Part shown: piece after piece, positions 1 to 64,000 of the stretch
Layout of the letters: each line of letters opens with the position of its first letter
Position numbering within the stretch: the stretch's first letter is position 1
Source of the DNA: Terriglobia bacterium
GTDB taxonomy: Bacteria; Acidobacteriota; Terriglobia; Terriglobales; Acidobacteriaceae
Reading direction: 5' to 3'
Assembly (NCBI GenBank): GCA_963734455.1
Contig: CAVTHC010000004.1
Span: 1,852 to 65,851, forward strand
DNA length: 64,000 bases
The notes under the pieces: model-generated
Told to the model about the DNA's origin: nothing
Databases searched by the model: none
What the model saw: the letters and a program-made list of their open reading frames with translations, nothing else
Program-made: the position numbers and the translations under genes

Positions 1-82
1 GTTCTTGTAGCCCCGAGCGGATGCTCGGAGCTTTTGCTTTGGCCCGGGCCAACGACTAACGACTAGCGACCAACGCCCGCCT

Positions 83-2254
83 TCACGGCTTCACTCCCAA
101 CTGCCAAAACAGAAACGAATAAACATCCGTCCCATCTTCAATCTGCTTGGTAATCGGCTTGCCTTGGCCGTGGCCGGCTTTGCTGTCAATGCGCAGCAGA
201 ATGGGACGCTCGCGGCTTCGTCCATTCGCGGCTTCGGCCTGCATCAGCGCTGCCATCTTTTTCGCGTGCATGGGGTCGACGCGGCTGTCGCTGTCTGCGG
301 TCATGAACATGATTGCGGGATATTCCGCGCCCGGCTTTACGTGATGGTAGGGCGAGTAGGCGTAGAGCCAGTCGAATTGTTTGGCGTCGTCGGCGGAGCC
401 GTATTCCGGGACCCAGAATTTGGCGATCAGAAAATTCTGGTAGCGCAGCATGTCGAGCAGCGGGACCTGGCAGACCACGGCGCGAAACAGGTCAGGACGC
501 TGCGTGATCATGGCGCCCATGAGCAGGCCGCCATTCGATCCGCCCTGGATGGCCAGGTGATCTTTGTCGGTATATTTCTGGGCGATCAGGAATTCGGCGG
601 CGGCGATGAAGTCGTCGAAAACATTCTGCTTTTTGTCCAGCATGCCGGCGCGATGCCAGTCTTCGCCGAATTCCGATCCGCCGCGCAGGTTGGCGACCGC
701 GAAAACGCCGCCGTGCTCCAGCCATAGATCACGTCCGCCGGAAAACGCCGGAGTCAGGCTCACGTTGAAGCCGCCGTAGCCGGTGAGCATCGTGGGATTC
801 TTGCCGTCCAGTTTGATCCCCTTTTTGTGGAAGACGAACATCGGGACTTTGGTGCCGTCCTTCGAGGTGTACCAGACCTGCTTCACCTCATACGCCGAGG
901 GATCGATGCCGGGGGTGGCGACCTTGTCCCACAGCGAAGTTTTGCGCGAGGCGAGGTCGACCTGATAGACCGACGGCGGCACGGTGAACGACTGGAATCC
1001 GAAGAACGTCTCCTTGCGGTCCCAGCGGCCGCCGAGCCCGTCGATCGAGCCGATGCCCGGCAGTTCGACGTCGCCCAGCGCTTTGCCTTCGAGATCGAAC
1101 AGCTTGAGCTGCGAGCTGGCGTTGTGCTCGTACTGGGCCAGGATTTTTCCGTCCACAATGCCGGCGCCCTTCAGAATGCCGTCCGCCTCCGGAATAATTT
1201 CCTTCCAGTTGGCGCGCGCGGGATTGGCCGCATCCACCACGAACAGATGGAAGTGCGGCGCGCCTTCGTTGGTCGTGATGTAAATCTTGCCGCGGAAGAT
1301 TTCGCCGTTGTAATGAAAATCCTTGCCGCTGGTGAGTTCGACGGGAGGCGTTCCGGCTTTCAGGTCCTGCAAAAAAAGCTCGTTCTTGCCCGCGGAGCCC
1401 TGATACGAAGTCAGCAGCAGCCAGCGATCATCGTCGTCGGGCAGCTGCGAGACCAGGATCTCTTCTTTCTTGCGGCCTTCGCCCCAGATCAGCGGATCGT
1501 TTTTCGGATCGGTCCCAAGCGCGTGATAGAAGATGTGCAGGTAGTAGACGTCGTCGCCCTCGGGCACGTCGCCCTTGTTGGGATTGCGTCCGTAATAGAA
1601 GCCGGAATTGTCCTTCTTCCACGCCACCTGGGCGATGCGAGTCTGCCCGATTTTGTCCGGCAGCAGCTTGCCGGTGGCCGTCTCAATGATGTACAGGGTG
1701 CTGTTTTCCGAGCCGCTGGCCGAGGTGCCGTAAGCGACGTACTTGCCATCGTCAGACGGGAACCACCAGTCGAGCGCCACGGTGCCGTCGGCGGACATCT
1801 GGTTGGCGTCGACCAGCCGCCGGTCTTTTCCATGCAGGCCTTCCCGCACCAGCAGCACCGGCTGGTTCTCGGTGCCCTCGCGCCGGATATAAAAGAAGTA
1901 AGGCCCGGCGAGCTGCGGCGTCCCGATCGTGCCAATCGAAAGCAGTTGGGTCAGCCGATCGTGGATGCGGTCGCGCCCCGGCAGCGGATCCAGCAGGCTG
2001 CGGGTGTACGCCATCTCATCGCGAACGTAAGCCTGCGAGTCCGGACTGTTGGCATCCTCCAACCAGCGGTAGGGATCGGCGATCTTGTGCCCATGAATGG
2101 TATCGACGATCGTGTCCACCTTGGCCTGGGGAGGCCCCGCGGACGGGCTGGTGCTGGGAGCGGTATCATCCGCCGCCCACGCCAGTGCGGCCATCAGGGA
2201 AAGGCAAGCGACCATCCAGAGCAAACGGGAACCTCCTGGCATAAAGCACCTCAC
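83..2254 (-). CDS. prolyl oligopeptidase (S9A serine peptidase), probably secreted
   Basis: 723-aa ORF. Signal-like N-terminus LLWMVACLSLMAALAWA. Propeller-type N-terminal half and C-terminal alpha/beta hydrolase domain with nucleophile motif GGSNGGLL, typical of prolyl endopeptidases. Confidence 0.9.
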   Translation of the reverse strand: MRCFMPGGSRLLWMVACLSLMAALAWAADDTAPSTSPSAGPPQAKVDTIVDTIHGHKIADPYRWLEDANSPDSQAYVRDEMAYTRSLLDPLPGRDRIHDRLTQLLSIGTIGTPQLAGPYFFYIRREGTENQPVLLVREGLHGKDRRLVDANQMSADGTVALDWWFPSDDGKYVAYGTSASGSENSTLYIIETATGKLLPDKIGQTRIAQVAWKKDNSGFYYGRNPNKGDVPEGDDVYYLHIFYHALGTDPKNDPLIWGEGRKKEEILVSQLPDDDDRWLLLTSYQGSAGKNELFLQDLKAGTPPVELTSGKDFHYNGEIFRGKIYITTNEGAPHFHLFVVDAANPARANWKEIIPEADGILKGAGIVDGKILAQYEHNASSQLKLFDLEGKALGDVELPGIGSIDGLGGRWDRKETFFGFQSFTVPPSVYQVDLASRKTSLWDKVATPGIDPSAYEVKQVWYTSKDGTKVPMFVFHKKGIKLDGKNPTMLTGYGGFNVSLTPAFSGGRDLWLEHGGVFAVANLRGGSEFGEDWHRAGMLDKKQNVFDDFIAAAEFLIAQKYTDKDHLAIQGGSNGGLLMGAMITQRPDLFRAVVCQVPLLDMLRYQNFLIAKFWVPEYGSADDAKQFDWLYAYSPYHHVKPGAEYPAIMFMTADSDSRVDPMHAKKMAALMQAEAANGRSRERPILLRIDSKAGHGQGKPITKQIEDGTDVYSFLFWQLGVKP

Positions 2255-2388
2255 AGAATCAGACGTACACCGGCGCCAGGGGTTAGGGTATCAAAATTCA
2301 AACCGGGCAGTTTTGAGCAACTCCGCCCGGATGCTAATATGGATGCCAGCAGTTCAAGCGACGCGTCTTCAGCCGCGTCCCGCCACAC

Positions 2389-2465
<77 letters not shown>

Positions 2466-2508
2466 CTTTCAATGGCTTACGCCAGCCTGCAATCACTAGC
2501 GCAATCAG

Positions 2509-3615
2509 TTAAGCGGGTCGGCTCAATGCCAGCCCCACAATCTTGGAGTGCGCCTGCCCCATCTCGTCGGTCACAACGTCGCCATAGATGTTCATCGTCG
2601 TTCTGATGTCGCTATGCCGCATCAGCTTTTGTTGAACAGCGATTGGAGTCCCGACGGCATCCAGCCAGCTACGGTAGGTATGCCGAAAGGCGTGAGTGCC
2701 GAGATGCCCGATTCCCGCTTCCTTGGTTGCCCGCTCAAGTTCGCGCCAAAACCCCGTGTACGAATAGGGAAGGCGGCCCCGCTTCAAAGGGCTGGCAAAG
2801 ATCCAGTCCTCTTCGGCTGAGAATTGCGTGGTCTGCTTCCAGACCCGTAGTACCTCCAGCAGGCCCTTGTCGATTGCCAGGGACTTGCGAGACGAATCGG
2901 TCTTCACATCATCCACAATCTGCTTGACGATGCCCCGCTCAATGTTCAGCTTGGCACCGAGCCAGTCCACGTCTCGCCACTTCAGGGCAAGCAGTTCTGA
3001 GACTCGCAATCCCAAACAGACTGACACCAGAGCCATCGTGTTGAATGGTGTCTTCAGGAATGCAATCAGTCTCTGGAACTGCTCCACAGTGAGGCTTCGC
3101 GGTTTGCGAATCCGTCTTGTAGTACCCTTCACCACTACAAGGTCGATGGGGTTGCGTGCCACTTCCAGCACACCGCACCACATCGCAAACTCCATCAAGG
3201 CGCGAAGCAAGTTGCGAACGTGAGACCTGCTCTTGGGTGACAAATCGAGCTGGCGAAGCCAGAGTTCAACGGGTCTCGGCTGTACGTCACTGATAGACTT
3301 GTCGCCCCAGTGAGGCAAAATGTGGTTACGCAGCCATGAGCGATACACGCGAGAGGTCTCTGAACGCGACGGCATCCTTTCGGATTGGTAACGTTGAGCC
3401 AACTCTTTCACCGTGTGCGCTTGGCTGCTTGGTTTATTGACAACCGTCTGACGAAACGACTCTGCTGCTTGCCATGCGGCTGTCTTCGTTGGAAAGTCGC
3501 GTAACGAACCGATCAACTTGGTTCGGCGGACTCCGTTTTCGCAGAATAGGTAATTCCACACCCTGCGTCGCTTATCGCAAACAACAGATCCCTGCTTGTG
3601 CCGTGCTCGTTTCAT
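2509..3615 (-). CDS. tyrosine-type site-specific recombinase (phage integrase family)
   Basis: 368-aa ORF. C-terminal catalytic region HAFRHTYRSWL...LMRHSDIRTTMNIYGD (H-x-x-R and catalytic Y). Lies next to the tRNA gene. 4-nt overlap with the upstream excisionase-like ORF. Confidence 0.9.
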   Translation of the reverse strand: MKRARHKQGSVVCDKRRRVWNYLFCENGVRRTKLIGSLRDFPTKTAAWQAAESFRQTVVNKPSSQAHTVKELAQRYQSERMPSRSETSRVYRSWLRNHILPHWGDKSISDVQPRPVELWLRQLDLSPKSRSHVRNLLRALMEFAMWCGVLEVARNPIDLVVVKGTTRRIRKPRSLTVEQFQRLIAFLKTPFNTMALVSVCLGLRVSELLALKWRDVDWLGAKLNIERGIVKQIVDDVKTDSSRKSLAIDKGLLEVLRVWKQTTQFSAEEDWIFASPLKRGRLPYSYTGFWRELERATKEAGIGHLGTHAFRHTYRSWLDAVGTPIAVQQKLMRHSDIRTTMNIYGDVVTDEMGQAHSKIVGLALSRPA

Positions 3616-3983
3616 AGTCTCCTTTCGTTAGCGAGCACGGACGGCTGCGCCGAGCTTACCATAGGTTTCTTCTGGACTACGGCTGAGTCCAGATCCGATT
3701 GCAGGAAACGCCAGACTCGGCGCTGCGTGCCAGTGAGTGCGTAGGCTTTCAGTCTGCCTTGTCGCGCCCACAGCAGAATCGTGCGCACCTTGAAGTTGAG
3801 GTATTGTGCCGCCTCTGAGGCGGTTAGCCAGGTCGGGCGTTCCGCGTCGAACGGACCTCGGGCGACGGATTGACCGGAAGAGCGGTTAGGTTCAGAGGGT
3901 TGGGATTGTGGACACATGTTTGACTCCGTGGCGGCGGAGGCCGCCGTACAATTGATATTTCGCTTTTCTTCTTTCGCTTCCAT
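3612..3983 (-). CDS. excisionase-family helix-turn-helix DNA-binding protein (start may be the internal Met at 3917)
   Basis: C-terminal segment WLTASEAAQYLNFKVRTILLWARQGRLKAYALTGTQRRVWRFLQSDL resembles excisionase/MerR-type HTH proteins. Translationally coupled to the integrase. Confidence 0.6.
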   Translation of the reverse strand: MEAKEEKRNINCTAASAATESNMCPQSQPSEPNRSSGQSVARGPFDAERPTWLTASEAAQYLNFKVRTILLWARQGRLKAYALTGTQRRVWRFLQSDLDSAVVQKKPMVSSAQPSVLANERRL

Positions 3984-4140
3984 AGTTGCGGGTTGAATTG
4001 GAACCGCGAAGGTTCAGTCAAGGGCGAGCGGAGGGAGCCGCGCCAGCGGGCCTGCCCCTTGACGGGTTCTTCGCAGTTCCGGTTGCGTTCATGTGGAAGC
4101 GAAAGAAGACGTTGGATGCGTGGGATGTTGTTTGTGCGCT

Positions 4141-4992
4141 TCATTGCGCCGCCTGATCGGGTGATGTGGGCTTGCGCTGCGTTTTGTGCATGGAGCGAGT
4201 TGCTGTCGCGTTTGATGGTGTGTCCGGCGGCCTCGATGGAGCCACGACCGTGTTCGGGGTTGGTTCCGGTGCTGTTGAATTGATCCAGCGGTAGTACAGG
4301 GTTCCCAGCGCAAATCCCACAGCGAGAGCGGCACTGCACAGAGCGAGGACCGACCACTTGTATTCTCGAAGGAAGGTGTGCGTTAGATCGTGTGCTGCTC
4401 GCTTCGCGGTGGCCGTGGCATACTCGATGCTTGCGCGGATTTCATCGAGGGCCCTGCGGGCATCGCTGGCAGCGCCTCGATAGGAATCCGTCAGTTCCTT
4501 CGACGAGCGATCAAACTCTCCAGCGACTTGCTTCGTTTGTTTCGAGATGACGGCTAGGGCTTGTGCTGTTTCAGGAATGCCACTTGCCACAAACTGCTGG
4601 CGCAGACTCTCGCTGAGTTTCGCGGCAATAGCTGCGGCACTGATGCCCTCAGAGATTTCTGCTGGCAATTGCGCCAGCCGTTCTTCGAGTTGCCGGTGCA
4701 AAGCGACTGCATCTTGTCGGGCGGACTGAATGACCTTGATGCTCTGCTCTAAGATCGTGGCAAGCTTTTCCCGTTCAGTGGCGATCTGTGCGGGAGTTTG
4801 CCGCGTCACCAATGCGAGAAAGCCCATAGCGCGGGCAATCCGTAGCATCTCGTCATCGGCGGGCAAGCGGCGCAAGTGCGCCATGTCACGATACCAAAGC
4901 GGACGCTGTTCGGCGGGCAGCAGTTCGGCGATGTCATCGATGAAATCGGACTCAGCAGATTGTTCTTCTACGAGTTTGGGCTGGGCGTTCAC
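4141..4992 (-). CDS. hypothetical coiled-coil protein with a C-terminal transmembrane segment
   Basis: 283-aa ORF overlapping the parA-like stop by 4 nt. Long helical A/E/Q/R-rich region, then hydrophobic WSVLALCSAALAVGFALGTLYY. I recognise no family. Confidence 0.5.
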   Translation of the reverse strand: MNAQPKLVEEQSAESDFIDDIAELLPAEQRPLWYRDMAHLRRLPADDEMLRIARAMGFLALVTRQTPAQIATEREKLATILEQSIKVIQSARQDAVALHRQLEERLAQLPAEISEGISAAAIAAKLSESLRQQFVASGIPETAQALAVISKQTKQVAGEFDRSSKELTDSYRGAASDARRALDEIRASIEYATATAKRAAHDLTHTFLREYKWSVLALCSAALAVGFALGTLYYRWINSTAPEPTPNTVVAPSRPPDTPSNATATRSMHKTQRKPTSPDQAAQ

Positions 4993-5780
4993 GGCAAGAG
5001 CAACCCCTTGGCTTTGTCAATTTCCTCAAAGAGCCGACGCCGATAGCTCTGAGCGCGAATGACCAGTGAGGCTCTCTGCAACTCCGGGACTTTAAGCCGG
5101 CGTTCGACGATCTGGCCGAGTGTGACGCCGTGCTGTCGGGCGGGGTTTTCGAGTTCCGGCAGACGAAACTCCATCGTGAGGACAACTGGCTGGAAGACTG
5201 TGCGAAATTGCTTAGCTTGCTCGCTGTCCCGCCAGTAGGAGAAATCTGCTTGATGTGTCATGGCATTCTCAACCACGACGTAGTTCACTCTGTCTTGCAG
5301 ACGGGCAGCCCAGCTCAGAATGCTCTCCACGCTCGCCGGGTCGGGAGTGACAATGCCGATGGCCGTGAACGCCACACCGGTAGCTGCCACATCCTCAAAC
5401 ATGCTGTCGAACCACTCGTGGGTCACTTGACCGGAGCTAGCGCCCATGTCTGCGAGAATGATGGGAGCGCCGTCGGCTAGGTGGTCAACGAACGCGTCGA
5501 GGCCCGCAGAGGTGTGAATGTTCACCTTGGTCACCTTGCCATCGAAATAGTGCTTCAAACTTCCGCGCGATTTGTTCTCCGTGTCGAGGTCGAGAAGCGT
5601 GACCGGAATCTCATGACTCTCGAACCATTCGGCGAGAACGAGCATGAAGCTCGTTTTGCCGACTCCTCCTTTTCCTCCCATGGTGAGAATCACGCGCGTG
5701 GACGGGGCGGGGGACGGGACGACAGAAGGTGGATCGGAATTCTTCCGTTGGGCTGTTGCAGCAGTGTTGGAGTCGTACAT
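4989..5780 (-). CDS. ParA/MinD-like P-loop ATPase
   Basis: Deviant Walker A GGKGGVGKTS in a 263-aa ORF, in a mobile-element backbone context. Confidence 0.8.
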   Translation of the reverse strand: MYDSNTAATAQRKNSDPPSVVPSPAPSTRVILTMGGKGGVGKTSFMLVLAEWFESHEIPVTLLDLDTENKSRGSLKHYFDGKVTKVNIHTSAGLDAFVDHLADGAPIILADMGASSGQVTHEWFDSMFEDVAATGVAFTAIGIVTPDPASVESILSWAARLQDRVNYVVVENAMTHQADFSYWRDSEQAKQFRTVFQPVVLTMEFRLPELENPARQHGVTLGQIVERRLKVPELQRASLVIRAQSYRRRLFEEIDKAKGLLLP

Positions 5781-5786
5781 ATATGG

Positions 5787-6242
5787 CTACTCCTTCGTTC
5801 TCTGATTACGCTGAAGCCGCAACGGTTCGTCTGGGTTGTATTCAAACCAAAGTTTTTTCGCCCGCGTTTTCAGCGGTCGGTCTTTCAATTCCTTAATCGT
5901 CCTTGCAATGCCTTCCAGTGCCTTCTGAGGCCTTCCAGTGCTCTTGTCGTCCTCTGTGTCCTTGTAAGTACCTGTAAGTCCTTCCATGTTCTTCCTAGTC
6001 GCTGTTGTTCTCGAGGTCGAGAGCGACGGCTTCGCTTTTGACTTCGAACGTGCGAGCACAAAATCATTCACGGTGCTCACGCCCACCTTGAAGCCACAGG
6101 ATTTCTTGAGTACCTGCGCGATTTCACGATAGGTGCGGCCTCGTTTTCGCATCTCAGTAATTAACTCGCTGTACGGTTCCAAACGTGAGCGGGGTTCCTT
6201 GGTGGGCAGGCTGTTCAGTATGGCTTCAAATTTGGTGTCCAC
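5787..6242 (-). CDS. small DNA-binding (HTH) protein, function unknown
   Basis: N-terminal segment ELITEMRKRGRTYREIAQVLKKSCGFKVGVSTVNDFV looks like a resolvase/sigma-4-type HTH. Diverges from the relaxase gene across the candidate oriT. Confidence 0.5.
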   Translation of the reverse strand: MDTKFEAILNSLPTKEPRSRLEPYSELITEMRKRGRTYREIAQVLKKSCGFKVGVSTVNDFVLARSKSKAKPSLSTSRTTATRKNMEGLTGTYKDTEDDKSTGRPQKALEGIARTIKELKDRPLKTRAKKLWFEYNPDEPLRLQRNQRTKE

Positions 6243-6329
6243 GATTTCCTCCGAATGGGTGGTCTACAAGCTGGACTCGGGCGAAAGGTCGCTACTGATA
6301 CAGACGCCGAACGGAGGCCGAAGGGATGG

Positions 6330-6449
6330 CCGGACAAACACCGGATATGAACCGGATGTACACCGGACAAAGGCCGGTTGCACACCGGACACCTTACAGG
6401 TCGCGCACGTGGCACCGGACCTAACGCGAAGCGTTAGGGATGGTGTCTT
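6330..6449 (+). promoter_or_regulatory. candidate oriT / relaxosome assembly region
   Basis: CCGG(A/T) motifs start at 6330, 6341, 6352, 6363, 6374 and 6385 (exact 11-bp phasing), with another at 6415. Perfect 8-bp hairpin CCTAACGC-GAA-GCGTTAGG at 6420-6438. Followed by GGGATGGTGTCTT (6437-6449), 32 nt upstream of the relaxase start. Confidence 0.5.
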
Positions 6450-6480
6450 TCTGCAAGTGAGAAGTTAAAGGCTCCCGACC

Positions 6481-9351
6481 ATGCTTACCATTCGCGCCAT
6501 GTCCGACGGAACAGGCTACTCCGCACGCCATTTGGAGCATAGCGATTACTATGCCGAAGGCGAGCGCGTCACGGGCCAATGGCAGGGGCGAGGAGCGGAG
6601 TTGCTCGGACTGGCCGGGAAGGTTCAGTCGGAGCACTTTGAGGCACTGCGCCAGGGCCTCGATCCCCAAAGCGGCGAGTTCCTCCGGCAGCGCCACAGCG
6701 CCGACCGCACCGCCGCTGACGGCAGCACCCAAAGCCGAGGCCGAAACCTGTACGACTTCACGATGTCGGCTCCCAAGTCGGTTTCAATCATGGCCGAAGT
6801 GGGTGGGGATGCCAGACTGACGGAAGCGCATCGGAAGGCCGTTCAAGAAACGCTGAAGGAGTTGGAATGTCAAGCTGCAAGCCGGGTCCGAAGGCATGGG
6901 GCGAATGATAACCGCATCACGAGTAATCTTGTATTGGCCGTCTACCATCACGACACCAGCCGCGAACTTGACCCTCAGCTTCACACCCACGCGGTTGCCG
7001 CTAATCTGACCTATGACGGCGCTGAGGGCTGTTGGAAAGCTCTTCAAGCCTCTGGTATCTACGAGCAACGGGCTTACCTTACCGAGGTGTACCGGAACGC
7101 CTTGGCCCGCGAGGTGCGCTCTCTGGGTTACGGGATTGACGACCGGCGTAGCTCCAAAGGCAAGAACCTGGGCTTTGAGATCAAGGGTGTGTCGGATGAA
7201 TTGCTCGAAAAGTACAGCCAGCGCAGCGAGCAGCGCGACCAGGCGATTGCCGAGTTTGTCGAGAGTAAGGGTCGTCAGCCCAGCGACAACGAAATCGCCG
7301 TGCTGGTTCGTGAGTCGCGGGCCGATAAGCTGGTTGAGATTTCAACTGCAGAAGTGTATTCGCGCCAAGCCGCTCGCTTGACCCCAGAAGAGAGCCTAGC
7401 CCTTGAACGAATCCGCGGAACAGTCCTGGAGAGATCCCACACGGTGCGACCAGAACTGGCGAGCGCAGTTCCTTCGCTCGACTACGCCAAGCAGCACGTT
7501 TTTGAGCGTGTCTCCGTGGCGCTTGATCACGAACTGTTGACGGATGCACTTCGTCATGGCCGTGGCCGGATTGACTTGTCGGAACTGAAAGGAGAGTTTT
7601 CACTAGAGGAAAGCGCTGGCAAAATCCTGCGGGCTGGGAAGGAAGTCGCCACCCGCGAGAGTCTTGACCGTGAGCGGGACATGATCGAGCGGATCAATCG
7701 CGGGGTCGGTCAGTTTCAACGATTGGGCGGAGAGAATGAATTCGCTGCTTCCGAGTTCCTCCGTCCCGAGCAGAAAGAAGCAATCGAATTTGTTCTCAAT
7801 TCGCGTGACCTGGCGGTGAACATTCGCGGGGCGGCAGGCACCGGGAAAACCGTTACGCTGCAAGAGCTGCAGCGCGGCCTCGAAGAGAGTGGTCGCCGTG
7901 TGTTGGCGGTGGCTCCCACGATGAGCGCGGTTGAAGAACTGCAGAAAGTCGGCTTCGCGGATGCCATCACGGTGGAACGGCTGTTACAGGGCCAGAGTGC
8001 TCAAACAGACTTGTTCGGGAAAACGCTGATCGTGGATGAAGCAGGCATGGTTTCCGGTCGTCAAATGTCCGAGCTACTAAAGCTGGCCGACGAGCAATCA
8101 ACGCGAATCATCTTCAGTGGTGACACCAAGCAGATTCGAAGTGTCGAGGCCAGCGATGCTCTTCGGGTGCTGGAAAGAGAATCTCACTTAAAGAGTGTTT
8201 CGCTTAGCGAAGTGCGACGGCAGACCGCCCAAGGCTATCGCGACGCGATTCAGGAATTGCGCCGTGATCCTGAGCGCGGCTTCGAAAAGTTGGAACAAAT
8301 TGGTGCGGTGCGTGAGGTCCCCTGGTCCGACCGGGCACAGGCAGTTCAGCAAGCTTACTTAGAGAGTCAGGCGCAGGCCAATGCGAAGGGCCAACCACGC
8401 AGTGTGCTGGTTGTCGCCGCCACACACGAAGAGATTGGCCATATCACCGAAGCTATTCGCGCTGAGCGCACGCGCACGGGTGAACTGGGACAGAGTAGCC
8501 ACGAGCAGCACCACGTGCCACTGAACTGGACGAGTGCGGAGAAAAGTGACCTGCGGAACTATGCTGAAGGTCAGGTGCTGGAATTTCATCGGGCGGTCAA
8601 GGGCGTTGCTAGACATGAATCGCTGGAAGTCATCGGAGTGGAAAACGGCAAGGTCGTTGCCCGCAACGCGCGCGGCGAAGAGCACGAGTTCACAGCGAAG
8701 CAAGCGAAATGCTTTGAGGTCTATGAGCGCCGTGCCATTGAAATTGCTCCCAATGACAAGTTACTGCTGATGGCAAATCGGCGCGATCCTGATTTTCGCG
8801 CTACCAATGGCGAGCTGGTGACAGTTTCCCGAATTGACGAGCAGGGGCGCATTCATCTACAAGATAGCCGCACTCTACCGGAGAATTACAAGCAATTCAC
8901 ACACGGTTACGCTATCACCGCCCATCGTAGCCAGGGGAAGTCTGTGGATGCGGTTGTCATCTCCGCTGATGGGATGCGAAAGGAGTTGTTCTACGTAGCT
9001 GCGTCGCGGGGCCGGGAGAGCATCACGGTTGTGACCAGCGATAAAGACTTGCTGCGGGAGTCGGTAGCAAGCTCAGTCGCCCGGCAATCTGCTTCCGAAT
9101 TGTCGCGCAAAGCGCAAGGACCTTCAATGGAAAGGCTGAAACCGTCTTTACGCGAGCATGAACGCCGCGAACTGCCGGTTGCCCTTGAGCGGGGGTGCGA
9201 TAACGTACTCGAAGGAAAGGCGGAACTTAGAAAAGCTCCCACCCCCGAGACTGTGCAGACTATCGACCGGGAGAAACCCAGTTGCGAGCAGAAGCAGGAA
9301 CAATTCATAGACCCGGGACACTACTTCGGCATCAGCCGGTTAAGCCGGTAG
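6481..9351 (+). CDS. MOBF-family conjugative relaxase with C-terminal RecD/TraA-like helicase (TrwC/TraI type)
   Basis: 956-aa ORF. N-terminal relaxase motifs (YYAEG..., MSAPKSVS, histidine triad HHDTSRELDPQLHTHAV). Helicase Walker A GAAGTGKT and Walker B LIVDEAGMV. Confidence 0.9.
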   Translation: MLTIRAMSDGTGYSARHLEHSDYYAEGERVTGQWQGRGAELLGLAGKVQSEHFEALRQGLDPQSGEFLRQRHSADRTAADGSTQSRGRNLYDFTMSAPKSVSIMAEVGGDARLTEAHRKAVQETLKELECQAASRVRRHGANDNRITSNLVLAVYHHDTSRELDPQLHTHAVAANLTYDGAEGCWKALQASGIYEQRAYLTEVYRNALAREVRSLGYGIDDRRSSKGKNLGFEIKGVSDELLEKYSQRSEQRDQAIAEFVESKGRQPSDNEIAVLVRESRADKLVEISTAEVYSRQAARLTPEESLALERIRGTVLERSHTVRPELASAVPSLDYAKQHVFERVSVALDHELLTDALRHGRGRIDLSELKGEFSLEESAGKILRAGKEVATRESLDRERDMIERINRGVGQFQRLGGENEFAASEFLRPEQKEAIEFVLNSRDLAVNIRGAAGTGKTVTLQELQRGLEESGRRVLAVAPTMSAVEELQKVGFADAITVERLLQGQSAQTDLFGKTLIVDEAGMVSGRQMSELLKLADEQSTRIIFSGDTKQIRSVEASDALRVLERESHLKSVSLSEVRRQTAQGYRDAIQELRRDPERGFEKLEQIGAVREVPWSDRAQAVQQAYLESQAQANAKGQPRSVLVVAATHEEIGHITEAIRAERTRTGELGQSSHEQHHVPLNWTSAEKSDLRNYAEGQVLEFHRAVKGVARHESLEVIGVENGKVVARNARGEEHEFTAKQAKCFEVYERRAIEIAPNDKLLLMANRRDPDFRATNGELVTVSRIDEQGRIHLQDSRTLPENYKQFTHGYAITAHRSQGKSVDAVVISADGMRKELFYVAASRGRESITVVTSDKDLLRESVASSVARQSASELSRKAQGPSMERLKPSLREHERRELPVALERGCDNVLEGKAELRKAPTPETVQTIDREKPSCEQKQEQFIDPGHYFGISRLSR

Positions 9352-9951
9352 CTTGATCACGAAAGCGTAGCCGATATGCATACCTTGGCAATCGTCGCCA
9401 AACATTACAGTGGCGGGTCGCACAAGTGGCGGTAAACCGTTAGGGATCAGTACCACGACCCAGCCGAGCCGGGAAGGAGTTCCGCCCTGGGTCGCGTCGG
9501 TCGCATCGGGATCAGTGGCTCGACACTGTGTTCCTGCTGATGCACTGGCTCTTCCGTGGGTTCTGCTGTGGGTTCTGCTGTTCCAGTTCCACTCTAGGTA
9601 CTGGCGCACGGTTTGGTTTACCTGCGCCTCGTCCCGAGCAGGTGGGCCGTCATGGACAAGAGCGTCAAACTCGGTCGGAAAGCCGACTAGTAGAAAATGT
9701 CCAAGCTGTGATTCTCCTGTGAAATCAACGCGTCTGGCAATGCCCTCACAACTCTTATTCTGATTTCAGAACAAGCCAACTTTTCTAGATTTTTCCACAG
9801 CCTCTTCGATTAGATTGCTGCTTCTCTTTTTGCAACTTTGGTCTCTCGTGCGCGAGGAACAGCCCAGGCTCTACCCCGTGACGCTCGTAGAAGAACAGCA
9901 ATCCGTTTTGAACAGAGCCGGAAACATGCGCCAATAGCGTCAGGAGCGACA

Positions 9952-12900
9952 ATGAAAACCTCCGCTAGAATTTTCTTCCTCTTGCTAATCGTGTCATTCG
10001 TCACCAATGTTGCCCGCGCGGACTGCCCCCAGGGAGGGAATGCAACGTGCATAACGTCGTTCACGATTTCGCCGGCTGCAATTCCGGGCGACAACACGAC
10101 CACAGCTCTCGGCCAAGCCACGGCTCATATTGCTACCGGATACAATAGTTGGGAATTGGAGATAAGGCAATCGGGTAGTCTCGGCTGGGTTTGCCATCCG
10201 CCCGCAGTGCATCTTAGTCCGAACAGCGGCGGCGTGGGCTTTGCCGGGGGTTGTGCCGTCACAGGCGCGAGCGTGTCTTTTGAAATGTTTGGGCTGAACG
10301 GGGATTCGTCCCCCGTGCAGGTCGCCATAACAGGCGCAGCCGCTTACAACAACGATCCTGGAATAGACACGTCACTGACCCTGAACCCGAGACCCCCAGC
10401 TCTACCTCCCGACCAGGACCCTGACGGCCCGTGCCCCACATGCGGATATGGCGGCGCTCCTATTAACTTCGGTAATGGCGACACCTGGATCAGTCAACAG
10501 GACTACTCGATTCCGGGTCTTGGTGGCGGCCTGGTTCTCGGTCGGACCTGGAACAGCCTCTGGTCGTTAAGCCAGCCGCCCGAGGAATCCGGCATCTTTG
10601 GCGACAGTTGGCGCAGCAATTTTGAGGAACGCATACAGGTTTTGACGGGAGGAGTGGCCAAATATTGGAAGGGTAACGGAAGCAAGATTTTCTACGCATA
10701 CGACAGCGGCTCCGGCGGGTATGTCAGGACCGCACCAGCCGACGACCGTACAACACTGGATTACGACTCTATCACCATGCTCTGGACCGCTACGCAAAAG
10801 GACGGAGTCAGAAGAATCTTTAACAATGCGGGCTATCTAACCTCAATTGTGGACCGCAACGGCAACACCACCACCATCGTTGTGGACGCGGCGAACCAGA
10901 ACCGTATTTCCAGCGTCACCGATGCCGCTGGCCGTACCTTGACCTTCAATTATGCCAATGCCAATCCGCATCTTTGCACCAGCGTCTCGGATTCCGTTGG
11001 CACCGTCGCAACCTACAATTACGACTCCTCGGGCCGGTTGACCCAGGTCGTCTATCCCGACGGTTCGCAGTTCAATTTCAGCTATGACACGGGCAACCTG
11101 ATTCTGAGCGTGACCGATTCGCTGGGCCAGACCCTGGAAACGCACACTTACGACTCCCAGAATCGAGGGCTGAGTTCAGCGCAGGCCAGCGGAGTCAATC
11201 AGGTTTCACTCTATTATTCAAGTTCGACGGGCTCACCGGTGGTCATATACAACTCCCTAGGCCAAGCGTCCTGGGCCTACTTTTCTACGGTCGCACAGCG
11301 TCGATACCTGACTCAACCTCCCACGAATGTCGGTTGCGCCACTTGTGGATATGTACCGGGTTCTAGCTTCCTTCTCTCCGCTTCTGGCGACACGACGGCG
11401 TTCACTGATGGCAACAGCAACACCACCTACTACACGTATGACAGCCAGGGCAACGTCACCAGCAAGTCACTTCCTGACGCTTACCAGACGGGTGGCTACG
11501 ATATTTGGCAGTACACCTACAATGCTTTTAGCGAAGTTCTTTCGGTCACCGATCCGCTGAACCAGACCACCACCAATTCCTATGACAGCAACGGAAATCT
11601 GCTTTCCACTACTACGCCATCCCCCGATGGTTCAACCGCTGGCAGCGTCACGAGCTTCACCTACGACAGCCACGGCCAGCTCACGCGGATTACTGATCCG
11701 TTGTCAAACCAGACCAACATCGCCTACTACTCGACCGGTTTAATCCACACCATTACGGACACTCAGTCAGACGTGACCACCTATGCTTATGACGCTCGCG
11801 GCAACCGCACCAGCGTAACCGATGCCGCCAGTAATCAGACCCAGTTCCAGTACGACTCCATGAACCGGCTGACGAAGATCACCTACCCGGACAGCAGCAC
11901 GGTGCAGTTCGCCTATGACAACCGGGGGCGTCGCACGTCGGTCACCGACCAGAACAGCAAGGTCACGCAGTACGCCTACGACGACGCCAACCGCCTGACC
12001 TCGGTCACTGACGCGGCCAGCCATCAGACGCAGTACACGTATGACACGGAAAACAACCTGACCGACATCTACGATGCCGCCAGCAACCACACCCATTTCG
12101 ACTACATCATTGGCCGCCAACTGCAAAAAATCACGTTCCCCTCGGGTTTGTACGAGCAGTATTCTTTGGATAACGCCGACAACCTGGTCTACAAGTGGGA
12201 CCGAAAGAACCAGCAGCTCGCTTTGTCTCGCGATGCCCAGAACCGGGTCATTCGCCGCATCGATTCCGGCAACACGGTCTACTACACCTATGACGCCGCT
12301 GGCCGCATGACTCAGGCGCAGGATAACACCGGCACCTACGGTTTCACCTACGACAACATGGGCCGGTTGACCGAGACCACCACGAACTATACATTCCTGA
12401 CCGCGCGCGGATTCAACGTCCAATACGCCTACGATGCTGCGTCAAACCGGGTGACCTTGACCGATCCCGAGAGCGGCACCACGCACTACACCTATGACAC
12501 GCTTAACCGGCTGACGGGTCTAAACGACTTCCAGTCGCACAATTTCACATTCGGCTACGACGCCCTCAGCCGCCGTTCCCAGCTCACCCGGCCCAACGGC
12601 ATCAACACCAATTATTCCTACGACAACGTTTCTCACCTGCTTTCGGTGCTGCATCAACTCGGCAGCACCACAGTGGACGGGGCCAGCTATGTCTACGATT
12701 CAGCGGGCAACCGCACGGCCAAGACCGACCAGGCCAGTAGTGTTACGTCGAATTACGGCTACGACGCGATTTATCAGCTGACGGGGGTGTCCCAAGGGTC
12801 TACGTCTACGGAGAGCTACACCTACGACACGGTGGGTAATAGGCTGTCGTCTTTAGGCGTGTCACCGTACAGCTACAACTCGTCGAACGAGCTGACCTCG

Positions 12901-13911
12901 ACTCCGAGTACGACCTACACCTACGACAATAACGGGAGCACAGTGACGAAGGTCGACTCCACCGGCACGACCACATACACATGGGACTACGTGAACCAGT
13001 TGAGCAGTGTCGCGCTGCCGGGCTCGGGCGGGACGGTTAGCTTCAAGTACGACCCCTTCGGGCGGCGGATTTACAAATCTTCATCAAGCAGCACTTCGGT
13101 GTTCGCCTACGACGGCGATGACCTCATCGAAGAGACAAATTCAGCCGGAGCGGTCGTTGCTCGTTATTCTCTGACGGGAAATATCGATGAGCCTCTGGCG
13201 ATGCTGCGGAGCGGCGGGACAAGCTACTATGAGCAGGATGATCTTGGCTCTGTCACTTCACTCACCAATGGTAGCGGGTCACTAGGGCAAACATACACAT
13301 TCGATTCATTCGGAAACCAAACTGCGTCCGCTGGTTCTCTTACAAATCCAATCCGCTTCGCGGGCCGCGAGTTCGATGCTGAATCGAGCCTCTATTATAT
13401 GCGCGCCAGGTATTTCGATCCCGTCGCCGGGAGGTTCATCAGCGAAGACCCGAACGGTAACGGGACTCTGTACGATGATATGAATCTCTACGTCTACACC
13501 GAAAACAATCCCACTAATTGGACTGATCCTTTGGGGTTGTACACCTTGAAAAAGGGCGGAAAACATCCGCCTCTTCCGCCTTCTCCAGTAATCGATGCCC
13601 TTCTCAAGTGCATCGAAGCCAAGACGGGGCTTCAGCTTACGGTGACGTCAACGTCCGAGGATATTCCGCAGCATGCGCCTGGAACTCCACACAGAAGGGG
13701 CGTCGCTGTTGACCTTAAATACGATTCGGGAAATGCCGACAAAATCCTGTGTGCGGCTTCGGGTTGTGGCGCTGGCTTTGGGCTGGACGAGGGAAAGCAT
13801 CCGTCGGCACAGTCCACGGGCAATCACATTCATCTTCAAATCCCGCCCGGCAAGAATGGCGGGCGCGGCGACCTTCCGAAGAAACCGTGCAGTGATAGCG
13901 GGTGCAAATGA
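9952..13911 (+). CDS. RHS/YD-repeat polymorphic toxin with Sec-type signal peptide and LAS/M15-like metallopeptidase C-terminal domain
   Basis: ATG at 9952 preceded by AGGAG. Signal MKTSARIFFLLLIVSFVTNVARA. Dozens of YD repeats (xYxYDxxGNR/L). Core-end motif NPTNWTDPLGL. The 123-aa tip (13540-13908) carries PHRRGVAVD (HxxGxAxD) and HIH (HxH). Confidence 0.9.
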   Translation: MKTSARIFFLLLIVSFVTNVARADCPQGGNATCITSFTISPAAIPGDNTTTALGQATAHIATGYNSWELEIRQSGSLGWVCHPPAVHLSPNSGGVGFAGGCAVTGASVSFEMFGLNGDSSPVQVAITGAAAYNNDPGIDTSLTLNPRPPALPPDQDPDGPCPTCGYGGAPINFGNGDTWISQQDYSIPGLGGGLVLGRTWNSLWSLSQPPEESGIFGDSWRSNFEERIQVLTGGVAKYWKGNGSKIFYAYDSGSGGYVRTAPADDRTTLDYDSITMLWTATQKDGVRRIFNNAGYLTSIVDRNGNTTTIVVDAANQNRISSVTDAAGRTLTFNYANANPHLCTSVSDSVGTVATYNYDSSGRLTQVVYPDGSQFNFSYDTGNLILSVTDSLGQTLETHTYDSQNRGLSSAQASGVNQVSLYYSSSTGSPVVIYNSLGQASWAYFSTVAQRRYLTQPPTNVGCATCGYVPGSSFLLSASGDTTAFTDGNSNTTYYTYDSQGNVTSKSLPDAYQTGGYDIWQYTYNAFSEVLSVTDPLNQTTTNSYDSNGNLLSTTTPSPDGSTAGSVTSFTYDSHGQLTRITDPLSNQTNIAYYSTGLIHTITDTQSDVTTYAYDARGNRTSVTDAASNQTQFQYDSMNRLTKITYPDSSTVQFAYDNRGRRTSVTDQNSKVTQYAYDDANRLTSVTDAASHQTQYTYDTENNLTDIYDAASNHTHFDYIIGRQLQKITFPSGLYEQYSLDNADNLVYKWDRKNQQLALSRDAQNRVIRRIDSGNTVYYTYDAAGRMTQAQDNTGTYGFTYDNMGRLTETTTNYTFLTARGFNVQYAYDAASNRVTLTDPESGTTHYTYDTLNRLTGLNDFQSHNFTFGYDALSRRSQLTRPNGINTNYSYDNVSHLLSVLHQLGSTTVDGASYVYDSAGNRTAKTDQASSVTSNYGYDAIYQLTGVSQGSTSTESYTYDTVGNRLSSLGVSPYSYNSSNELTSTPSTTYTYDNNGSTVTKVDSTGTTTYTWDYVNQLSSVALPGSGGTVSFKYDPFGRRIYKSSSSSTSVFAYDGDDLIEETNSAGAVVARYSLTGNIDEPLAMLRSGGTSYYEQDDLGSVTSLTNGSGSLGQTYTFDSFGNQTASAGSLTNPIRFAGREFDAESSLYYMRARYFDPVAGRFISEDPNGNGTLYDDMNLYVYTENNPTNWTDPLGLYTLKKGGKHPPLPPSPVIDALLKCIEAKTGLQLTVTSTSEDIPQHAPGTPHRRGVAVDLKYDSGNADKILCAASGCGAGFGLDEGKHPSAQSTGNHIHLQIPPGKNGGRGDLPKKPCSDSGCK
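11891..13061 (+). repeat. 1171-bp direct repeat, copy 1 (inside the full-length rhs)
   Basis: Sense and antisense ORF translations are identical to those of 14689-15859. Boundaries were determined by reading both copies. Confidence 0.9.
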
Positions 13912-14531
13912 TCGCATTCGGGCAAATTCGCATCTATGCGTCGCGGATCGCTTTATCGTTGATGTTCTTGCTTACGGCGACTCCGACCTTCGCCCAGCAG
14001 GGATCATCTCCGCCAGCGCCTGCTAAACCCAGTGAAGAGTCTGCGCTCTGCAAGCGGGGATCTCTACCTCCGGACGTAGAGAGTCGCCTCAAAACAGAGT
14101 TCGGCTCTTGGAAGATTCAGGAACCCGCAGACCTCAGCCCGCATGCCCACGAAAGATGGGAATCTGAGAAGCCACGGGCGTGCCCGGGTATCGCTGTGGG
14201 GCAATTCGAGATCGCCAAGATGCTCTCCTATGCTGTTCTACTGGTCCCCCAAAGTCACACAGTCGCAGGCTACAAATTCCTCGTCTTCAGTCCTAAAGCC
14301 GGGCAGCCGTCCTACGAGATGAGGGTTGCTGATTCGGGTGATAGTGGAGCCGCTAACTTTTTCATCCACACGACACCGATCAGCAAGTTCTTCGATGAGC
14401 CATCCAGGAAGAAATTTCAAGCCCACACCGTGGACGGCATCTTACTCGTAGACTCAGCCGAAAATGAATATGGGGTAGAGGTGTACTTTTGGTCCAGCGG
14501 CCACTATCGGCACGAGCCGATAGACTACTAG
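13908..14531 (+). CDS. candidate cognate immunity protein, secreted/periplasmic
   Basis: ATG overlaps the rhs stop (ATGA at 13908-13911). Signal peptide SLMFLLTATPTFAQQ. I recognise no family. The position immediately 3' of the toxin tip is the classic immunity position. Confidence 0.6.
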   Translation: MIAFGQIRIYASRIALSLMFLLTATPTFAQQGSSPPAPAKPSEESALCKRGSLPPDVESRLKTEFGSWKIQEPADLSPHAHERWESEKPRACPGIAVGQFEIAKMLSYAVLLVPQSHTVAGYKFLVFSPKAGQPSYEMRVADSGDSGAANFFIHTTPISKFFDEPSRKKFQAHTVDGILLVDSAENEYGVEVYFWSSGHYRHEPIDY

Positions 14532-14688
14532 CTTGGCCTGACTCCCCCCTTTAGCTGTCTCTGAGGTCCTGCCAGGGCAGGGTTAACGTGCAGCGCCGGG
14601 GAGCGCCGGTGCCCAGGCCCCCAAGTGATCGGACCGCCGCTAATCTATGCCCAGCTACTTGCGGTTGCGAATCGCGATGACGAGGGCA

Positions 14689-15859
14689 ACAGCAGCACGG
14701 TGCAGTTCGCCTATGACAACCGGGGGCGTCGCACGTCGGTCACCGACCAGAACAGCAAGGTCACGCAGTACGCCTACGACGACGCCAACCGCCTGACCTC
14801 GGTCACTGACGCGGCCAGCCATCAGACGCAGTACACGTATGACACGGAAAACAACCTGACCGACATCTACGATGCCGCCAGCAACCACACCCATTTCGAC
14901 TACATCATTGGCCGCCAACTGCAAAAAATCACGTTCCCCTCGGGTTTGTACGAGCAGTATTCTTTGGATAACGCCGACAACCTGGTCTACAAGTGGGACC
15001 GAAAGAACCAGCAGCTCGCTTTGTCTCGCGATGCCCAGAACCGGGTCATTCGCCGCATCGATTCCGGCAACACGGTCTACTACACCTATGACGCCGCTGG
15101 CCGCATGACTCAGGCGCAGGATAACACCGGCACCTACGGTTTCACCTACGACAACATGGGCCGGTTGACCGAGACCACCACGAACTATACATTCCTGACC
15201 GCGCGCGGATTCAACGTCCAATACGCCTACGATGCTGCGTCAAACCGGGTGACCTTGACCGATCCCGAGAGCGGCACCACGCACTACACCTATGACACGC
15301 TTAACCGGCTGACGGGTCTAAACGACTTCCAGTCGCACAATTTCACATTCGGCTACGACGCCCTCAGCCGCCGTTCCCAGCTCACCCGGCCCAACGGCAT
15401 CAACACCAATTATTCCTACGACAACGTTTCTCACCTGCTTTCGGTGCTGCATCAACTCGGCAGCACCACAGTGGACGGGGCCAGCTATGTCTACGATTCA
15501 GCGGGCAACCGCACGGCCAAGACCGACCAGGCCAGTAGTGTTACGTCGAATTACGGCTACGACGCGATTTATCAGCTGACGGGGGTGTCCCAAGGGTCTA
15601 CGTCTACGGAGAGCTACACCTACGACACGGTGGGTAATAGGCTGTCGTCTTTAGGCGTGTCACCGTACAGCTACAACTCGTCGAACGAGCTGACCTCGAC
15701 TCCGAGTACGACCTACACCTACGACAATAACGGGAGCACAGTGACGAAGGTCGACTCCACCGGCACGACCACATACACATGGGACTACGTGAACCAGTTG
15801 AGCAGTGTCGCGCTGCCGGGCTCGGGCGGGACGGTTAGCTTCAAGTACGACCCCTTCGG
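14689..15859 (+). repeat. 1171-bp direct repeat, copy 2 (5' part of the orphan rhs cassette)
   Basis: Offset of 2798 nt from copy 1. Homology starts at ACAGCAGCACGG and ends at CCCCTTCGG. Confidence 0.9.
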
Positions 15860-16685
15860 CAGGAGGATTCAGAAGAGTGGGCCGAGCGGGACCGTGAACT
15901 ACCTCTATGATGGCCCCAACCCTCTGGAAGAGGTCGATCAGAACGGAAATGTTCTGGCCAGGTACACGCAAAGTGGTCTGATTGACGAGCCGCTGTCCGA
16001 ACTCCGTGCGAGCACGACCAGCTATTACGAGCAAGACGGAATCGATGCGGTTACTTCATTGAGCAATTCAGCGGGGGCACTGGCCAACACGTACAGCTAC
16101 GATTGTTTCGGCAAGCTGACCGCCTCCACCGGAACGATAACCAATCCATTCCAATACACCAGTCGGGAGTTCGATCTCGAAACCGGATTGTTGAACTACA
16201 GGGCGCGCTATTACGACCCGACCATCGGCAGGTTCGTCAGTGAAGACCCGATCGGATTCCATGCCGGAGTGAATTTCTACGACTACGTGCTGAACAGGCC
16301 TACTGTGTTTCTCGATCCAACTGGACTCGCGGGAGGACCCTATGGCACGTACGAGAAGACACGGTCATGGGGCAGCAAAATCAAATGCGCCATATACCTG
16401 GTCTACTGCACAAGAAACCTGCAGCAGACGCGTGACAGCCTTGACAACATGACCGACCAAGCAGTGACGAATACATCCGACGCGACGAGCAACCAGGGAA
16501 GCTACAGCAACCAAAGGCTGCAATGCGGCCTCTCACAAGATCCTAACTGTCAAAAGGCGCTGGAAAACTGCGTGAAGCTTGGGCTTACGAATCCTTTTCC
16601 TCCTCCGTCTTGGATGAAAGACTTGATCAATTATTTTTCGCAACCCAGTTCAACGCAACCGACTCCCCCGCCAACTCAACCGTGA
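14689..16685 (+). CDS. orphan (displaced) RHS C-terminal cassette lacking the N-terminal two thirds and signal peptide; alternative toxin tip
   Basis: RHS homology begins abruptly at 14689 with no RBS or signal sequence. It has its own divergent core end (...FLDPTGL) and a 118-aa Cys-rich tip (16329-16682) unrelated to the first tip. Confidence 0.8.
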
Positions 16686-16696
16686 GAGGAGGTCTT

Positions 16697-17200
16697 ATGC
16701 GCACTCTCTTGGCTATTGTTCTCGGCGTGGCTTTGAGCCTGATTCTACTGCTGGGTGAAAGCTTCTTCGTCATGAACTTCACGAAGGGCGGACAGGTGAC
16801 GCGGGATGCACTTTTCATCAAGAACGCGACGGACGCCGCACTCGCCCAGAAGTATGGTGGCGATCCGTTCGAACTGATACGGTCCACGCAACGGACCCAG
16901 AAATTCGTGCTGGAACCGATGATGGCCATCGCTGTCGGTCTTCTCGTGGGCTTCGTGGACAGGACTCGACCAAAGTTCTCAGCAGGCGTCGCTCTCATCC
17001 CGTGGATCATCGTCAACCTTGCCGGGTTGCACTGGCGGCAAGCCTGCGAGGCGTGTCTCGGAGGTGATCTGGCGCTTAACGCTGCTTACCCCGGAATCGG
17101 GATACTAGCAGCGCACTATTGCGGAAAGCTGGTGCATCGCCGGGGTGGAACTGCTCTGGTACAGCGGTCCGTAAAGCCCGAAGGTGTTAGACCAAGATGA
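16697..17200 (+). CDS. candidate immunity protein for the orphan tip; about 4-TM membrane protein
   Basis: ATG at 16697 preceded by GAGGAGG directly after the rhs stop. Hydrophobic segments LLAIVLGVALSLILLLG, MMAIAVGLLVGFV, VALIPWIIVNLAGL, YPGIGILAAHY. Confidence 0.55.
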   Translation: MRTLLAIVLGVALSLILLLGESFFVMNFTKGGQVTRDALFIKNATDAALAQKYGGDPFELIRSTQRTQKFVLEPMMAIAVGLLVGFVDRTRPKFSAGVALIPWIIVNLAGLHWRQACEACLGGDLALNAAYPGIGILAAHYCGKLVHRRGGTALVQRSVKPEGVRPR

Positions 17201-17771
17201 CTATGCAGGTGATGCCGCGATGAGGGGTAATTGGGATTGGGAGATCATCCCCGAAGGCACCGTCGAATGGATCGGTTTCTCTATTGCGCTGTTGGTTGTT
17301 CTGGTAGCCGCCTGGTGGATATCCCGATGAACTGATCCTTTTTAGCCCCTCGATCCGCTGCCCGCGGTCCGGTGCTGTGGGGTTCTGCCCGCAGGAAGTG
17401 AGCGGCTGGTAAAGTCAAAGCCCGGCCATTGCTGCGCATGGGGTTTACCAAGAGAAGTTTCTGGAGCTTCTTCCGGGTCATGGGCCGCAGCGAAGCCAGG
17501 TACCCGGCAAGCTCGTAGGGGTGAAACCTCCCACACGGCGGCCTGAAATCCTGGCAGCTCGGCGGCAAACTCGGGATGCTGCTCGGCGACCTCAGCGAAG
17601 GTCAGCAGCTTCTCTCTCACCAGATAGTCCAGGGCATTCTTCAGGCCGAAGCGCCGCCGGATGGTGCGGGTGGCTTGGCACTGCTTTCTCCAAATCTTGT
17701 GGCCGTGCATGAGGGAAACTATAGCGCCGTCGTGCGTCGTTCGCCAAGCTGGGCCAACAACAACTCGGAGC

Positions 17772-17870
17772 AAGACACCATCCCTTGCGCCTGCGGCGCA
17801 ATGAAAAGCGCACTGCCGGAAAGCACCCGGCGTCCGGTGAGCATCCGGGCTTTGTCCGGTGTCTGTCCGG
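17772..17870 (-). promoter_or_regulatory. degenerate second copy of the oriT-like module (minus orientation)
   Basis: The reverse complement contains a 34-mer with 30/34 identity to 6360-6393 (17829-17862). TCCGG motifs are phased at 11 bp (17833/17844/17855/17866). It has the hairpin TTGCGCC-TGC-GGCGCAA (17785-17801) and the identical 13-mer GGGATGGTGTCTT (reverse complement of 17772-17784). Confidence 0.5.
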
Positions 17871-17989
17871 CGTGGCGCCCGATCTCAGTTCGAGGGTTTG
17901 AGCGGCTCCCCGATTCCTGACACACACTGAGGGTTAGTTTCCGGAAATCTCCAGTTTTGTTTGTGACAGAAAATGGGAGCGGTTCAGCC

Positions 17990-18319
17990 CAGCTCATGCG
18001 TCATGTAATGCTGAGTCAGTTCCGCAAACGTCACGCGGCCCCGGAATTCTGATTTGTTGATTTGAGTTTGCAGATGTTACCTTTCTACTTCGGCCGACGC
18101 GGCAGACTCGGTAGGGAAATCGCTCACAAGGGCAACTACCACCTTGTGCTCGACTCGCCGTGAGTCTAGAGGCCGGGTTACGAAATAGCGCAACACCCAG
18201 GTTTGTCCATTCTTGCGGGATTCCACCCGCAACCTTCCACGTTGAAACCGCGCCATCTTAAATCGTCTCCTGTCTTGGCGCGGGAGACTGCCGTGACTGC
18301 GCGCGGACGGCATCCGCAA
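17990..18319 (-). pseudogene. remnant of a second tyrosine integrase (N-terminal part only, in-frame stop)
   Basis: MARFQRGRLRVESRKNGQTWVLRYF...DFPTESAASAEVER-stop-HLQTQINKSEFRGRVTFAELTQHYMTHELG parallels the N-terminus of the intact integrase (…VWNYLFCENG…DFPTKTAAWQAAE…). A TAA interrupts the frame at 18077-18079, and integrase-like sequence ends at about 17990. Confidence 0.65.
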
Positions 18320-18450
18320 CCTCTGAAAGGCGAAACCGCCACCCGCCCCTTACCTTGCCCCAGGGGATAAGCAGGAATCACGCCTTGGCGTGCCAATTCC
18401 AGCACGCGGCTCGTGACGGCAATGATCTGGTTCCACAAGTCCAGCGCCTA
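18320..18450 (-). pseudogene. remnant of an excisionase-like HTH gene (frameshifted)
   Basis: ...RVLELARQGVIPAYPLGQGKG in one frame continues as GGWRFRLSEVADAV in another. The same LxxARQGxxxAY...WRF signature occurs in the 3612-3983 product. Confidence 0.4.
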
Positions 18451-18523
18451 TTCGCTTGGGCAGGTGGGAAAGTACCCGATGAACGCAGAGAACGTCCTCA
18501 GGCGATTCGCGCAAAATCATCGG

Positions 18524-18901
18524 TCAAGGGCAGGTGAGTTGTGCTGTACCTTTAATGGTTGATCCTTGTTGCCCGTCCAAGGGCTGGACCGTCACGCTTC
18601 CCGTAATCGTCGCTGTGCCCACCGCCGAGGCGACACATTGCGCCAAACCGCTGTTGTCGATTGTCGCAATCGTCACATCAGAAACTGCCCAGGCGGCTGT
18701 CATAGGAGTCTCAGTGAGCGGTGGCTTGTTGAAGTTCCCAGTAGCCGTAAATTGTACCTGACCGCTTGTTGTGCTTTGCGCATCGGCCATAGCAGGACTC
18801 ACGGTGATCGACTGCAACTGACGCGGGGTGCTGCCGCCACACGCTAAAGTTACCGAGGTCAAGTAGAGAGCCACCACAAACAGAAGGCCGGACCTAGTCA
18901 T
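18524..18901 (-). CDS. small lipoprotein with bacterial Ig-like (Big_2-type) domain
   Basis: Signal plus lipobox-like LTSVTLAC. The body (ITVSP...VQFTATG...WAVSD..IATIDNSGL...GTATITG) matches the Big_2 pattern. Confidence 0.7.
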   Translation of the reverse strand: MTRSGLLFVVALYLTSVTLACGGSTPRQLQSITVSPAMADAQSTTSGQVQFTATGNFNKPPLTETPMTAAWAVSDVTIATIDNSGLAQCVASAVGTATITGSVTVQPLDGQQGSTIKGTAQLTCP

Positions 18902-18916
18902 AAAGCAAAATCTCCT

Positions 18917-20488
18917 TTAGGGTGTCAACTTGAACGAAGTCAGTAGACTATGCCACCCAGTGTTACTCGTCGTCGGATAGTATTCGTTCGTGTACACGAA
19001 CGTAAGGTCATCGACAGGATCGATAGACATGCTGGTATAGTCTCCCCACCGCGAAAATCCAGTTTGAGCACCAGTGCCTGGGTGAACGTTGGTCTCTGCC
19101 CTCATTGTACCAAGAGCATCGCCGGGAGCGCGGCCAGTAATACGGATTCCGGGAAATATGCTGCCGCTGGAGACGCTGTAGCCCAATGCAATCTTTCCGT
19201 TCTTATCCATTCCGATGCTGCCCATCCACCGCCAATTCAAATCCGGCGAGAAGGTGCCTTGCTGGTACAGGGTTTGCGTACCACCAGGGTTGCGAATCTC
19301 GTACCATCGAACGCCTGCCACCCCCCCTGGTGGCGCTGCGACGGTCTGGCAGACCACCCAAGCCTCGTGGTCGCCAAAGTTGCGGTAAGCTAGTCGGTGC
19401 ATTAAACGACCACCCAATGTATCAAGTGTTTGACTAGTTCCTTCTTGCGGAACACAAGTGCCACACGGTGGATTGTATGTAATGGTCAATGGGTTCCCGG
19501 CAGTAAGCGTCGAGTTGGCGGGATTCGCAAAATCCACGTGAAACTTCTGGATATTGATAAAGGGCCCACCGTGGAGGGTGGAGCGTATATCCATAAAGAA
19601 ATTAGCGCGGCCTGACGGTGGCAGAGTCGATCCGTCAAGATCTGAAGGTAGATAACTAAAATCTGGAGCTACATTTTGCTGGAAACAGATTTGGGCCGCT
19701 GAACTGCCAACAAGCATCGCACTGCGGTTGTAAGCACATACCCACGCTCCGACGAACGTGGTTCCGTTTTGGTACATATTGTAAGAGGCATAATAACCGT
19801 CCGGCCAGACACCAAATTTCGGATAGTCAGGCAAGTTATTAAACGAAAAAGCATATCGGTTATAGGAGCCGGTAGCATCCGAAGTAGTGGAAACTGCCAT
19901 GCAGATCGTCCCCGAGGCGAATGAATTGCTGGATGCGATTAGACCGACAAACCAGCGGCCAGCCTGCTTGTCGTATAGGACGACGGGATCAGAAAAGCTG
20001 GGTCCTAATTGGCATACTCCTCCGAATGGAGGGTTGGCGGCCCAGATACTGCTGAGCTGGTTCGGACCAAGTAGCGATGTACCCGCCTTGTTAAATACCT
20101 GATACGAGACATTAACGGTTTCAACGATCTGCGTTGCGCCTACTGACGCGTTTGGATCAGGCGGTATGAATCCAGTAGCCGAAATGCCGTCAAAACTAAA
20201 GAGTCCGCTCGTGCCCACGAGTGGACTACCTATTGCAGATGTCTGCACCTGAGGCTGCGGCCCAACATTCACGACTGGAAAAGTCGGCCCGGGTCTCAAC
20301 GGTATAACCTGCAATCCAACAGACGGTGGGGCAATCTGAGGTGCGTCTCTCAGGGGAATGGAGGTATCGTGGTAGTCCTGATAGACCACGTCCGGTTGCA
20401 CGTCCTGCGCAATTGTCGGTTCTACCCAAAGGAAAGATAGAGCAACTCCCAGGAGAAGTAAGCTAGAAGGTCCTCGCAGGTCTTTCAT
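18917..20488 (-). CDS. secreted hypothetical protein (523 aa)
   Basis: Signal peptide LLLLGVALSFLWVEPTIAQ. Long uninterrupted ORF in comparatively AT-rich DNA. I can name no catalytic motif with confidence. Confidence 0.7.
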   Translation of the reverse strand: MKDLRGPSSLLLLGVALSFLWVEPTIAQDVQPDVVYQDYHDTSIPLRDAPQIAPPSVGLQVIPLRPGPTFPVVNVGPQPQVQTSAIGSPLVGTSGLFSFDGISATGFIPPDPNASVGATQIVETVNVSYQVFNKAGTSLLGPNQLSSIWAANPPFGGVCQLGPSFSDPVVLYDKQAGRWFVGLIASSNSFASGTICMAVSTTSDATGSYNRYAFSFNNLPDYPKFGVWPDGYYASYNMYQNGTTFVGAWVCAYNRSAMLVGSSAAQICFQQNVAPDFSYLPSDLDGSTLPPSGRANFFMDIRSTLHGGPFINIQKFHVDFANPANSTLTAGNPLTITYNPPCGTCVPQEGTSQTLDTLGGRLMHRLAYRNFGDHEAWVVCQTVAAPPGGVAGVRWYEIRNPGGTQTLYQQGTFSPDLNWRWMGSIGMDKNGKIALGYSVSSGSIFPGIRITGRAPGDALGTMRAETNVHPGTGAQTGFSRWGDYTSMSIDPVDDLTFVYTNEYYPTTSNTGWHSLLTSFKLTP

Positions 20489-20874
20489 CAGATTGTTCCT
20501 TTCTGGGTAGGTCCGTAGGATCGTCGATCATTCAATTGAGCAACGAAGACACCAGATATTGTGCGACAATAAGACTATCCAGGCCAACAAAGATTTTGAC
20601 GGTCGCTTTCCCGACGCTGATGGTCGGCCACTCAGAATGCGGTGGCGCATCTATTGCTTGTTCTCTTGCAGCTTACCTTGGCCATGAACGCCCTGCACAA
20701 TCCCTAAAGCGTTTTGTTCCGAATTCCGACCACCCAACCGTAAGCTGTTGAAGAAGCGTCGTGTCATTCGCAGGTGTTCTGTGCGGACGCTCGCATACTT
20801 ACCGGATTTCCGGGAAAAGGCAGCAATTTGGACAGCCCTAGCGGTCTGGTTCGGCGCTGCCTCAGGTATCCTGA

Positions 20875-21155
20875 GTGCTCCGCAGAATCTTGGCCGAGTG
20901 GCAACCTGCACCCGCTGCAAGGGCCCTGGCTGCGAAGCGCACGCAGCGCGTTGATACGCGGCCCGTCCTTGACGCCGCTCGGGCACGGAATGGGGCAGGC
21001 GTGTTCCGACGATCCCGATTCGGACTCCTGGGACGGACAGAACGTTTTCGATGTATTCACTAAGGCCCAGGGTACTGCGCTCGATTTTCACCTTCGCGTG
21101 CGCGGCCTACAATCTGGTGCGCATGAAAAATCTGGCGACAATTCCAGCGATATAA
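20875..21155 (+). pseudogene. C-terminal remnant of a DDE transposase (IS4/IS5-like), frame-disrupted
   Basis: Frame ending at TAA 21153-21155 reads RPRVLRSIFTFACAAYNLVRMKNLATIPAI, a typical IS4/IS5-type C-terminal AYNL-x-R tail. Upstream pieces (…RFGLLGRTERF…) lie in another frame. No intact ORF. Confidence 0.45.
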
Positions 21156-21810
21156 GTCGGGGCCGAAGTGTGTTTCGCGGAGCATCGAGTTCTAAAGGGA
21201 CAGTCGGCAAGCTGCGACTGTTTTGGTGATTGAACTGGCCCTATCTCAGCCCATGGTTCCAGCCCAGGATTACTGCGCCTCGCACGTATTTGCAGGTACT
21301 TGGCAGTCTCCCGCAAACCTGTAAGTAGTTGTGGGTTGTGGTTGAACTAGGTCTGAAAAGGCTGGCGTCCGCGGTTCAACTCCGTCCTGGCGGTTTCACT
21401 TTGATGAGCGGAAGAGCGGGCGGTTAAGAGCAAACCCGAAAAGAGGCGTGGGATTCGAAGAGGCGCAGGAAGTTTTTTCGTACCCATACTACCTTGACAG
21501 CGCGCGGATTGTCTCGAACAGTACCGGGCGATCGGCTGGGTTTAGGAGCAGTTGTACACCGTCATTTTTGAAGTGCTAGTGGACGAAGAAGGAGAGTACT
21601 ACCACCTCGTCACTCTCTGGAAGGCCACCAAGTAGGAGCAGCAACTCTATGGAGAACACTCGTAAACGCCGGAAACCAGTGTCGGCAGAGGCCATTGCCT
21701 CGGTGAACACCCAAAAGCGGCCATACAAGATCACCTGAAAAGCGGCCATACTTTCAGAAGAAACGTCCAGGACATTGACAGCAGCGGGAGGGTAAGTAGC
21801 CTCTCGCAAC

Positions 21811-23544
21811 ATGGCGAATGTCTTGAAGGACGAAAAGAAGCAGCAAATCATAGGCTTGGGACGACTGGGATGGTCTCTGCGAAAGATCCAAGAGGCCACG
21901 CGAGTACGTCGAGAGACCATCAGTGCCTATCTGAGAGGCGCAGGTGTGGAAATATGGCCACCGGGAAGATGGAGGCGCGAAAGTAAGGCAAAAGCGGCCA
22001 TAGAGGTGATCACCGGCTCGGATGCAGCAAAACCGGCCATTCCGGGGTCTGCCGGTCCCCTCAACTTCAACCCCAACCCCAGCCCCAGTCCCAACTCCAA
22101 CCCCAGCCCCAACTCCAACCCCGAAAACCTTTCTACGAAGGGAATAGCAACAGCAACTTCAAAACCGGCCATAGCGGTGATCACCGACTTTGGCGTGGGG
22201 TTGAGCGGCAAGGAGCCAGAAAACTCGAAAGGCGTGGGCTCGGCAAGCAGCTGTGAACCCTACCGGGAAATCATCGAGCTGGGTCTGAGTCGAGATCGCA
22301 ATGCCATGGCCATCTGGCAGGATCTGGTCTCCGACCACGGATTCCAGGGTGGCTATCAAAGCGTTCGGCGCTTCGCTTACAAGTTGCGCGGCGCCCAGGT
22401 ACCACAAGCGCGGGCGGTGATCCTCACCGCTCCGGGAGAAGAGGGTCAAGTCGATTACGGCAGCGGGCCGATGGTGCGCGAGCCGCAAAGCAGCAAGTAC
22501 CGACGCACCCGTTTGTTCGTGCTTACGCTGGGTTATAGCCGCAAGGCAGTACGGCTGCTGGTGTTCCGATCCAGTACTCGCATCTGGGCCGAGCTCCATG
22601 AGAAGGCCTTTCGTCGATTAGGCGGAGCTCCGCGCATTTTGGTGCTGGATAATTTGCGCGAAGGTGTGCTGCTTCCCGACGTCTACGACGCCACGCTCAA
22701 TCCTCTCTATCGCGACGTGCTCGCCCATTACGGTGCGGTCGCCCTACCCTGCCGGATCCTGGATCCAGATCGAAAAGGCAAGGTGGAGTCAGCCGTGGGC
22801 CACGCCAAAAAAACTCCTCTGAAAGGACAACGCTTCGAGAGTCTGGAACAGGCGCAAGCCTATCTGGATCGCTGGGAAGCGAACTGGGCGGATACCCGCA
22901 TCCACGGCACCACCAAACGGCAAGTGGCGACCATGTTCGCAGAGGAAAAACCAACCCTGCTCCCGCTGCCGGTGGAACCGTTCCGCTATTACCAGTACGG
23001 CGAACGGGTGGTGCATCTGGATGGCTGTGTCGAAGTCGAAGCCGCCTATTACGGTCTACCGCCAGGCTGGATCGGACGTGGGGTGAAAGTCCAATGGGAT
23101 GAACTTTGCGTTCGTATCCTCGATCCCAAAACTGGATTACTCCTGCGAGAACATGTACGTCAGAAACGGGGCTGGTACCGCATTCAGCCCGAGGACCACC
23201 CCCAGCGAACTCCTTTCCGTGTGGTGCAGTTGCTCGGCCGCGCCGGCCGAGTGGGCACCCATGTCGGTACCCTGTGCAACCTTATCTATAGCCAGCAAGG
23301 CGAAGTGGGCGTGCGGCGCATCCTGGGCGTTCTCTCTCTCGCCAAAAAATATGGCACCGCGGCCGTCGATGAAGCTTGCGCGGCAGCCCTCGAGATGGGC
23401 GTGCACGAATATCGTTTCGTGCGTCGCTACCTCGAGCGTTGTCCACAAGCCCCCTTGAGTTTGCGCCAGGTCGATCCCTTGATCCGTGAACTGGTGCACT
23501 ACCGTGATCTGATCCATACCAAAACCAAGGAGCAAAGTGAATGA
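21811..23544 (+). CDS. istA: IS21-family transposase IstA
   Basis: 577-aa ORF. N-terminal HTH (GWSLRKIQEATRVRRETISAYLR) and integrase-core/DDE region (…GEEGQVDYG…LVLDNLREGV…). Overlaps istB by 4 nt. Confidence 0.9.
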   Translation: MANVLKDEKKQQIIGLGRLGWSLRKIQEATRVRRETISAYLRGAGVEIWPPGRWRRESKAKAAIEVITGSDAAKPAIPGSAGPLNFNPNPSPSPNSNPSPNSNPENLSTKGIATATSKPAIAVITDFGVGLSGKEPENSKGVGSASSCEPYREIIELGLSRDRNAMAIWQDLVSDHGFQGGYQSVRRFAYKLRGAQVPQARAVILTAPGEEGQVDYGSGPMVREPQSSKYRRTRLFVLTLGYSRKAVRLLVFRSSTRIWAELHEKAFRRLGGAPRILVLDNLREGVLLPDVYDATLNPLYRDVLAHYGAVALPCRILDPDRKGKVESAVGHAKKTPLKGQRFESLEQAQAYLDRWEANWADTRIHGTTKRQVATMFAEEKPTLLPLPVEPFRYYQYGERVVHLDGCVEVEAAYYGLPPGWIGRGVKVQWDELCVRILDPKTGLLLREHVRQKRGWYRIQPEDHPQRTPFRVVQLLGRAGRVGTHVGTLCNLIYSQQGEVGVRRILGVLSLAKKYGTAAVDEACAAALEMGVHEYRFVRRYLERCPQAPLSLRQVDPLIRELVHYRDLIHTKTKEQSE

Positions 23545-24284
23545 ATCTCATCGAGTTGAATCGTGCTTTACGACAACTGCGGCTGGGTGGAATCGCGACT
23601 GTGCTCGAGATGCGTCTGCACCAGGCTCAGGTCGAATCCATGGCACCCATCGACCTGATCTCCTGCCTGGTCGCGGACGAACTCACCCGTCGTGGCGACC
23701 GTTTGCTGGAACGTCGGCGAAAGCAAGCTCAGTTTCGCGATCCGCAAAAAACCCTCGAGAACTTCGACTTCACCTTCAATCCCAAGATGAATCGCAGTTT
23801 GGTTTTCGATCTGGCGACCGCTGCCTTCATCGCCCGCCACGAAGACTCACTTTTGGTCGGCCCACCCGGCAGCGGCAAAAGCCATCTGGCACAAGCCATC
23901 GGGCTGGCCGCCATCCAACAAGTCTATCGTGTGCTCTACCGCGAGACCCATACCTTGCTCGACGAACTCGCCGAAGCCTCGATCGACGGTACGCGCAAAC
24001 AGCACATCGAGTCTCTGGTCACTGTACCCTTGCTGATCATCGATGACTTGGGCATGCGGAAGTTATCCCTCACCGCCGCCGAGGAACTCCTGGAGATCAT
24101 CATGCGACGCTATGAGCGAGCTAGCACAATGATTACTTCGAACCGACCCGTCGATGACTGGGGGAAACTGCTGGGCGACAGCGCAGCGGTTACCGCCATG
24201 CTCGATCGCCTGCTGCATCATGGGCACGTTCTGAAATGCGGTCCACGCAGTTGGCGCACAAAAACAGGCTTGCCACCACAGTAG
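23541..24284 (+). CDS. istB: IS21-family helper ATPase IstB
   Basis: 247-aa ORF with Walker A GPPGSGKSHL and Walker B LLIIDDLG. Typical IstB length and position. Confidence 0.9.
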   Translation: MNLIELNRALRQLRLGGIATVLEMRLHQAQVESMAPIDLISCLVADELTRRGDRLLERRRKQAQFRDPQKTLENFDFTFNPKMNRSLVFDLATAAFIARHEDSLLVGPPGSGKSHLAQAIGLAAIQQVYRVLYRETHTLLDELAEASIDGTRKQHIESLVTVPLLIIDDLGMRKLSLTAAEELLEIIMRRYERASTMITSNRPVDDWGKLLGDSAAVTAMLDRLLHHGHVLKCGPRSWRTKTGLPPQ

Positions 24285-24351
24285 GTGGCAGGATAGAACA
24301 AACTTAGTCTTGGACTCTTCGAAAGTATGGCCGGTTTTGAACTGATCATGT

Positions 24352-25216
24352 ATGGCCGCTTTTCAGGCGATCACTGAGGCCATTGCACGCCTTGCGGACG
24401 AAGAGAGGGATGCGTCACGGTTCTTCACTAATACCGGGCGCATGATAGGTCCGATACAGCGGGTGAATGTTGACCTGGCGTCGGGCATGCTGGAAGAGCT
24501 GGCCAGGGCTGCCACCAAACGCGTGTATCTCTGGTGCTTTGTCGTCGTTCTTACCTCTGGCATCGCATTGCGTGTTGAAGCTGCACTCTACGCACGCCGA
24601 ATTGTCTCTGTCGTGAGGATGCTCTCCACCTTACGAATTGGGGAAACCTCTAAGGCCGAAACATTGTCGCGAATGCCAAGTCTGCGGCCACGGGACCTTA
24701 CGGCGCACCTCGCTGCGATGCGGACGAGTGTTTCTCCGCTGGAGTGGAAAATGGCGTGCCAGGCCGTCTGTTGTGGAGAACCGGTAACGATCTTCTTTCG
24801 CATGTCTTGCGTGGGTGGGTTTTCGTGCCGAGAGTCTCGGCATCTACGTCAACTTCACATCAGGAAAAGTCTCGTATTTTAGCTACCACCTGATGGTATC
24901 GGCACCAGGCGTGCCGCCACCACTTCCCCCTCCACCACCGGATGGGAAACTCGGGCTCGTGGTGATTGGGCTGAGTTCTCAGAGGGTGATCAATGTCAGA
25001 GACCAGAGCTCGACAGTCAAGGTGCATCCGCCGTACTATATTCCCTCCTCCCAGGCCGTGTCGTCACAGAGCATCGGAATTGGCTTGACTCCCAATGCTC
25101 CCGAAGAAATCGTGCAGAGTGCCTTCGACTTGCGGCTTAACTGCATCTGGAGTTTCGCAGGGTGCCGGCGCTGGAGCGAGCTTCTGCCATCCATTGAACC
25201 GTTGACGCGGAAGTGA
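24352..25216 (+). pseudogene. hypothetical gene interrupted by the IS21 element and carrying a further frame break near 24815
   Basis: ORFs 24352-24882 and 24815-25216 overlap in different frames. The N-terminal codons appear to lie left of the IS (ATG at 21649). No family recognised. Confidence 0.35.
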
Positions 25217-25415
25217 TTGGCGAAGTCCCCATTACGCTCACAATCCCATCGGGGCACTAAGCAGGCGGCGCTGCCTCGGGCGTACGCTTACGTCGGTAGT
25301 GCAGTTTTAGTCTCGGAATTCTGCAATCAGTTTGCAATCACTTAACGTGGACTACCGGGTACTCCCATGTCCTTAAAGCGCCGTCCGTGCTCTGTAAGTC
25401 CTTCCATTGACGTTT

Positions 25416-25742
25416 TCAGGTGGATTCGAGTCCTACCTGAGGAGCCATTTCTCTCCCGATTTTCCAGCCGCTTACGTTGAATCCCACGCCGGTGGCCCAC
25501 GCAGGCCCGGTTCTGGCTTGCGTGGGTATGATTGGCGATGCCGGGCATTTCTTCAGAGCGATACTTTGCGCGGAACTGCGGACCGTCCGCCCACCGGCCT
25601 GGTCTTTTGCTACCCATCGGCGGTCGCGATGCGGATTGGTTCGCGGCAGGCCGGTGCTAAGTTCACACTTCTCGCCCGGAGCGGCTCCACAAGTCGGACA
25701 GCGAACGGCGAGTACCTGCTTCGGGCTGAATACTTTGGCCAC
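25416..25742 (-). CDS. possible small zinc-ribbon protein (only the N-terminal ~45 aa look protein-like)
   Basis: N-terminus is MAKVFSPKQVLAVRCPTCGAAPGEKCELSTGLPRTNPHRDRR (CxxC...C...H). The remainder is low-complexity and the ORF ends inside the attR repeat. Confidence 0.3.
   Translation of the reverse strand: MAKVFSPKQVLAVRCPTCGAAPGEKCELSTGLPRTNPHRDRRWVAKDQAGGRTVRSSAQSIALKKCPASPIIPTQARTGPAWATGVGFNVSGWKIGREMAPQVGLEST
25425..25449 (+). repeat. attR core (25-bp direct repeat, copy 2)
   Basis: Exact copy of 2441-2465 (the tRNA-Asn 3' end) without the rest of the tRNA. Confidence 0.8.
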
Positions 25743-25798
25743 GAAAGCCTTTCATGCACGAGAGGTGGTCAACTCGACTAGTTGCCCATGTGGACGGT

Positions 25799-26494
25799 CT
25801 ACGGTTTCGTGACAACGGACATGGGCCGACTCAGCAGAAAGCCCCTGATGAGCGCGCTATTTATCTGCAAGCCCCCGTTGTACTGAACGAAACCCTTCTG
25901 CTTGAACGCACTCATGAATTTACTGACCCGGGCGCGGGTGGTTCCTACCATCTCCGCCAGGGTTGACTGGCTGACCTTCAAGGCGTGCTCCGGCTTTGAT
26001 TCCTTGATGATTTCTCCAAACAGCAACAAGACTCGTGCCAGCCGCTTTTCGCTGAAATTGAAGAATTGATCCATCAAGTCTTCCTCGACTCGAATGACGC
26101 GGGAAAGCAGATAGGTTACAAACAGCGCCGCGAACCGGGGGTCTCGCTTGAGGGTGCGGACCGTGCTCTCCTTGCGCAGGCGGGCGATACTGGAAGGCCC
26201 GATGGATCGCGCCGTGTACATACGCAGAGATTGCCCTCCCAGGCAGCCTTCGCCAAAAAAGCTACCGCGCAGGAGGACGGCGACTATAGCTTTTTTGCGA
26301 CGCGTCGAAGCCACCGTGAGCTTCACCGTGCCGCTCTGGATGTAGAACACTGCATCGGCCGCATCCCCTTGCGAAAAAACGACCTCGTTGTCCCGGTAGT
26401 TCCGCGCAGTCATGCCGGCACCGAACTTTTTGCGGAAATCTGCGGAACTGAAACCGAGAGCTTGCTTCGCCATCTGTCTCCTGGGCACGATCAA
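25799..26494 (-). CDS. Crp/Fnr-family transcriptional regulator
   Basis: N-terminal cNMP-binding-type beta-roll (VVFSQGDAADAVFYIQSGTVKLTV...FFGEGCL) and C-terminal HTH (SQSTLAEMVGTTRARVSKFMSAFKQKGFV). Confidence 0.85.
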   Translation of the reverse strand: MIVPRRQMAKQALGFSSADFRKKFGAGMTARNYRDNEVVFSQGDAADAVFYIQSGTVKLTVASTRRKKAIVAVLLRGSFFGEGCLGGQSLRMYTARSIGPSSIARLRKESTVRTLKRDPRFAALFVTYLLSRVIRVEEDLMDQFFNFSEKRLARVLLLFGEIIKESKPEHALKVSQSTLAEMVGTTRARVSKFMSAFKQKGFVQYNGGLQINSALIRGFLLSRPMSVVTKP

Positions 26495-27257
26495 TTCATG
26501 CGGGAACGGCGTTCTCGATGCCTAGAAAAAGAGGCTAAATCATATGGCTCAGGGATTTGGCGCGGATGGTCAATATAGGACATACACAATTGCACACAGT
26601 ACCTGACTGGTAAATCTGGGGCGAATATGCCGGTGACGCATGGAGACATCCACGCCTGGCGCTCGAGACCCACCCCACTTCTCGCAAAGGATGCTAGAAA
26701 ATAGGGCAAGCACGCCTCATTCAAGAGGCGTTAGAGCCGCCGGGCGGCCGGGTTGTGCGACGTCGGCCGGGCAGGTATACTGGCGGTCGTTTCTCCATCA
26801 AGAAAGAGGCCCCATGCACTCCACCAACCCAGCTCCCACTTGGATGCCTTATGAAGTCAAAGCGGCGGCGATTCTCTATGAGCGCCGAAGTGAAGACCTG
26901 CAACTGGAACAACTTAGAATTCGCCTTCAGAAGAAGATATCGGAGGCAGAAAACCGGGCGCCCGAGCCGGCGGCGGCTTAGTTCCCGGGTGTCGGCGCCA
27001 GGCTGGCGCGAACCTTTCGCGCGCTTGCGTCTGTCATCCCATTTAGCGTTCTTTTGATTCTTCAGTTGCATCCATCTTCTTCTTACCTTCCGCCTGATCG
27101 ACAGATTATTTCCGTGCGTTGAGGCGATTCCTGCCGCGGCCTGGCGTGGAATTGTTGCCTGCGAGGCGCGACCTTACTTTCCGTGATTGTGAATGTATGG
27201 TTACTGCTTCGTATTTGGCTTTTGTTTCAGAGCGGGTAATGGTAACTTTCCTCGCTT

Positions 27258-28647
27258 ATGGAAGCGAACGAATACGATCTGGTGGTGATCGGAAGCGGTC
27301 CGGCGGGCCAGAAAGGCGCCATCTGCGCCGCCAAGATGCGCAAGAAGGTGGCGATCATTGACCGCAAGAAGAGCGTGGGCGGGGTGTGCGTTCACACCGG
27401 CACCATCCCCAGCAAGACCCTGCGGGAAGCGGTCTTATACCTGAGCGGTTTCCGGCAACGGACTTTTTATGGCCGCGGTTATGCGCTGAAAGACCGGATC
27501 GCGATGTCGGATCTGATCTTCCGGGCGGAAGCCGTCATGGCGCGCGAAGTGGAAGTGATCAAGGCGCAGCTGCGCCGGAACTACGTGACCATCATGGAGG
27601 GCGACGCGCGCTTCCTGGATGCCAATACCCTCGAAGTCAAGAACGACGATGGCGCGCAGTTGGTTCGCGGTCAACACATCCTGATCGCCTGCGGCACGCG
27701 GCCCGCGCACAGCGCCGAGATTCCGGTCGATGGCAAACGAATTTTTGACTCCGACCAGGTGCATTGCCTGGAAGAAATCCCCCGCGACCTGATTGTCGTG
27801 GGCGCCGGCATTATCGGCCTGGAATACGCTTCGATGTTCGCGGCGCTGGGCGTAAAGGTCACGCTGCTCGACCAGCGCCCCATCCTGCTGGATTTCGTGG
27901 ACCGGGAAATTGTGGAGAGCCTGTGCTTCCAGCTGCGGCAGCTGGGAACCGTCTTTCGGCTGGGGGAAAAAGTCGTTTCCGTCGGCTTCGACGAGGAGCG
28001 CGACCGGGTGTTTGCCAAGCTGGCTAGCGGGAAGAACGTTCATGGACAGGGACTGCTCTACACCATCGGCCGGCAGGCCAACGGCGACCTGCTGAACCTG
28101 GAATCCGCCGGATTAAAGGCGGAGGGCCGGGGCAAGCTTTCCGTGAACGAACATTTTCAGACTGCCGTTCCCTCACATCTATGCCGCGGGAGACGTGATC
28201 GGATTTCCCGCGCTGGCCAGCACGTCCATGGAACAGGGCCGCCTCGCCAGTTGCCACATGTTCGGCAAGCCCGGCAAGATGCCTCCCAACCTTATTCCGT
28301 ACGGGATTTACACCATTCCGGAGATTTCGATGGTGGGGCAGACCGAAGAACAGCTCACGCACGAGAACATTAACTATGAAGTCGGCCTGGCGCGCTATGC
28401 GGAACTGGCCAAGGGACAGATGCTGGGCGATGAGCAGGGCCTGCTCAAGCTGGTCTTCGATCCCGATTCTCTGAAGCTGCTGGGAGTGCATGCCATCGGC
28501 GATCGGGCGGCGGAAATCGTGCACATCGGCCAGGTGGTCCTTACCCTGGGAGCGAGCATCGAGTATTTCCGCGATGCCGTATTCAACTATCCCACCCTGG
28601 CGGAAGCCTACAAGGTGGCGGCCCTGGATGGGTTGAACAAGCTTTAG
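27258..28647 (+). pseudogene. sthA: soluble pyridine nucleotide transhydrogenase (SthA/UdhA-type flavoprotein), frame broken by one extra nt near 28173
   Basis: N-terminal part YDLVVIGSGPAGQKGA...GGVCVHTGTIPSK in frame 0. The continuation [23 protein letters not shown]...[10 protein letters not shown] is in frame +1. 1390 nt minus 1 gives 463 codons. Confidence 0.85.
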
Positions 28648-28673
28648 CGCGGGTGCAGCATGATAGACGCGCT

Positions 28674-28714
28674 GCCGAGCTGCGCTCGGCCTGGACGGGG
28701 CGAAGGCCCCGTCC
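28674..28714. repeat. REP-like double hairpin downstream of sthA (family A, copy 1)
   Basis: GCCGAGC-TGC-GCTCGGC followed by GGACGGGG-CGAAGG-CCCCGTCC. The first 26 nt recur at 48505-48530. Confidence 0.75.
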
Positions 28715-28822
28715 CCACATCGGTCTGTGCCGAATTACGCGACCAAGCAGAAGTTCCTGCATCTAAAATCCATTCGACGCTTTAGACGTCTAGAATTAAA
28801 TTCCGCTGTCTGAGACTGAATC

Positions 28823-30493
28823 ATGGCGAAACCCATTTTGTTGAGCGTGGATGACGACTCCGATGTGCTGCGGTCGATCGAACGCGATTTGCGTTCGAAA
28901 TACGGGGCCGAGTATCGGGTGATTGGCAGCGATTCTCCGGAAGGCGCGCTGGATCTGCTGAAACAGTTAAAGGTGCGGAATGACAGCGTCGCCCTGCTGC
29001 TGGCGGACCAGCGCATGCCGCGCATGGATGGGGTGGAGTTTCTGCAGCAGGGCATGCGGATTTTCCCCAAGGCGAAGCGGGCATTGCTGACGGCGTATGC
29101 CGACATGAATGCCGCCATCAGCGCCATCAACCAGGCGAACATCAATTATTTTTTCCTGAAGCCCTGGGACCCGCCGGCCGAGCACCTGTATCCGCAACTG
29201 GATGACCTGCTCGATGACTGGCAGGCTTCTTACCGTCCCACCTTCGAGGGCATACGCGTGCTGGGCACGCGCTGGTCGCCGCGGTCGTACGACTTGCGGG
29301 ATTTTCTGGCGCGAAACCACGTGCCCTATCAATGGATCGACGTGGAAATTTCCGCCAACGATCCGGAGACCAAGCGGCTGCTGGAGGCGCTCGGTCCGGA
29401 GTCGGCCGACCTTCCGGTCGTACTTTTCCCGGACGGAACCAAACTTCTGGAAAGCCTTCCCGCGGATGTCGCCAAGAAAGTGGGATTGCGTACCCGGGCC
29501 CAGACCGATTTTTACGACCTGGCCATCGTGGGCGGAGGGCCGGCCGGGCTGGCGGCTGCGGTCTATGGCGCGTCCGAGGGCCTGAAAACCGTGATGATCG
29601 AACGGGAAGCGCCCGGCGGACAGGCCGGGATGAGTTCGCGCATCGAGAACTATCTGGGATTTCCGGCGGGACTCAGCGGCAACGATCTGGCGCGGCGCGC
29701 GGTGGTGCAGGCCCAGCGTTTTGGCGTGGAGATACTTTCTCCGCTGGAGGTGGTCGGCGTCCGGCTTGAGGGGTCATACCGCATCATCAAGCTGGCGGAC
29801 GGAAATGAAATCTCCTGTCACGCGCTCATGATCTCGACCGGAGTGCAGTGGCGGAAACTGGAGGCGGAGGGCATCGCCCGCTTGCAGGGCGCGGGGATCT
29901 ACTACGGCGGCGGCGCCACCGAAGCGCTGTCCTGTGAAGGCGAGATTGTGTACGTGGTGGGCGGGGCGAATTCCGCCGGCCAGGCCGCGATGAACTTCGC
30001 CAAGTACGCGGAGCGGGTCGTCATTCTGGTGCGCGGCGATTCTCTGGCCAGCACCATGTCGCAATATCTCATCGACCAGATCAAAGAGATGCCCAACATT
30101 CAGCTGTGGGCGCATGCCAGCGTGGTCGAGGCCCACGGCGCCACGCACCTGGAAGAAATCTCGATTCTGTGTTCGGACACCAACAAGATCGAGCGCGTTT
30201 CCGCCAGCTCGATGTTTATCTTTATCGGAGCGCTGCCGCGAACCGACTGGCTGGGTGATCTGGTCGAGCGCGACGAACGCGGTTTCATTCTGACCGGTCC
30301 CGATCTCATACGGGACGGGCAACGTCCCAAGGGCTGGACTCTTGATCGCGATCCCTTCCTGCTCGAAACCAATGTGCCCGGAATTTTTGCCGTGGGCGAT
30401 GTGCGGCATGGTTCGGTGAAGCGGGTGGCTTCGGGAGTGGGCGAAGGGTCGGTGGCGGTGCAGTTCATCCATCAGTACCTGAGCAAGGTCTAG
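28823..30493 (+). CDS. response-regulator receiver fused to a thioredoxin-reductase-like FAD/NAD(P) oxidoreductase
   Basis: Receiver (LLSVDDDSDV...LLADQRMPRMDG...LKP), a linker domain, then a TrxB-like body (IVGGGPAGLAAA; GGANSAGQAA; FAVGDVR). No CxxC anywhere in the protein. Confidence 0.85.
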   Translation: MAKPILLSVDDDSDVLRSIERDLRSKYGAEYRVIGSDSPEGALDLLKQLKVRNDSVALLLADQRMPRMDGVEFLQQGMRIFPKAKRALLTAYADMNAAISAINQANINYFFLKPWDPPAEHLYPQLDDLLDDWQASYRPTFEGIRVLGTRWSPRSYDLRDFLARNHVPYQWIDVEISANDPETKRLLEALGPESADLPVVLFPDGTKLLESLPADVAKKVGLRTRAQTDFYDLAIVGGGPAGLAAAVYGASEGLKTVMIEREAPGGQAGMSSRIENYLGFPAGLSGNDLARRAVVQAQRFGVEILSPLEVVGVRLEGSYRIIKLADGNEISCHALMISTGVQWRKLEAEGIARLQGAGIYYGGGATEALSCEGEIVYVVGGANSAGQAAMNFAKYAERVVILVRGDSLASTMSQYLIDQIKEMPNIQLWAHASVVEAHGATHLEEISILCSDTNKIERVSASSMFIFIGALPRTDWLGDLVERDERGFILTGPDLIRDGQRPKGWTLDRDPFLLETNVPGIFAVGDVRHGSVKRVASGVGEGSVAVQFIHQYLSKV

Positions 30494-30499
30494 AGGTTC

Positions 30500-31885
30500 A
30501 TGATCGAGAAATCAGAGTTATTGCGCATTCCGACGTTTGCGGGCCTGCCCGATGATCAGCTGGACTGGTTCATCAGCCAGTCCCAGGAAATCGTTCTTAA
30601 GGCGGGAGACACGTTCCTGCAGCAGGGCGCGCCCGCGGTCGCCATGTTGGTCGTTCTCGAGGGGGAACAGCAGATGCGAGGCGCGCTGGGCGGCGAGGCG
30701 GTCACGATTCCGCTGGTGCCGGGCGATATCAGCGGACTGCTGCCGTTCTCGCGCATGAAAGTGTCGGTGATGACCGGGCGGGCGGTCACGGATGGCCGCA
30801 TCCTGAAATTTCCTTCCGCGCAATTTCCGGAGTTGGTGCAGAAAATGCCGGAACTGGCCCAGCGGCTGGTGGGCCTGATGTCCGACCGGATCCGCGAAAC
30901 TACCCGGCGCGAGCAACAGCAAGACCGGCTGGCCGGCCTGGGGAAACTTTCGGCGGGGCTGGCGCATGAACTGAACAATCCGGCGTCGGCCGCCAAACGC
31001 GCCACCAGCCTGCTGCGCGAGGCGCTGCATCGCATCAAGGAATCGGTGCAGGAGTTGAGCAAGCACGATCTTACCGCCGCCCAGAAATCGGAAATCGAAA
31101 AGCTGGAAGCTTCGTTCCTGCAGCCCGACGAAACCCCGCTCGATACCCTGGCGGTCACCGATCTGGAAGACCAGATTGATTCCCTGTTGCGCAGTCATGG
31201 CCAGAACGACTTGTGGCAGCTGGCGGCCGACCTGGCGCGGCGGGGCGTCAAGCCGGAAGTGCTGGAGTCCCTGTTCGCAAGCCTCGACGCCGAGGTTGCC
31301 CGGGCCGCCCTGGTGAGAATTGCGGCTTCGGTCGAGATTGCGAACCTGCTGATCGAGATTGAAAGCAGCACGTCGCGAATTTCCGACCTGGTGCGCGCCA
31401 TCAAGGAATACACCTACATGGACCAGTCCACCGCGCAAAACGTGGACATCGTGAAAGGACTGGAAAATACTCTCACCATCATGAACCACAAGCTCAAGCG
31501 CGGGGTCACGGTGCAACGCCAGTACGAGAAACTCCCCCTCCTGGTGAATTCATACGGCAGCGAACTCAATCAGGTCTGGACCAACCTCATCGACAACGCG
31601 ATTGACGCGATGGGCGGAAAGGGCGAGCTGCGAGTTCGGACCTATCGCGATGACTCCTGCGTGGTGGTGGAGATTGGCGATAACGGACCGGGCATCTCGC
31701 CCGAGATAAAGGCGCACATCTTCGAACCATTCTTTACCACCAAGGGAGTGGGCGAGGGCACCGGGCTGGGTCTGGATACGGTCATGCGCATTGTGAAGAA
31801 GCACCGGGGCACGATCCAGGTCACTTCGAAACCCGGGGAAACGCGCTTCCAGGTTTTTCTCCCGCTGGTGGAAGCTCCAGCCTAG
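30500..31885 (+). CDS. cyclic-nucleotide-binding-domain histidine kinase
   Basis: N-terminal cNMP-binding-type domain (IPTFAGLPDDQLDWF...VLEGE), H-box LAHELNNPASAA, and ATPase domain with N, D and G boxes (WTNLIDNAIDA, IGDNGPGI, GTGLGLD). Confidence 0.85.
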   Translation: MIEKSELLRIPTFAGLPDDQLDWFISQSQEIVLKAGDTFLQQGAPAVAMLVVLEGEQQMRGALGGEAVTIPLVPGDISGLLPFSRMKVSVMTGRAVTDGRILKFPSAQFPELVQKMPELAQRLVGLMSDRIRETTRREQQQDRLAGLGKLSAGLAHELNNPASAAKRATSLLREALHRIKESVQELSKHDLTAAQKSEIEKLEASFLQPDETPLDTLAVTDLEDQIDSLLRSHGQNDLWQLAADLARRGVKPEVLESLFASLDAEVARAALVRIAASVEIANLLIEIESSTSRISDLVRAIKEYTYMDQSTAQNVDIVKGLENTLTIMNHKLKRGVTVQRQYEKLPLLVNSYGSELNQVWTNLIDNAIDAMGGKGELRVRTYRDDSCVVVEIGDNGPGISPEIKAHIFEPFFTTKGVGEGTGLGLDTVMRIVKKHRGTIQVTSKPGETRFQVFLPLVEAPA

Positions 31886-31891
31886 CCGCGC

Positions 31892-33498
31892 TCACAGCGC
31901 ATGCGACGGACCGGACTCGCGCAGGTCGAGTTCGTGCTCCAACTGCCGCAGGGTCTCGTCGTCGATGCGACCCTGGTTGCGCAGACGGACTGCGGTTTGC
32001 CGCTCCAGCCGCGAGCAGGTCGCGGGAAATGCGCGATAAACGTTCGTGGCCTTCGGGGCTTATGTCGCGCTCGCCATCCTCTTTCCCGATGACGTCGGCC
32101 AGCCGATGCCGATAGTGACCGGCTAGGTCTTCATAGATCGGATCAAATTCGACCGTGTCTTTCTGGCGCTGTTCGGCCAGATAAGCCAGGGCGGCTTCGA
32201 GGATCTCGCGGCGCGCGGCTTCCTCCTCGACATTGGCGCCGGGCGGGTCGGCGATGCCGAAGATGCGTACCAGCCAGGGAAGCGTCAGTCCCTGGAGCAC
32301 CAGGGTCACCAGAATTACGCGAGAAGGCAAGAAAGACGATCAGGTTGCGCTGCGGGAAGGGACTGCCATCGGCCAGCGCCTGAGGCAGTGCGATCGCGGC
32401 AGCCAGCGCAATCACTCCCCGCATGCCCGTCCAGCCCAATATCAGGACGCCCGCCAAGGTTGGCTTGGTCAACTTCTGGTGAAGCAGGCGAGTTCGAATC
32501 CAGTGCGCCAGGTGCGCGCCGGGAAATACCCACACCACCCGCAACGCGATGACCAGAGCGCTGAACAGAGCGCCATACAAGAGCAGAGTGCCGTGGCTGT
32601 AATCGTGAATTCCGCCCAGGACATAAGGCAGTTGCAGTCCGATGAGCACAAAGACCAGGCCGTTGAGGATGAAGTCGAGGGCGCCCCAGACCGCCCAGGC
32701 CTGAAGGCGGACTTGCGGCGAAAAGAACCCCGAACTCCGGCGGCTGAGATAGAGTCCGCAGGCCACGACCGCCAGCACACCGGAGGCGCGCAGGCGGTCC
32801 GCCGTGAGATAGGCAGCGTAGGGAACTAAGATGCTGATGGCGATTTCGATGGGGCCGTCGTCTATGCGGCGTTCGATCCAGTTGACGATCCAGCCCGTGA
32901 TCAGGCCGACGGCCAGGCCGCCGAACGTCAAGTAAGCCAAGCGGGCGATACCGGTGGCCACGGTTGGAGTTTCGTTACGCAACACGATGGCGATGCCGAA
33001 TTCCAGGGCCAGCAGGCCGGTGGCATCATTCACCAGGCTTTCACCTTCAATCAGGGTAGTGATCCGCTTGGGAATGCCGACGCGCTCGGCGATGGAAGTG
33101 GCGGCGAGCGCATCGGTGGGAGCGATGACGGCGCCCAGCACCAGGCCAAGCTTCCAATCGAACCCGGCAAAGAGCCAGTGCGCGCTCTCCGCCACCCCGG
33201 CCACGGTGAAGAAGACCAGGCCAAAAGCCAGCAGCAGGATGCTCACCATGTTGTAGGAGAAATCGCGCCAGGAAGTGACCCAGGCGGCGGAATAAAGGAG
33301 AGGGGGAAGAATCACAAAGAAGATGACGTCGGGATTCAGCGCGATTTTGGGAATTCCGGGGATGAAGCCGAGCAACCCTCCGGCGATCACCAGAACGATG
33401 GGATAGGGGATTTGGAGTTTCCGCGCCAGCGTCCCGAATGCCACCACGAACAGCAAAAGCAAGAGAAAGACCAGCTCCACTGCCTGGACGTTCACCAT
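31892..33498 (-). pseudogene. CPA1-type Na+/H+ antiporter, two single-nt frame breaks in the 3' third
   Basis: Start is MVNVQAVELVFLLLLLFVVAFGTLARKLQIPYP (ATG at 33498). Frame changes lie near 32319 (…IVFLAFS | VILVTLVLQGLTLPWLV…) and near 32010 (…RDLLAA | LERQTAVRLRNQGRIDDETLRQLEHELDL…). Stop at 31892-31894. 1607 nt minus 2 gives 535 codons. Confidence 0.8.
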
Positions 33499-33612
33499 CG
33501 CCTCGGGATCTCCATGCCGGGCCGGTTGCCCCAGTTCTTGCGCCCAGTATAAGTCAGGACGGAATGGTGTGGCGCGGGCGCCCCCGCCCGCGTGCCGGCG
33601 GTGAGGGAAAGG

Positions 33613-33714
33613 CAAAAGCAAAAGCAAAAGCAAAATCAAAAACAAAGGCAAAATCAAAAACAACGGCAAAGTCAAAAACAACGGCAAAACCAAAGACAAA
33701 GGCAAAGTCAAAGG
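33613..33714. repeat. (CAAANN)17 hexanucleotide tract
   Basis: 17 consecutive hexamers all start with CAA: caaaag x3, caaaat, caaaaa, caaagg, caaaat, caaaaa, caacgg, caaagt, caaaaa, caacgg, caaaac, caaaga, caaagg, caaagt, caaagg. Lies between the divergent antiporter and PhoU-like genes. Confidence 0.9.
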
Positions 33715-33808
33715 CCGCGGGCGAGGGCGCCCGCGCCACACGGGCGGCGGCTCGCTTCGGGGCGGGGACTCTGCTAGGCTGAATCCCTCACCATCCACCG
33801 ACGTTGCC

Positions 33809-34468
33809 ATGAAGCGACCACGTAAAGAGAAGTCAGATTCGAGCCAGCAGGTGATCGAAACCACCCTGCGCGCCTGCCTGATCGCCAAGGACGCCGCCTT
33901 CAATGCCCGGGATTACATCGAGACCGGTTCACGCATCGCTTTTCTCGCGGTGCGGCAATGCGAAAAGGAATTGGACCAGATCGAACGGCAGATCGATGAC
34001 GCCACACCCGCCGCGGTGACCCAGGTGCCCGAGGCCGAGGCCCGGGAACTGCTGGCTTGCCTCAAGTTCACCATCGATCTGGAACGGGTTGGCGATTTGA
34101 TCTGGTCGGTGGTGCAAAGAATTCACAGCCTGCCGGCGCCCTTGAATGCGAAAGAATCCGCGTTTCTGATCGACATGGCAAAAGTCCTGCAGGAAATGCT
34201 GGCGCGAGTGCATCAGGGATTTGTGGCCCGGGACCTTGCCCTGGCGGAATCTGTCATCAAGATGGATTACGACATGGACCAGGTCTGCCATTCGGTGTTC
34301 CGCCAGTACCTGGAAAAAGGGGCCGGCCAGAGGGGTTACGAGGTGACCAACCTGCTTTTCATGGCGCAGGCTTTTGAGCGCGCCGGCGACCACACCAAGA
34401 ACCTGGCGGAAGAACTGTTCCATCTGGTGCAGGGCCACAGCGTGAGACACATCAAGAAGTCCCGCTAG
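33809..34468 (+). CDS. PhoU-domain protein
   Basis: Two PhoU-type repeats with the conserved acidic motifs (…DLERVGDLI… and …AFERAGDHTKNLAEE…). Confidence 0.75.
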   Translation: MKRPRKEKSDSSQQVIETTLRACLIAKDAAFNARDYIETGSRIAFLAVRQCEKELDQIERQIDDATPAAVTQVPEAEARELLACLKFTIDLERVGDLIWSVVQRIHSLPAPLNAKESAFLIDMAKVLQEMLARVHQGFVARDLALAESVIKMDYDMDQVCHSVFRQYLEKGAGQRGYEVTNLLFMAQAFERAGDHTKNLAEELFHLVQGHSVRHIKKSR

Positions 34469-34488
34469 ATCGGAAAGAGAGATTCAGC

Positions 34489-34959
34489 ATGAGCCTGGTT
34501 TTGTTTCGGGCATTTGGGATTGGACTGGTGACCGGCTTGCGCTCGATGACCGGAATGGCGCTGGTCTGCTGGGCGGCGCACCTGGGCTGGCTCGACCTCG
34601 AAGGGTCGCGCCTGGCCTTCATGGAGTCCACGCTGGCCACGTATGCGTTTTCCGCCCTGGCGCTGGGCGAGCTTGTCGCCGACAAGTTGCCCTTCGTGGG
34701 GAAGCGGACCGCGCCCGGACCTCTTTTCGGCCGGATTGTCCTGGGCGCGCTTTCCGGGGCCGCGCTTTGTGTCGCGGCCGGCTACTCCCCCGCCGCCGGC
34801 GCCGTGCTCGGAGGCGCGGGCGGAGTTACCGGAGCGTTTGCCGGATATGGCGCGCGCGCGTCTTTGGTGAAGTCCTCGGGCTGGCCGGATTGGGTGATCG
34901 CCCTGTTGGAAGACCTGGTCGCAGTGGGCGGCGGGTTTCTCCTGGTCGCGCGATTTTAG
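34489..34959 (+). CDS. small integral membrane protein (DUF4126-like)
   Basis: 156-aa Gly/Ala-rich ORF with about 4 hydrophobic segments. The family assignment is from memory only. Confidence 0.5.
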   Translation: MSLVLFRAFGIGLVTGLRSMTGMALVCWAAHLGWLDLEGSRLAFMESTLATYAFSALALGELVADKLPFVGKRTAPGPLFGRIVLGALSGAALCVAAGYSPAAGAVLGGAGGVTGAFAGYGARASLVKSSGWPDWVIALLEDLVAVGGGFLLVARF

Positions 34960-35372
34960 TTCGATGGCGGGGCAGGGCTGACAACCCTGGAGCCGGGCCA
35001 CACCGGGTTCAGGGTGGTGCGAATCACGTCCATCAGTTCGTTGTTGTCAGCGGGCTTTTGCAGGAAAGCGCAAGCTCCCGCTTTCAGGGTGCGGTCCCGG
35101 TTGTACTGGGGATCGCGCGCGGTCAGGACGATGACCGGGATCGAGGCCAGCTGGGCGCTCTGCTGCAAACGGTCCAGGACGATGAAGCCGTCGCCCGCAG
35201 GCAGGCCGATATCGAGAATGATCAGGTCGGGACGTTCTTTCTGGGCCATGGCGATGGCCGAGAAGCCGTCCGCGGCATAAGCGGTGTCGAAGTGGTTGGC
35301 GCGCAAGCGCAGGTTTAGACCGCGTCTCAGGTCGGGATCATCGTCTACGATCAGAATTTTTGGTTTGTCCAT
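34956..35372 (-). CDS. single-domain response regulator (CheY-like)
   Basis: KILIVDDDPDL...PDLIILDIGLPAGDG...VIVLTA...KAGA receiver signature. Confidence 0.85.
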   Translation of the reverse strand: MDKPKILIVDDDPDLRRGLNLRLRANHFDTAYAADGFSAIAMAQKERPDLIILDIGLPAGDGFIVLDRLQQSAQLASIPVIVLTARDPQYNRDRTLKAGACAFLQKPADNNELMDVIRTTLNPVWPGSRVVSPAPPSN

Positions 35373-35450
35373 GGTGTGCTTCTCCTTTGATTGGTCGAGT
35401 GATGGATCGAGTTCCAGATTTGAATCCTCTTAAAAAGCGCTTTGTTCTGT

Positions 35451-37025
35451 TCAGTTCGCGGGAGACTGATCCCGCCGCAACGTCCTCATCGTGATCTCAG
35501 TGATGCTATCGGCAACTTGCTGCACCAACTTCTCTATCGGCTCCTGATCAGCGGTTGCCGGCAGTTTCAGGCCGAGCGAGGAAAGTTTGAACGCGAAGTT
35601 GGCCCGCAACCGTTCGGAGCGTTCCAGTTGCTCCCGGATACGCCTTTCGACCACGGTGGCTCCGTGTTCATCGGTGGAGGCAACGATGACCAGGGTCTCG
35701 CTCTGCGCGCTATGGCCGAGCGCGGGCAGTACCGCGTCCTTGTCCCCGAGAATGCAAGGTTCCAGGATCTGCAGGCAATACTCGCGAATGTCGTCCCAGT
35801 TGCCGGCGAACGGGGTGAGCAGGGGAGTAAGTTCCACGGTGATCAGGGAAAGGGAATCGCGCAAGCGGCCGCGGTGGGAGATGACGGGGGCCAGAAATTT
35901 TGCCAGCGAAAATAAAGGCAGGGTGAAGATAAAAGTGCTGCCATGGGAGAGCTGGCTTTCCACCCACATCTGTCCGCCTTGCAGCCGGACCAGTTCTTTC
36001 GAGATGTACAGTCCGAGGCCCAGCCCCTTGCGGCTGTCGTCGATCGAGTTGGGGTCCTGGTAGAGGCGTTCAAAGATCAGGGTCTTGGCTTCGGGACTGA
36101 TCCCGCGGCCGGTATCGGCGACAGAAATTTGCACGACGTCGGGATCGTTCTCGGTCAGGCAGGCCCTGACCATGACCGAGCCATCTTTGGGTGTGAACTT
36201 GATGGCATTGTCGAGCAGATTGGTGAGGACCTGCAGCACACGGTTGGGGTCGGCGTAGATGAATGGAATCCGGATGTCGAGACCGGCTTCGAGACCGATG
36301 CCTTTGGCCAGGGCGCTGCCCTGCAGCATGGCCACGGCCTGCCGGATCACGCCGCCGATGACGATGCAGTGCGGTTCGATGGAAATCTTTCCCGACTCGG
36401 CACGGGTCGCCTCCAGCAGGTCGGTGATCATGGCCCGCAGCTGGTTCACGCTGCGGAACACGGTTTCGAGGTGCTCGCGCTGTTCGGGAATCAGTTTGCC
36501 GGCCAGGCCATCCAGCATGAGCGAGACAAACTGGTGGATGCAGGTGAGCGGGGTGCGCAACTCGTGCGACACGTGGGAGAGGAATTCGTTCTTGAACTGC
36601 AGCTGCTGGCGCCGGCTGATGTCGAGCGAGGTCAGCAAGGCCTGGCGCTCGATGGCATAGCGCATGGCGCGCGCCAGTTGCTTGCTGTCAAAATTCCCCT
36701 TAACCAGGTAATCCTGGACGCCCTGATGGACCGCGCTGGCCGCGAGTTCTTCGTCGTCCTGCCCGGACAGCACGACGATGGGCACGCCCGGTGCCTGCTC
36801 AAGTACGGCGCGGTAAGTTTCCGCCCCGCGGCTGTCCGGCAGGTTCAGGTCGAGCAGCACCATGGCGGGAGGGGCGACGATCATGGAAGCCAGCCCGGTG
36901 GAGAGCCGGCTGACGCAGGAAACGGCAATATCGGAATGCGCCTCCACCAGCCGCAGCCGCACCAGGTCGGCGTCTCCCGGGTTGTCCTCGATCAGCAATA
37001 CGTGGGCATTGGCTACCTTATTCAC
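35451..37025 (-). CDS. receiver-histidine kinase fusion with an extra ~150-aa C-terminal domain of unknown type
   Basis: Probable GTG start at 37025, preceded by AAGGAGG and overlapping the upstream stop (GTGA). Receiver VLLIEDNPGD...LLDLNLPDSRG, H-box SHELRTPLT, ATPase G-box GLGLGLYIS, then an unassigned tail. Confidence 0.85.
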   Translation of the reverse strand: MNKVANAHVLLIEDNPGDADLVRLRLVEAHSDIAVSCVSRLSTGLASMIVAPPAMVLLDLNLPDSRGAETYRAVLEQAPGVPIVVLSGQDDEELAASAVHQGVQDYLVKGNFDSKQLARAMRYAIERQALLTSLDISRRQQLQFKNEFLSHVSHELRTPLTCIHQFVSLMLDGLAGKLIPEQREHLETVFRSVNQLRAMITDLLEATRAESGKISIEPHCIVIGGVIRQAVAMLQGSALAKGIGLEAGLDIRIPFIYADPNRVLQVLTNLLDNAIKFTPKDGSVMVRACLTENDPDVVQISVADTGRGISPEAKTLIFERLYQDPNSIDDSRKGLGLGLYISKELVRLQGGQMWVESQLSHGSTFIFTLPLFSLAKFLAPVISHRGRLRDSLSLITVELTPLLTPFAGNWDDIREYCLQILEPCILGDKDAVLPALGHSAQSETLVIVASTDEHGATVVERRIREQLERSERLRANFAFKLSSLGLKLPATADQEPIEKLVQQVADSITEITMRTLRRDQSPAN

Positions 37026-37465
37026 TCTTCCTCCTTGGGTGGAAGGCACGCGCATCCGATCCAAAAATCTTTCATCAGCTTCACCGCCGAAACCCAGGCA
37101 GCCAGGGTCGGCGGTTTACTCACATAGCTGTTGGCGCCCAGTTCATAGCTGCGCTCGATGTCTTTTGCGGCTTGCGACGTGCTGAAGATTACGACCGGTA
37201 TCCGGCGCAGGGCGGGGTCCGATTTCATATCGGCCAGCACCGCGCGTCCATCCTTGCGGGGCAGGTTCAGGTCGAGCAGCACCAGGTCGGGACGGGTGGA
37301 CGCCGCGTGTTTCCCCTGGTGGCGAAGATAAGCCATGGCTTCTACCCCGTCGGGGACGGTGCTGACCCGGCTTGGCCACGCGCTTTGGGCCAGAGCATCG
37401 GTGGTCAGGTCAAGATCGGCGGGATTGTCATCGACCAGCAGAATTTCAGACCCAGTGGGCATCAT
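37022..37465 (-). CDS. single-domain response regulator
   Basis: ILLVDDNPADL...LVLLDLNLPRKDG...VVIFSTS...GANSYVSKP. The ATG overlaps the upstream stop (ATGA). Confidence 0.85.
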   Translation of the reverse strand: MMPTGSEILLVDDNPADLDLTTDALAQSAWPSRVSTVPDGVEAMAYLRHQGKHAASTRPDLVLLDLNLPRKDGRAVLADMKSDPALRRIPVVIFSTSQAAKDIERSYELGANSYVSKPPTLAAWVSAVKLMKDFWIGCACLPPKEEE

Positions 37466-38649
37466 GCGGGGTCCTGTCTTTTGGAAAGTCCTTCAGCCGG
37501 CATGGTGAAATTTATGATTGTGCCTCCGCCTTCATGCGGCATTGCCTTGATCCGGCCGCCGTGCCGCTCGACGATCTTCTTGCAGATCGCCAGTCCGATG
37601 CCATTGCCGGGATATTCGGTGCGGGTATGCAATCGCTTGAAAATGATGAAGACGTGCTCGGCGTACTCCTCGGATATACCAATGCCGTTGTCGGCCACCG
37701 AGAAGATCCATTCCGTACTCTTTTTCTCCGCCGAGATCTGAATGACTGGGGCCTGGGCGCTACGAAACTTGATGGCGTTTCCGATAAGGTTCTGGAACAC
37801 CTGTTGCAGCTGTGATCCGTTGGCCAGCAGCCGGGGCAAAGGCCCATGCGTAACCGTCGCCCCGGTTTCGAGGATGGCGGTGCGCAGGTTCGCCATGGTC
37901 TGCTCCACCACCTCGTTGCAGTCCGTGGTCGCTACCGCAGTCTCTTGACGGCCTACGCGGGAAAACGCCAAGAGGTCGTGGATCAGGCTCTGCATGCGGG
38001 CTGCACCGTCGACCGCGTAATGGATATATTTGTCGGCCTGATCGTCCAGTTGGCCGCGATAGCGGTCGGCCAGCAGCTGGGTGTAGGCCGAGACCATGCG
38101 CAAGGGTTCCTGCAGGTCGTGCGAAGCCACGTAGGCGAACTGTTCCAGGTCGGCATTGGAGCGGGCCAGTTCCGCGATTTTCTGGGCCAGCGACTCTTGT
38201 CCGCGTTTGCGTTCTTCGCGCAATTGTCTGTCCTTCAGTGCGCCGCGCAAGGCCACCGACAACCGGGCCAGCGAATCTTTCAACACATAGTCGGTGACGC
38301 CTTGCTTGATGCACTCGACGGCGGTGACATCTCCCAGAGCGCCCGACACCAGGATCAAGGGGATGTCCAGGCCTTCCTGGCGCAGAATTTCCAGAGCTTC
38401 AGTACCTCTCCACTGTCCCAGGTTGTAGTCGGCCAGCACCACATCCGGGTGGTTGGTTCTTATCCGCAGACGGAAGTCATCGGCGGTTACGGCCACGTCG
38501 GCGGTGATTTCGAATTCACCCTTCTGCAGCTCCCGCAGGATCAGGTCCCGGTCAGCGGGATCGTCTTCGACCAGCAAAACCCGCAGCTGAGGCCGGGAAG
38601 CGTTTGCGGGACCGGACTCGCGGGCTAATTGGGTGGCGGCTGGGTTCAT
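37462..38649 (-). CDS. receiver-histidine kinase fusion
   Basis: Probable ATG at 38649 overlapping the upstream stop (ATGA). Receiver VLLVEDDPADRDL, H-box ASHDLQEPLR, ATPase domain GNGIGLAICKKIV. Confidence 0.85.
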   Translation of the reverse strand: MNPAATQLARESGPANASRPQLRVLLVEDDPADRDLILRELQKGEFEITADVAVTADDFRLRIRTNHPDVVLADYNLGQWRGTEALEILRQEGLDIPLILVSGALGDVTAVECIKQGVTDYVLKDSLARLSVALRGALKDRQLREERKRGQESLAQKIAELARSNADLEQFAYVASHDLQEPLRMVSAYTQLLADRYRGQLDDQADKYIHYAVDGAARMQSLIHDLLAFSRVGRQETAVATTDCNEVVEQTMANLRTAILETGATVTHGPLPRLLANGSQLQQVFQNLIGNAIKFRSAQAPVIQISAEKKSTEWIFSVADNGIGISEEYAEHVFIIFKRLHTRTEYPGNGIGLAICKKIVERHGGRIKAMPHEGGGTIINFTMPAEGLSKRQDPA

Positions 38650-39125
38650 TTCGATTCCTGCATGGCTGCGTTGACTTCGTGGACGCGCGGACGCTGGTTG
38701 ATTACCATCCAATACAGGCCTATCGTCTTCACGGTTGCGCGAAAATTCTCGAAGTCCACCGGCTTCTGAATGTAGCTGTTGGCTCCCAGATCGTAGCTGC
38801 GCACCAGGTCTCGTTCTTCCTTCGAAGAGGTCAGGACCACCACCGGAATCAACTTAGTCCGGGGGTCTTGCTTGAGCTGTGCTAGAACCTCGATGCCACC
38901 CACTTTGGGCAATTTCAAATCGAGCAGGACCAGTTTGGGCGGACGCTCGAAAGAACGGGTCGCAAACGCGCCGCGACAGAAGAGAAAATCCAAAGCTTCC
39001 TCTCCATCGCGGGCGACGAAGATGCTGTTGGCCAGGTGTTCGCGCCGCAGGGCATGGATGGCCAGCTCGGCGTCGTCGTTGCTGTCTTCCACCAGCAGGA
39101 TGTCAATCTCATCTGAGTTCACCAT
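38646..39125 (-). CDS. single-domain response regulator
   Basis: ATG at 39125 overlaps the PAS-kinase stop (ATGA). ILLVEDSNDDAEL...LVLLDLKLPKVGG...VVVLTSS...GANSYIQKP. Confidence 0.85.
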   Translation of the reverse strand: MVNSDEIDILLVEDSNDDAELAIHALRREHLANSIFVARDGEEALDFLFCRGAFATRSFERPPKLVLLDLKLPKVGGIEVLAQLKQDPRTKLIPVVVLTSSKEERDLVRSYDLGANSYIQKPVDFENFRATVKTIGLYWMVINQRPRVHEVNAAMQESK

Positions 39126-41263
39126 CACGCTCCCTCGACCACACTTTCTTTTCTTGTCGCGGCAGGTTGCATACCACCCAGGGTGAAATAGAATGTCGCG
39201 CCTCGGTCCAATTCCGCCTCCGCCCAAACCCTGCCTTGGTGCTTCTTGACGATTCGCTGCACGGTGGCCAGTCCCACACCGGTGCCCTCGAAGTCTTCCT
39301 CGCGGTGCAGGCGCTGAAAGACTCCAAAGAGCTTATCGGCATACTTCATACTGAACCCGACTCCGTTGTCGCGGACGAAGATGACGGAATCTCCATCGAT
39401 GTCCATTTGCCCAATCTCGATGACGGCGGGCGAACGTGGCCGCGAGTATTTGAGGGCATTCGAAATCAGGTTCTGGAATACCTGCTTGGTCAAGGTGGGG
39501 TCACACTCGACCGATGGCAAATCGCCGATTCTCCATTCCAGCTGCCGCCCCGCGATCTCGGGCTGGAGTATGCCGATGACCTCCTCGATCATGGGGCTCA
39601 AGGCGGTTAGCTGCAGATTAGGCGCCTGACGGCCGACCCGAGCCAGGCTTAACAACTCATCCACCAACTGACCCATTTTGTGGGTCCCATCCTGGATCCG
39701 CTGCAGATAATGTGCCGCTTCGGGAGCGAGAGTAGAGCCAAATTCTTCGACTAGAACTCCCGAAAAACCTGCGATGTGGCGCAACGGAGCACGCAGGTCA
39801 TGGGCGACGCTATAGGTGAAAGACTCCAGGTCTTGGTTGGCCTCGTCCAACTGGGCGGTGCGTTCCGCCACGCGGCGCTCGAGCCCCTCGTTCAACTTCT
39901 GGATTTCGTATTCGGACGCCTTGGTTTGGGTGATGTCGCGAAAGGCCACTACGCCGCCCCGCACCGTGCCGTGGCGGTCTTTCAAGGGCCCGGCGCTGGC
40001 CTCGATCCAGACACCCTCGCTAGTTTCTCGATGGCGCACAAACATCTGGGCGGTGCTGGCCTCGCCGCGAATGGCACGCACCAAGGGTAGTTGGTCGGAA
40101 GGAAAAGGGGTCACCATGTCTGCCAGGAAGAGGCCGTAGTGCTCTGACCATTGCTGGCTGGACAGGTTGGTAGCGCCCCGGCCAAGAATTTTCTCGGCAG
40201 CCGGGTTCCAGATGAGGAACTTTCCCTGTTCGTCGGCAGCTACTAGGCCCTCGCCCATACTGTCCAGCACGGCTTGCAGCATGCGCCTCTCTATCTCGAG
40301 AGCTTGCTGCGAACGCTTCAGTTCGTCGGACTGGCGCGCGAGTTCCCGGGCTTGCGCTGCCAGCTTTTCTTCCGTCTGCACGCGCTGGGTGATGTCATGC
40401 AAGACTTTGGCAAAGCCTCGCAGCGTTCCGGCCTGGTCATACATAGGTACTATGACGACCTGGGCCAGAAATGTTGAACCGTCCTTACGGATCCGCGTCC
40501 CGCGGCTCTCGAAGCGTCCCTTGGCGATCGCTTCCTGCAATGCCAGGGCGGGAAGACCGTCGTTTTGCTGGTCCGGCGGGTAGAAAATGGAAATGGGCCG
40601 GCCTAGAATTTCTTCCCGGCTGTAGCCCTTGATGCGGGCTGCTCCTGCATTCCAGGTGGCCACCCGGCCCTCCGGGTCAACCATGTAAACCGCGTAGTCC
40701 TTGATGCCGTCGAGCAGCAGGCGAAGCATTTCTTCATTGGTTCGCAGCCCTTCTTCGGTTCGCAGGCGGTCCGTGATGTCGCGCAGAATAACGGTAAACA
40801 GTTTTCTCCCGCCGGTTACGGTGTGGGAGACGGAAGCCTCGACCTGAAATTCCTCGCCGTCGGCTCGCAAGGCGCAGAGCGGGCCTCTCGGGTGCATGCT
40901 CCGATTGCTGCCTCCAGTTTCACCAAACTTGAGGATGTGTGCGCGGTGGGCGACCTGGAAGCGCTCTGGAATGAAGCGGTCGATCGTTTGACCCAACGCC
41001 TCCGCCGGCGGGCAACGAAACATTTTCGCCGCCGCCGCGTTGAACAGCAGGATGCGCTGTTGCTCGTCCAGAGTAATGATGGCGTCCCGGCCCGACTCGA
41101 TGATGTCACGCAGGCCGTCCGGGCTTTCCTGCAGCGCCCCTGCAGTTCCGAGTTGAGCAGTCGCGAGGTGACTCATGCGGGAAAATGTCCTGGCTGCCAA
41201 TCTCTCAGACACAGCTGAAGCCGGCAGGCGCGGTTGGACTGAATACCCATGTATCTCAGTCAT
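39125..41263 (-). CDS. multi-PAS sensor histidine kinase
   Basis: 712-aa ORF with several PAS-like repeats, H-box VAHDLRAPLRH and ATPase domain GTGVGLATVQRIV. No obvious TM segments. Confidence 0.85.
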   Translation of the reverse strand: MTEIHGYSVQPRLPASAVSERLAARTFSRMSHLATAQLGTAGALQESPDGLRDIIESGRDAIITLDEQQRILLFNAAAAKMFRCPPAEALGQTIDRFIPERFQVAHRAHILKFGETGGSNRSMHPRGPLCALRADGEEFQVEASVSHTVTGGRKLFTVILRDITDRLRTEEGLRTNEEMLRLLLDGIKDYAVYMVDPEGRVATWNAGAARIKGYSREEILGRPISIFYPPDQQNDGLPALALQEAIAKGRFESRGTRIRKDGSTFLAQVVIVPMYDQAGTLRGFAKVLHDITQRVQTEEKLAAQARELARQSDELKRSQQALEIERRMLQAVLDSMGEGLVAADEQGKFLIWNPAAEKILGRGATNLSSQQWSEHYGLFLADMVTPFPSDQLPLVRAIRGEASTAQMFVRHRETSEGVWIEASAGPLKDRHGTVRGGVVAFRDITQTKASEYEIQKLNEGLERRVAERTAQLDEANQDLESFTYSVAHDLRAPLRHIAGFSGVLVEEFGSTLAPEAAHYLQRIQDGTHKMGQLVDELLSLARVGRQAPNLQLTALSPMIEEVIGILQPEIAGRQLEWRIGDLPSVECDPTLTKQVFQNLISNALKYSRPRSPAVIEIGQMDIDGDSVIFVRDNGVGFSMKYADKLFGVFQRLHREEDFEGTGVGLATVQRIVKKHQGRVWAEAELDRGATFYFTLGGMQPAATRKESVVEGA

Positions 41264-41542
41264 CGGCGGAACCGAGGCCGGCTTTAACCGAAAGCAGGCG
41301 GGAATCTAACCCGATGGCCCGGCATCTTCGTGCCCCCTCCGGGTTGAAGGACATGACCTTTCAGGCGCGCCGGATTGGTTCCTGGCTAAAGCGCGAATCC
41401 CGCCCTGCCGAAGAACCCGGTGTGGTTCCGCGTCCGGCGAGGAAGCCGGCCGGGAGTCAGGAACCGCCGGAGAACTTCGGTGCGGATGGGCATCGCAATT
41501 TTCAGGCCGCCGGGCGGGTCCAGGGCCCGGAGAAAACGCCGG

Positions 41543-43552
41543 ATGGGCAGCGCCATGCGCCGGCTCAGCCCGCTGGCGCTGCTTTTCCTTGCCGTTTTCC
41601 CGTTATGGGCGCAGGTGAAATCCGCCGACCTGACCGACCTGAGCCTAGAAGACTTGATGGACACCAAGGTGACCTCGGTGTCGAAGACCGAGCAAAAAAT
41701 ATCGCGGACCGCGTCCGCCATATTCGTCATCAGCGCGATCGACATTGCGCGTTCCGGCGCCACCAACATTCCCGATCTGTTGCGCATGGTTCCCGGACTC
41801 GATGTGGCGCAGATTAATGCCAACACCTGGGCCATCAATGCCCGCGGGCTTAACGGACGTTTCAGCAACGAACTGCTGGTGATGCTGGATGGGCGGGCGG
41901 TGTACACCCCGACGTTTGGCGGGGTTTTGTGGGACACGCTGGACCTTCCCCTGGAGGACATCGAAAGCATTGAAGTCATTCGCGGACCGGGGGGAACAAT
42001 CTGGGGCGCCAACGCGGTCAACGGAGTGGTCAACATCATTACCAAAAAAGCCGGGGAAACCAAAGGCGGCATGCTGGTGGCCGGTGGCGGCAATCTGGAC
42101 CAGGGATTTGGGACAGCGCAGTATGGCGGCGGGCTGGGCAAGACCACGGACTACAGGATTTTCAGCAAATACTTTAACCAGGATCATCTGCCGGGTCCTG
42201 CCGGCGCTGTCGGGGCGGATGGCTGGCACCTGTTGCGCGGCGGCTTTCGCACCGACAGTCGCCTGTCGGGAAAAGACCACCTCATGGTGGAGGGCGATTT
42301 ATACAGCGGGCAGGAGAACGCTCCGGTCACGTTTCTTCCCTCGGTTACGTCGCCCGGGCTGCAGAACATCGATATTCAGGCTCCGCTGTCGGGCGGTTTT
42401 CTGAATTCCACCTGGGACCACGCTTTTTCCGCTGCTTCCGGCACCACCCTGCAGGTTTCCTTCGACCGCTACCAGCGCGCCGATATTCTCCAGGAGGACC
42501 GCAACACATTTGCCATCGACTTCCAGCACCACTTCGCCTGGGGCAGTCGGCAAGCCATCGTTTGGGGAGGCGGTTACCGGTTCACCGATTCGAGCACGCA
42601 CGGAAGTCTCACCGTGTCCCTGACTCCTCCGGACCTCAACATGCAAACCTTCAGCACGTTCTTCCAGGACGAAATCGCCTTGCTGCCGGACAAGCTCTAC
42701 CTCACGCTCGGCACCAAGCTGGAACATGACTTCTACACCGGGGTTGACTGGATGCCGAGCGCGCGGGTGTCGTGGACCCCCGACGCCCGGCAAATGTTTT
42801 GGGCAGCCGTCTCCCGGGCAGATCGAACGCCCTCACAGACCGATACCTCGGTGCGGGCCAATGTTGGCGGATTCCCCGGGCCCGGCGGCGTTCCGGTGTT
42901 ATTGGCCTTCGTGGGCAATCCGCTTGTCCAGAACGAAGAGCTGATTGCGTACGAACTGGGGTACCGGGTTGCGCTCTCCCCGCGTCTCTCGCTGGATGTC
43001 GCGGCCTATTACAGCGACTACCAGCATCTGGAGACCGCCGAGCCGGGCGCGCCTTTCTTCGAGAGCACGCCCTCTCCTCCTCATCTCGTCCAACCGTTTA
43101 TTTTCGAGAACCTCATGCATGGCGAAGCGCATGGACTCGAGCTGGCGGCGAACTGGAAGGTTACGGAGCGCTGGATGCTCAGCCCCGGGTATGCCTTCGA
43201 GCAAGTCCATTTGCACCTGGACGCCGCCAGCCATGACACCAGTTCCCTCCTGCCGGAGGAGGGCAGCAGCCCGGTCCACAGCGCCCAGCTGCGGTCCCAC
43301 CTCAACCTGTCGCGAGGAATCGGGTGGGATGCCTCGCTGTATTTCGTGGACCGCCTCAGGAGCGGGGCAGTCCCGTCTTATACCCGGCTGGATACCGGGC
43401 TCACCTGGCGATGGACGGAACAGCTCTCCATGAGCGTGGTGGGGCAGGACCTGGTGAGAGACCGGCACCTGGAGTTTGTCGATGAGAGCGGCACCGTGAG
43501 GTCCACGCTGATCAAGCGGAGCATTTACGGGAAACTTACCTGGCAATTCTGA
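41543..43552 (+). CDS. TonB-dependent outer-membrane receptor
   Basis: Signal RRLSPLALLFLAVFPLWAQ. Plug-domain signature (LEDLMDTKVTSVSK...IFVISAIDIARSGATNIPDLLRMVPGL). Long beta-barrel ending in an aromatic residue (…KLTWQF). The start (41543 or 41555) is uncertain. Confidence 0.85.
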   Translation: MGSAMRRLSPLALLFLAVFPLWAQVKSADLTDLSLEDLMDTKVTSVSKTEQKISRTASAIFVISAIDIARSGATNIPDLLRMVPGLDVAQINANTWAINARGLNGRFSNELLVMLDGRAVYTPTFGGVLWDTLDLPLEDIESIEVIRGPGGTIWGANAVNGVVNIITKKAGETKGGMLVAGGGNLDQGFGTAQYGGGLGKTTDYRIFSKYFNQDHLPGPAGAVGADGWHLLRGGFRTDSRLSGKDHLMVEGDLYSGQENAPVTFLPSVTSPGLQNIDIQAPLSGGFLNSTWDHAFSAASGTTLQVSFDRYQRADILQEDRNTFAIDFQHHFAWGSRQAIVWGGGYRFTDSSTHGSLTVSLTPPDLNMQTFSTFFQDEIALLPDKLYLTLGTKLEHDFYTGVDWMPSARVSWTPDARQMFWAAVSRADRTPSQTDTSVRANVGGFPGPGGVPVLLAFVGNPLVQNEELIAYELGYRVALSPRLSLDVAAYYSDYQHLETAEPGAPFFESTPSPPHLVQPFIFENLMHGEAHGLELAANWKVTERWMLSPGYAFEQVHLHLDAASHDTSSLLPEEGSSPVHSAQLRSHLNLSRGIGWDASLYFVDRLRSGAVPSYTRLDTGLTWRWTEQLSMSVVGQDLVRDRHLEFVDESGTVRSTLIKRSIYGKLTWQF

Positions 43553-43567
43553 AACAGGAACCAAAAA

Positions 43568-44185
43568 TTGGACGGTCCCGACAAGACGCCTGACAGGTTT
43601 GCCGAAGCCGCCGCCGTCTGGCCCCACGCCTCCCGAAATTGCTGGCGGCGGCTGGCGGTCGCGCTGGTCTTCGGTTTCGTGGTCATGGGGATGCGGGCGC
43701 AGACGGCCACGGAATATCAGGTCAAGGCGGCGTTTCTGTTCAATTTCGCGAAGTTCGTGGAATGGCCGGCTGACGCGTTTCCGGGCGCCGAGGCCCCGCT
43801 GCAAATTTGCGTGCTGGGACAGGATCCGTTCGACCCCGATTTCGAACAGGCGATCGCAGAGAAGACGGTGAACGGCCGCCGCCTGGCGATTGTTCATCCG
43901 GCCGGCCTGGGACAGGCAAAAGCCTGCCAGATCATCTTCGTGGCGGCTTCGGAAGGGCCGCGCATGCGCGAGATCCTGCGTGGCCTGAGAGGAACCGGCG
44001 CTCTCACTGTGGGCGATGCCGCCGGTTTTGCCCGCATGGGCGGGATCATCAATTTTGTCCTGGATGACAACCGGGTGCGTTTTGAAATCAATCTGCAAGC
44101 CGCGGACCGGGCCCACCTGAAGCTCAGCGCCCGGCTCTTGACCGTGGCCAAGCTGATCGTGCCGGACGATGGAACGGTGAACTAG
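43568..44185 (+). CDS. YfiR-family (DUF4154) periplasmic protein
   Basis: YQVKAAFLFNFAKFVEWP...LQICVLG...CQIIFV...GALTVGD...GGIINFVLDDNRVRFEINL...A..LKLSARLL matches the YfiR/DUF4154 pattern as I remember it. The start codon is uncertain (TTG at 43568). Confidence 0.75.
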   Translation: MDGPDKTPDRFAEAAAVWPHASRNCWRRLAVALVFGFVVMGMRAQTATEYQVKAAFLFNFAKFVEWPADAFPGAEAPLQICVLGQDPFDPDFEQAIAEKTVNGRRLAIVHPAGLGQAKACQIIFVAASEGPRMREILRGLRGTGALTVGDAAGFARMGGIINFVLDDNRVRFEINLQAADRAHLKLSARLLTVAKLIVPDDGTVN

Positions 44186-46935
<2,750 letters not shown>

Positions 46936-46939
<4 letters not shown>

Positions 46940-47952
46940 ATACTCCACCCGCCGGCCAGGCCCCGGAGGCCGGTTCCTCCGTGATATTGTCCCCGCCAGA
47001 TACCGTGTTGATCGCGGAAGATGATCCCATCTTCCGCCGCATCCTGGAAAACTGGTTGCAGAAATGGAATTACCGGGTCACCTCCCTGGAAAACGGCCTG
47101 GACGCGTGGAGCGTGCTGCAGCAAAAAGATGCTCCCCAGATGGCAATCCTGGACTGGATGATGCCGGGTCTCGACGGGGTTGAACTGTGCCGAAGGATCC
47201 GCAGTCACGAAGAGGGTCCATATAAATATGTGCTTCTACTCACGGCGAAAGGGAGCAAGGAAGATGTGGTGGCCGGCCTGGAAGCCGGGGCCGATGACTA
47301 TCTGACCAAACCATTTGATGTAAACGAACTGCGCGCGCGGGTGCGGGCGGGCAAGCGGATTCTGGAGCTCCAGGGCGCGCTGCTGAAAGTCCAAACCGAG
47401 CTGCAATTCGAGTCGGCGCACGACCACCTGACCGGCCTATGGAACCGCGGCGCCATCATGGGGCTGCTGCACCGGGAGACCCAGCGCAGCGTGCGGATCG
47501 GCGAGCCCCTGGGAGTGATGATGGCGGACCTCGACCACTTCAAACAGATCAACGACACCCACGGGCATCAGATTGGAGATGCCGTGTTGCGTGAAGTGGC
47601 CCGGCGCATGCTTGCCTCGGTGAGAAATTACGACTACGTGGGCCGCTACGGCGGGGAAGAGTTCCTGGTCGTGCTGGCCGAGTGCTCCGCCGCGGACCTG
47701 ATCGCGACCGCGGAACGGATGCGGGCCGGGGTCTCGAGAAAGCCGGTTGAAACCGATGTCGGGCCCATTGCCGTGACGGTGAGCATTGGAATCGTGGCCG
47801 CGCATCAATTGGGGGAACTGGTCAAGGGAGAGGCCCTGTTGCGGGCCGCCGATACAGCTCTCTATTGCGCCAAGACCAACGGCAGGAACCGCGTGGAACG
47901 CGCCCCGGAAATCGGTCCGGCGTCCCGCGCCCACGCCGGCGCGGCGCAGTAA
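46936..47952 (+). CDS. response regulator with GGDEF diguanylate cyclase output
   Basis: Receiver [12 protein letters not shown]...[16 protein letters not shown] domain with active site GGEEF and an RxxD I-site (RNYD) five residues upstream. ATGA overlap with the kinase stop. Confidence 0.9.
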
Positions 47953-47999
47953 AACGGCAACTCTCCGCAAATTTTGCGGATAACGCGTGGCGCAAAATT

Positions 48000-48461
48000 T
48001 TAGCGCCGGTATTTTCCCATCCACTCCGCCTGGCCGAGCACCAGGCTTTGCATCGCCTGTTCTACTTCCTGCCGGCTCACGCCCGGTTTGAGATCCAGCT
48101 TTTCCCTGAGCGCGAAGATTTTGAAAAAATAACGATGGGGCTGCCCCGGAGGCGGACACGGACCGTTGTAGCCGATCCGGCGAAAGTCGTTGCGCCCTTG
48201 CCGCTCGCCGCCCGGCAGTTCGTCAATCCGGGTCACACCTTCCGCCAGGCTGGTGGCAGCGGCGGGCAGGTCGAACAGCACCCAGTGGGTCCAGGTGCCG
48301 GAGGGAGCATCGGGATCATCGGCGATCAGCGCAAAGCTCTGAGTTCCGGGCGGAGGTTCGATCCACGAAAGTTCGGGAGAGACATCGGCGCCGTCGCAGG
48401 TGAATTTCCGGGGAATGTCGCCGCCATTCTCAAAAGCGCTGCTGGAGATCGCAAATGCCAT
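48000..48461 (-). CDS. YbhB/YbcL-family PEBP (Raf-kinase-inhibitor-like) protein
   Basis: FENGGDIPRKFTCDGADVSPEL.W...DDPDAP.GTWTHWV...GYNGPCPPPG..HRYFFKIFAL is the bacterial PEBP signature. Confidence 0.85.
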   Translation of the reverse strand: MAFAISSSAFENGGDIPRKFTCDGADVSPELSWIEPPPGTQSFALIADDPDAPSGTWTHWVLFDLPAAATSLAEGVTRIDELPGGERQGRNDFRRIGYNGPCPPPGQPHRYFFKIFALREKLDLKPGVSRQEVEQAMQSLVLGQAEWMGKYRR

Positions 48462-48504
48462 CTGCTCTGCTCTCGCTGCAGTTCCTGGCCCGGCTCAAAT
48501 CTTT

Positions 48505-48545
48505 GCCGAGCTGCGCTCGGCCTGGACGGGTCGGAGACCCGCCCT
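48505..48545. repeat. REP-like element (family A, copy 2)
   Basis: GCCGAGCTGCGCTCGGCCTGGACGGG is identical to 28674-28699. Followed by a second imperfect hairpin CGGGTC-GGA-GACCCG. Confidence 0.75.
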
Positions 48546-48569
48546 ACACAGACCGTGGTGGTGCAAGCG

Positions 48570-49466
48570 CTACTGGGTCGAGATGGTGAAATTTACCGTA
48601 ATCCGGGCTTCGGTTTCGACTGCCTGACCTGATTGCAGGTACGGCCTGAAGCGCCATTGTTTTACTGCTTCCCGGGCGGCGGTTGAAAGAATCGTGGGAC
48701 CGCTCAGAACGTGAAGGTCCTGAATATTTCCGTCCCGACCGATCAGGGCTTCGAGCACGACCGCGCCTTGCACCTTCATCTCTTTGGCCAGCAGCGGATA
48801 GTTAGGTTGAACCGGGCGGGAAATGATTTCGGCGGCCCCGGGAGAAAGATGGACGCGGGCGGTGGCATCGGCGATGCCGGCGGAATCCGAAGAAGCAGTG
48901 GGTGATCCGGACGCAGCGGAAGCCGGCGAGGGAGCTGCTGCCGAAGGCGAGAAAGGTGTTCTCGGCTGCAGGTCCACCCTGACCGAATTGCTGGTGGCCT
49001 GAACAGTGCGGTGCTCGTCTCCCGCGACCACTTCGACTTCGAGCGGAGGCAGGACGGCGCGAGTCATCACGACCGGCGCTAAGGCGGGCGCTGGCGCTGG
49101 ATCAGCGGTAGAAGGCGGCGGCGTGCGGGGCTTCGACTTCGCCCGCGCGTGAACCGCGGCCGGCGGCGTCGCCGGCGTGGCCGTGCTGGCGGTCTCTGCT
49201 GGAGCTTTCACATCGGATGAAGGTTCTTCGACGGGTTCCGATTCTGATTGCGCCGGCGGCGCCGGGGGAAACCAGAAGTCGCGGTCCTTGATCAAAACCA
49301 GAATGAGTGCGGCCAACAGCAGAGCCAGTGCGACCAGCATCTGACGGCGCTGCTTCCTTTCGGAACCATCCCCGACCGAAGGCGCAAGGTCAGTTACTTG
49401 ATTTTCCTCCAGCAACGGCATGACGCGAAAGCCCTCCCGCCCGCAGGGGAGACGGGCCTGCGGCAT
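48570..49466 (-). CDS. TonB-family energy transducer
   Basis: N-terminal TM MLVALALLLAALILVLI, a Pro/Ala-rich spacer, and a C-terminal TonB domain (PNYPLLAKEMKVQGAVVLEALIGRDGNIQDLHVLSG...REAVKQWRFRPY). Confidence 0.75.
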   Translation of the reverse strand: MPQARLPCGREGFRVMPLLEENQVTDLAPSVGDGSERKQRRQMLVALALLLAALILVLIKDRDFWFPPAPPAQSESEPVEEPSSDVKAPAETASTATPATPPAAVHARAKSKPRTPPPSTADPAPAPALAPVVMTRAVLPPLEVEVVAGDEHRTVQATSNSVRVDLQPRTPFSPSAAAPSPASAASGSPTASSDSAGIADATARVHLSPGAAEIISRPVQPNYPLLAKEMKVQGAVVLEALIGRDGNIQDLHVLSGPTILSTAAREAVKQWRFRPYLQSGQAVETEARITVNFTISTQ

Positions 49467-49696
49467 AGTATGCCTCGAAATTTCGCTCTAGGCCAGCGAA
49501 ACCGGCACATTGGCGGCCCGGGCGAGTCCTGAAAACGAGAGTGCAAGCATCGTCGACAAATCGTGATAAAGCCAATTGAATGAGATACCTACGATGGCGA
49601 GTGACCCGCGGAGCGGGAATGCCGCGGCAGGGACGTCCGGAGACAGAAACGCCCGGCTCGCGACGGCGGCCGGGCGTGTGGGTCAACCAGTTCTTT

Positions 49697-49861
49697 TCAA
49701 GCCGACTTTTTCAAGTCGCTGGGGAACGCGATAATCTTTCCGCGTTGCTCGACGGGCACCCACTTTACTTTCGGTTTAAAGCGCGACGGAATGTAGAACT
49801 CGATCACCTGTGCCATAAGCATCCTCCGATCCACCGCAGGCCGCTTGGCTTCTTGCATCAT
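49697..49861 (-). CDS. small hypothetical protein (54 aa)
   Basis: MMQEAKRPAVDRRMLMAQVIEFYIPSRFKPKVKWVPVEQRGKIIAFP... preceded by GAGG. The longer 125-aa ORF is inflated by read-through of the REP element. Confidence 0.35.
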   Translation of the reverse strand: MMQEAKRPAVDRRMLMAQVIEFYIPSRFKPKVKWVPVEQRGKIIAFPSDLKKSA

Positions 49862-50005
49862 CACCTCGCCAAGTTTTCTGCTTCGTTGCGTTATTAGATG
49901 CGGAGGGCGCAGAGAAGAGTCAGGCCGCATTGTGGTTATGGCCGCGCAACTTTTGCGGGACGGCGGTGTTTGATTCCCGCTCGCGAATCCGGCGATCGCC
50001 TCGAA

Positions 50006-50128
50006 CCACGTAGGGACAGATGTCCTCATCTGTCCGGCGGAGCGCAGCTCCGCGGTTTTTTTCGGGTCATGCAAGAACCTGTCGAGCTTCGCTCGACTGG
50101 ACAGATGAGGACATCTGTCCCTACGTGG
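50006..50128. repeat. pair of inverted REP-like units (family B)
   Basis: CCACGTAGGGACAGATGTCCTCATCTGTCC (50006-50035) is the exact reverse complement of 50099-50128. Each arm is itself a hairpin (GGACAGATG-n5-CATCTGTCC). Confidence 0.85.
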
Positions 50129-50149
50129 CCTGTGATGGAAATTGCGGGG

Positions 50150-51445
50150 TCAGCAGGCGAGCTGGTCGCGGGTCAGCTTTAATCCGTTGAGATTGCCCAG
50201 AACCGTCACCGCAATGGATTCCGTCTGGAAGAATTCATTGGCCAGTTCGGTCAACTGCTCGACCGTGACGTTCTCGATCCTCTCGATCAGTTCATCCATG
50301 GTGTAGAAGTGGTCGAAGTACATCTCCTGCCGGGCCAGGTTGGACATGCGCGCGCTCGAGGATTCCAGCGACAGCATCAGGCTCCCCTTCAGCTGATCTT
50401 TCGACCGGCGCAACTCCTCCGCGGGAACCGGTTCCACCTTGAGTTTGCGGAATTCCGAGACCACCGACTGCACCACCTTGCCGGCGGATTCGCGCGAGGT
50501 TCCGGCATAGACCGAGAGGCATCCGGTATCGCGGTAGGGTGACAGGTCGCTGTAGATGGCGTAGGCCAGGCCCTGGCGCTCGCGAATATTCTGGAACAGC
50601 CGCGAACTCATGCCGCCGCCGAGCAAAGTATTCAGAATGTAGGACGCGTGCCGGTTTTCATGAGCAATGGGATGGGAAGGCACGCCCACACAAATCTGCA
50701 CCTGCTCCAGAGCTTTCTTGTTGCGCATGATGATGCGCGCCGCGGTCTTGGGCGGAGAGCCGTGGAAGCCGTTCTTCATCGGCTTCATGTGTCCGAAGTG
50801 ACGGATCGCAAGGTCCACGAATTGCTTGTGCTTCAGATGGCCGGCGGCGGAAATAATCATGTTGCCGGGCGCAAAACGCTGCTTGTAAAAATCCCGCACC
50901 GGATCGCGCTCGAACTTCCGGACCGTGTCCTTGGTTCCCAGGATGGGTTTCCCCAGGGGATGGTCTTTCCAGAAACTCTGGGTAAAGATTTCGTGGACCA
51001 GATAATCGGGATTGTCCTCGTCCATTTTTATTTCTTCGAGGATCACGCCGCGCTCCCGGCCAATGTCGTTGGCGTCAAAGACCGGGTTCAGCACCAGATC
51101 GCTGAGCACGTCCATGGCGACGGGCAAATGCTCGTCCAGCACTTTGATGTTGAAGCCGATGCATTCCTTGGCGGTAAAAGCGTCCATGTTGCCGCCGATG
51201 GAGTCGACCTCGCGCGCAATTTTCTCCGCGCTGCGGTTCTTCGTGCCCTTGAACACCATGTGCTCGATGAAGTGCGAGATGCCGTTCTGCTGCAGGTCCT
51301 CGTCCCGGGAACCCGTCTTGATCCAGATTCCGATCGAAGCCGAGCGAATGTGTTCCATCTCCTCGGTAATGAGGATCAGCCCGTTGGGCAGCATTTCGCG
51401 GCGTATGTTTCGGACCTCCTGCACCATACAGGTATTGTTGCACAA
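50150..51445 (-). CDS. M16-family (pitrilysin/insulinase-like) zinc peptidase
   Basis: Inverted zinc motif HFIEH (HxxEH) near the N-terminus. Two-domain length of about 430 aa. Confidence 0.85.
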   Translation of the reverse strand: MCNNTCMVQEVRNIRREMLPNGLILITEEMEHIRSASIGIWIKTGSRDEDLQQNGISHFIEHMVFKGTKNRSAEKIAREVDSIGGNMDAFTAKECIGFNIKVLDEHLPVAMDVLSDLVLNPVFDANDIGRERGVILEEIKMDEDNPDYLVHEIFTQSFWKDHPLGKPILGTKDTVRKFERDPVRDFYKQRFAPGNMIISAAGHLKHKQFVDLAIRHFGHMKPMKNGFHGSPPKTAARIIMRNKKALEQVQICVGVPSHPIAHENRHASYILNTLLGGGMSSRLFQNIRERQGLAYAIYSDLSPYRDTGCLSVYAGTSRESAGKVVQSVVSEFRKLKVEPVPAEELRRSKDQLKGSLMLSLESSSARMSNLARQEMYFDHFYTMDELIERIENVTVEQLTELANEFFQTESIAVTVLGNLNGLKLTRDQLAC

Positions 51446-51568
51446 CGTGGCGGGCTGCGGCTAATGCCAGGGTAATCGTTTAGAATCAATAGAATACGGT
51501 TGATTTTGGTGCCGAGACGTCAAACCGGCAGGGCGAGCCACGGTGCCGCCGTATCCTCTACAATCGAG

Positions 51569-51636
51569 ATGGAGGACGGGCGTCCCGCCCGTCGTGCACA
51601 GTCCGATACCAGACGGGCGGGACGCCCGTCCTCCAT
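51569..51636. repeat. REP-like palindrome (family C variant) upstream of rlmN
   Basis: ATGGAGGACGGGCGTCCCGCCCGTC (51569-51593) is the exact reverse complement of 51612-51636, with an 18-nt spacer. Confidence 0.85.
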
Positions 51637-51684
51637 TCTCACCGCGAAGGGCGCAAAGGCTGAGGTGTTCTGAAAATCATAGTT

Positions 51685-52809
51685 ATGGACCCGGTCACGC
51701 ACACCTCGTTGCTAGGACTTCAGCTTCCCGAGTTGACCCTCCTGGTCGAAGAGTTCGGGCAGCCGGACTATCGCGCCCGCCAGCTTTTCGATGCGCTTTA
51801 TCGACAGAGAGTGGAAACTCCCGAGCAGATTTCAACCCTTCCTCAGGATTTTCGCCGGAGCCTTTCTGAGAAGGGAATTTCTGTCGGTCTTCCGGTGATC
51901 GAAAAGAAGTTCGTCTCCGCCGATGGGACGGTGCGCTACCTGGTGGCCTGCGGCGATGGCCAAAGCGTGGAAACCGTCTGGATGCCCGAAGGAGATGGAG
52001 GCGAAGCGGGCGACGGCAGCGAAGCCGGCAACCAGATGGAGACGGCAGGGCGCGGCTGGGACCGCGCAACCATATGCGTCTCCAGCCAGGTGGGCTGCGC
52101 GGTGGATTGTCAGTTCTGCCTGACCGCGCTGCTGGGAATAAAACGGAACCTGACCGCGGGCGAAATCGTGGGACAAGTGTGCGCCGTGCTTAATGATCAG
52201 CGCGTTTCGCTGCCTCTGCACCGCATCAACCTGGTCTTCATGGGGATGGGCGAGCCCTTCCTGAACTATGGAAACTTCATGAAGGCGGTCCACCTCCTGG
52301 TCGAGGGAGTGGGCATCACCGAATCGCGCATGACGGTTTCGACGGCGGGGATTGTGCCTGCCATCTACGATTTTGGGCTGGAGCCGGTGCGTCCGAAAAT
52401 CGCGATCTCGCTCAATGCCTCGAATGACGAGTTGCGCACCCGGCTGATGCCGATTAATCGCAAGTGGAACCTGGAAAAGCTGATGGCCGCGGCCCGGCAG
52501 TTTCCGCTGCGCAACCGGGAAAATCTTACTTTCGAATACGTGTTGCTGGACGGAGTCAATGACTCCGCCGAGAATGCCCGCGAAGTGGTGGAGTTGGTTC
52601 GCGGCTTGCGGGCGAAACTCAATTTGATCGCGCTGAATCCCGGACCCGGAATTGATTTCAGGACGCCGGCTCAGGAGCGGGTGCTGCAGTTCCAGAATAT
52701 TTTGCGAGCGGCCGGGGTGCCTGCGTTCGTCCGCCGTCCTCGAGGGCGGGACATTTATGCCGCCTGCGGGCAGCTCAAGCGAACTGTGGAACTGGCGCCG
52801 GCGTCGTAG
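51685..52809 (+). CDS. rlmN: 23S rRNA/tRNA adenine-C2 methyltransferase RlmN (radical SAM)
   Basis: CAVDCQFC radical-SAM cluster motif, GMGEPFLNY, and C-terminal ACGQLK. N-terminal YRARQLFDALY is typical of RlmN. Confidence 0.9.
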   Translation: MDPVTHTSLLGLQLPELTLLVEEFGQPDYRARQLFDALYRQRVETPEQISTLPQDFRRSLSEKGISVGLPVIEKKFVSADGTVRYLVACGDGQSVETVWMPEGDGGEAGDGSEAGNQMETAGRGWDRATICVSSQVGCAVDCQFCLTALLGIKRNLTAGEIVGQVCAVLNDQRVSLPLHRINLVFMGMGEPFLNYGNFMKAVHLLVEGVGITESRMTVSTAGIVPAIYDFGLEPVRPKIAISLNASNDELRTRLMPINRKWNLEKLMAAARQFPLRNRENLTFEYVLLDGVNDSAENAREVVELVRGLRAKLNLIALNPGPGIDFRTPAQERVLQFQNILRAAGVPAFVRRPRGRDIYAACGQLKRTVELAPAS

Positions 52810-52817
52810 GGCTTGTT

Positions 52818-52961
52818 CGTAGCGCCGGCGTCCCGCCGGCTGTCCGGCGGGCGTCCCGCCCGCCGTGGGAGCGCGAGCAATCTGCGGCGCACAGAGCAGT
52901 GTTTCATTCCAATGAGGCGGCGAGACGCCGCCTCGACAGCCGGCGGGACGCCGGCGCTACG
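52818..52961. repeat. pair of inverted REP-like units (family C)
   Basis: CGTAGCGCCGGCGTCCCGCCGGCTGTC (52818-52844) is the exact reverse complement of 52935-52961. Internal hairpins include GAGGCGGCG-AGA-CGCCGCCTC. Confidence 0.85.
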
Positions 52962-52966
52962 AAAAT

Positions 52967-55669
<2,703 letters not shown>

Positions 55670-55793
55670 GTCTGAATAATCGGCAAGATCGAGTCAGTTC
55701 GTTAGGGAATTCCGGAGTCTGGGCCTGGGTGGTTGCTTCGAACGAAAGGTCAGGTCTGGGGCGTCACTGAGGAAAAGGCATTGCCGCTCGACC

Positions 55794-55839
55794 GAGGGCG
55801 AGACGCCCTCGGGACAGCCGGCGGGACGCCGGCGCTACG
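55794..55839. repeat. single REP-like unit (family C)
   Basis: GAGGGCG-AGA-CGCCCTC followed by GACAGCCGGCGGGACGCCGGCGCTACG, identical to 52935-52961. Confidence 0.85.
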
Positions 55840-55848
55840 GGGAACCTT

Positions 55849-58120
55849 CTATTTTCCCGTTTCCAGTTCTTGCGCTGCCGAATCTATGAGCGTGGCTTCG
55901 TCCTGCAGAGCGTTGGCCGCCCGCACGATCTGTTGGTCGGCCTCTTTCCAATGTTTCTGCTCGATGGCTTCGCGGACGCCCGGGATGGTCTTCACGTCAT
56001 AGCCGGTGTATTGGCCGGGAGCGTAAATCAGGTGCTGGAACCAGGGACGGCCCGGGAGCCCTTCCGGAGAAGTGAGCTTGCGCTCGCTCTGCATGAGTTT
56101 TTCGTTCAGCGCTTGCAGTTCGGCCGGGGCCACCGCCAGCTCGCCGTTGGCGCTGACTTTTTCGAGCGCCTTCTGATAGCGCTCCGCGCTGTGGGTAAGG
56201 GCGTCGGACGCATTCTGCAGGGGCGCGAAGTTCAAGTGCGGGGGGACTTCTTGCACAGGAGGCGGGACGGAAGTTTTCTTGGGATCGGCGGTGGCGGTGA
56301 AGACTCCCTCCTCGATCTCCAGGTTGCGCTCGATGGCCTCGTCGCGCTTGCTCTCCGAGAGCTTCTGCAGTTCGTCGAGGTAGCGATGGACGGTGTCCGC
56401 CAAGCCGGTGAAATTGTAGGGCAGCAGGTCGGCGTCGGCGAGCCTGATGACCGCGGTGCCGGCGGTCTGCGAGAGCGCGCGCCCGTAGCTGAAATCGGTA
56501 TCGGAGAAATGGGTGTACCAGTAAAAGTCGTCGTAGATGGAGTGGTAGATGCCGCCGCCATCTTCGTCGCCAAAGCTCAGGTCGAGCGACGCGATGCCCA
56601 GATGATCGAGGAACACGGTCCAGTCGGACCCCGAGCCCAGCGCGTCAATGCGCAGGTCGGCGCGATCGCGAACGTCTTTCCGGTCTTCGGGCGTTTTGGC
56701 GTCGGCGATGGCCTTCAGCTGGTCGCGTTTCCACACCGTGATCTTTTTCTCCGGATCTTGAATGTCGCGGGCCACGCCATTGATGAACCCTTCGAGCGTG
56801 TGGGACCCACCCATGGTCAGGTAGCCGCGGGAGTTGCCGTCGCTATTGATGTAGGCCACGGCGTGCCGGCGAAGTTCGTCGGCGTGGGCTTCGCCCCATT
56901 CCGTGGACCCGAGCAGTCCGGGTTCTTCGCCATCCCACACGCAATAAATAATGGTGCGCCTGGGTTTCCATCCCTGCTGCAGCAGCGCGGCGAGGCCGCG
57001 GGCTTCCTCCATCAGGACCACGGTGCCTGAAACCGGGTCCTGGGCGCCGTTTACCCAGGCGTCGTGATGATTTCCGCGCACGATCCACTCATCGGGACTG
57101 GCCGAGCCGGGAATTTTTACGATGACGTCATACACCGGCTTGATGTCCCAGTTGGATTGCACCTTGAGATGAACTTTCGCCGGGCCGGGGCCCACGTGAT
57201 AAGTCTGGGGCAGGGAACCGCGCCACGCTTCGGGGACAACCTCTCCCTTAAGCGCGGCCAGCAGGGGTTGGGCGTCGGCGTAGGAGATCGGCAAGACCGG
57301 AATTTTGGTGAGGGTCCTGGCGTCCTTCAAGTCGAGACGCTTGGCGTCCTTCGTGGCTCCAACGCCGGGCGTGAGCGGATCGCCGGGATAAAGAGGCATA
57401 TCGGCCACGCTGCCGCGTTGCACGCCATCGCGAGGACGCCATGCGCCGGTGGGAAAAACGTCGCCCTGGACGTAGCCATCGTCGGCCGGATCGGAATAGA
57501 TGAGGCATCCCACGCGCGCCGTGCTCGGCTGCCACCTTGGGCTTGATGCCGCGCCAGGAATTTCCGTAGCGCGCGATCACGATTGCGCCCTTGACCGAAA
57601 CTCCCATGCGATCGAGCTTTTCGTAGTCATCCGGGATGCCGTAGTTGACGTAAACCAGCGGAGCGGTGACGTCGCCGTCGGCGGAGTAGGCGTTGTAGGT
57701 GGGAAGCTGTTCGGCTTGCTGGTTGGAAGTGGGATCGACGGCCAGCGCCGGCTCCTGCAGTTTAGCGATGAATTTCGTGGGCTCCAGCAGTTCGACGACC
57801 CGCACTTTTGGAGTCGGAAACAGGACGTCGAAGGTCTCGATGTTGGCGTCGAGCCCCCATTCCTTGAATTTGGCCAGCATCCATTCGGCGTTGTCCTTGT
57901 CGTAGGGAGAGCCGACGTGATGCGGCCGGGCGGAGAGGCGCTGCATGTAGTCGCGCTGGTTCTGGGGCTGGGGGATGGCGCGGAATTTAGTTTCCCAGTC
58001 GCGCTGGGTGCGCGACGTAGCCGCGGAATAACCGTTCAGAGGTTGTTCGGTTTCAGGGGATGCGGCCAAGAGCAGGAAGCAGGAAAAGACCAGTAAGAAG
58101 AGCCGGGCGCCAGAGCGCAT
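55849..58120 (-). pseudogene. M28-family peptidase of the glutamate-carboxypeptidase-II / transferrin-receptor-like type, frame broken by one extra nt near 57513
   Basis: The N-terminal ORF (signal, PA-domain region ...GAIVIARYGNSWRGIKPKVAAEHGA) continues in another frame as VGCLIYSDPADDGY...RGNHHDAWVNGAQDP...DGEEPGLLGS. 2272 nt minus 1 gives 757 codons. Confidence 0.8.
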
Positions 58121-58473
58121 TCATTTCCTCCGTGGGATTCGAGCGGACTGGGCATTATAGATTCTGCAGCCAGCGGAATACTATCTGACGTTGAAGGAAT
58201 CAGGGGTGCCCCATTTTTTGTCTGGTCCCAGGACATGGCTTACAAAGCGTCCCAACACATCCCTTACACTCCGCTCGTCCGCGAAGCGGGCGAGGGAGAA
58301 AGATGCCCTGGGACACCCTGTAAAGGATGTCATGGGTCTGAACAAAAAGAAGCGAAAGGTGGGGCACCCCAGGTTTAGTCAATGCAAATTTCTTACGAAG
58401 CCCTTGCCGCTGCCGCACGAGCGTGGACGCTCGCGCCTACATTCTGTAATATCGTTGCCATCGAACAGGTGAG

Positions 58474-60315
58474 TTGACTCGATTGTTATTCCAAGCGCTG
58501 CGACATCGGTTTCTGTGGCGGCAGAGAGCTCCCATCGACCCCGGCGAGATACGCCGCATCGAACGATGGCTGGCTACAGCTCGCGTTTTCCTGGCTATCT
58601 CTGCGCTGGTCGCGGTCCGGCTTGATCCCGGGGAAATCGGCTACTCCTTTTGGGCATATGGGCTGTTGGCGTTTTATATCGCCCAGGGGATGGTCATCAT
58701 CCTGCTGCTGCGGCGGCGCGAACAGTCAACTGTCTCCTTTCGCCGGCTGGTGCACGCGGCCGACATCGTTTGGCCGGCGTTGATCTCGATTTTCGCCACT
58801 GGCCAGGCCAATCCTTTTTTTCTCTTCTTCGTTTTTGTGCTGGCGGCGGCCGCCTATCGCTGGGGAGTGTGGGAGACGGTGGCCACCGCGGCTTCGGAGA
58901 TTTCCCTGCTGTGGCTGGAGAGCCTGGCGTTTTACATGGGTTTCTTTGGCGGGGTGGACCGCCTGCTGGCGCGTTACCACCTGCCCCGTTTGGGAGTGCA
59001 GGCGGCGGATTTCGAGCCCAAACGGCTTTTCATGCTCTCGATTTATCTGCTGGTGATGGGCCTGCTGCTGGGTTACCTGGCGGAACAGCAGAAACAGTTG
59101 CGTTCGGAAAAAGCGGTGATCGCGCGCATCCTGGGCAAGGTGCGGGTCGAAGCCGGTCTCAGCGGCACGCTGCAGGAAATTGTCGGAGAACTGCTGGTGA
59201 TGTACGGCGCGGAGCGGGCGTTGATTGCGTCGCAGGAGTCCACCGGGCATCGCGTCTATGTGGGTGAAATGGTGCTGCGGAATGGCGAGGCGTCCTTCTT
59301 CCGCTGGCTCGATCCGGCGTCTTCCGACCGCGACACCTACCTGTTCGATTATCCCGCGGAAACGTCCTTCGCGTGGCCCGACGGTCGATCGGGAAACGGC
59401 AGCTATACCCTGTTGGGCCTTGATCATGCGGGACAGAAAATTCCCAACGCGCCGGCGGCGTTTCTCCACCCGCTGGCGCAGCAACACAAGTTCAAACAGC
59501 TGATGACGGTCTCCTTTGTCTTCGGCAAGGAATGGTGGGGCCGAATTTTCTTTCTGGAACCGGCGCTGACGGGAGAGATGACGGAAGAGTTGCGCTTCCT
59601 GCAGGAGCTGGTACGCCAGATTGGCCCGGCGGTGTACAACGTTTATTTGCTGCGGCGCCTGCGGCTGCGGGCCGGGGCCCTCGAACGCGCCCGTTTTGCC
59701 CGCGAGCTGCACGACGGCGCGGTGCAGTCGCTGATCGCCGTGGAAATGCAGGTCGATGTGCTGCGGCGTCAGTCGGCAACCCGGTCGGAACTGGTGCCGG
59801 AAGAGCTGGGCAGAATCCAGGGGCTGTTGCGCGAAGAAGTGCTGAAGCTCAGGGAACTGATGCAGCAGATGAAATCGCTGGATGTGGATTCGCGCAAGCT
59901 GATTGGCTTCCTGGCCGACACGGTGGAAAGATTTCAACGCGAAACCGGAATCACGGCGCGCTTCAGCTCCGACCTGGAACAGCCCGACATGTCGCAACCG
60001 GTGTGCCGCGAATTGACCCGCATCGTGCAAGAGGGGCTGGTGAATGTCCGCAAACACAGCCAGGCCCGCACGGCGTTGGTCCGGCTGAGCGCCCGCAACG
60101 GCCGCTGGACGCTGGTGATCGAAGATGACGGACGCGGCTTCCCCTTCTCCGGCCGCCTTTCCCAGGTGGACCTTGACGCCATGGGCAAGGGGCCACTGGT
60201 GATCAAGGAGCGGGTCCGTGTCATTGCAGGCGAACTCACGATAGAATCGAACCCGGGACAGGGCTCGCGGCTCGAGATCAGTGTCCCGCAGAAGCCGGAA
60301 GCGGCGTATGGATAA
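58474..60315 (+). CDS. NarX/DesK-type (HisKA_3) sensor histidine kinase with polytopic N-terminus and GAF-like region
   Basis: Several N-terminal TM segments. H-box RARFARELHDGAVQSL. ATPase domain VRKHSQA...IEDDGRGF...GPLVIKERV. The TTG start is uncertain. Confidence 0.85.
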   Translation: MTRLLFQALRHRFLWRQRAPIDPGEIRRIERWLATARVFLAISALVAVRLDPGEIGYSFWAYGLLAFYIAQGMVIILLLRRREQSTVSFRRLVHAADIVWPALISIFATGQANPFFLFFVFVLAAAAYRWGVWETVATAASEISLLWLESLAFYMGFFGGVDRLLARYHLPRLGVQAADFEPKRLFMLSIYLLVMGLLLGYLAEQQKQLRSEKAVIARILGKVRVEAGLSGTLQEIVGELLVMYGAERALIASQESTGHRVYVGEMVLRNGEASFFRWLDPASSDRDTYLFDYPAETSFAWPDGRSGNGSYTLLGLDHAGQKIPNAPAAFLHPLAQQHKFKQLMTVSFVFGKEWWGRIFFLEPALTGEMTEELRFLQELVRQIGPAVYNVYLLRRLRLRAGALERARFARELHDGAVQSLIAVEMQVDVLRRQSATRSELVPEELGRIQGLLREEVLKLRELMQQMKSLDVDSRKLIGFLADTVERFQRETGITARFSSDLEQPDMSQPVCRELTRIVQEGLVNVRKHSQARTALVRLSARNGRWTLVIEDDGRGFPFSGRLSQVDLDAMGKGPLVIKERVRVIAGELTIESNPGQGSRLEISVPQKPEAAYG

Positions 60316-60994
60316 TCGCAGACCTCAACCCGTGCGCATCGTGATTGCGGACGACCATCCTATTTTTCGCGATGGCCTGCGCCGTCTCCTGGAGGCTGAA
60401 CCCGACCTCAAGGTCATTGGCGAAGCCTGCGACGGAAGCGAAGCGGTGCGCATGGCCCGCCAGCTGAAGCCGGACATCATGCTTCTCGACCTGGCCATGC
60501 CGCGGATGCCCGGGCTCGAAGCGTTGCGGGAAATGAGCACCGGGCCCGCCCATTCGGTTCGCGTGATCCTGCTGACCGCCGCGGCCGAGAAGAAACAGAT
60601 TGTCGAAGCCCTGCAGCTGGGGGCGCGCGGCGTGGTATTGAAGGATTCCGCCACCCAGCTGCTGCTGAAAAGCATCCAGACCGTGATGTCAGGGGAGTAC
60701 TGGGTGGGGCGGGAGAGCGTCTCCAACCTGGTGCAATACCTGAGGAACCTGGTGCAATCCTCCGGCGAAGAGGCCAAGCAGAAGAAATTCGGCCTGACGC
60801 CCCGGGAACTGGAGATCGTCTCGGCCGTGGTGGCCGGCTACTCCAACAAGGAAATCGCGGAATACTTCAAAATCAGCGAAGACACGGTGAAGCATCACCT
60901 GAGTAACATTTTCGATAAACTCGGGGTGTCTACCCGCCTGGAATTGGCCCTGTTTGCGGTGAACCAGGGCTTGCCGCTCAAGACGATCGCCTAA
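60308..60994 (+). CDS. NarL/LuxR-family response regulator
   Basis: Receiver VRIVIADDHPIFRDGL...IMLLDLAMPRMPG and C-terminal LuxR HTH (LTPRELEIVSAVVAGYSNKEIAEYFKISEDTVKHHLSNIFDKLGV). The ATG at 60308 overlaps the kinase 3' end. Confidence 0.9.
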   Translation: MDNRRPQPVRIVIADDHPIFRDGLRRLLEAEPDLKVIGEACDGSEAVRMARQLKPDIMLLDLAMPRMPGLEALREMSTGPAHSVRVILLTAAAEKKQIVEALQLGARGVVLKDSATQLLLKSIQTVMSGEYWVGRESVSNLVQYLRNLVQSSGEEAKQKKFGLTPRELEIVSAVVAGYSNKEIAEYFKISEDTVKHHLSNIFDKLGVSTRLELALFAVNQGLPLKTIA

Positions 60995-61170
60995 AGGCAT
61001 AGCACTTTCGTGCCACATATTTCCACATTTGGGCTATTGGCTTTAAGCCCTGGCACAGCTAACCTGATACCAGACTTTAACTCTGAGTTTAGCGCCCGTC
61101 AGTAGTTTGGGCTGGACGTGTACTCAGACGAGGAAATTTAGCAGGCCGAAAGGGTCCAAGGAGGGCGCCG

Positions 61171-61335
61171 ATGGCACAGTTACTGCACCACATCTGGCAT
61201 GACGAACAGGGACAGGATGTTGCCGAATATGCGGTGATGCTGGCGGTGATTCTGGTAATCGTAGTCGGGACGATCCGGCTCATCGGTTCCAACGCCAACA
61301 ACGTATTTTCTTCGGTCGGTAGCGCGATTCAGTAG
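61171..61335 (+). CDS. flp: Flp/Fap-family type IVb pilin (54 aa)
   Basis: Not in the ORF track because it is under 60 aa. AAGGAGGG lies 6 nt upstream of the ATG. MAQLLHHIWHDEQGQDVAEYAVMLAVILVIVVGTIRLIGS... carries the Flp motif (G-x-x-x-x-EY followed by a hydrophobic helix). Confidence 0.7.
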   Translation: MAQLLHHIWHDEQGQDVAEYAVMLAVILVIVVGTIRLIGSNANNVFSSVGSAIQ

Positions 61336-61741
61336 GCTCGAACTCCGAGTTGGCCCCCCAGCCACCAACCGGGTTCAGGTTCAGGGTCCCCCGTACTCCT
61401 CTCACTGATTCCCATACCCTCACTTGAATTTGCCGCCGAACCCGCGGTCTGCAACCGCGCAATCGCTGCTGCTCGCGCGATGCCTTGCGCCTGCCTTATC
61501 GCTTCTTGTCTCCGCCATTGAAATGGGAGTGTCCCATCCTTCGCGTACTTTGCGAAGGCGGGAGGCGCGGGCGTTTCGATCTTGTTCGCGGGAATCTGAA
61601 CTACTCACCACGGTATGACGTCGAAAGAAAGCCCCCCAAGGGGAGCTTGGACGGGCACGCTCAAGAGATTGCCCGTCTGCGGAATTGTCAAAATTTTGTC
61701 TTACTGGCCAACCTCGGCTGAGCAGGGGCTACAATCTGCGA

Positions 61742-63232
61742 ATGAAACCGTTCCTGCTTCGCCTCATCGCTATCCTTCTAATCGCGGTCAATTCTGCACC
61801 TCAACTATGGGCCACCTGTGGTGGCGGCGGAGGCGGTGGGATGGGAGGCATGAGCGCGCCGGGCATGGGATCTGGCATGGGGATGCCGGCCGAGCAGGTA
61901 TACAACGTTCCGTGGCGCGTGCGCCTGCCCGAGCTTCCGCCGGTGACCGCGGGCCTGGTGCTCTACTGGTTCCCGTCGTCGGTGCAAGAGGTGCAGAAAT
62001 CGAGCATGCGCACCTCGCGCGTGTTGTCGCTTTATGCCGCGCAATGCGTCGCCATGGAAATTGTTGACGCGGCCACTCCGCTGGGACAAAAGCTGGTGGG
62101 CGCGGACAAGCTGCCCGTCGCCGTTCTTGCCACTCCCGACGGAGATACCGTCGCCAAAATTGAAAACCAGGATGGCTTCCTGCGCGCCGAGCGAGTGGAG
62201 AAAGTCGTCGATGGAGAAATGAAGCGGCGCGACAATTCCCTGGAACAGCAATTGAAGCAGGCCAAGGAACACGCCAAGTCGGGCGACAGTGCCGCCGCCA
62301 TCCCGCTTTACCGCGGCGTATTAGAGCAGAAATGCCTTTTCCCCAAGCGCGCGAAAGACGCAGCCAAGGAATTGAAGAAGCTGGGTGTGAATGATGTGGG
62401 AGACATCCTGAACACTCCGGACTTCGCTTCTCCTATTTTCGCTCGAGCCCAGAGCGCCAGGATCGAGCGCACCATGCTGAGGGGACTGACAGCGGAGAAT
62501 CGCGCCAAATATGCCGAAGCCGGGAAGTTGTATGCCAAGGCGCACAGCATGGATCCGGCCGATCCCACGCCTTTGCGGTATTTAGGGGAACTCTATCGTC
62601 ATCACACCGGCGATTGGGCGAGGGCGCGGCAGACATTTAATCAAATTCTGGCAATGCCGGCCGATCCGCTGGCTCGCGCCGTCGCGCTGCATGGCCTGGG
62701 TAAGATGACCATTCATGAAGGCCAGTTCAAAGATGGCCTGGCCCTGATGGAGCGCTCGGTTGAGGTCTTTCCGATCGCGCTCGCCTACCGCAACCTGGCG
62801 GTGTATTGGAACTCGGAGGGCAATGCGGCGAAAACCGACTACTACGTTCACAAAGCGCTCGACCTCGAGCCTAACGATGCTTATAACCTGGTGTTCGCGG
62901 CCGGCTTCATGGCGGCGAACGGACACGGCGACGAGGCACTGAAGATCGCCCGCGAACACGAGGACATGCTGCCGGCGTCCTACAATCTGGCCGCGATTTA
63001 TGCCCAGCTCGGCCAGCGTGACAAAGCTCTCGCCATGCTCAAACGCCATTTCTTCAGTTATGAACGCTATCAGGCGGTGCGCGCGAAAGAAATGATGGAA
63101 GCCCGTGTCGACGCGGTCTTCGCCTCTCTCCTGAAAGACCCGGCTTTCGTGGCGCTCACCAGCGGCGCCGACGGGCGCCTTCCGTTACCGCAGGACCGGG
63201 GCATGAGCCAGAGCGGGGGAGCCGCGCAGTAG
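61742..63232 (+). CDS. secreted TPR-repeat protein with a Gly/Met-rich N-terminal linker
   Basis: Signal MKPFLLRLIAILLIAVNSAPQLWA, then CGGGGGGGMGGMSAPGMGSGMGMP. The C-terminal half has repeated TPR-like A..Y/L...G...A helices. Confidence 0.7.
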   Translation: MKPFLLRLIAILLIAVNSAPQLWATCGGGGGGGMGGMSAPGMGSGMGMPAEQVYNVPWRVRLPELPPVTAGLVLYWFPSSVQEVQKSSMRTSRVLSLYAAQCVAMEIVDAATPLGQKLVGADKLPVAVLATPDGDTVAKIENQDGFLRAERVEKVVDGEMKRRDNSLEQQLKQAKEHAKSGDSAAAIPLYRGVLEQKCLFPKRAKDAAKELKKLGVNDVGDILNTPDFASPIFARAQSARIERTMLRGLTAENRAKYAEAGKLYAKAHSMDPADPTPLRYLGELYRHHTGDWARARQTFNQILAMPADPLARAVALHGLGKMTIHEGQFKDGLALMERSVEVFPIALAYRNLAVYWNSEGNAAKTDYYVHKALDLEPNDAYNLVFAAGFMAANGHGDEALKIAREHEDMLPASYNLAAIYAQLGQRDKALAMLKRHFFSYERYQAVRAKEMMEARVDAVFASLLKDPAFVALTSGADGRLPLPQDRGMSQSGGAAQ

Positions 63233-63247
63233 AGAAGCTCTCGAGGG

Positions 63248-63299
63248 CGCCCTGTCCTCGTCTCTCCGTTTTTTGGAGAGACAGGGCGGGGCTTTTTTT
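63248..63299 (+). terminator. rho-independent terminator candidate after the TPR gene
   Basis: GC-rich stem (CGCCCTGTC..TCTCTCC / GGAGAGACAGGGCG, with a 4-nt bulge) followed by CTTTTTTTG. Confidence 0.6.
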
Positions 63300-63421
63300 G
63301 TGGGGTGTAGGAAACACACTTTGCTGTTCACAGGACAGATGGACGAGTCAGTGCCTCCCACCCTGTCGCAGAGTGCGCGACGAGGGTGGGGCACCCCTCA
63401 ATGTAGTAATGTCACGAGAAC

Positions 63422-64000
63422 TTAGGCCAGCTGGAACACGATGTGCACCAGGGCAGTGTAGTCGGAGGGTTGGCCGTCGCGCTTGGCCGGCTTGAAGCGA
63501 ATCTGTTCGGCGGCGTGGGTGGCGGTCTCGTCGAGGCCGTGGCCCAGGCCCTGCACCACGCGCACCACACGCAGCTTGCCGGAGGCTTCAAAAACCACCT
63601 CGAGCACTACCTCACCCTCGATGCGGAGGTTTCGGGCTTCTGCGGTGTAAACCGGAGTGGGTTTGAAGATGACTTCGGCGGGAACCATCTTGCCGGCGGC
63701 ATCGTCGGTTGGCTTGGGACGAAGTTGCGCGATGGAGACGGCCTGGGTATCGCCAAAGCCGCTCTTTTGTACTCCGTTGCCGCGCGAAGTGTTTACTTTC
63801 CCGCTGCCATCGCCGGTGGCGATGCCGCTGCCGAAGCCGCTGCTGGCCACCACGCCGCGAACCCCCTTGGCGCCGCCGGTGCCATTGCCGTAGCCCGGCC
63901 CGGTGGGCAGGTCGAAGGATCCCGCAGCGGCGATGTTGACCGCTTTGCCCTTGCTTTCACTCGCCGGGACGCCATTGGGATCGCCAAAGCCCCCGGTCTG
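63422..64000 (-). CDS. TonB C-terminal-domain protein, 5' end beyond the window
   Basis: C-terminus is PTPVYTAEARNLRIEGEVVLEVVFEASGKLRVVRVVQGLGHGLDETATHAAEQIRFKPAKRDGQP. My hand translation shows the frame stays open, as a Gly-rich region, up to position 64000. Confidence 0.6.
   Translation of the reverse strand, partial: QTGGFGDPNGVPASESKGKAVNIAAAGSFDLPTGPGYGNGTGGAKGVRGVVASSGFGSGIATGDGSGKVNTSRGNGVQKSGFGDTQAVSIAQLRPKPTDDAAGKMVPAEVIFKPTPVYTAEARNLRIEGEVVLEVVFEASGKLRVVRVVQGLGHGLDETATHAAEQIRFKPAKRDGQPSDYTALVHIVFQLA

Follow-up and report, generated by a model that had tools for sequence, protein, structure and literature searches.

A candidate oriT beside a MobF relaxase gene in a tRNA-Asn-integrated island of Acidobacteriota

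What is the function of the direct repeats, hairpin and 13-nt core that lie just in front of a MobF (TrwC-type) relaxase gene in a Terriglobia contig? The window analysed here is a stretch of 64,000 nucleotides of that contig, and the locus occupies positions 6330-6449 within it (Table 1). The original prediction had read it as a candidate oriT, and most of its description of the DNA holds. The gap between the divergent HTH and relaxase genes is indeed 238 bp (6243-6480). Direct reading places CCGGW (CCGGA or CCGGT) at 6330, 6341, 6352, 6363, 6374 and 6385, in agreement with the six motifs at exact 11-bp spacing that had been reported, and the 8-bp stem with its GAA loop is perfect, as claimed. 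One detail must be corrected. CACCGGA had been counted in four of the six repeats; only three occurrences are in phase (6339, 6361 and 6383), while the fourth, at 6413, is out of phase and sits beside the hairpin.

Triplets of CCGGW at 11-bp spacing number seven in the window and are confined to two places, against 0.00 in dinucleotide shuffles. Perfect 8-bp hairpins occur 19 times where simulations give about four, and the hairpin by itself was accordingly rejected as a significant feature; its weight derives from conservation and not from mere existence. The exact 13-mer, GGGATGGTGTCTT, is present in two copies, at 6437 on the + strand and at 17784 on the - strand, the first of which ends 31 nt before the relaxase gene. 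A known RNA element was rejected as a reading of the locus, as an Rfam scan of 5500-7000 gave no match at E up to 1. No sigma-70 promoter or intrinsic terminator was found in a scan of 6150-6550, by a method that says little for Acidobacteriota.

Table 1. Features of the island and of its two oriT-like sites (window coordinates)
Feature	Position	Strand	Remark
attL, 3' end of tRNA-Asn (tRNA 2389-2463), left end of island	2436..2465	+	
Tyrosine integrase	2509-3615	-	Phage_integrase 1.3e-23
Excisionase-like HTH_17 protein	3612-3983	-	HTH_17 2.5e-11; excisionase domain TIGR01764
283-aa coiled-coil protein (p283) with C-terminal membrane anchor	4141..4992	-	member of conserved module
ParA/MinD-like ATPase, 263 aa, Walker A GGKGGVGKTS	4989..5780	-	member of conserved mobilization module
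151-aa HTH protein, divergent from array	5787..6242	-	putative array-binding accessory protein and autoregulator
CCGG(A/T) direct-repeat array, six units, exact 11-bp period	6330..6389	+	read directly
Small distal inverted repeat GTCGC-GCAC-GTGGC	6400..6413	+	pairs only via G.T wobbles in the window
GGCACCGGA, 5' flank of hairpin	6411..6419	+	contains extra CACCGGA; complementary to TGGTGTC of nick core
Nick-proximal hairpin CCTAACGC-GAA-GCGTTAGG, perfect 8-bp stem	6420..6438	+	direct reading and covariation
Candidate nick core GGGATGGTGTCTT	6437..6449	+	overlaps stem by 2 nt
MobF relaxase-helicase, 956 aa, N-terminal TrwC domain, C-terminal SF1 helicase	6481..9351	+	Pfam, NCBIfam, PDB
Orphan oriT-like module (copy 2)	17771..17870	-	CCGGA at 17870, 17859, 17848 and 17837, 11 bp apart
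Copy 2 candidate nick core, identical GGGATGGTGTCTT	17772-17784	-	
Copy 2 hairpin TTGCGCC-GCA-GGCGCAA	17785-17801	-	
Copy 2 distal inverted repeat	17815-17831	-	
attR, direct repeat of tRNA-Asn 3' end, right end of island	25420..25449	+	

Alignment of homologous elements had been proposed as a check on the oriT reading. The comparison set comprised 80 related loci in Acidobacteriota genomes, with relaxases 67-96% identical. The unit travels with this relaxase family: 62 loci keep a divergent gene for a 151-aa HTH protein, 4-12 direct repeats phased at 11 bp, the distal inverted repeat, the hairpin and an invariant GGGATGGTGTCT, so that phasing, stem and GGGATGGTGTCT are all conserved. By the hairpin and GGGATGGTGTCT the count is likewise 62; 12 of the remaining 18 loci end before the expected place, and the other six, which have sufficient flanking DNA, gave no site at the threshold applied. 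Close-clade loci carry the unit 44 nt upstream of the relaxase start; in distant-clade loci it is found just downstream of the relaxase gene and on the opposite strand. Whichever the side or strand, array and HTH gene accompany it without exception, and the HTH gene always adjoins the array in relaxase-bearing loci. The distal inverted repeat is perfect in relatives (GTCGCGCACGCGAC). Many, not all, distant-clade folds predict a short G+C-rich stem of unrelated sequence at its position (e.g. GCCCGC-TCA-GCGGGC), and the second site of the window, copy 2, likewise has a predicted short G+C-rich distal stem.

Conservation is most telling in the hairpin and the core. Across 32 distinct sequences, 97.3% of stem cells are paired. 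Three of the eight stem pairs change on both sides (AACGC/GCGTT versus AAGCC/GGCTT), and in locus L045 an A-T pair has become T-A. The covariation score was reached by no shuffle and reflects few independent events, namely a clade-level CG/GC swap, loci L003 and L045, and the wholly different stem of copy 2. The loop has a free middle base (GAA, GCA, GGA) or else is 4 nt long. Of the 32 distinct aligned sequences, 31 have GGGATGGTGTCT unaltered and the other (L047) carries one substitution. The base that follows it may be T, A, C or G; conservation stops after GTCT, an edge that is expected for a nick core.

Unlike in the classical MOBF picture, the presumptive nick core of the close clade is able to pair with the 5' flank and hence to be hidden in a stem. 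This extended outer stem appears in six of seven close-clade folds, and in L023 it forms a perfect 17-bp palindrome. Its cells are Watson-Crick in 83 cases out of 112, G.T in 21 and mismatched in 8. Taking the G.T wobbles as proof of single-strand selection was considered and rejected as a weak argument, since a wobble results from any transition at five of the six positions in the A/C-rich 5' arm. With some 140 related sequences compared in all, the oriT assignment appears unusually well supported by conservation.

The arrangement in the window is that of R388, R46/pKM101/pCU1 and F: an inverted repeat and, a few nucleotides later on the same strand, a G/T-rich nick core. In the window the stem is followed by GATGGTGT(CT), within the ~8-11 nt expected of a MOBF oriT. 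The mapped nick of F, marked here by a slash, is ...GTTTTTGC GTGGGGTGT/GGTGC and lies 9 nt from the stem (PMC3074121); that of R388 is ...GGTGCG TATTGTCT/ATAGCC, at 8 nt (PMC4814116). By analogy, the + strand is predicted to be nicked between 6446 and 6447 (GGTGT/CT) or between 6448 and 6449 (GTCT/T). These options read GATGGTGT/CT and TGGTGTCT/T, to be compared with GTGGGGTGT/GG in F and TATTGTCT/AT in R388, and in either register six of eight bases match mapped MOBF nick sites (PMC3074121, PMC4814116). The GGTGT of the window is also that of F (GGGGTGT/) and of R46 (AGGTGT/), the R46 nick TTAGGTGT/AT having been deduced by aligning L081 with R388 and not being a mapped site; the TGTCT is that of R388 (TTGTCT/). 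The nic GGTGTCT/T that had been put forward therefore stands as one of two equally good registers, GGTGT/CT fitting somewhat better because GTGT closes the related block of acidobacterial plasmids and because of the "6+2" rule of R388 (PMC3264647).

The adjacent gene encodes a TrwC/TraI-type relaxase, as do the MOBF plasmids R388, R46 and F. Pfam identifies TrwC (2.5e-76) and AAA_30 (4.3e-42) in it, and NCBIfam identifies MobF (219.5 bits, cut-off 100) and relax_trwC (201.5, cut-off 145.5). Its PDB matches are pCU1 TraI (3L57), TrwC (1OMH) and F TraI (1P4D), with E from 1e-41 to 1e-38. Both the histidine triad, in an HxDxxxxxxHxH motif (HHDTSRELDPQLHTHAV), and the N-terminal tyrosines expected of the catalytic site are visible. 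The relaxase domain is 37% identical to R46 TraI (E 2e-43), and among the plasmid relaxases of PLSDB none shares more than 42% identity with the protein. There are differences from the classical systems. The R388 and R46 MOB genes enter the recipient last, whereas the relaxase gene of the close clade, being 3' of the nick, would enter first. A TrwA-type ribbon-helix-helix gene is absent. Finally, the host belongs to the Acidobacteriota, and the element is a tRNA-integrated island without secretion system or coupling protein, unlike R388, R46 and F.

This island extends over ~23 kb from attL to attR and is inserted in tRNA-Asn. Its att repeats are 93% identical over 30 nt and include a 23-nt exact repeat, with 0 expected by chance. 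A division of the island into two tandem elements was considered and dropped, as no third att copy was found with up to three mismatches. Among the island ORFs scanned, Pfam revealed neither a secretion system nor a coupling protein, and none was found in locus L044, which has the same compact layout. The island thus has an integrase, flanking att sites, its own relaxase and a candidate oriT, without mating-pair-formation genes, which is the make-up of an IME. Together with the conserved association with the relaxase family, the covarying stem and a core resembling mapped nick sites, this supports the original prediction, and we consider it likely that the repeats, hairpin and 13-mer constitute the oriT of this IME.

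A different question is what the repeats contribute. They had been thought to be sites for an accessory protein, and two observations support this. One is their register. Of 189 intervals between repeats, 152 measure 11 bp. Counted from the 13-mer, the start of the last repeat falls at -52/-53 in 35 of 42 sites of the IME type and in 52 of 55 of the copy-2 type. The register is held across lineages with different words, hairpins and loop lengths. The other observation is that the repeat word varies by lineage and covaries with the recognition helix of the HTH protein. CCGGA is paired with ST[VIL]NDFV in three separate lineages; elsewhere CCGAACA goes with ST[LI]HDFV, TCGAACA with STIHHFV, TGGACA with TAVNNFV, GGGACA with SAVSRFV, CCCAACA with STIFDFV and CGCAACA with STVQRFI. 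In 35 close-clade loci conservation reaches at least 90% in the CCGGA cores, against 40-80% in the spacers. As the word tracks the helix, the HTH protein very probably binds the array.

The HTH protein matches no Pfam or NCBIfam family above threshold, giving only sub-threshold matches to generic HTH families in Pfam, and a PDB profile search returned chance-level matches only. An AlphaFold model, built from a shallower alignment of database homologues and reliable for the HTH domain alone, has three helices at residues 22-68 (pLDDT 86-90). The C-terminus carries the conserved motif RIAALK..F.YDP.EPLRL. The extra CACCGGAC beside the hairpin (6413-6420) was considered as a seventh binding site and judged unlikely, being out of phase and 30 nt past the sixth repeat. 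Among 16 unique close-clade sequences, 8 have changes in its CCGG core, GACAC being retained, and the distant clade mostly has GAAC, GATC or AAAC at this position, with no link to the repeat word.

The HTH gene is followed by those for a ParA-like ATPase and p283. The ATPase is kept in 29 close-clade and 38 distant-clade loci and p283 in 28 and 41, respectively, the distant clade having the gene order parA-p283-relaxase. In Pfam the ATPase matches CbiA/ParA near threshold; in NCBIfam it has weak, sub-threshold matches to ParA and to the RP4 TraL model, the latter (E 8.5e-4) far below the cut-off. For p283, Pfam and NCBIfam gave no family match.

The closest known analogue of the repeat array is the StbA/stbS array beside the oriT of R388 and R46. 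In R388, stbS is made of two sets of five 9-bp repeats with 2-bp spacers, hence an 11-bp period, in the stbABC promoter beside oriT (PMC3098194). It is bound by the HTH protein StbA, a ParA-like stbB follows, and stbS is required for stability and not for conjugation (PMC3098194; bioRxiv 10.1101/2022.04.29.490116). The R46 sequence has the same layout. In light of this precedent, it is conceivable, if somewhat doubtful, that the array is mainly a centromere and operator of the StbA/stbS or ParR/parC kind, with the HTH protein and the ATPase stabilising the excised circle and repressing the operon. On this view the oriT core would remain the hairpin with the 13-mer, and the array would simply neighbour the nick site and be dispensable for nicking. 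As in StbA/stbS-StbB-StbC of R388/R46 and in TraK-TraL-TraM of RP4, the promoter region of a three-gene operon (here HTH-parA-p283) next to oriT contains an array of 11-bp period. The order of small HTH protein, ParA-like ATPase and third, poorly conserved protein is shared with Stb, both operons are divergent from the relaxase side, and the ATPase has a classical deviant Walker A (KGGVGKT).

Homology between the proteins, however, was not detected. Comparison of the HTH protein with R46 StbA gave a BLASTP E of 2.9 and an hhalign probability of 5%, and the Foldseek matches of its model in the PDB include no StbA and none with E < 0.9; StbA homology was rejected at the levels of sequence, profile and fold, leaving the array without a neighbour recognisably homologous to StbA or RP4 TraK. 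For the ATPase, the BLASTP comparison with R46 StbB was not significant. Geometry differs as well. Every case described has its stb genes 3' of the nick (PMC3098194). If the strand that carries the 13-mer is the one nicked, the array and operon of the window are 5' of the nick, on the hairpin side and not in the leading region, which makes the analogy incomplete. There is a single array and not two sets of five, and it stands in a fixed register with the nick core.

Three further points weigh against a purely segregational array. The ATPase gene of the distant clade lies apart from the HTH gene, in a parA-p283-relaxase operon, which ties the ATPase to transfer. The 52-53 nt register to the nick core is exact across lineages. 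Finally, array, hairpin and core remain attached to one another in 78 copy-2-type loci that lack an adjacent HTH gene or ATPase gene, from which the array would appear to be more than an operator. Segregation and transfer roles are, in any case, not mutually exclusive. A parallel for a role in transfer, also discussed in PMC3098194, is offered by the T-DNA borders of Agrobacterium, where VirC1, a ParA-like ATPase, and VirC2, a small DNA-binding protein, act with overdrive to promote relaxosome assembly or delivery by the nick site. Here, too, a ParA-like ATPase and a small putative DNA-binding protein are encoded next to a relaxase nick site. The two systems were compared by description only and differ in that VirC2 is a ribbon-helix-helix protein, overdrive is not phased at 11 bp and VirD2 is of MOBP type.

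Direct repeats beside a hairpin also describe many plasmid origins. The repeats might thus be iterons, and the hairpin and core a double- or single-strand origin of rolling-circle or primase-dependent replication. The relaxase of some integrative elements does drive rolling-circle replication from oriT, and among the copy-2-type loci there is one (L083) with a gene for a large DnaG/Toprim primase but none for a relaxase. We nonetheless consider a replication origin very improbable. No Rep initiator was found in the island ORFs (Pfam) or in the related loci scanned, and the gene next to the array encodes an HTH protein without Rep similarity. The module accompanies a MobF relaxase in 62 loci, and its core is similar to MOBF nick sites that have been mapped by experiment (PMC3074121, PMC4814116). 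Should the relaxase also start replication here, this would be an added use of the oriT rather than an alternative identity.

Copy 2 has no HTH, ParA-like, p283 or relaxase gene beside it. Sites of its type were found on 78 contigs from metagenomes, and no relaxase is encoded in the stretches covered; many of these contigs are short, and a distant relaxase gene is possible. The neighbours of copy 2, a downstream p122 homologue and a convergent RHS gene, match those of the 78 loci. A reading of L083 as a complete 8.2-kb circle was rejected: its 8234-bp repeat begins only ~150 nt past the nick core and its two oriT regions differ, so that L083 is a tandem arrangement or an assembly of variants. 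In having array, hairpin and core without a relaxase in the DNA covered, the copy-2 type resembles oriT-only plasmids and islands that mimic an ICE oriT. This is consistent with elements that rely on a relaxase borrowed in trans (PMC10123127, PMC11389934).

Does copy 2 work as a second oriT of this element, as in two-oriT elements, or is it the relic of another one? It has the identical 13-mer, four phased repeats of copy 1's word CCGGA, an intact hairpin and the same -53 register. Its stem, however, is entirely different from that of copy 1 and unlike the stem of relaxase-encoding islands. In R388, changing both hairpin arms while keeping the structure lowered mobilisation by five orders of magnitude (PMC3264647), which counts against a working second oriT. 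No second copy was seen in the DNA covered of close-clade loci, and besides the neighbours shared with relaxase-less loci, a broken integrase N-terminus adjoins copy 2. We therefore think a second functional oriT unlikely. More speculatively, the two putative nick sites are inverted and flank the relaxase gene, an arrangement that would be a substrate for relaxase-mediated oriT-oriT recombination. Recombination of this kind could be the cause of the inversion of the relaxase gene relative to the oriT module between the two clades.

We return to the oriT at 6330-6449. What the analysis shows directly are the sequence elements and how far they are conserved, the covarying stem, the register, the correspondence of repeat word and recognition helix, the family of the relaxase and the ends of the island. 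Nicking with its strand and position, HTH binding, what the ParA-like protein and p283 do, and the helper element are inferred. In this mechanism, the 151-aa HTH protein would load onto the six CCGGA repeats after excision. With one repeat per helical turn, it would occupy one face of the DNA, and the array would end exactly five turns (52-53 nt) from the nick core. The MobF relaxase would recognise the hairpin and the single-stranded GGGATGGTGT(CT) after the stem, and would cut the + strand at one of the two positions given above, by analogy with TrwC and F TraI. It would stay on the 5' end and pilot the strand through the type IV secretion system of a co-resident conjugative element. Delivery or positioning of the relaxosome is the probable task of p283, with its membrane anchor, and of the ParA-like ATPase, in the manner of StbB and VirC1 in known systems. 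From its position in the promoter region, the array probably doubles as operator of the HTH-parA-p283 operon.

On a wider scale, one may speculate, with confidence well below even, about a three-tier chain of hitch-hiking in soil Acidobacteriota in which the repeat word is a swappable specificity code. Conjugative MPF_T/MOBF plasmids (pACPOL1, pACIX903, pACIX905) would give the mating channel. The tRNA-integrated islands would give the relaxase, the HTH "address reader", the ParA-like ATPase and p283. A third tier of relaxase-less elements would carry the address only, in the form of a CCGGAC array, the -53 register, the GGGATGGTGTCT core and a hairpin of their own, and would ferry RHS toxin cassettes and toxin-antitoxin genes. 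If this is true, the repeat word, as read by the recognition helix, would decide which relaxosome pairs with which oriT.

The site is of an ordinary kind and is new for Acidobacteriota in the literature searched, in which no oriT or IME family of this phylum was found described. Acidobacteriota are among the most abundant soil bacteria and are hard to manipulate genetically; to our knowledge, almost nothing of their conjugation biology has been described. The 120-bp candidate oriT and the four-gene mobilization module may be a starting point for shuttle and mobilisation tools in these bacteria. HTH helices paired with 11-bp-phased words in a fixed register would make a compact system for accessory-protein specificity of the relaxosome, and the existence of the copy-2 class suggests oriT-only hitch-hiking as a possible route by which soil bacteria exchange RHS toxin cargo.

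The phased repeats, hairpin, 13-mer and 238-bp gap between the 151-aa and 956-aa ORFs proposed in the original prediction were confirmed by direct reading of the sequence, except that CACCGGA occurs at three of the six phased motifs and not four; the fourth CACCGGA is real but unphased, at position 6413. Three CCGGW motifs at 11-bp spacing never occurred in dinucleotide shuffles of the window, and the exact 13-mer occurs in it twice; perfect 8-bp hairpins are common (19 observed versus about 4 expected). Together, repeats, hairpin and 13-mer very probably constitute an oriT, as had been proposed: the unit recurs in 62 of 80 related loci, its stem covaries and it resembles MOBF nick sites. On all features that can be judged from sequence, the nick-proximal part qualifies as a MOBF oriT; all functional steps of the module are ones that we infer.

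Coordinates of the oriT module, its second copy and other features of the island (window positions)
Feature	Position	Strand	Remarks
tRNA-Asn gene	2389-2463
Exact repeat of the final 23 nt of tRNA-Asn	25425-25447
Island bounds	2389-2465 (tRNA-Asn); 25420-25449 (direct repeat of its 3' end)
ParA-like ATPase	left of module	minus	Walker A KGGVGKT
283-aa coiled-coil protein (p283)	left of module	minus	membrane anchor at C-terminus
Excisionase-like HTH_17 protein	left of module	minus	domain searches
Tyrosine integrase	left of module	minus	domain searches
HTH protein, 151 aa	5787-6242	minus
Phased CCGGA/CCGGT repeats	starts 6330, 6341, 6352, 6363, 6374, 6385	plus	direct reading of sequence
Motif CACCGGAC	6413-6420		read directly
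Hairpin CCTAACGC-GAA-GCGTTAGG	6420-6438		read directly
13-mer GGGATGGTGTCTT	6437-6449		read directly
Relaxase, 956 aa	6481-9351	plus
Two RHS genes	9838-16685
Duplication in RHS region	11891-12190; 14689-14988		at least 300 nt, 100% identity, offset 2798
Small ORF	17342-17710
Copy 2 of module	17771-17870	minus	four CCGGA at 11-bp period, distal inverted repeat, hairpin, 13-mer
Broken integrase N-terminus	17985-18256	minus	in-frame stop, then truncation
IS21-family insertion sequence	21713-24363		istA 21811-23544; istB 23541-24284; 43-nt terminal inverted repeats

The 956-aa ORF encodes a MobF relaxase-helicase (Pfam TrwC, 2.5e-76; AAA_30, 4.3e-42; NCBIfam MobF, 219.5 bits against a cut-off of 100). 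Its closest solved relatives are pCU1 TraI, TrwC and F TraI, and its relaxase domain and that of R46 TraI share 37% identity. The repeated end of the tRNA-Asn gene defines the element as a ~23-kb island. A search allowing up to 3 mismatches revealed no third att copy, so the island, though composite in content, seems to be one integration unit; its right half contains RHS toxin genes, ORFs that could not be annotated and the IS21 copy. Among the island ORFs scanned, none had a type IV secretion or coupling-protein domain, and the island is an integrative mobilizable element (IME). Further repeat families in the RHS region share the offset of the duplication, and the region resembles a full RHS gene with a duplicated C-terminal (orphan toxin) cassette behind it.

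Scanning a single genome per species gave 80 loci with relaxase domains 67-96% identical to that of the window, all from Acidobacteriota metagenome-assembled genomes and split between two layouts. In the close clade (34 loci, mostly Acidobacteriaceae/Terriglobia; relaxases 83-96% identical), the same intergenic region lies 44 nt upstream of the relaxase start, in the order p283, parA, HTH (leftward), oriT module, relaxase (rightward). CCGGA cores are at least 90% conserved, with variable spacers between them; the 13-mer is conserved, as is the hairpin, whose loop varies at its middle base (GAA, GCA or GGA). Phasing, hairpin and 13-mer, which the original prediction proposed to compare across homologous elements, are thus conserved in relatives. 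In the distant clade (mostly Bryobacterales; relaxases 67-79% identical), another gene abuts the relaxase start, and the hairpin and GGGATGGTGTCT are found about 100-250 nt past the relaxase stop, the order being parA, p283, relaxase (rightward), oriT module (opposite strand), HTH gene (rightward). Among the 18 loci without the site, 12 end short of the expected place and 6 gave no match at the chosen threshold. With the 151-aa protein as query, tblastn placed the HTH gene next to the module in both layouts, always divergent from the array side; the unit therefore consists of a divergent HTH gene, phased repeats, a small distal inverted repeat (between array and hairpin), the hairpin and GGGATGGTGTCT. 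ParA-like and p283 genes are conserved throughout, in an order that differs between layouts.

Two loci (L043, L076) carry a ~1.5-kb insertion that truncates the array and parts it from the HTH gene, leaving hairpin and core intact. Another, L044, shares the compact design and has an integrase, transposases and a defence gene, and no secretion system was found in it; a frameshift interrupts its relaxase gene (L044:10001-12764). The 120 database relaxase proteins listed all measure 260-558 aa, far below 956 aa. These short proteins and the L044 split may stem from contig ends or assembly errors and not from genuine pseudogenes.

When 32 distinct sequences were aligned and pairs counted, the 8-bp stem was paired in 97.3% of cells, with both-sided changes in three of eight pairs. 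The observed covariation score was reached by none of 500 shuffles, and shifting the partner columns abolished pairing. Independent covariation events are few. The stem is swapped at clade level (AACGC/GCGTT versus AAGCC/GGCTT); L003, a close-clade locus, carries the distant-clade variant AAGCC/GGCTT, L045 has an A-T to T-A change, and the wholly different stem of copy 2, the orphan module, is counted among the independent events.

The block A(A/G)GGGATGGTGTCT is almost invariant and is followed by T, A, C or G. Nicks have been mapped experimentally in F (GCAAAAAC-TT-GTTTTTGC GTGGGGTGT|GGTGC; PMC3074121) and R388 (GCGCACC-GAAA-GGTGCG TATTGTCT|ATAGCC; PMC4814116); alignment with R388 predicts ...GCGTTAGGTGT|ATAGCAGG for R46. 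Two registers are possible in the window, each matching six of eight bases: that of F (and R46 as predicted), GATGGTGT|CT, 8 nt past the stem, and that of R388, TGGTGTCT|T, 10 nt past it. R388 requires 6 nt 5' and 2 nt 3' of its nick (PMC3264647). GGTGT|CT is favored because conservation runs exactly 2 nt past GGTGT, fitting this need, and because the similarity to three Acidobacteriaceae conjugative plasmids (relaxases 38-42% identical to the window's), which carry GACACTCCATCCC-N5-GGGT(G/T)GTGT upstream of an accessory-gene/coupling-protein/MobF operon, ends after GTGT. On these alignments the nick may well fall at GGTGT|CT; GTCT|T, the position originally suggested, survives as one of the two matching registers but ranks second, as a plausible though less probable site, and a nick elsewhere would be improbable.

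In L008 (L008:581-650), the octamer GGTGTCTT is repeated five times in tandem from within the 13-mer, followed by two copies of GGTGCCTT; slippage or faulty processing at this putative nick region could have produced them. The three plasmids, pACPOL1 (L160:2300-2370), pACIX903 (L161:2330-2395) and pACIX905 (L162:2225-2295), encode MPF_T, a coupling protein and MobF and are candidate helpers. A hairpin, ATGTGC-TTC-GCACAT, precedes the transfer operon in two of them and is degenerate in pACIX903; the two arms of GACACTCCATCCC-N5-GGGT(G/T)GTGT, an imperfect inverted repeat, resemble the island 13-mer (GGGATGGAGTGTC on the other strand).

The motif CACCGGAC beside the hairpin is out of phase with the array, and its CCGG core is changed in 8 of 16 unique close-clade sequences, GACAC being conserved. 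GACACC(G) and the (T)GGTGTC of the nick core are complementary, hence an outer stem around the hairpin in six of seven close-clade folds (+ strand folded as DNA). At L023 (L023:9941-9977), outer and inner stems are fused into a perfect 17-bp palindrome, GACACCATCCCTAACGC-GAA-GCGTTAGGGATGGTGTC, which therefore places the nick core on both strands. Distant-clade loci mostly have GAAC, GATC or AAAC at this position, unlinked to the repeat word. Phase, core changes and pairing with the nick core make a seventh HTH site improbable; CACCGGAC more probably belongs to an extended inverted repeat. The outer stem would bury the nick core.

In each lineage the hairpin is preceded by 4-12 direct repeats of 11-bp period, in a variable word: CCGGA(C/T), (G/C)NGGGACA, (C/T)TGGACA, TCGAACA, CCGAA(C/T)A, T(T/C)GAA(T/C), CCCAACA or CGCAACA. 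The predicted recognition helix of the adjacent HTH protein, third in a confident three-helix domain (residues 22-68) of the AlphaFold model, shifts in step with the word.

Repeat words and predicted recognition helices of the adjacent HTH proteins
Repeat word	Helix	Loci
CCGGA	ST[VIL]NDFV	close clade; L035, L075, L078; L060
CCGAACA	ST[LI]HDFV	distant clade
TCGAACA	STIHHFV	distant clade
TGGACA	TAVNNFV	distant clade
GGGACA	SAVSRFV	distant clade
T(T/C)GAA(T/C)	SNIYYFV or SNIHHFL	distant clade
CCCAACA	STIFDFV	distant clade
CGCAACA	STVQRFI	distant clade

The L035, L075 and L078 proteins, only 35-44% identical to the window's HTH protein, appear nearest to those of TGGACA/GGGACA users by a common C-terminal tail, so that CCGGA would pair with N-D in three separate lineages. 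We infer from the covariation that the HTH protein recognizes the repeats. The final repeat begins at -52 or -53 from the nick core in 35 of 42 IME-type sites and in 52 of 55 unique sites of the copy-2 type, independently of repeat word, stem sequence and loop length; 52.5 nt equal five B-DNA turns. Word-helix covariation and the locking of the array to the nick core support the earlier proposal that the phased repeats are accessory-protein sites. At the C-terminus of the HTH family (alignment A1), past a variable low-confidence linker, a second block is conserved, RIAALKxR ... F.YDP.EPLRL, through which the protein might contact the relaxase or the ParA-like protein.

The closest analogue of the array is stbS of R388 and R46 (R46 sequence), consisting of 9-bp repeats with 2-bp spacers in the promoter of stbA (HTH), stbB (ParA-like) and stbC; it adjoins oriT and diverges from the MOB genes; StbA binds it, and it governs both stability and conjugation (PMC3098194; bioRxiv 10.1101/2022.04.29.490116). 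Sequence, profile and fold comparisons detected no relationship between the window HTH protein and StbA, and operon and array lie 5' of the nick in the window whereas Stb lies 3'. Membership in Stb therefore fails on two defining points; in function the array may resemble a Stb system or an accessory-protein array, yet it is not to be classed as Stb.

Copy 2 is inverted relative to copy 1 (6330-6449) and 11.3 kb away, the two nick cores flanking the relaxase and RHS genes. Its 13-mer is identical to that of copy 1; its 7-bp hairpin, TTGCGCC-GCA-GGCGCAA, has an unrelated stem. Altering the hairpin arms of R388 with structure retained lowers mobilization by five orders of magnitude (PMC3264647). 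No HTH, ParA-like, p283 or relaxase gene lies beside copy 2; directly upstream is the broken integrase N-terminus (MARFQRGRLRVESRKNGQTWVLRYF...), weakly similar to the island integrase (E 1e-4). A pattern scan of metagenomes for the copy-2 stem and core found 78 contigs, nearly all with CCGGAC arrays in the same register and none with relatives of the relaxase, HTH, ParA-like or p283 genes within the stretches examined. Genes upstream are co-directional with the module; C-terminal peptides suggest a toxin and an antitoxin, and one such gene, in contig L083, was confirmed as XRE-type HTH. A homologue of the small ORF and a convergent RHS gene frequently follow downstream, just as in the window; one locus has a large primase, another an integrase. 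Copy 2 together with the RHS cassette is therefore most readily taken for part of a second element type, one lacking a relaxase, that accreted in the same island. L083 (JGI26340J50214_10000548), which encodes a 1083-aa DnaG/Toprim primase, has two different copy-2-like modules at a distance of 8234 bp, with the same sequence after each (100% identical from ~150 nt past the nick core over the ~4.4 kb left in the contig); either the arrangement is a tandem one or variants were assembled together.

Three aspects go beyond the routine: a natural specificity series pairing HTH helix with repeat word, an exact five-turn register from array to nick, and an abundant relaxase-less class bearing the same address.

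Follow-up and report, generated by a model that had tools for sequence, protein, structure and literature searches.

The locus analysed here raises the question of what the short C-terminal tip of an RHS protein from a Terriglobia bacterium of soil does, where it acts and whether the ORF that follows it encodes its antidote. The window, that is, the whole stretch of DNA analysed, has 64,000 nt (assembly GCA_963734455.1, contig CAVTHC010000004.1, forward strand, 1,852 to 65,851). An earlier note on this DNA had proposed a cell-wall-targeting RHS effector with a LAS/M15-type metal site and an exported immunity protein. Our analysis leads to a reading that we consider probable, namely an RHS polymorphic toxin whose payload is a LAS-fold zinc-dependent peptidoglycan peptidase and whose immunity partner is exported by Sec to the periplasm. 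We regard tip and partner as a new pair of toxin and immunity families that fits the known scheme of RHS polymorphic toxins; the substrate, the toxicity and the delivery route of the tip are what we infer. The features concerned are the following:

9952..13911, plus strand: main rhs gene, 1319 aa plus stop (Pfam, NCBIfam, phmmer)
13303..13539, plus strand: RHS-associated core end, ...YMRARYFDPVAGRFISEDP...NNPTNWTDPLGL (TIGR03696 Rhs_assc_core, E 2e-23)
13540..13908, plus strand: toxin tip, 123 aa, a predicted minimal LAS (Hedgehog/DD-peptidase, M15A-like) zinc peptidase domain
13908..14531, plus strand: cognate immunity candidate, 207 aa (position, co-variation, signal peptide)

The rhs gene starts at the ATG at 9952, with an AGGAG ribosome-binding site at 9942-9946. 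Its product begins with MKTSARIFFLLLIVSFVTNVARA followed by DCPQ, a Sec-like N-terminus as the earlier note had read it, with the signal peptide at residues 1-23 (nt 9952-10020). The domain order is signal peptide, DUF6531, RHS/YD repeats and RHS-associated core: the Pfam scan found RHS_repeat (E 3e-75) and DUF6531, and the NCBIfam scan found TIGR01643 and TIGR03696. The core closes with ...NPTNWTDPLGL, in agreement with the PxxxxDPxGL pattern, and the tip begins directly after it. When the protein was searched against PDB with phmmer, it matched the solved Rhs cages 8h8a, 7q97, Tse15, Tse5 and Tre23; those cage alignments that run to the C-terminal end break off at residues 1195-1197, the boundary between DPLGL and the following Y, and a match to the teneurin-like 9pt5 extends to residue 1202. 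In Rhs/TcC proteins, autoproteolysis at the core end frees the tip inside the cage and, by analogy, the core end found here would be the autoproteolytic boundary that releases the tip.

The 123-aa tip (stop codon at 13909-13911) does carry the two motifs that had been singled out, PHRRGVAVD (H-x6-D; H51, codon 13690-13692, and D58, 13711-13713) and, 45 residues past H51, HIHLQ (H96, 13825-13827, and H98, 13831-13833). The LAS zinc triad, H-x(6)-D...H with the last His within HxH, is therefore present; H51, D58 and H98 are the predicted zinc ligands, while E84 (13789-13791), H96 and H45 are candidate catalytic residues. The motif exceeds chance: when the tip was shuffled 300,000 times with its composition preserved, HxxGxAxD arose in 0.4% of the shuffles, and HxxGxAxD with HxH at least 20 residues further on in 0.02%. 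Conservation is a stronger argument than shuffling for the putative metal site. Across 131 representative tips, one for each different cluster at 50% identity, H51 is present in 131/131, D58 and H98 in 130/131 each, E84 in 129/131 and H96 in 123/131; the Cys pair C24/C76 is also kept (129/131 each). When 52 diverse tips were aligned with MAFFT, no column other than H51, D58 and H98 was invariant, which supports the proposal of a LAS-type metal site. The family also has conserved motifs of its own, TSTSE, CGAGFGLDE and GDLP, the last belonging to a C-terminal GDLP/Cys tail.

The fold was evaluated on an AF2 model of the tip (pLDDT 90.1, pTM 0.84), in which the elements follow the order helix-strand-strand-helix-strand-strand. 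When the model was compared with PDB by Foldseek, ranks 1-44 were all occupied by LAS proteins, with probability up to 0.99, among them Hedgehog-N, the zinc DD-peptidase 1lbu, MepA, VldE, ChiX (5opz) and the RB49 endolysin. These matches are weak (E 0.016-0.1, TM 0.42-0.52, identity 16-20%), which is in part explained by the tip being a reduced core. Against viral proteins, nine matches were obtained at E<=1e-3 (best E 5.8e-5, probability 1.00, TM up to 0.62), and those informatively named are M15/M15A peptidases and MepK. Two further viral matches are named otherwise, one as a glycoside hydrolase and one as an LT_GEWL-domain protein.

Searches with profiles point in the same direction. The single tip gave no match against PDB sequences by phmmer, and family profiles alone reached Hedgehog: profile A5 of the tip family found 22 Hedgehog-N sequences and nothing else (E 4e-4 to 5e-3), aligning H45, H51 and D58 with H135, H141 and D148 of Shh (mouse numbering). 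With hhalign, the tip family and ShhN align ligand for ligand (E 9e-5 and 2.6e-3), and HIH of the tip is paired with H181-I-H183 of Shh. The Pfam and NCBIfam scans of the tip of the window gave no hit to any model, those for M15, LAS and Hedgehog included; Peptidase_M15_3 was touched by 3/23 and 1/52 of its relatives (E 4e-4 to 0.013), and HH_signal and M15_4 by one relative each, all below threshold. The assignment to M15/LAS families put forward in the earlier note thus stands as far as the predicted structure is concerned, which superposes on LAS proteins, but not at the thresholds of the Pfam M15 models. On the model and its putative active site, we classify the tip as LAS by fold and active site, outside the curated M15 families.

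Concerning the partner, the ATG at 13908 overlaps the rhs stop codon as ATGA, an arrangement by which the sequence indicates translational coupling to rhs. The product begins with MIAFGQIRIYASRIALSLMFLLTATPTFA followed by QQGSS, a typical Sec signal (aa 1-29, nt 13908-13994), and a hydrophobic signal-like stretch is found at the N-terminus of 100/120 members of its family; both the overlap and the signal had already been recognised in the earlier note. Most of the remaining 20 members look like truncated or mis-started gene calls. The mature domain, modelled with AF2 at a pLDDT of about 90, is mostly beta-strand with N-terminal helices, and C48 and C92 are (almost) invariant in the family. More than 253 homologues were found, none of them annotated, and the Pfam and NCBIfam scans of the candidate gave no match. 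When the model was compared with PDB by Foldseek, the best match had E 0.12, with TM <0.3 and heterogeneous hits (PARP WGR, DDB1 propeller fragments); the predicted fold has no match among solved structures.

The proposal that this ORF is the immunity gene gained support from its relatives. In 24/28 fetched loci the tip is directly followed by a partner homologue; of the four exceptions, three represent a single locus (L004) in several copies, and this locus holds a very remote partner homologue. The identities of tips and partners are correlated (Spearman 0.70 over 231 pairs, which are non-independent and partly reflect shared ancestry), and the partner diverges faster than the enzyme. From its sequence and context, the product of 13908-14531 is most likely the periplasmic antidote of the tip. 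Minus-strand ORFs over 13540-14531 (89, 72 and 62 aa) were also considered and discarded as unsupported, the plus-strand frames being the ones conserved across loci.

The tip domain is carried by about 300 clusters (50% identity) and lies almost always at the extreme C-terminus, ending at most about 13 residues from it in roughly 135/148 representatives. RHS repeats were found in all nine of the carriers scanned (362-1747 aa, several of them fragments). The broad-profile database search for other delivery scaffolds returned only the names 'RHS repeat-associated protein' and 'hypothetical'. A count of end motifs upstream of the tips by regular expression was excluded as a statistic; it is an undercount, because many relatives have a Pro/Gln-rich linker of 30-60 aa. 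The relatives belong mostly to Acidobacteriota and some to Proteobacteria, and a cassette homologous to this one is carried by the cultured Rhizobacter sp. OV335 (locus L016). Orphan cassettes composed of tip and partner also exist (e.g. L002, L007 and L017).

The main gene is followed by an orphan module and lies within a genomic island, with the following features:

14625..16685, plus strand: orphan rhs C-terminal fragment with RHS repeats and a different, Cys-rich tip after ...FLDPTGL
16697..17200, plus strand: hydrophobic, multi-TM-looking ORF (position after the orphan tip)
2441..25449, no strand: genomic island of about 23.0 kb carrying the whole RHS locus (flanking direct repeat)
2509-3615, minus strand: tyrosine integrase, island cargo (Pfam)
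4989-5780, minus strand: ParA-like, island cargo (Pfam)
6481-9351, plus strand: TrwC relaxase, island cargo (Pfam)
21811-24284: IS21 istA/istB, island cargo (Pfam)

Positions 14689-15859 are a 1171-bp copy, 100% identical, of 11891-13061 in the main gene; the orphan module therefore has core sequence in common with the main gene, as in RHS polymorphic toxin systems. The ORF at 16697..17200, for which the Pfam scan gave no match, is likely the immunity gene of this module, as judged by its position. An exact direct repeat of 25 nt (2441-2465 and 25425-25449) flanks the island, and 23 of these nt form the 3' end of a tRNA-Asn (2389-2463). The Rfam scan of 1-26000 found the tRNA alone, and in the scan of 9300-17400 for promoters and terminators the counts did not differ from those in shuffles. 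A wall hydrolase associated with conjugation of the island was considered and rejected, since the tip, accompanied by its immunity partner, is the payload of the RHS protein and a T4SS is absent.

According to the preferred reading, the 1319-aa precursor would be exported by Sec, as suggested by the signal peptide read from its sequence, and would fold into an RHS cage and cut itself after DPLGL with the 123-aa tip enclosed, as in solved Rhs/TcC proteins. The tip would reach the periplasm of a competitor by a route that is not visible in the window. There, as model and conservation suggest, H51, D58 and H98 would hold zinc while E84, with H96 and H45, would activate water, and the enzyme would cut a peptide bond in murein stem peptides or cross-links, weakening the sacculus. 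Murein is proposed as the substrate because it is what M15A, MepK, MepA, ChiX and the phage enzymes act on. The 207-aa partner, exported to the periplasm of the producer, would bind and block the peptidase, shielding the producer from enzyme that leaks out of its own cage as well as from kin that attack it; this role is proposed on the basis of synteny, co-variation and the signal peptide. Action outside the cytoplasm is favoured by the near-invariant Cys pairs (C24/C76 in the tip, C48/C92 in the partner) and by the Sec signals on both proteins. The tip/immunity cassette seems to be a recent arrival by recombination that displaced the former tip to the orphan position, and the whole locus would travel on the tRNA-Asn island.

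The same fold and metal site could also serve a different target, such as a periplasmic or outer-membrane protein or a lipoprotein (e.g. the Lpp-murein link or a division protein), or binding without cutting. The solved proteins closest to the tip in sequence are indeed Hedgehog N-domains, which bind components of the matrix and for which a role as peptidases is disputed (PMC6027127, PMC8052667); moreover, the tip lacks the further elements by which larger M15 enzymes bind their substrates, and its C-terminal GDLP/Cys tail has no counterpart in them. However, E84, H96 and H45 are conserved along with the zinc triad, which argues for catalysis, and all the bacterial and phage enzymes among the fold matches act on murein, so that we regard a different target as unlikely. 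A role in self-release, with the tip opening the wall of the producer for the exit of the RHS protein and the downstream protein acting as a regulator, is suggested by the likeness to ChiX, found among the fold matches, which belongs to the holin/endopeptidase ('type 10') pathway of Serratia for chitinases and Tc toxins; release of RHS-containing Tc toxins by a T10SS has been reported (bioRxiv 10.1101/2023.02.22.529496). Against this explanation, the domain lies after the RHS autoproteolysis motif, in the exact place of polymorphic toxin payloads, promoterless-looking orphan cassettes carry tip and partner together, the partner diverges faster than the enzyme and the adjoining orphan module has an unrelated tip, all of which are hallmarks of toxin/immunity exchange; in addition, no holin was found nearby. 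We judge self-release very improbable.

Another possibility leaves toxin and immunity as described and changes the delivery, which would depend on a T6SS or another apparatus encoded elsewhere, the N-terminal stretch being no cleaved Sec signal. Most studied Gram-negative Rhs toxins are T6SS cargo, and the closest solved cages are all T6SS Rhs proteins. Besides, only 64 kb of the genome are visible, and Acidobacteria are listed as one of the T6SS-bearing lineages (PMC3482391). On the other side, the absence of VgrG, PAAR and Hcp noticed earlier held throughout the window: neither these nor other T6SS genes were found in its large ORFs, and ten more sequences, made up of eight small ORFs, the orphan tip and the N-terminal region of the RHS protein, likewise gave no T6SS component; thus neither a PAAR/VgrG domain nor a linked vgrG, hcp or chaperone marks the protein as a T6SS-delivered Rhs effector within the 64 kb. 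The RHS protein of the window has no PAAR, VgrG-binding or prePAAR region. Six full-length or near-full-length carriers of the tip open with classic Sec-like n-h-c signals, and in none of the three that were scanned with Pfam, all full-length, was a PAAR, VgrG-binding or prePAAR region found. The 4-kb flanks of L016 and L017, both proteobacterial loci, contain no T6SS gene, but they are short, and the N-terminus of the L017 rhs is cut off. Sec-dependent RHS toxins are, moreover, a recognised class (PMC3482391). We therefore consider delivery by a T6SS improbable, to much the same degree as a different target. The T6SS-independent delivery suggested in the earlier note agrees with the window and with the six Sec-like carriers, while the rest of the genome lies outside the window.

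The preferred reading can be made more specific, but then only tentatively: the locus might encode an RHS weapon that diderm soil bacteria use independently of a T6SS, with a Sec-exported cage, a disulfide-stabilised Hedgehog-like (LAS) murein peptidase that crosses only the outer membrane of the competitor, and a periplasmic immunity protein of a fold unseen among solved structures. The host is a diderm, as TonB and a TonB-dependent receptor are encoded in the window and the relatives are mostly Acidobacteriota. It should be noted that three further points were counted against the main reading: the RHS tips studied to date act for the most part in the cytoplasm or on the membrane, a Sec-exported RHS protein would have two outer membranes to cross, and a 13-kDa enzyme that folds with a disulfide after release from the cage would be unusual.

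Among known systems, the best structural matches of the tip are murein peptidases of the M15A/Peptidase_M15_3 type (phage M15A lysins, MepK and the Streptomyces albus zinc D-Ala-D-Ala carboxypeptidase 1lbu), with which it has in common the LAS fold, the H-x6-D...H triad with the HxH strand and the extracytoplasmic site, as predicted for the tip. It differs from them in its low identity (14-29%), with no Pfam M15 threshold reached, in its minimal core of about 100 aa, in its TSTSE, CGAGFGLDE and GDLP motifs and Cys pair, and in that it would be cut free as the payload of an RHS cage and be accompanied by a dedicated inhibitor, whereas M15A enzymes have housekeeping or lysis functions. The likeness to the Hedgehog N-domain concerns H45, H51, D58, H96 and H98, which align with H135, H141, D148, H181 and H183 of mouse Shh, in an alignment that spans the zinc-site half only; identity is about 19%, and the Ca2+-binding residues and the N-terminal half are missing from the tip. 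That this domain appears closest is partly a sampling effect, since few M15A structures are in PDB. Bacterial bacHh proteins have >50% identity to ShhN across about 145 aa, Ca2+-coordinating residues included (Roelink 2018, PMC6027127); the tip, with 16-20% identity in structural alignments, is far more distant and does not belong with them.

The logic proposed for the tip, a murein hydrolase sent to the periplasm of a rival and an adjacent immunity gene with a signal peptide, is the same as that of T6SS peptidoglycan effectors, such as Tse1/Tae-Tsi, the WHIX proteins with M15-like and MepA-like N-terminal domains (PMC12135965) and Tpe14 of A. baumannii with M15_3 (PMC6833914). Those effectors ride VgrG, Hcp or PAAR, whereas the tip rides an RHS protein with a Sec signal and no T6SS gene in the window. 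The tip and partner families are unrelated in sequence to the described effector and immunity families.

WapA-type toxins characterised so far are nucleases acting in the cytoplasm of monoderms; unlike these, the tip is found in a diderm and its payload is proposed to act in the periplasm. The architecture of the locus is nevertheless that of the Sec-dependent RHS/YD toxins ('T2SS/Sec' class, Zhang et al. 2012, PMC3482391; WapA of Bacillus, Streptococcus), with signal peptide, repeats, core-end motif, variable toxin, downstream immunity gene and orphan modules. No LAS/M15 peptidase tip is listed in that 2012 catalogue of polymorphic toxins (PMC3482391). A VanY-like toxin domain has been described in a polymorphic toxin system with a Cystatin-like domain (Burroughs and Aravind 2025, PMC12419801). 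Both that domain and the tip are LAS-superfamily peptidases used as interchangeable heads with a linked immunity protein; the scaffold is different, and the VanY-like domain is VanY/M15B while the tip is M15A/Hedgehog-like.

Tip and partner represent two families that are missing from annotation pipelines, and the tip family would extend the RHS repertoire by a class that targets the cell wall. The locus also shows toxin cassettes on a mobilizable tRNA island. Since a periplasmic target leaves the outer membrane alone to cross, the system would be a simpler case for studying Sec-dependent RHS delivery, and the cultured Rhizobacter sp. OV335 makes it tractable. The tip is predicted to rank among the smallest LAS peptidases, and the solved proteins nearest to it in sequence are Hedgehog ligands, which makes it of interest for the evolution and the disputed enzymology of Hedgehog. 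Polymorphic toxin systems have already been proposed as the source of the Hint domain of Hedgehog and of SuFu. If the more specific reading of the locus as a T6SS-independent weapon is true, these systems would be a large reservoir of Hedgehog-N-like peptidase heads, and a toxin origin of the Hedgehog ligand domain would become testable.

The main rhs gene (9952-13911, forward strand) encodes a protein of 1319 aa, starting at ATG 9952 with an AGGAG at 9942-9946 and ending at 13911. Its N-terminus, MKTSARIFFLLLIVSFVTNVARA followed by DC, shows the n-, h- and c-region order of a Sec signal peptide, as the earlier note had read it. Pfam places DUF6531 and 15 RHS repeats in the protein (E 3e-75), and NCBIfam recognizes YD repeats and an RHS-associated core domain near its end (TIGR03696, E 2e-23). 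With phmmer against PDB sequences the protein matches the solved Rhs cages 8h8a, 7q97, Tse15, Tse5 and Tre23; matches reaching the C-terminal end terminate at residues 1195-1197, except one teneurin-like chain that extends to 1202. This is the junction between ...NPTNWTDPLGL and Y, after which a 123-aa tip had been proposed. Since cage homology ends there, the last 123 residues (13540-13908) form a separate module, which occupies the usual toxin position of RHS proteins; RHS architecture and tip boundary are both established computationally. Many relatives of the tip (P0180, P0190, P0192, P0207, P0216 and others) carry a Pro/Gln/Ser-rich linker of 30-60 aa between the RHS end motif, there often DPDGH or DPTGM, and the peptidase head; the window RHS protein has no such linker.

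The tip had been suggested to bear a LAS/M15-type peptidase signature (LAS being the fold of Hedgehog and D-Ala-D-Ala-peptidase zinc enzymes), and PHRRGVAVD and, 45 residues further, HIHLQ are indeed read there. HxxGxAxD followed by HxH occurs in 0.02% of tip shuffles, conservation in the family being the stronger argument that the motif is meaningful. The proposed check, HMM or structure prediction of 13540-13908 against M15/LAS families, gave the following picture. The window tip has no Pfam or NCBIfam match in direct scans and its single sequence has none in the PDB; a few relatives match Peptidase_M15_3, M15_4 or HH_signal below threshold, so that by curated models the tip lies outside every existing Pfam M15 family. 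Family profiles reach Hedgehog N-domains, which account for 22 of the 23 weak PDB matches of a 23-sequence profile (E ~0.1) and for all 22 matches of a 52-sequence profile (E 4e-4 to 5e-3). In profile alignments H45, H51 and D58 of the tip fall on H135, H141 and D148 of mouse Shh, and with hhalign HIH falls on Shh H181-I-H183. The AlphaFold2 model from the family alignment is of high confidence (pLDDT 90.1, pTM 0.84) and runs helix, strand, strand, helix, strand, strand. Foldseek ranks 1-44 in the PDB are all LAS proteins, among them Hedgehog-N, 1lbu (the Streptomyces albus zinc DD-peptidase), MepA, VldE, ChiX and the RB49 L-alanoyl-D-glutamate peptidase, with modest E (0.016-0.3), probability up to 0.99 and TM 0.42-0.52. 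Compared with predicted phage proteins, the model matches best, among annotated entries, M15/M15A peptidases and 'murein endopeptidase K', with E from 5.8e-5 to 9e-4, TM up to 0.62 and probability 1.00. From profiles and model we concluded, as a computational result, that the tip is a minimal LAS domain (Hedgehog/DD-peptidase, M15A-like) with its predicted zinc site intact.

A first search found 24 metagenomic relatives of the tip, which share 50-80% identity with it and in many cases go by the name 'RHS repeat-associated protein'; exhaustively searching 1.84 billion cluster representatives with a profile extended the family to 303 proteins at E<=1e-3, 184 of them at E<=1e-10. The domain is the extreme C-terminus in nearly all relatives (tail of at most ~13 residues in ~135 of 148), and RHS repeats are present in all nine carrier proteins scanned (362-1747 aa). 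Conservation of the H/D/H triad, and with it of E84 and H96, is established by computation; when 52 diverse tips are aligned independently with MAFFT, only H51, D58 and H98 are invariant.

Tip residues kept among 131 family representatives (tip numbering)
H51: 131/131
D58: 130/131
H98: 130/131
E84: 129/131
H96: 123/131
H45: 112/131
C24: 129/131
C76: 129/131

Concerning the tail, residues 101-123 (~13840-13908), which follow the HxH strand, read PPGxxGGxGDLP and then two Cys, with GDLP in about two thirds of relatives and the Cys pair in about one third; this part has low model confidence, and neither M15A nor Hedgehog has an equivalent of it. The genomes that carry the tip belong for the most part to Acidobacteriota (Ca. 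Acidoferrum, Acidobacteriaceae, Terriglobia); the cultured Rhizobacter sp. OV335 is another carrier, as are some Gammaproteobacteria MAGs. One Acidobacteriota MAG contig, CAVYFO010000035.1, holds two tip/immunity cassettes ~7 kb apart (loci L008 and L009), each tip 85% identical to that of the window; tip/immunity cassettes therefore accumulate in arrays.

The downstream ORF (13908-14531, forward strand, 207 aa), proposed as the immunity partner, starts at ATG 13908 in an ATGA overlap with the rhs stop and has the N-terminus MIAFGQIRIYASRIALSLMFLLTATPTFA followed by QQGSS; both the overlap and the Sec signal agree with the first reading. Its more than 253 homologues include none that is named or has a Pfam domain. 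We searched 28 loci of tip relatives, taken from metagenomes and species-representative genomes, with tip and partner HMMs, and a partner homologue lies directly 3' of the tip, on the same strand, in 24. Three of the other four are copies of one locus, whose 170-aa downstream ORF can nevertheless be aligned across the W..P....P.IA.G.F core. A hydrophobic signal-like N-terminus is found in 100 of 120 family members, the rest mostly resembling truncated or mis-started calls, and C48 and C92 (partner numbering) are invariant. A conserved, adjacent, exported partner is a computational result. Tip and partner identities correlate (Spearman 0.70, 22 distinct pairs), which is indicative only, as the pairs are not independent, and the partner diverges faster, locus L013, for example, having 78% (tip) versus 45% (partner) identity to the window pair. 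Such co-variation and faster divergence are the usual toxin/immunity pattern. The mature partner was modeled with AlphaFold2 at a high confidence of ~90, and no solved structure matches it convincingly.

The whole locus lies within an island of ~23.0 kb, whose features, with some neighbors, are:
2389-2463: tRNA-Asn(GTT), adjoining the tyrosine integrase; an exact copy of its last 23 nt and 2 more lies 23 kb downstream
14625-16685: orphan rhs fragment with an unrelated Cys-rich tip
16697-17200: hydrophobic, multi-TM-looking ORF following the orphan tip
18917-20488, reverse strand: ORF of 523 aa inside the island, no Pfam match
21811-24284: IS21-family element inserted into the island further downstream than the RHS locus, with an istB match (E 2.5e-62) and an istA that has rve and Mu-transposase C domains
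827-2398, forward strand: ORF of 523 aa, no Pfam match, overlapping an opposite-strand prolyl oligopeptidase gene; probably spurious

The segment 14689-15859 is a perfect 1171-bp direct copy of 11891-13061 in the main rhs gene; past it the two sequences are only 52-66% identical, then no more alike than background, and at the tips no identity is left. This pattern reads as the footprint of a very recent C-terminal displacement, in which the LAS tip seems to be, with its immunity gene, the latest arrival and the earlier tip to have been pushed to the orphan position. The orphan tip (16299-16685) follows ...FLDPTGL, spans ~120 aa, is Cys-rich with a Pro-rich tail at its end and has zero Pfam matches; with ORF 16697-17200 it may form a second, membrane-related toxin/immunity pair. 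An exact 25-nt repeat (2441-2465 and 25425-25449) bounds the island on both sides, the 3'-terminal 23 nt of tRNA-Asn making up most of it. Besides the RHS locus and IS21, the island has a tyrosine integrase, a ParA-like gene and a TrwC relaxase. Since no T4SS genes were seen on it, the island is probably an integrative mobilizable element.

TonB and a TonB-dependent receptor lie within the window, which marks the host as a diderm. Sec signals and near-invariant cysteine pairs are common to toxin and partner, and for this reason an oxidising, extracytoplasmic site of action is suggested for both. Comparative genomics recognises RHS toxins that depend on Sec as a class (Zhang et al. 2012, PMC3482391). 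Delivery by a T6SS encoded in a distant cluster would conflict with the signal peptides and with the lack of a PAAR, and we regard it as improbable: neither the RHS protein nor 37 other window ORFs contain PAAR, VgrG, Hcp or other T6SS domains, nor do the flanks of two proteobacterial loci, and Sec-type signals also start six RHS carriers of the tip that are full-length or nearly so. The earlier suggestion of T6SS-independent delivery would stand to this extent.

Rhs/TcC cages cleave themselves at the core end and encapsulate their payload. By analogy, the RHS precursor would cut itself after DPLGL and hold the tip in its cage; the tip, like its LAS relatives, would then act in the periplasm as a zinc-dependent hydrolase of a murein peptide bond, and the partner would inhibit it, as synteny, co-variation and localisation suggest. 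No specific bond is assigned to the tip: DD-carboxypeptidases occur among M15A-type enzymes alongside LD- and DD-endopeptidases, and ChiX and T5-type enzymes cut L-Ala-D-Glu. The Hedgehog resemblance makes a non-murein target or a binding-only role possible, although the conserved catalytic residues render it less likely. It is unlikely that the tip serves in self-lysis or release, as ChiX does within the type 10 pathway, given its payload position, the existence of orphan cassettes and the fast evolution of the partner. The observation in the earlier note is confirmed, and its interpretation as a probable murein-cleaving toxin with an immunity candidate is supported.

LAS-type murein hydrolase domains are known in T6SS effectors, namely the M15-like and MepA-like domains of WHIX effectors (PMC12135965) and Tpe14 of A. 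baumannii with M15_3 (PMC6833914), and a VanY-like head occurs in another polymorphic toxin system (PMC12419801). No LAS peptidase is among the entries of the 2012 polymorphic toxin domain catalogue (PMC3482391), no RHS toxin with such a tip was found in the literature searched, and no source searched has a name for the family. We therefore class the two proteins as a new toxin/immunity family pair with an unusual, putatively periplasm-acting payload inside the known RHS scheme, and not as a new kind of system. The relation to Hedgehog is at superfamily level, real but distant (~19% identity); since the 'bacHh' proteins of bacteria resemble Hedgehog far more closely (PMC6027127), direct descent of the Hedgehog ligand from a toxin has low probability. 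Pairing a murein hydrolase with an immunity protein in the periplasm is familiar logic; what the locus offers is a clean, testable prediction for a fairly large unannotated family, whose compartment and export route would be unusual for an RHS toxin.

Follow-up and report, generated by a model that had tools for sequence, protein, structure and literature searches.

Results

Organization of the orphan rhs locus

We analyzed a stretch of 64,000 nucleotides (the window; contig CAVTHC010000004.1 of assembly GCA_963734455.1) from a Terriglobia bacterium of the phylum Acidobacteriota, and all positions given below are those of the window. Besides a full-length rhs gene, here called the main rhs gene, it contains an orphan rhs fragment followed by two small genes (Table 1). 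The orphan open reading frame (ORF; 14625-16685) matches the Pfam family RHS_repeat (PF05593) over 11 stretches with an E value of 1e-37. Identity between the orphan and the main rhs gene falls from 100% to about 55% at position 15860, and what then follows is an unrelated C-terminal tip. The demarcation/autocleavage motif PxxxxDPxGL, present as RPTVFLDPTGL, is located immediately 5' of the tip, a position that it also occupies in most of the relatives described below. A preliminary description of this DNA had noted an RHS tip of 118 residues in the region from 16329 onwards; translation of 16329-16685 gave the 118 residues that it quoted, followed by a stop codon, and the RHS motif directly 5' confirms the context. 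The ribosome-binding site GAGGAGG and the ATG at 16697 that it had assigned to the next gene were also found, the former at 16686-16692.

Table 1. Window coordinates of the features at the orphan rhs locus.
Feature	Position	Strand	Remarks
Full-length (main) rhs gene	9838-13911		Contains the 11891-13061 copy of the 1171-bp repeat
Orphan rhs core fragment	14689-15859	+	1171 bp, 100% identical to 11891-13061 of the full-length rhs gene
Divergent end of the orphan RHS shell	15860-16328	+	Closes with RPTVFLDPTGL (16296-16328)
118-residue C-terminal tip, candidate toxin	16329-16685	+	Directly after RPTVFLDPTGL; stop codon TGA at 16683-16685
Shine-Dalgarno-like GAGGAGG	16686-16692	+	4 nt 5' of the ATG at 16697; read from the sequence
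167-residue four-helix inner-membrane protein, candidate immunity	16697-17200	+	Homologue behind the tip in 57 of 57 pairs
36-residue single-pass membrane peptide MRGNWDWEIIPEGTVEWIGFSIALLVVLVAAWWISR, third gene of the module	17220-17330	+	AGGTGA 7 nt 5' of its ATG

The orphan rhs fragment has neither a promoter nor a start codon, and a scan of positions 14400-17800 for sigma-70 promoters and intrinsic terminators gave nothing exceeding the shuffled expectation. The immunity genes carry their own ribosome-binding sites. The main RHS protein ends in a LAS-peptidase-like tip (HxxGxAxD...HxH) and is accompanied by an immunity candidate with a signal peptide. No TssC was found in the source genome, which is 90.7% complete. 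The locus is very probably an orphan rhs toxin/immunity cassette of a family undescribed so far, and the architecture of the cassette itself is ordinary.

The tip is a hydrophilic protein with conserved cysteines

The tip contains five cysteines, at positions 20, 27, 66, 74 and 81. The preliminary description had counted six, but the sixth is located upstream in the RHS core (YSYDCFGK). Four of the cysteines form a twin Cx6C arrangement (C20/C27 and C74/C81) that is invariant across the family, as are the motif TNPFPPP-x-W and the polar residues N48, T49, Q62, D71, N73, T87 and N88. The fifth cysteine shifts by one residue between subfamilies. Because the number of conserved cysteines is odd, one of them should be unpaired, and it could be catalytic or engage in an intermolecular bond. 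The family alignment contains no conserved His, and no recognisable catalytic motif was seen in the tip. The conserved portion spans about 100 residues; the Pro-rich tail noted in the preliminary description is present in this tip but is not conserved in the family, being missing from the L003-type and L013-type tips. No paper containing the motif NPFPPP was found in the literature.

The tip is hydrophilic, with a maximal 19-residue Kyte-Doolittle mean of 0.29 versus 1.6-2.5 for the transmembrane (TM) helices of the partner protein encoded downstream, and its helical hydrophobic moments, none of which exceeds 0.47, are low as well. An AlphaFold2 model built from a 10-sequence alignment is unreliable (pLDDT 41.6), so that its all-helical prediction is weak information; the model is too poor for a fold search, and the Foldseek analysis presented below covers the membrane-protein model. 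Disulfides between C20 and C81 and between C27 and C74 would staple an antiparallel pair of helices and leave C66 free, a scheme that, given the unreliable model, is drawn solely from the spacing of the cysteines. We considered a hairpin of the CHCH/twin-CX9C type and rejected it, since the spacing in the tip is Cx6C and not Cx9C and no Pfam match was obtained; the principle of a stapled hairpin may be common to both.

The tip is followed by genes for a four-helix membrane protein and a 36-residue peptide

The product of the gene downstream of the tip had been described as a polytopic membrane protein with about four TM segments. Kyte-Doolittle analysis revealed four hydrophobic spans, of which three are strong and one is weaker, and AlphaFold2 predicted four long helices (pLDDT 77.7), in agreement with that description. 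The density of Lys and Arg residues favours an N-in/C-in topology. In this orientation, the first putative periplasmic loop of the 167-residue protein is 43 residues long, and the second contains a CxxC motif (C117/C120) that is restricted to subfamily A and missing from the shorter homologues. These shorter partners, of 125-136 residues, are true homologues of the 167-residue protein (hhalign 98.5%, E = 1.9e-15), and their putative periplasmic loops are small (about 15 and 9 residues). Such loops offer little surface for a soluble toxin, so that immunity by shielding a membrane target or by preventing entry is more plausible than immunity by capturing the toxin directly. Conservation is lowest in the putative periplasmic loops (0.25 and 0.38) and highest in the TM helices (0.54-0.63). 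The partner family comprises about 100 clusters, every one of which is annotated as "hypothetical". Four TM helices with a CxxC motif in a periplasmic loop are features of the DsbB/VKOR-type thiol oxidoreductases. This assignment was rejected because the CxxC motif is confined to subfamily A, there is no Pfam match, and neither DsbB nor VKOR is among the 50 best Foldseek PDB matches listed.

The gene for the 36-residue peptide, which the preliminary description had overlooked and which gene callers often miss, is kept at the same position in tip subfamilies A and B, i.e., in two of the three subfamilies. Its dN/dS values are mostly 0.02-0.3, indicating purifying selection. The peptide is predicted to be oriented N-out, with an acidic and Trp-rich tail. 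A role as a co-immunity factor is possible; to our knowledge, no micro-peptide with such a role has been described for RHS systems.

Neither the tip nor its partner matches a known family

Searches of Pfam and NCBIfam with the single sequences resulted in no match above noise for either the tip or the partner, and the same was true when every member of the two alignments was searched against Pfam. Searches against PDB sequence profiles gave no match for either protein at E values up to 10, and Foldseek comparison of the partner model with the PDB gave nothing at E <= 0.001. The best Foldseek matches were ExbB, PomA and TolQ (best E = 0.36, TM scores 0.2-0.3), which we treated as generic helical-bundle noise. 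The preliminary description, which could place the tip in no toxin family and had proposed profile and structure searches for both proteins, is thus upheld on this point. Judged by these comparisons, the predicted payload and antidote are new, and fall outside every catalogued Tox/Ntox or Imm family.

The tip and the membrane protein co-occur and co-diverge

Relatives in genome contigs were found using a profile built from a closer 6-sequence alignment. In a set of 1.84 billion proteins, the tip family accounts for about 10 representative clusters and is confined to RHS C-termini. Two large repetitive proteins, P0026 and P0027, gave 7 and 14 short matches to the tip, respectively; they are not RHS proteins, and we regarded these as compositional matches. 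Complete tips were present at 57 loci, derived from Acidobacteriota metagenome-assembled genomes and from soil and peat metagenomes. At all 57, which represent 33 distinct pairs, a homologue of the membrane protein is encoded 3-40 nt 3' of the tip, so that the co-occurrence at other rhs loci asked about in the preliminary description is complete among the loci recovered. Conserved homologues at the same relative positions on dozens of independent contigs are far beyond what chance would produce, and the pairing is therefore not accidental. Moreover, the ORFs of the tip, the partner and the peptide are all three strongly conserved.

Distances between tips are strongly correlated with those between their partners (Mantel r = 0.91, a value reached in 0 of 2000 permutations), although linkage and common descent inflate this statistic. 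Divergence is 1.35 times faster in the partner than in the tip. At several loci (L001/L018, L070, L072, L081/L082 and L084/L085), a decayed remnant of the tip is accompanied by an intact membrane gene, which is how orphan immunity genes behave. In L084, the membrane gene adjoins a second immunity-type gene, together forming an immunity islet. A sample of 400 other Acidobacteriota genomes yielded neither the tip gene nor the membrane gene, and therefore neither is a housekeeping gene.

In some relatives, the tip ends a full-length RHS protein (L003/L005, 1155 residues; L006/L007, 1310 residues). The N-terminus of the L006/L007 protein is a Sec signal peptide, MGRLARLLVMLSSVLLSTLVANA|QC. Other cassettes of the L002 array have partners that are membrane or exported proteins.

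Discussion

A candidate toxin/immunity pair

Viewed in its genomic context, the tip is very probably a toxin and the membrane protein its cognate immunity. That the two form a candidate new toxin/immunity family had been proposed in the preliminary description, and the proposal gains support from the lack of known-domain matches, the complete co-occurrence, the co-varying distances and the immunity-only remnants. It is extremely improbable that the tip instead serves the RHS protein as a plug or linker devoid of toxicity, with the membrane genes behind it being unrelated cargo. The low confidence of the tip model would suit a plug, but this reading would be hard to reconcile with synteny that is complete in 33 distinct pairs whose members co-diverge, with a tip in the exact position of an RHS toxin after PxxxxDPxGL, with membrane genes that are retained by decayed tips and in an immunity islet, and with the strong conservation of all three ORFs.

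Proposed mode of action

In the model that we propose, autocleavage of the RHS protein at PxxxxDPxGL would release the tip of roughly 100 residues as the payload, which may fold into a small helical domain consisting of an antiparallel helix pair stapled by two disulfides. Its target would lie in or at the inner membrane and be reached from the periplasm, and binding seems a more probable means of attack than catalysis or pore formation. Three observations suggest such extracytoplasmic action: the conservation of five cysteines with a twin Cx6C arrangement and without a conserved His; the LAS-peptidase-like tip and signal-peptide immunity candidate of the main RHS protein; and the membrane or exported partners of the other cassettes in the L002 array. 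The warhead may correspond to the conserved C-terminal half of the tip (QRLxC...DxNCxxAxxxC..L.TNPFPPPxW), and the variable N-terminal helix would then set the specificity of immunity. Cognate immunity would be provided by the four-helix protein encoded 11 nt 3' of the tip, joined by the peptide in two of the three subfamilies; neutralisation of the toxin would take place at the membrane or inside it. In the source genome, the cassette would be silent as a toxin because it has neither a start codon nor a signal peptide; homologous recombination across the 1171-bp identical repeat could transfer it to the main rhs gene, resulting in tip switching.

The membrane-directed activity at which the preliminary description hinted fits this evidence. 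For a non-pore mechanism at the periplasmic face, we consider the arguments for and against to be evenly balanced, and the explanation as a whole, combining an orphan cassette, a stapled toxin acting at the periplasmic face and membrane immunity, appears somewhat probable. More tentatively, and with considerable doubt, the tip might be a non-enzymatic disulfide-stapled ligand, delivered by an RHS cage, that kills by plugging or mis-activating an essential inner-membrane machine from the periplasm in a microcin-like mode. A two-part immunity, consisting of the four-helix protein and the Pf3-coat-like 36-residue peptide, would then either hide the target or bind the toxin at the surface of the membrane.

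Three other modes of action have to be weighed against a binding mechanism. The fifth conserved cysteine and the invariant polar residues, together with the envelope-directed, enzyme-like tip of the main RHS protein at this locus, would be compatible with a small enzyme that attacks a membrane-embedded or periplasmic substrate, such as a lipid carrier or a cell-wall precursor, by means of the unpaired Cys or a conserved Asp/Asn, while the partner shields the substrate or binds the enzyme. We find this unlikely, since the conserved part is only about 100 residues long and lacks a conserved His or a recognisable catalytic motif, no Pfam, NCBIfam or PDB profile matches it, and a one-residue shift of the fifth Cys between subfamilies is unusual for a nucleophile. 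The tip could also be a pore former or ionophore like Tse5-CT, the CdiA-CT(EC93)-type CDI ionophores or the pore-forming colicins, in which case the partner would block the pore in the bilayer. Indeed, the TM helices are where the partner is most conserved, and the known RHS and CDI toxins with integral-membrane immunity that were checked are all membrane depolarisers (PMC9637101, PMC11630599, PMC3482391). Classical pore formation is nevertheless unlikely because the tip is hydrophilic: it has no hydrophobic segment, and its hydrophobic moments are low. Its profile has no PDB match at E = 10, where the solved Tse5 structures would be expected. Altogether, we regard a pore former as decidedly unlikely.

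It is highly unlikely that the tip acts in the cytoplasm, for instance as a nuclease or translation inhibitor, and that the partner blocks its import across the inner membrane, the entry-blocking option raised in the preliminary description. CDI toxins do enter via integral inner-membrane proteins, by means of small entry domains that form a helical bundle and contain a disulfide (PMC11630599). A receptor of this kind could be masked by an immunity protein that resides in the membrane. However, no second domain follows the tip to serve as a cytoplasmic toxin, the tip has no nuclease-like or other enzyme-like motif, and the disulfides of structural type to which the invariant twin Cx6C points do not form in that compartment. 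In addition, we know of no precedent for cognate immunity by blocking of entry in RHS or CDI systems, which also counts against this possibility.

Significance

RHS cassettes are a well-understood route for swapping antibacterial payloads, and the present find is a solid annotation-level discovery that will not surprise specialists. Immunity embedded in the membrane against a toxin that is not a membrane protein suggests that a target still unexplored lies at the inner membrane's periplasmic face. The Acidobacteriota are a soil phylum that is dominant yet poorly studied. Working out the mode of action could uncover both a new weak point in the Gram-negative envelope and a novel form of two-part immunity.

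Comparison with known systems

Class II microcins (MccV with its immunity protein Cvi) and the pore-forming colicins with their immunity proteins (Cai, Cei) provide a parallel: a small, sometimes disulfide-bonded attacker hits its target in the inner membrane from the periplasmic side, and immunity is conferred by an adjacent small protein with 2-4 TM segments. The logic proposed here is the same, although there is no match to the Pfam bacteriocin or colicin immunity families, and an RHS cage is the delivery vehicle here, in contrast to attackers that are freely secreted and taken up through receptors.

The CDI ionophores and their CdiI proteins (PMC11630599), including Imm-CdiI (PMC3482391), are similar in combining polymorphic tips with small, fast-diverging integral-membrane immunity proteins. 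These toxins dissipate the membrane potential, and Imm-CdiI is listed with two transmembrane helices (PMC11630599, PMC3482391). Their five-helix bundle, which is predicted to span the membrane, is absent from our tip; furthermore, the scaffold is CdiA rather than RHS, and CdiI has two TM segments, whereas the partner described here has four helices.

Tse5 (RhsP1)-CT and Tsi5 of Pseudomonas aeruginosa (PMC9637101, PMC10684867) likewise pair an RHS C-terminal fragment without predicted enzymatic activity with an integral inner-membrane immunity protein. However, Tse5 is delivered by a type VI secretion system (T6SS), and Tse5-CT inserts in the membrane as a pore former, while our tip is hydrophilic and predicted to be cysteine-stapled. 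Structures of Tse5 are present in the PDB (PMC10684867), and the tip has no similarity to any PDB chain. Tsi5 has 2 predicted TM regions (PMC9637101), compared with four helices plus a separate single-pass peptide here.

The gene arrangement corresponds to that of the orphan rhs-CT/rhsI cassettes (Poole et al. 2011, PMC3150448; Zhang et al. 2012, PMC3482391), which likewise consist of an RHS core, the PxxxxDPxGL motif, a variable tip and a small downstream gene. As here, these are fragments without a promoter or start codon that share a long identical repeat with the main rhs gene, and immunity-only remnants occur elsewhere. The family described here differs in that its carriers are Sec-exported, as read from the signal peptide in L006/L007, and not linked to PAAR/T6SS, and in that the partner is a polytopic membrane protein accompanied by a conserved micro-peptide.

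An orphan rhs cassette behind a full-length rhs gene

The open reading frame ending in the 118-residue tip (see the table below) has the classical form of an orphan C-terminal rhs cassette. A stretch of 1171 bp within it (14689-15859) is 100% identical to positions 11891-13061 of the main rhs gene, and the sequences diverge beyond this repeat. The tip cassette lacks both a start codon and an export signal in this genome, and a consensus scan for promoters and terminators (14400-17800) gave none above shuffled expectation. The main RHS protein, when read from an internal ATG, begins with a Sec signal peptide (MKTSARIFFLLLIVSFVTNVARA|DC), and a Pfam search with its tip alone gave no match. One recombination event between the two copies of the repeat would remove the present tip of the main RHS protein along with its immunity gene, and put the 118-residue tip in its place. 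Some relatives have this tip at the C-terminus of a full-length RHS protein, either of 1155 aa or of 1310 aa; the 1310-aa protein has a signal peptide.

Features of the window and of related loci from other contigs (prefix L)
Feature	Position	Strand	Remarks
Full-length rhs gene	9838-13911		DUF6531 domain and RHS repeats
Tip of main RHS protein	within 13480-14531	+	HxxGxAxD...HxH pattern, read from the sequence
Gene after main rhs	13902-14531	+	N-terminus of product signal-peptide-like on inspection of the sequence
Orphan rhs ORF	14625-16685	+	No credible start
Tip	16329-16685	+	Directly follows RPTVFLDPTGL (RHS motif PxxxxDPxGL)
Membrane protein gene	16697-17200	+	167 aa
Peptide gene	17220-17330	+	36 codons, product MRGNWDWEIIPEGTVEWIGFSIALLVVLVAAWWISR (MRGNWDW...); directly after membrane protein gene; AGGTGA 7 nt before ATG
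Third gene, subfamily C	L014:1892-2119; L056:3324-3551; L051:1743-1970		Conserved, about 75 aa, 2-3 TM spans, VALAFLWVGYALCFFGGLWIVVLAWQEG...; similar in L047, L050, L054, L062
Immunity-only islets	L081:2886-3375; L084:2801-4023		Intact membrane protein gene, preceded by a frameshifted tip remnant (last 20 or so codons)
Array of other orphan RHS tips	L002:7646-12834		
Polytopic membrane protein in array	L002:8834-9313		
Immunity candidate of another RHS cassette	L002:11221-11817		

The tip and the membrane protein match no known family

The translated tip is identical to that quoted in the preliminary description, which counted six cysteines in it; there are five (positions 20, 27, 66, 74 and 81). 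It is hydrophilic, with a maximal 19-residue hydropathy of 0.29 and hydrophobic moments of 0.47 or less. Invariant in its family are C20-x6-C27, C74-x6-C81, N48/T49, D71-x-N73 and TNPFPPP-x-W, with the fifth cysteine near position 66; conservation is concentrated in the C-terminal half, and the N-terminal helix is variable. No conserved histidine or recognisable catalytic motif was found in the tip family.

The GAGGAGG ribosome-binding site previously assigned to the membrane protein gene is indeed present at 16686-16692. The four or so membrane spans described for its product are also borne out: hydropathy gives three strong spans and a weaker one, and the AlphaFold2 model (18-sequence alignment; pLDDT 77.7, pTM 0.66) consists of four long helices (residues 2-28, 57-87, 92-109 and 118-157). 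The density of lysine and arginine in the partner family favours an N-in/C-in topology. Conservation is highest in the transmembrane helices and lowest in the presumed periplasmic loops.

Profile searches were suggested at the outset, and those run against Pfam, NCBIfam and the PDB placed neither protein in a known family. The tip, the membrane protein and the small downstream ORF had no match in Pfam or NCBIfam, a Pfam scan of every alignment member of both families gave scattered noise only, and profiles of both families matched no PDB sequence at E-values up to 10. Foldseek found no significant PDB match for the membrane protein model (best E 0.36, TM about 0.2-0.3); the AlphaFold2 model of the tip is unreliable (pLDDT 41.6) and was therefore left out of the fold search. 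Of the families catalogued by Zhang et al. (2012; PMC3482391), Imm-CdiI is the one immunity family with two TM spans and Tox-WTIP the one pore-forming tip; neither fits.

The membrane protein accompanies the tip and outlives it

When 1.84 billion representative proteins were searched exhaustively with the tip (HMMER), 12 matches were obtained. About ten are true, all of them RHS C-termini; the remaining two, large repetitive proteins matched over short stretches, were discounted. Seventeen close homologues of the membrane protein were found, and a profile search extended these to 103 clusters, all annotated as hypothetical and without any Pfam domain, whose named members come from Acidobacteriota MAGs. 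Pattern scans yielded 52 loci in metagenomes and eight in species-representative genomes, the latter all Acidobacteriota MAGs (Bryobacterales, Acidobacteriaceae, Acidiferrales and Terriglobia). The module is rare and patchy, since neither protein was found in 400 sampled Acidobacteriota genomes beyond the window's own, which has one copy of each. Such occurrence is typical of mobile competition cassettes.

We surveyed co-occurrence by running HMMs of both families against the ORFs of all six frames in each locus retrieved. All tip-bearing loci contain a membrane protein homologue, immediately after the tip and in the same orientation, and complete tips account for 57 pairs (33 distinct) with gaps of 3-40 nt. 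The pairs fall into subfamilies A (window-like; partner of 149-172 aa, in which loop 1 has a 29-aa insert and a CxxC is present), B (L013-like; about 134 aa) and C (L014-like; about 128 aa). Short and long partners are truly homologous to each other (hhalign 98.5%, E 1.9e-15). In subfamily A partners, the CxxC (residues 117-120, second presumed periplasmic loop) and Cys 142 in TM4 are nearly invariant; they are absent from those of B and C. Redox or metal binding are candidate roles for these cysteines. The pairwise distances among tips track those among partners (r = 0.91); the correlation, though inflated by linkage, was reached by none of 2000 permutations. Partners diverge faster than tips, by a factor of 1.35. 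This pattern is that expected of a cognate pair.

Survival of a partner gene once its toxin has been lost is the hallmark of immunity genes. Intact membrane genes persist beside decayed tips, which supports the membrane protein as a candidate immunity protein. Only the last 25 or so residues of the tip are left in L001/L018, and truncated tips are present in L070, L072, L025 and L068. The seemingly stand-alone membrane genes of L081/L082, located between rne and mazEF, and of L084/L085 (tip HMM E 2e-5) have frameshifted ...RCTKLALTSPFPP... remnants directly upstream. The gene after the membrane gene of L084 encodes an exported protein of 196 aa, a homologue of which is the candidate immunity protein in a different RHS cassette (L002:11221-11817), and the locus looks like a small poly-immunity islet.

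A conserved third gene

The 36-codon gene is absent from the preliminary description. Its product recurs at the same position in subfamilies A and B (variants include MKGEWDWDIVPEGKVEW... and VSGNDDWNIVPEDAAEW...); most subfamily C loci have a different small membrane ORF instead. Because dN/dS is mostly 0.02-0.3 while synonymous divergence reaches saturation, we consider it a real gene. The acidic, Trp-rich N-tail, single TM span and basic last residue of the peptide suggest an N-out orientation, like that of Pf3 coat protein. It might act as a release factor or in co-immunity; the latter fits better, because the peptide is intact beside the decayed tips of L001 and L070.

Proposed mode of action and comparison with known systems

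Cysteines at positions i and i+7 fall on one helix face. The two such pairs lie on helices predicted with low confidence (4-39 and 72-86), which suggests that the tip is an antiparallel helical hairpin stapled by two disulfides. A hairpin of this kind would imply that the tip folds and acts where conditions are oxidising, in agreement with the context: the carrier RHS proteins are exported by the Sec pathway, a search of the window's genome (90.7% complete) gave no T6SS sheath gene, and in the neighbouring cassettes the immunity candidates are either exported or polytopic membrane proteins. The tip may use its conserved half to engage a target on the inner membrane, at the periplasmic face. 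Its variable half and the variable loops of the partner may set immunity specificity, and the tip would be neutralised at the membrane or within it.

Other orphan RHS tips, in the L002 array, are also cysteine-rich and are paired with a polytopic membrane protein or a signal-peptide protein. Two of them end in PPFP-like sequences (VPSPPFPF* and GNPPFPGWPNQ*) reminiscent of TNPFPPPSW, through a shared C-terminal tag or by chance.

The family searches and the complete co-occurrence of tip and partner support the original proposal of a new toxin/immunity family, within a well-known kind of system, the RHS toxin/immunity cassette. It would add two modest twists, a hydrophilic tip with predicted cysteine staples paired with a membrane-embedded candidate immunity protein, and a conserved micro-peptide. 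In pore-forming colicins, the toxic part consists of membrane-spanning helices. Those of Tse5-CT (PMC9637101) and the CDI ionophores (PMC11630599) are likewise built from such helices. Being hydrophilic, the tip is unlike all three.

Follow-up and report, generated by a model that had tools for sequence, protein, structure and literature searches.

The window, by which we mean the whole 64-kb stretch of DNA analysed, belongs to an Acidobacteriota chromosome and holds a 23-kb island inserted in a tRNA-Asn gene (2389–2463), whose 3' end forms attL. The genes of the island follow one another in the order int, xis, orf283, parA, orf151, a first module of the kind expected of an origin of transfer (oriT copy 1), a TrwC/MobF relaxase gene, and an RHS-toxin cargo, the backbone spanning 2509–9351 and the cargo 9359–25424. 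The backbone, together with the chromosomal flank, is 93.7% identical to L001, which similarity ends 7 nt beyond the trwC stop codon. A second module, oriT copy 2, lies within the cargo on the minus strand. The features are the following:

2441–25449: host island in tRNA-Asn, 23 kb, bounded by a 25-bp exact direct repeat (attL 2441–2465, attR 25425–25449)
5787–6242, minus strand: orf151, small HTH protein, divergent from oriT copy 1, with weak HTH matches only
6330–6449, plus strand: copy 1, type A oriT (CCGGA repeats 6330–6393, hairpin 6420–6438, core 6437–6449)
6481–9351, plus strand: TrwC/MobF relaxase-helicase, 956 aa (Pfam TrwC, 2.5e-76, plus AAA_30)
9838–16685, plus strand: RHS toxin locus (Pfam RHS_repeat)
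9838–13911, plus strand: full RHS gene
13902–14531, plus strand: putative immunity gene
14625–16685, plus strand: orphan RHS fragment
17450–17771, minus strand: ORFx relic, the first gene after the predicted nick, with about 97% nucleotide identity to L072
17772–17784, minus strand: putative nick core of copy 2, GGGATGGTGTCTT, exact 13-mer
17783–17803, minus strand: type C hairpin of copy 2, TTGCGCC-GCA-GGCGCAA (perfect stem 17801–17795/17791–17785, loop GCA)
17862–17829, minus strand: 34-mer of copy 2, ACACCGGACAAAGCCCGGATGCTCACCGGACGCC, 30/34 identical to 6360–6393
17829–17896, minus strand: repeat (iteron) array of copy 2, four exact CCGGA at 17870, 17859, 17848, and 17837 with an 11-nt period
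17987–18438, minus strand: N-terminal part of an integrase plus excisionase remnant (int'/xis'), with 72% nucleotide identity to the second int/xis of L008
21353–21391, plus strand: tRNA-Phe 3' fragment, attR-like, 95% identical to the tRNA-Phe 3' end beside int in relatives

The TrwC of the window matches in the PDB the TraI of pCU1 (5.5e-41) and the TrwC of R388 (1.2e-40), and its catalytic motifs are intact (Tyr13, Tyr23–Tyr24, and HHDTSRELDPQLHTH). The hairpin of copy 1 reads CCTAACGC-GAA-GCGTTAGG (6420–6438) and the predicted nick, between 6448 and 6449, precedes the trwC start by 32 nt; a module of this type precedes trwC in all the close relatives. The orf151 gene is invariably found next to the repeats, in both gene orders, and the recognition-helix motif of its product co-varies with the repeat hexamer across 51 distinct loci. 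The orf151 of the window pertains to the CCGGAC class, as do both oriT copies, and on this sequence correspondence we regard the protein as a candidate repeat-binding accessory protein of the relaxosome with that specificity. Within the RHS locus there is an 1181-bp repeat with 99.7% identity. No type IV secretion or coupling-protein genes for the TrwC island were found within the window, and Pfam and NCBIfam contained no family for ORFx, orf283, ORF523, ORF125, or the cargo ORFs.

The preliminary description of this DNA had presented copy 2 as an inverted and degenerate copy of the first oriT-like module, which would match copy 1 in a 34-mer, a hairpin of different stem sequence, and a 13-mer. 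The individual matches proved correct. The 13-mer GGGATGGTGTCTT occurs exactly at 6437–6449 on the plus strand and at 17772–17784 on the minus strand, with no third site in the 64 kb; the 34-mer agrees at 30 of 34 positions and keeps the 11-bp CCGGA phasing, with the correction that it starts at 17862 and not at 17870, the 8 nt at 17870–17863 being one additional repeat ahead of it; and the comparison of the copies returned both the differing stems and the spacers between 34-mer and 13-mer, of 43 nt in copy 1 (6394–6436) and 44 nt in copy 2 (17828–17785). Two degenerate repeats (TCGAA and TCGGG) continue the array of copy 2 farther upstream in the same phase. In the register of the family treated below, the stem of copy 2 has 9 bp, of which pair 2 is mismatched, whereas L225 has the perfect 9-bp form (CCTTGCGCC/GGCGCAAGG), and the base of the stem is located 10 nt 5' of the predicted nick. 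By analogy with R388 TrwC (PMC4176350), the minus strand would be cut directly behind GGTGTCT, at the junction of 17773 and 17772. DNA folding gave −8.1 kcal/mol (z −3.0) for hairpin 1 and −8.2 kcal/mol (z −2.7) for hairpin 2.

The pairwise alignment that had been proposed as a check was carried out: 6320–6460 aligned locally with the reverse complement of 17760–17900 at a score of 33 (z = 17), compared to a mean of 8.8, a standard deviation of 1.4, and a maximum of 16 in 2000 dinucleotide shuffles. Runs of at least three CCGGA at exact 11-nt spacing are restricted in the 64-kb window to 6330 (plus strand, four repeats) and 17870 (minus strand, four repeats), and 200 shuffles produced none. 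The shuffled alignments and the repeat-run controls exclude a chance origin of the likeness between the copies. The homologous unit at copy 2 is, moreover, larger than previously delimited, reaching about 17918 on the repeat side and about 17450 on the nick side. A search of Rfam gave tRNA as the sole match and no other RNA family.

Both copies belong to a family with at least 160 distinct sites among the loci examined, whose three hairpin classes (types A, B, and C) have an identical 12-nt core and whose conservation drops at +1, right after GGTGTCT. Stem pairs 4–7 are compensated (AT99/TA23, AT100/GC21, GC84/CG38, and CG82/GC39 in 123 distinct sites) with almost no broken pairs; these pairs were counted by a script anchored at the stem base, MAFFT having lost the register of the 8- and 9-bp stems with 3- and 4-nt loops. 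Such compensatory swaps above a base fixed at 10 nt from the predicted nick bear out the earlier proposal of selection on a hairpin-plus-nick architecture. The search upstream of relaxases in related genomes, which had likewise been advised, was also favorable: the core and the hairpin register adjoin TrwC in 21 of the 25 type A sites and in 51 type B sites, and the TrwC genes beside family cores are 55–95% identical to that of the window. In type A islands the repeats are at the promoter of the parA operon; in type B islands they go with orf151 and the hairpin-core, away from parA; and the oriT–orf151 unit is found in both orientations relative to trwC among related islands. Copy 2 displays the layout of a MOBF oriT, with an inverted repeat followed by a conserved single strand, constraint 5' of the nick, and freedom 3' of it.

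Cultured carriers of the family are Granulicella paludicola DSM 22464, Telmatobacter bradus DSM 23630, and Acidobacteriaceae dw_441. No plasmid with the module was found in PLSDB, the closest plasmid relaxases being 31–33% identical to the TrwC of the window. A core search allowing up to two mismatches in TrwC loci devoid of the exact core gave nothing convincing, and in a distant TrwC family (L126–L165) neither a hairpin nor a core turned up past the NikA-like gene, where the sequence is coding. A phage or satellite origin was considered and rejected, the four viral-contig matches all being unrelated AT-rich coding sequence lacking hairpin and repeats. Our literature search found no paper on Acidobacteriota transfer origins.

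Type C comprises at least 31 distinct sites in Acidobacteriaceae genomes, and its signature consists of the stem (C)NTTGCGCC / GGCGCAA(GG), a GNA loop, the core GGGATGGTGTCT, and four CCGGA repeats at −65, −76, −87, and −98. Copy 2 carries this signature with few differences, namely one base on the 5' side of the stem and the loop, GCA in place of GAA. Compared with the type C consensus it is identical at 87% of positions (−120 to −90), 100% (−90 to −60), 93% (−60 to −30), and 93% (−30 to the nick), dropping to 43% past the nick and to about 50% beyond −150, which divergence is no greater than that of intact members, so that the term degenerate has to be abandoned; the hairpin, for its part, is wholly unlike that of copy 1. 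Compared in pairs, 23 distinct type C loci have a mean identity of 0.92 over the repeats and of 0.98 over the hairpin plus core, against 0.4–0.58 over the flanking XRE coding sequence.

A trwC homologue was present within 4 kb in 0 of the 31 distinct type C sites, and in flanks of up to 10 kb in 0 of 9 sites; a primase, XRE, or RHH gene is nearby in 26 of the 31. The complete module contains a NikA-like RHH protein, the oriT, an HTH_3 regulator of the XRE type, a primase of the DnaG type, about 1050 aa long, and a tyrosine recombinase, with the XRE and primase genes on the repeat side and a conserved post-nick segment plus the RHH gene on the nick side. Neither parA nor orf151 is present, yet the repeat-to-core distance is kept. 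Intact type C elements are small, integrative or replicative, and without a relaxase: L211 is a complete circular contig of 7.74 kb with XRE, primase, recombinase, and a C-like oriT but no relaxase, and L114 encodes, according to Pfam, RHS, immunity cassettes, primase, and integrase. Within Acidobacteriaceae chromosomes, most of these elements occupy the distal end of an RHS toxin/immunity array, the array being on the nick side and the opposite strand in L076, L079, L080, L083, L091, L092, L096, L105, and L114, which arrangement the window reproduces, with RHS genes at 9838–16685 on the plus strand, on the nick side of a minus-strand copy 2. At least four assemblies have more than one type C copy, and among the matches listed a type A island is also found in 3 of 22 type C assemblies, most of these genomes being incomplete MAGs.

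The surviving type C stretch at copy 2 (about 17450–17918) encompasses a complete oriT up to the predicted nick together with a frameshifted and 3'-truncated first gene. This gene, ORFx, begins with the ATG at 17710 and loses its frame through the deletion of 2 nt between 17527 and 17526; the homology to L072 stops at about 17450, short of the stop codon. There is no RHH, XRE, or primase gene within the window, and the conserved type C post-nick segment is absent from copy 2, which is the sole type C site with full 4-kb flanks and none of the partner genes. As had been noticed before, no relaxase gene adjoins copy 2: the nearest is the island trwC, whose stop codon is 8.4 kb away on the opposite strand, with none within 4 kb, in contrast to copy 1, which does adjoin a cognate MOBF relaxase. 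Searches of the window by tblastn with int, xis, orf283, parA, orf151, and trwC detected no paralogue near copy 2. The locus lacks the recombinase and the ends that a relaxase-less integrative hitcher, as a delimited element, would possess.

The int'/xis' remnant (17987–18438) abuts the repeat side of copy 2, so its adjacency, already pointed out in the preliminary description, stands. The remnant was recognized only through the sequences of relatives, by tblastn, and not via the island's own genes, and those relatives integrate in tRNA-Phe, the 3' end of which lies beside int in L002, L006, L007, L008, L009, L041, and L049. Judged by these similarities, int'/xis' belongs to an island of the tRNA-Phe type with a type A backbone, which makes a third element, and not to the carrier of copy 2; the tRNA-Phe fragment at 21353–21391 is an attR-like remnant of the same island.

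Considering all these results, we think it probable that copy 2 is the origin of transfer of a different and widespread Acidobacteria element that lacks a relaxase, and of which about 470 bp are left in an island that carries one; the earlier suggestion that a related element once occupied the site accords with this relic. In the best reading of the sequence, copy 2 would be what is left of a hitchhiker element, a fossil with an origin that fits the resident relaxosome. No sign was seen of copy 2 being kept for a function at its locus. Its intactness may simply reflect youth; the relic beside it still agrees with L072 at about 97%. Copy 2 may still be nickable.

The alternative initially preferred, a degenerate inverted duplicate of copy 1 generated by internal duplication or through a tandem island copy, would account for the common architecture, the identical 13-mer, the 30/34 repeat block, and the remnants of another island next to copy 2; but it is refuted by the family comparison, and we give it hardly any credence. 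Copy 2 is 87–100% identical to the consensus of a class met only in relaxase-less elements, with the class-defining stem, and shares its nick-side flank with the type C locus L072; furthermore, the neighboring int'/xis' points to a tRNA-Phe-type island, and no paralogue of trwC, orf151, or parA is close by. More plausible, though in our judgment still unlikely, is that copy 2 works as a second oriT for the resident orf151 and TrwC, enabling transfer from either strand or a TrwC-mediated recombination or inversion of the 11-kb segment between the inverted origins. The module is intact, with the repeat class and phase of copy 1 and the identical 12-nt core; the related islands with the oriT–orf151 unit in both orientations point the same way; and R388 TrwC is known to catalyze site-specific integration into a target copy (PMC3264647). 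Copy 2, however, fits the resident proteins in repeat class and nick core and not in the upper stem, and the proximal hairpin arm, which is essential for R388 TrwC (PMC4176350), is also different: the type C arm GGCGCAAGG has only its last three bases in common with the type A arm GCGTTAGG, and therefore the resident TrwC may not process copy 2. In addition, the neighboring gene is frameshifted and truncated, a state indicative of a decaying element; about 16 close relatives of the island all lack a further origin in the 10 kb that follow trwC; and no inverted isoform was seen.

Two further proposals concern the nature of the module itself, and both appear improbable to us. Centromeres and replication origins typically contain arrays of repeats, and the repeats plus hairpin might accordingly constitute a partition site for orf151/ParA or a replication origin, for instance for the type C primase, instead of a transfer origin, as the 11-bp-phased repeats beside the parA operon promoter in type A islands and the large primase of the type C elements, which can be circular, would suggest. 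Against this stand the type B repeats, which stay with orf151 and the hairpin-core and not with parA; the type C repeats, which are found at the same distance from the core in elements without either gene; the position of the type A module immediately 5' of trwC; and the invariant core, the compensated hairpin at 10 nt, and the end of conservation after TCT, which together are the layout of a MobF nick site. With about the same low probability, the type C elements might process their origin themselves, with the XerD-like tyrosine recombinase and the NikA-like protein acting as an atypical relaxase, as has been proposed for MpsA and MpsB of SGI1, of which MpsA resembles a tyrosine recombinase. 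The recombinase is always encoded in type C elements and the RHH protein usually, beside the origin, and SGI1 encodes MpsA and MpsB as its own mobilization proteins (PMC9299015). But the 12-nt core and hairpin register are the same as those beside TrwC, which coincidence is hard to explain unless one enzyme family reads both, and the recombinase gene occupies the place expected of an ordinary integrase, at the element's far end.

Returning to copy 2 as the fossil of a relaxase-less element, we see in the window a type C element that was formerly located downstream of the RHS cargo in the tRNA-Asn TrwC island and has since been reduced to about 470 bp. In an intact type C element, an HTH protein of the orf151 type with CCGGAC specificity would bind the repeats, and a TrwC-type relaxase, provided in trans by an island like that of the window, would read GGGATGGTGTCT in single-stranded form together with the base of the hairpin and cut the origin after TCT; the helper island would in turn need a conjugative element, because the window has no type IV secretion genes. 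Type C may otherwise depend on a relaxase outside the present sampling, or its XRE, its NikA-like protein, or its recombinase could themselves act at the site. We advance only tentatively, as a conceivable model about which we are more doubtful than confident, a three-tier conjugative dependency in which the TrwC islands help relaxase-less type C elements that copy the repeats and the core, keep their own hairpin, and ferry RHS toxin-tip/immunity cassettes.

Among known systems, the MOBF plasmids (R388 TrwC; F and pCU1 TraI) have a relaxase domain homologous to that of the window (E about 1e-40 to 1omh, 3l57, and 1p4d), the catalytic Tyr residues and three-histidine motif of which are likewise found in the window TrwC, and, as here, a nick region in which an inverted repeat precedes a conserved single strand with TGTCT at its end. 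The stem base is 8 nt from the nick in R388, unlike the 10 nt to the predicted nick in this family, and the R388-type accessory proteins are the RHH protein TrwA plus IHF, whereas the candidate here is an HTH protein with four to six phased 11-bp repeats. Different as well are the position of the type A origin, on the coding strand just upstream of trwC, and the nature of the Acidobacteriota elements, integrated islands that lack genes for type IV secretion. The constraint 5' of the nick and freedom 3' of it are common to both (R388: PMC4176350).

Mobilizable genomic islands with an oriT resembling that of their helper (PMC5397120), and the iOriTs, relaxase-less integrative hitchers described from a survey whose species did not include Acidobacteriota (bioRxiv 10.64898/2026.01.13.699239), resemble type C in being integrative, with a helper-like origin and neither relaxase nor mating-pore system, and in a gene content otherwise unrelated to that of the putative helper. 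The origin of copy 2 likewise resembles that of the co-resident putative helper in the 12-nt core, in the class and phase of the repeats, and in the 30/34 repeat block. Unlike those systems, the dependency here would be two levels deep, the window showing no gene for type IV secretion or for a coupling protein in the putative helper; type C shares with the helper only the repeats and the 12-nt core, the stem being class-specific; the type C hitchers encode a NikA-like protein as well as a primase and are associated with RHS toxin arrays; and the window holds a fragment and not an element. The mobilization module of SGI1 (MpsA/MpsB plus oriT; PMC6414798, PMC9299015) is similar in that the element is integrative, has its own origin, encodes a small accessory protein together with one resembling a tyrosine recombinase, and is mobilized through the mating apparatus of a helper. 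The origin of SGI1, however, is unrelated to that of the helper plasmid (PMC9299015), whereas the type C core is identical to that of the TrwC islands; and the type C recombinase gives no sign of being a relaxase. The type A repeats, located in the promoter region of the parA operon with one-turn phasing, also recall the iteron-type ParA centromeres, although the type B repeats follow the hairpin-core and orf151 and those of type C persist without parA. Iteron-type ParA centromeres and operators consist of short direct repeats phased with the helical turn and bound by a small protein encoded beside parA.

Copy 2, though itself a fossil, supports the functional assignment of copy 1. The Acidobacteriota are a dominant soil phylum whose mobile elements are almost undescribed, and the family enables a MobF-type nick site, a compensated hairpin, and a matched repeat/HTH pair to be read from sequence. 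It furthermore constitutes a concrete case of origin sharing between relaxase-encoding islands and relaxase-less, RHS-linked elements; and, if the proposed dependency were true, the window would keep the origin of a hitcher captured in the cargo of its own putative helper.

The 13-mer GGGATGGTGTCTT occurs exactly twice in the 64 kb, at 6437-6449 (+) in the first oriT module (copy 1) and at 17772-17784 (-) in the second, inverted one (copy 2), so that the identity claimed for it in the preliminary description is exact. The 34-mer of copy 2 was likewise borne out and placed at 17862-17829 (-), with 30/34 identity to 6360-6393, the 8 nt beyond it, up to 17870, being one further repeat. The spacers of 43 nt (copy 1) and 44 nt (copy 2) and the hairpins of differing stem were present as described: CCTAACGC-GAA-GCGTTAGG in copy 1 and TTGCGCC-GCA-GGCGCAA in copy 2, at -8.1 and -8.2 kcal/mol, respectively, when folded as DNA. 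The local alignment of the two 141-nt stretches scored 33, against a mean of 8.8 (sd 1.4) and a maximum of 16 in 2000 dinucleotide shuffles; and at least three CCGGA at exact 11-nt spacing were found solely at copy 1 and copy 2 in the window, and in 0 of 200 shuffles. Several repeats at 6330-6393 and 17829-17870 read (AG)ACACCGGA; since their ACACC is the reverse complement of the core GGTGT, predicted single-strand folds pair repeat with core, which pairing is absent from the other repeat classes.

Copy 1 belongs to a 23-kb island bounded by a tRNA-Asn gene (2389-2463) and a 25-bp exact direct repeat (2441-2465 = 25425-25449), the backbone of which consists of:
2509-3615, reverse strand, integrase
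3612-3983, reverse strand, HTH_17 excisionase
4141-4992, reverse strand, orf283
4989-5780, reverse strand, ParA-like ATPase
5787-6242, reverse strand, orf151
6330-6449, forward strand, oriT copy 1
6481-9351, forward strand, TrwC-type relaxase-helicase

The relaxase domain matches pCU1 TraI, R388 TrwC, and F TraI (E about 1e-40) and carries Tyr13, Tyr23/24, and HHDTSRELDPQLHTH; its nearest plasmid relatives are MobF proteins with 31-33% identity, and the relatives of the window proteins belong to Acidobacteriota MAGs (Terriglobia, Acidobacteriaceae, Bryobacterales). Alignment with the near relative L001 runs at 93.7% identity from the chromosomal flank through trwC; divergence sets in 7 nt beyond its stop codon, so that about 9359-25424 constitutes cargo. 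Neither type IV secretion genes nor a coupling protein were found in the window, whose remainder outside the island encodes chromosomal signalling proteins, and the island is therefore mobilizable rather than conjugative. Among the sensor-kinase genes of that chromosomal part are self-complementary palindromes 68-150 nt long (72-82% identity), together with a 44-nt repeat of 91-93% identity, at 50006-50128, 51569-51636, 52816-52963, and 55796-55839.

Of the 71 loci retrieved by TrwC similarity, most contain the hairpin plus GGGATGGTGTCT. In close relatives, with a TrwC identity of 83-95%, the stem is of type A (CCTAACGC) and precedes trwC by about 40 nt on its strand; in Bryobacterales relatives (61-67%) it is of type B (CCTAAGCC) and lies about 500 nt downstream of trwC on the opposite strand; a wider pattern scan found type B origins also immediately upstream of trwC and in other contexts. 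The constant unit in these loci is repeats, hairpin, and core, with orf151, a small HTH-protein gene, transcribed divergently. In one locus (L003:585-625) the 8-mer GGTGTCTT stands five times in tandem (GGGATGGTGTCTTGGTGTCTTGGTGTCTT...) right at the predicted nick, an array that slippage there, or recurrent cutting and rejoining, could have left behind. A second TrwC family (L126-L165; 28-31% identical to the window TrwC) occurs in many Acidobacteriaceae genomes, with distant NikA-like RHH genes (35-54% identical) about 2.3 kb upstream; no origin was identified for it.

The preliminary description had argued for selection on a hairpin-plus-nic architecture. In 123 distinct hairpin-plus-core sequences the stem base lies invariably 10 nt 5' of the invariant-core end, stem pairs 4-7 swap with full compensation (AT99/TA23, AT100/GC21, GC84/CG38, CG82/GC39), and 69-81% have a perfectly paired stem of 7 bp or more, versus 1.2% with a shuffled 5' arm. 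Family conservation stops directly after GGTGTCT, the position that analogy with R388 (...TGTCT/A; PMC4176350) would assign to the MobF nick. Because of this compensation and of the end of conservation at the expected nick, the argument holds at the level of the family. The type C stem, that of copy 2, takes a 9-bp form in the family register (CNTTGCGCC/GGCGCAAGG) with a single mismatch at pair 2, which mismatch is absent from one locus (L225).

The repeats of types A and C are CCGGA(C), at about -65, -76, -87, and -98 from the nick; those of type B are element-specific hexamers (CCGGAC, CCGAAC/TCGAAC, TTGAAC, CTGGAC/GGGAC, CCCAAC, CTTGAC). The orf151 homologues next to the repeats change their predicted recognition helix together with the 11-bp repeat hexamer, as seen in 51 distinct loci that fall into at least six specificity classes: ST(V/I/L)NDFV accompanies CCGGAC; STxH/YDFV, C/TCGAAC; SNI(Y/H)(Y/H)F, TTGAAC; and the others likewise. 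Profile libraries gave at best weak HTH matches for orf151. Judged from sequence, it is a candidate repeat-binding accessory protein of the relaxosome. The window orf151 is of the CCGGAC class and fits the repeats of both copies, so that copy 2 matches the resident relaxosome in repeat class as well as in core.

Copy 2 had been regarded as degenerate, which view we do not uphold: it is a member of type C, with 87% identity to the type consensus at -120 to -90 and 93-100% from -90 to the nick, falling after the nick to the background level of 43%. Its stem pattern matches at least 29 loci in Acidobacteriaceae-type MAGs, several per genome, with a mean pairwise identity of 0.92 in the repeats and 0.98 in hairpin plus core, the flanking coding sequence being at 0.4-0.58. 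The type C elements lack a relaxase: a trwC homologue was found within 4 kb of none of 31 distinct sites and near none of 9 with flanks of up to 10 kb, and a primase, XRE, or RHH gene lies near 26 of the 31. The usual order is:
RHS gene with toxin/immunity cassettes
NikA-like RHH (PF21983)
conserved non-coding segment of about 200 nt, containing a long inverted repeat
oriT, on the opposite strand
XRE
DnaG-type primase, about 1050-1080 aa
tyrosine recombinase

The 7865-nt contig L211 (1-7865), whose 127-nt terminal overlap equals the assembler k-mer and which is therefore a circular 7.74-kb element, contains an XRE, a 1082-aa primase, a tyrosine recombinase, a few unknown ORFs, and a C-like oriT, with no relaxase. 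Type B origins occur in the XRE-primase context too. The roughly 200 nt after the nick in type C loci (e.g., L105:10370-10560, minus strand) are 82-89% conserved, with TTGAC motifs and the inverted repeat GGGAGCCGAGTCAAGGG ... CCCTTGACACGGCTCCC, and may serve the leading region as a single-strand promoter or as a priming signal; the segment is absent from the window. Type C units stand in tandem in L111 and L113, where, as in L080 and L097, the NikA-like RHH, XRE, and primase recur, the oriT core being recognisable in some. The spacers between such units are RHS C-terminal fragments, repeatedly starting near residue 1030 of the window RHS protein; RHS genes may be targets of insertion by, or recombination with, these elements, which may carry toxin-tip and immunity cassettes.

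As had been supposed, a related element once sat at copy 2, and a relic of about 470 bp remains there. On the nick side, about 97% identity to L072 persists from 17771 to about 17450. In L072 an XRE and a type C oriT are followed by a 97-aa ORFx inserted ahead of the canonical post-nick segment; in the window, two nucleotides of ORFx are missing between 17527 and 17526, and the homology is lost before its stop. On the repeat side the homology ends at about 17918, the expected site of the XRE stop codon, and a tRNA-Phe-type integrase N-terminal remnant starts 70 nt farther on, in keeping with the reported adjacency to int'/xis' remnants. These ends make copy 2 the best-preserved part of the relic, deletion-joined to a third element's remnant. 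No RHH, XRE, or primase homologue was found in the 64-kb window; the intact state of copy 2, being compatible with youth alone, does not require its present use at the locus.

In addition to copy 2, the cargo includes an RHS toxin gene, a putative immunity gene, an orphan RHS fragment, unknown ORFs, the int'/xis' remnant (17987-18438), a tRNA-Phe 3' fragment (21353-21391), and an IS21-like element. A 1181-bp direct repeat of 99.7% identity has one copy (11891-13071) in the full RHS gene and the other (14689-15869) in the downstream orphan fragment, as is typical of toxin-tip displacement by recombination. The 17987-18438 stretch consists of an integrase N-terminal fragment and a fragment of an excisionase, and shares 72% identity with the second int/xis pair of L008, a locus with two tRNA-Phe-type islands in tandem; this stretch and the tRNA-Phe fragment are what is left, inside the tRNA-Asn island, of a tRNA-Phe-type sister island. 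The IS21-like element (21691-24386) encodes an rve/Mu-transposase-C protein (21811-23544) and a 247-aa ORF (23541-24284) between terminal inverted repeats of about 84 nt that match imperfectly (80% identity). Two co-directional ORFs of 125 and 523 aa at 18524-20488 had no Pfam/NCBIfam match and no homologue among the fetched loci.

We propose that type C elements would be mobilised in trans by the TrwC and orf151 of islands like the present one, which islands would in turn depend on a conjugative helper; the concept resembles that of relaxase-less integrative hitchers ("iOriTs", bioRxiv 10.64898/2026.01.13.699239) and of mobilizable genomic islands (PMC5397120). R388 TrwC requires both the proximal hairpin arm and the single-stranded stretch (PMC4176350). 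In type C, that arm has its last three bases alone in common with type A, and among the loci sampled no TrwC was accompanied in cis by a type C origin, which suggests either that TrwC reads the upper stem loosely or that the relaxase lies outside the sample.

The module had no match in Rfam, was absent from PLSDB plasmids, and gave chance matches alone in IMG/VR; a literature search found no paper on transfer origins in Acidobacteria. MobF origins as a kind, and origin sharing by hitchers, were known already; what is new is the oriT family, together with its pairing of HTH protein and repeat and its association with RHS arrays. In the window, copy 2 is a fossil that corroborates copy 1, and the covariation of the orf151 helix with the repeat hexamer constitutes a ready-made protein-DNA specificity code.
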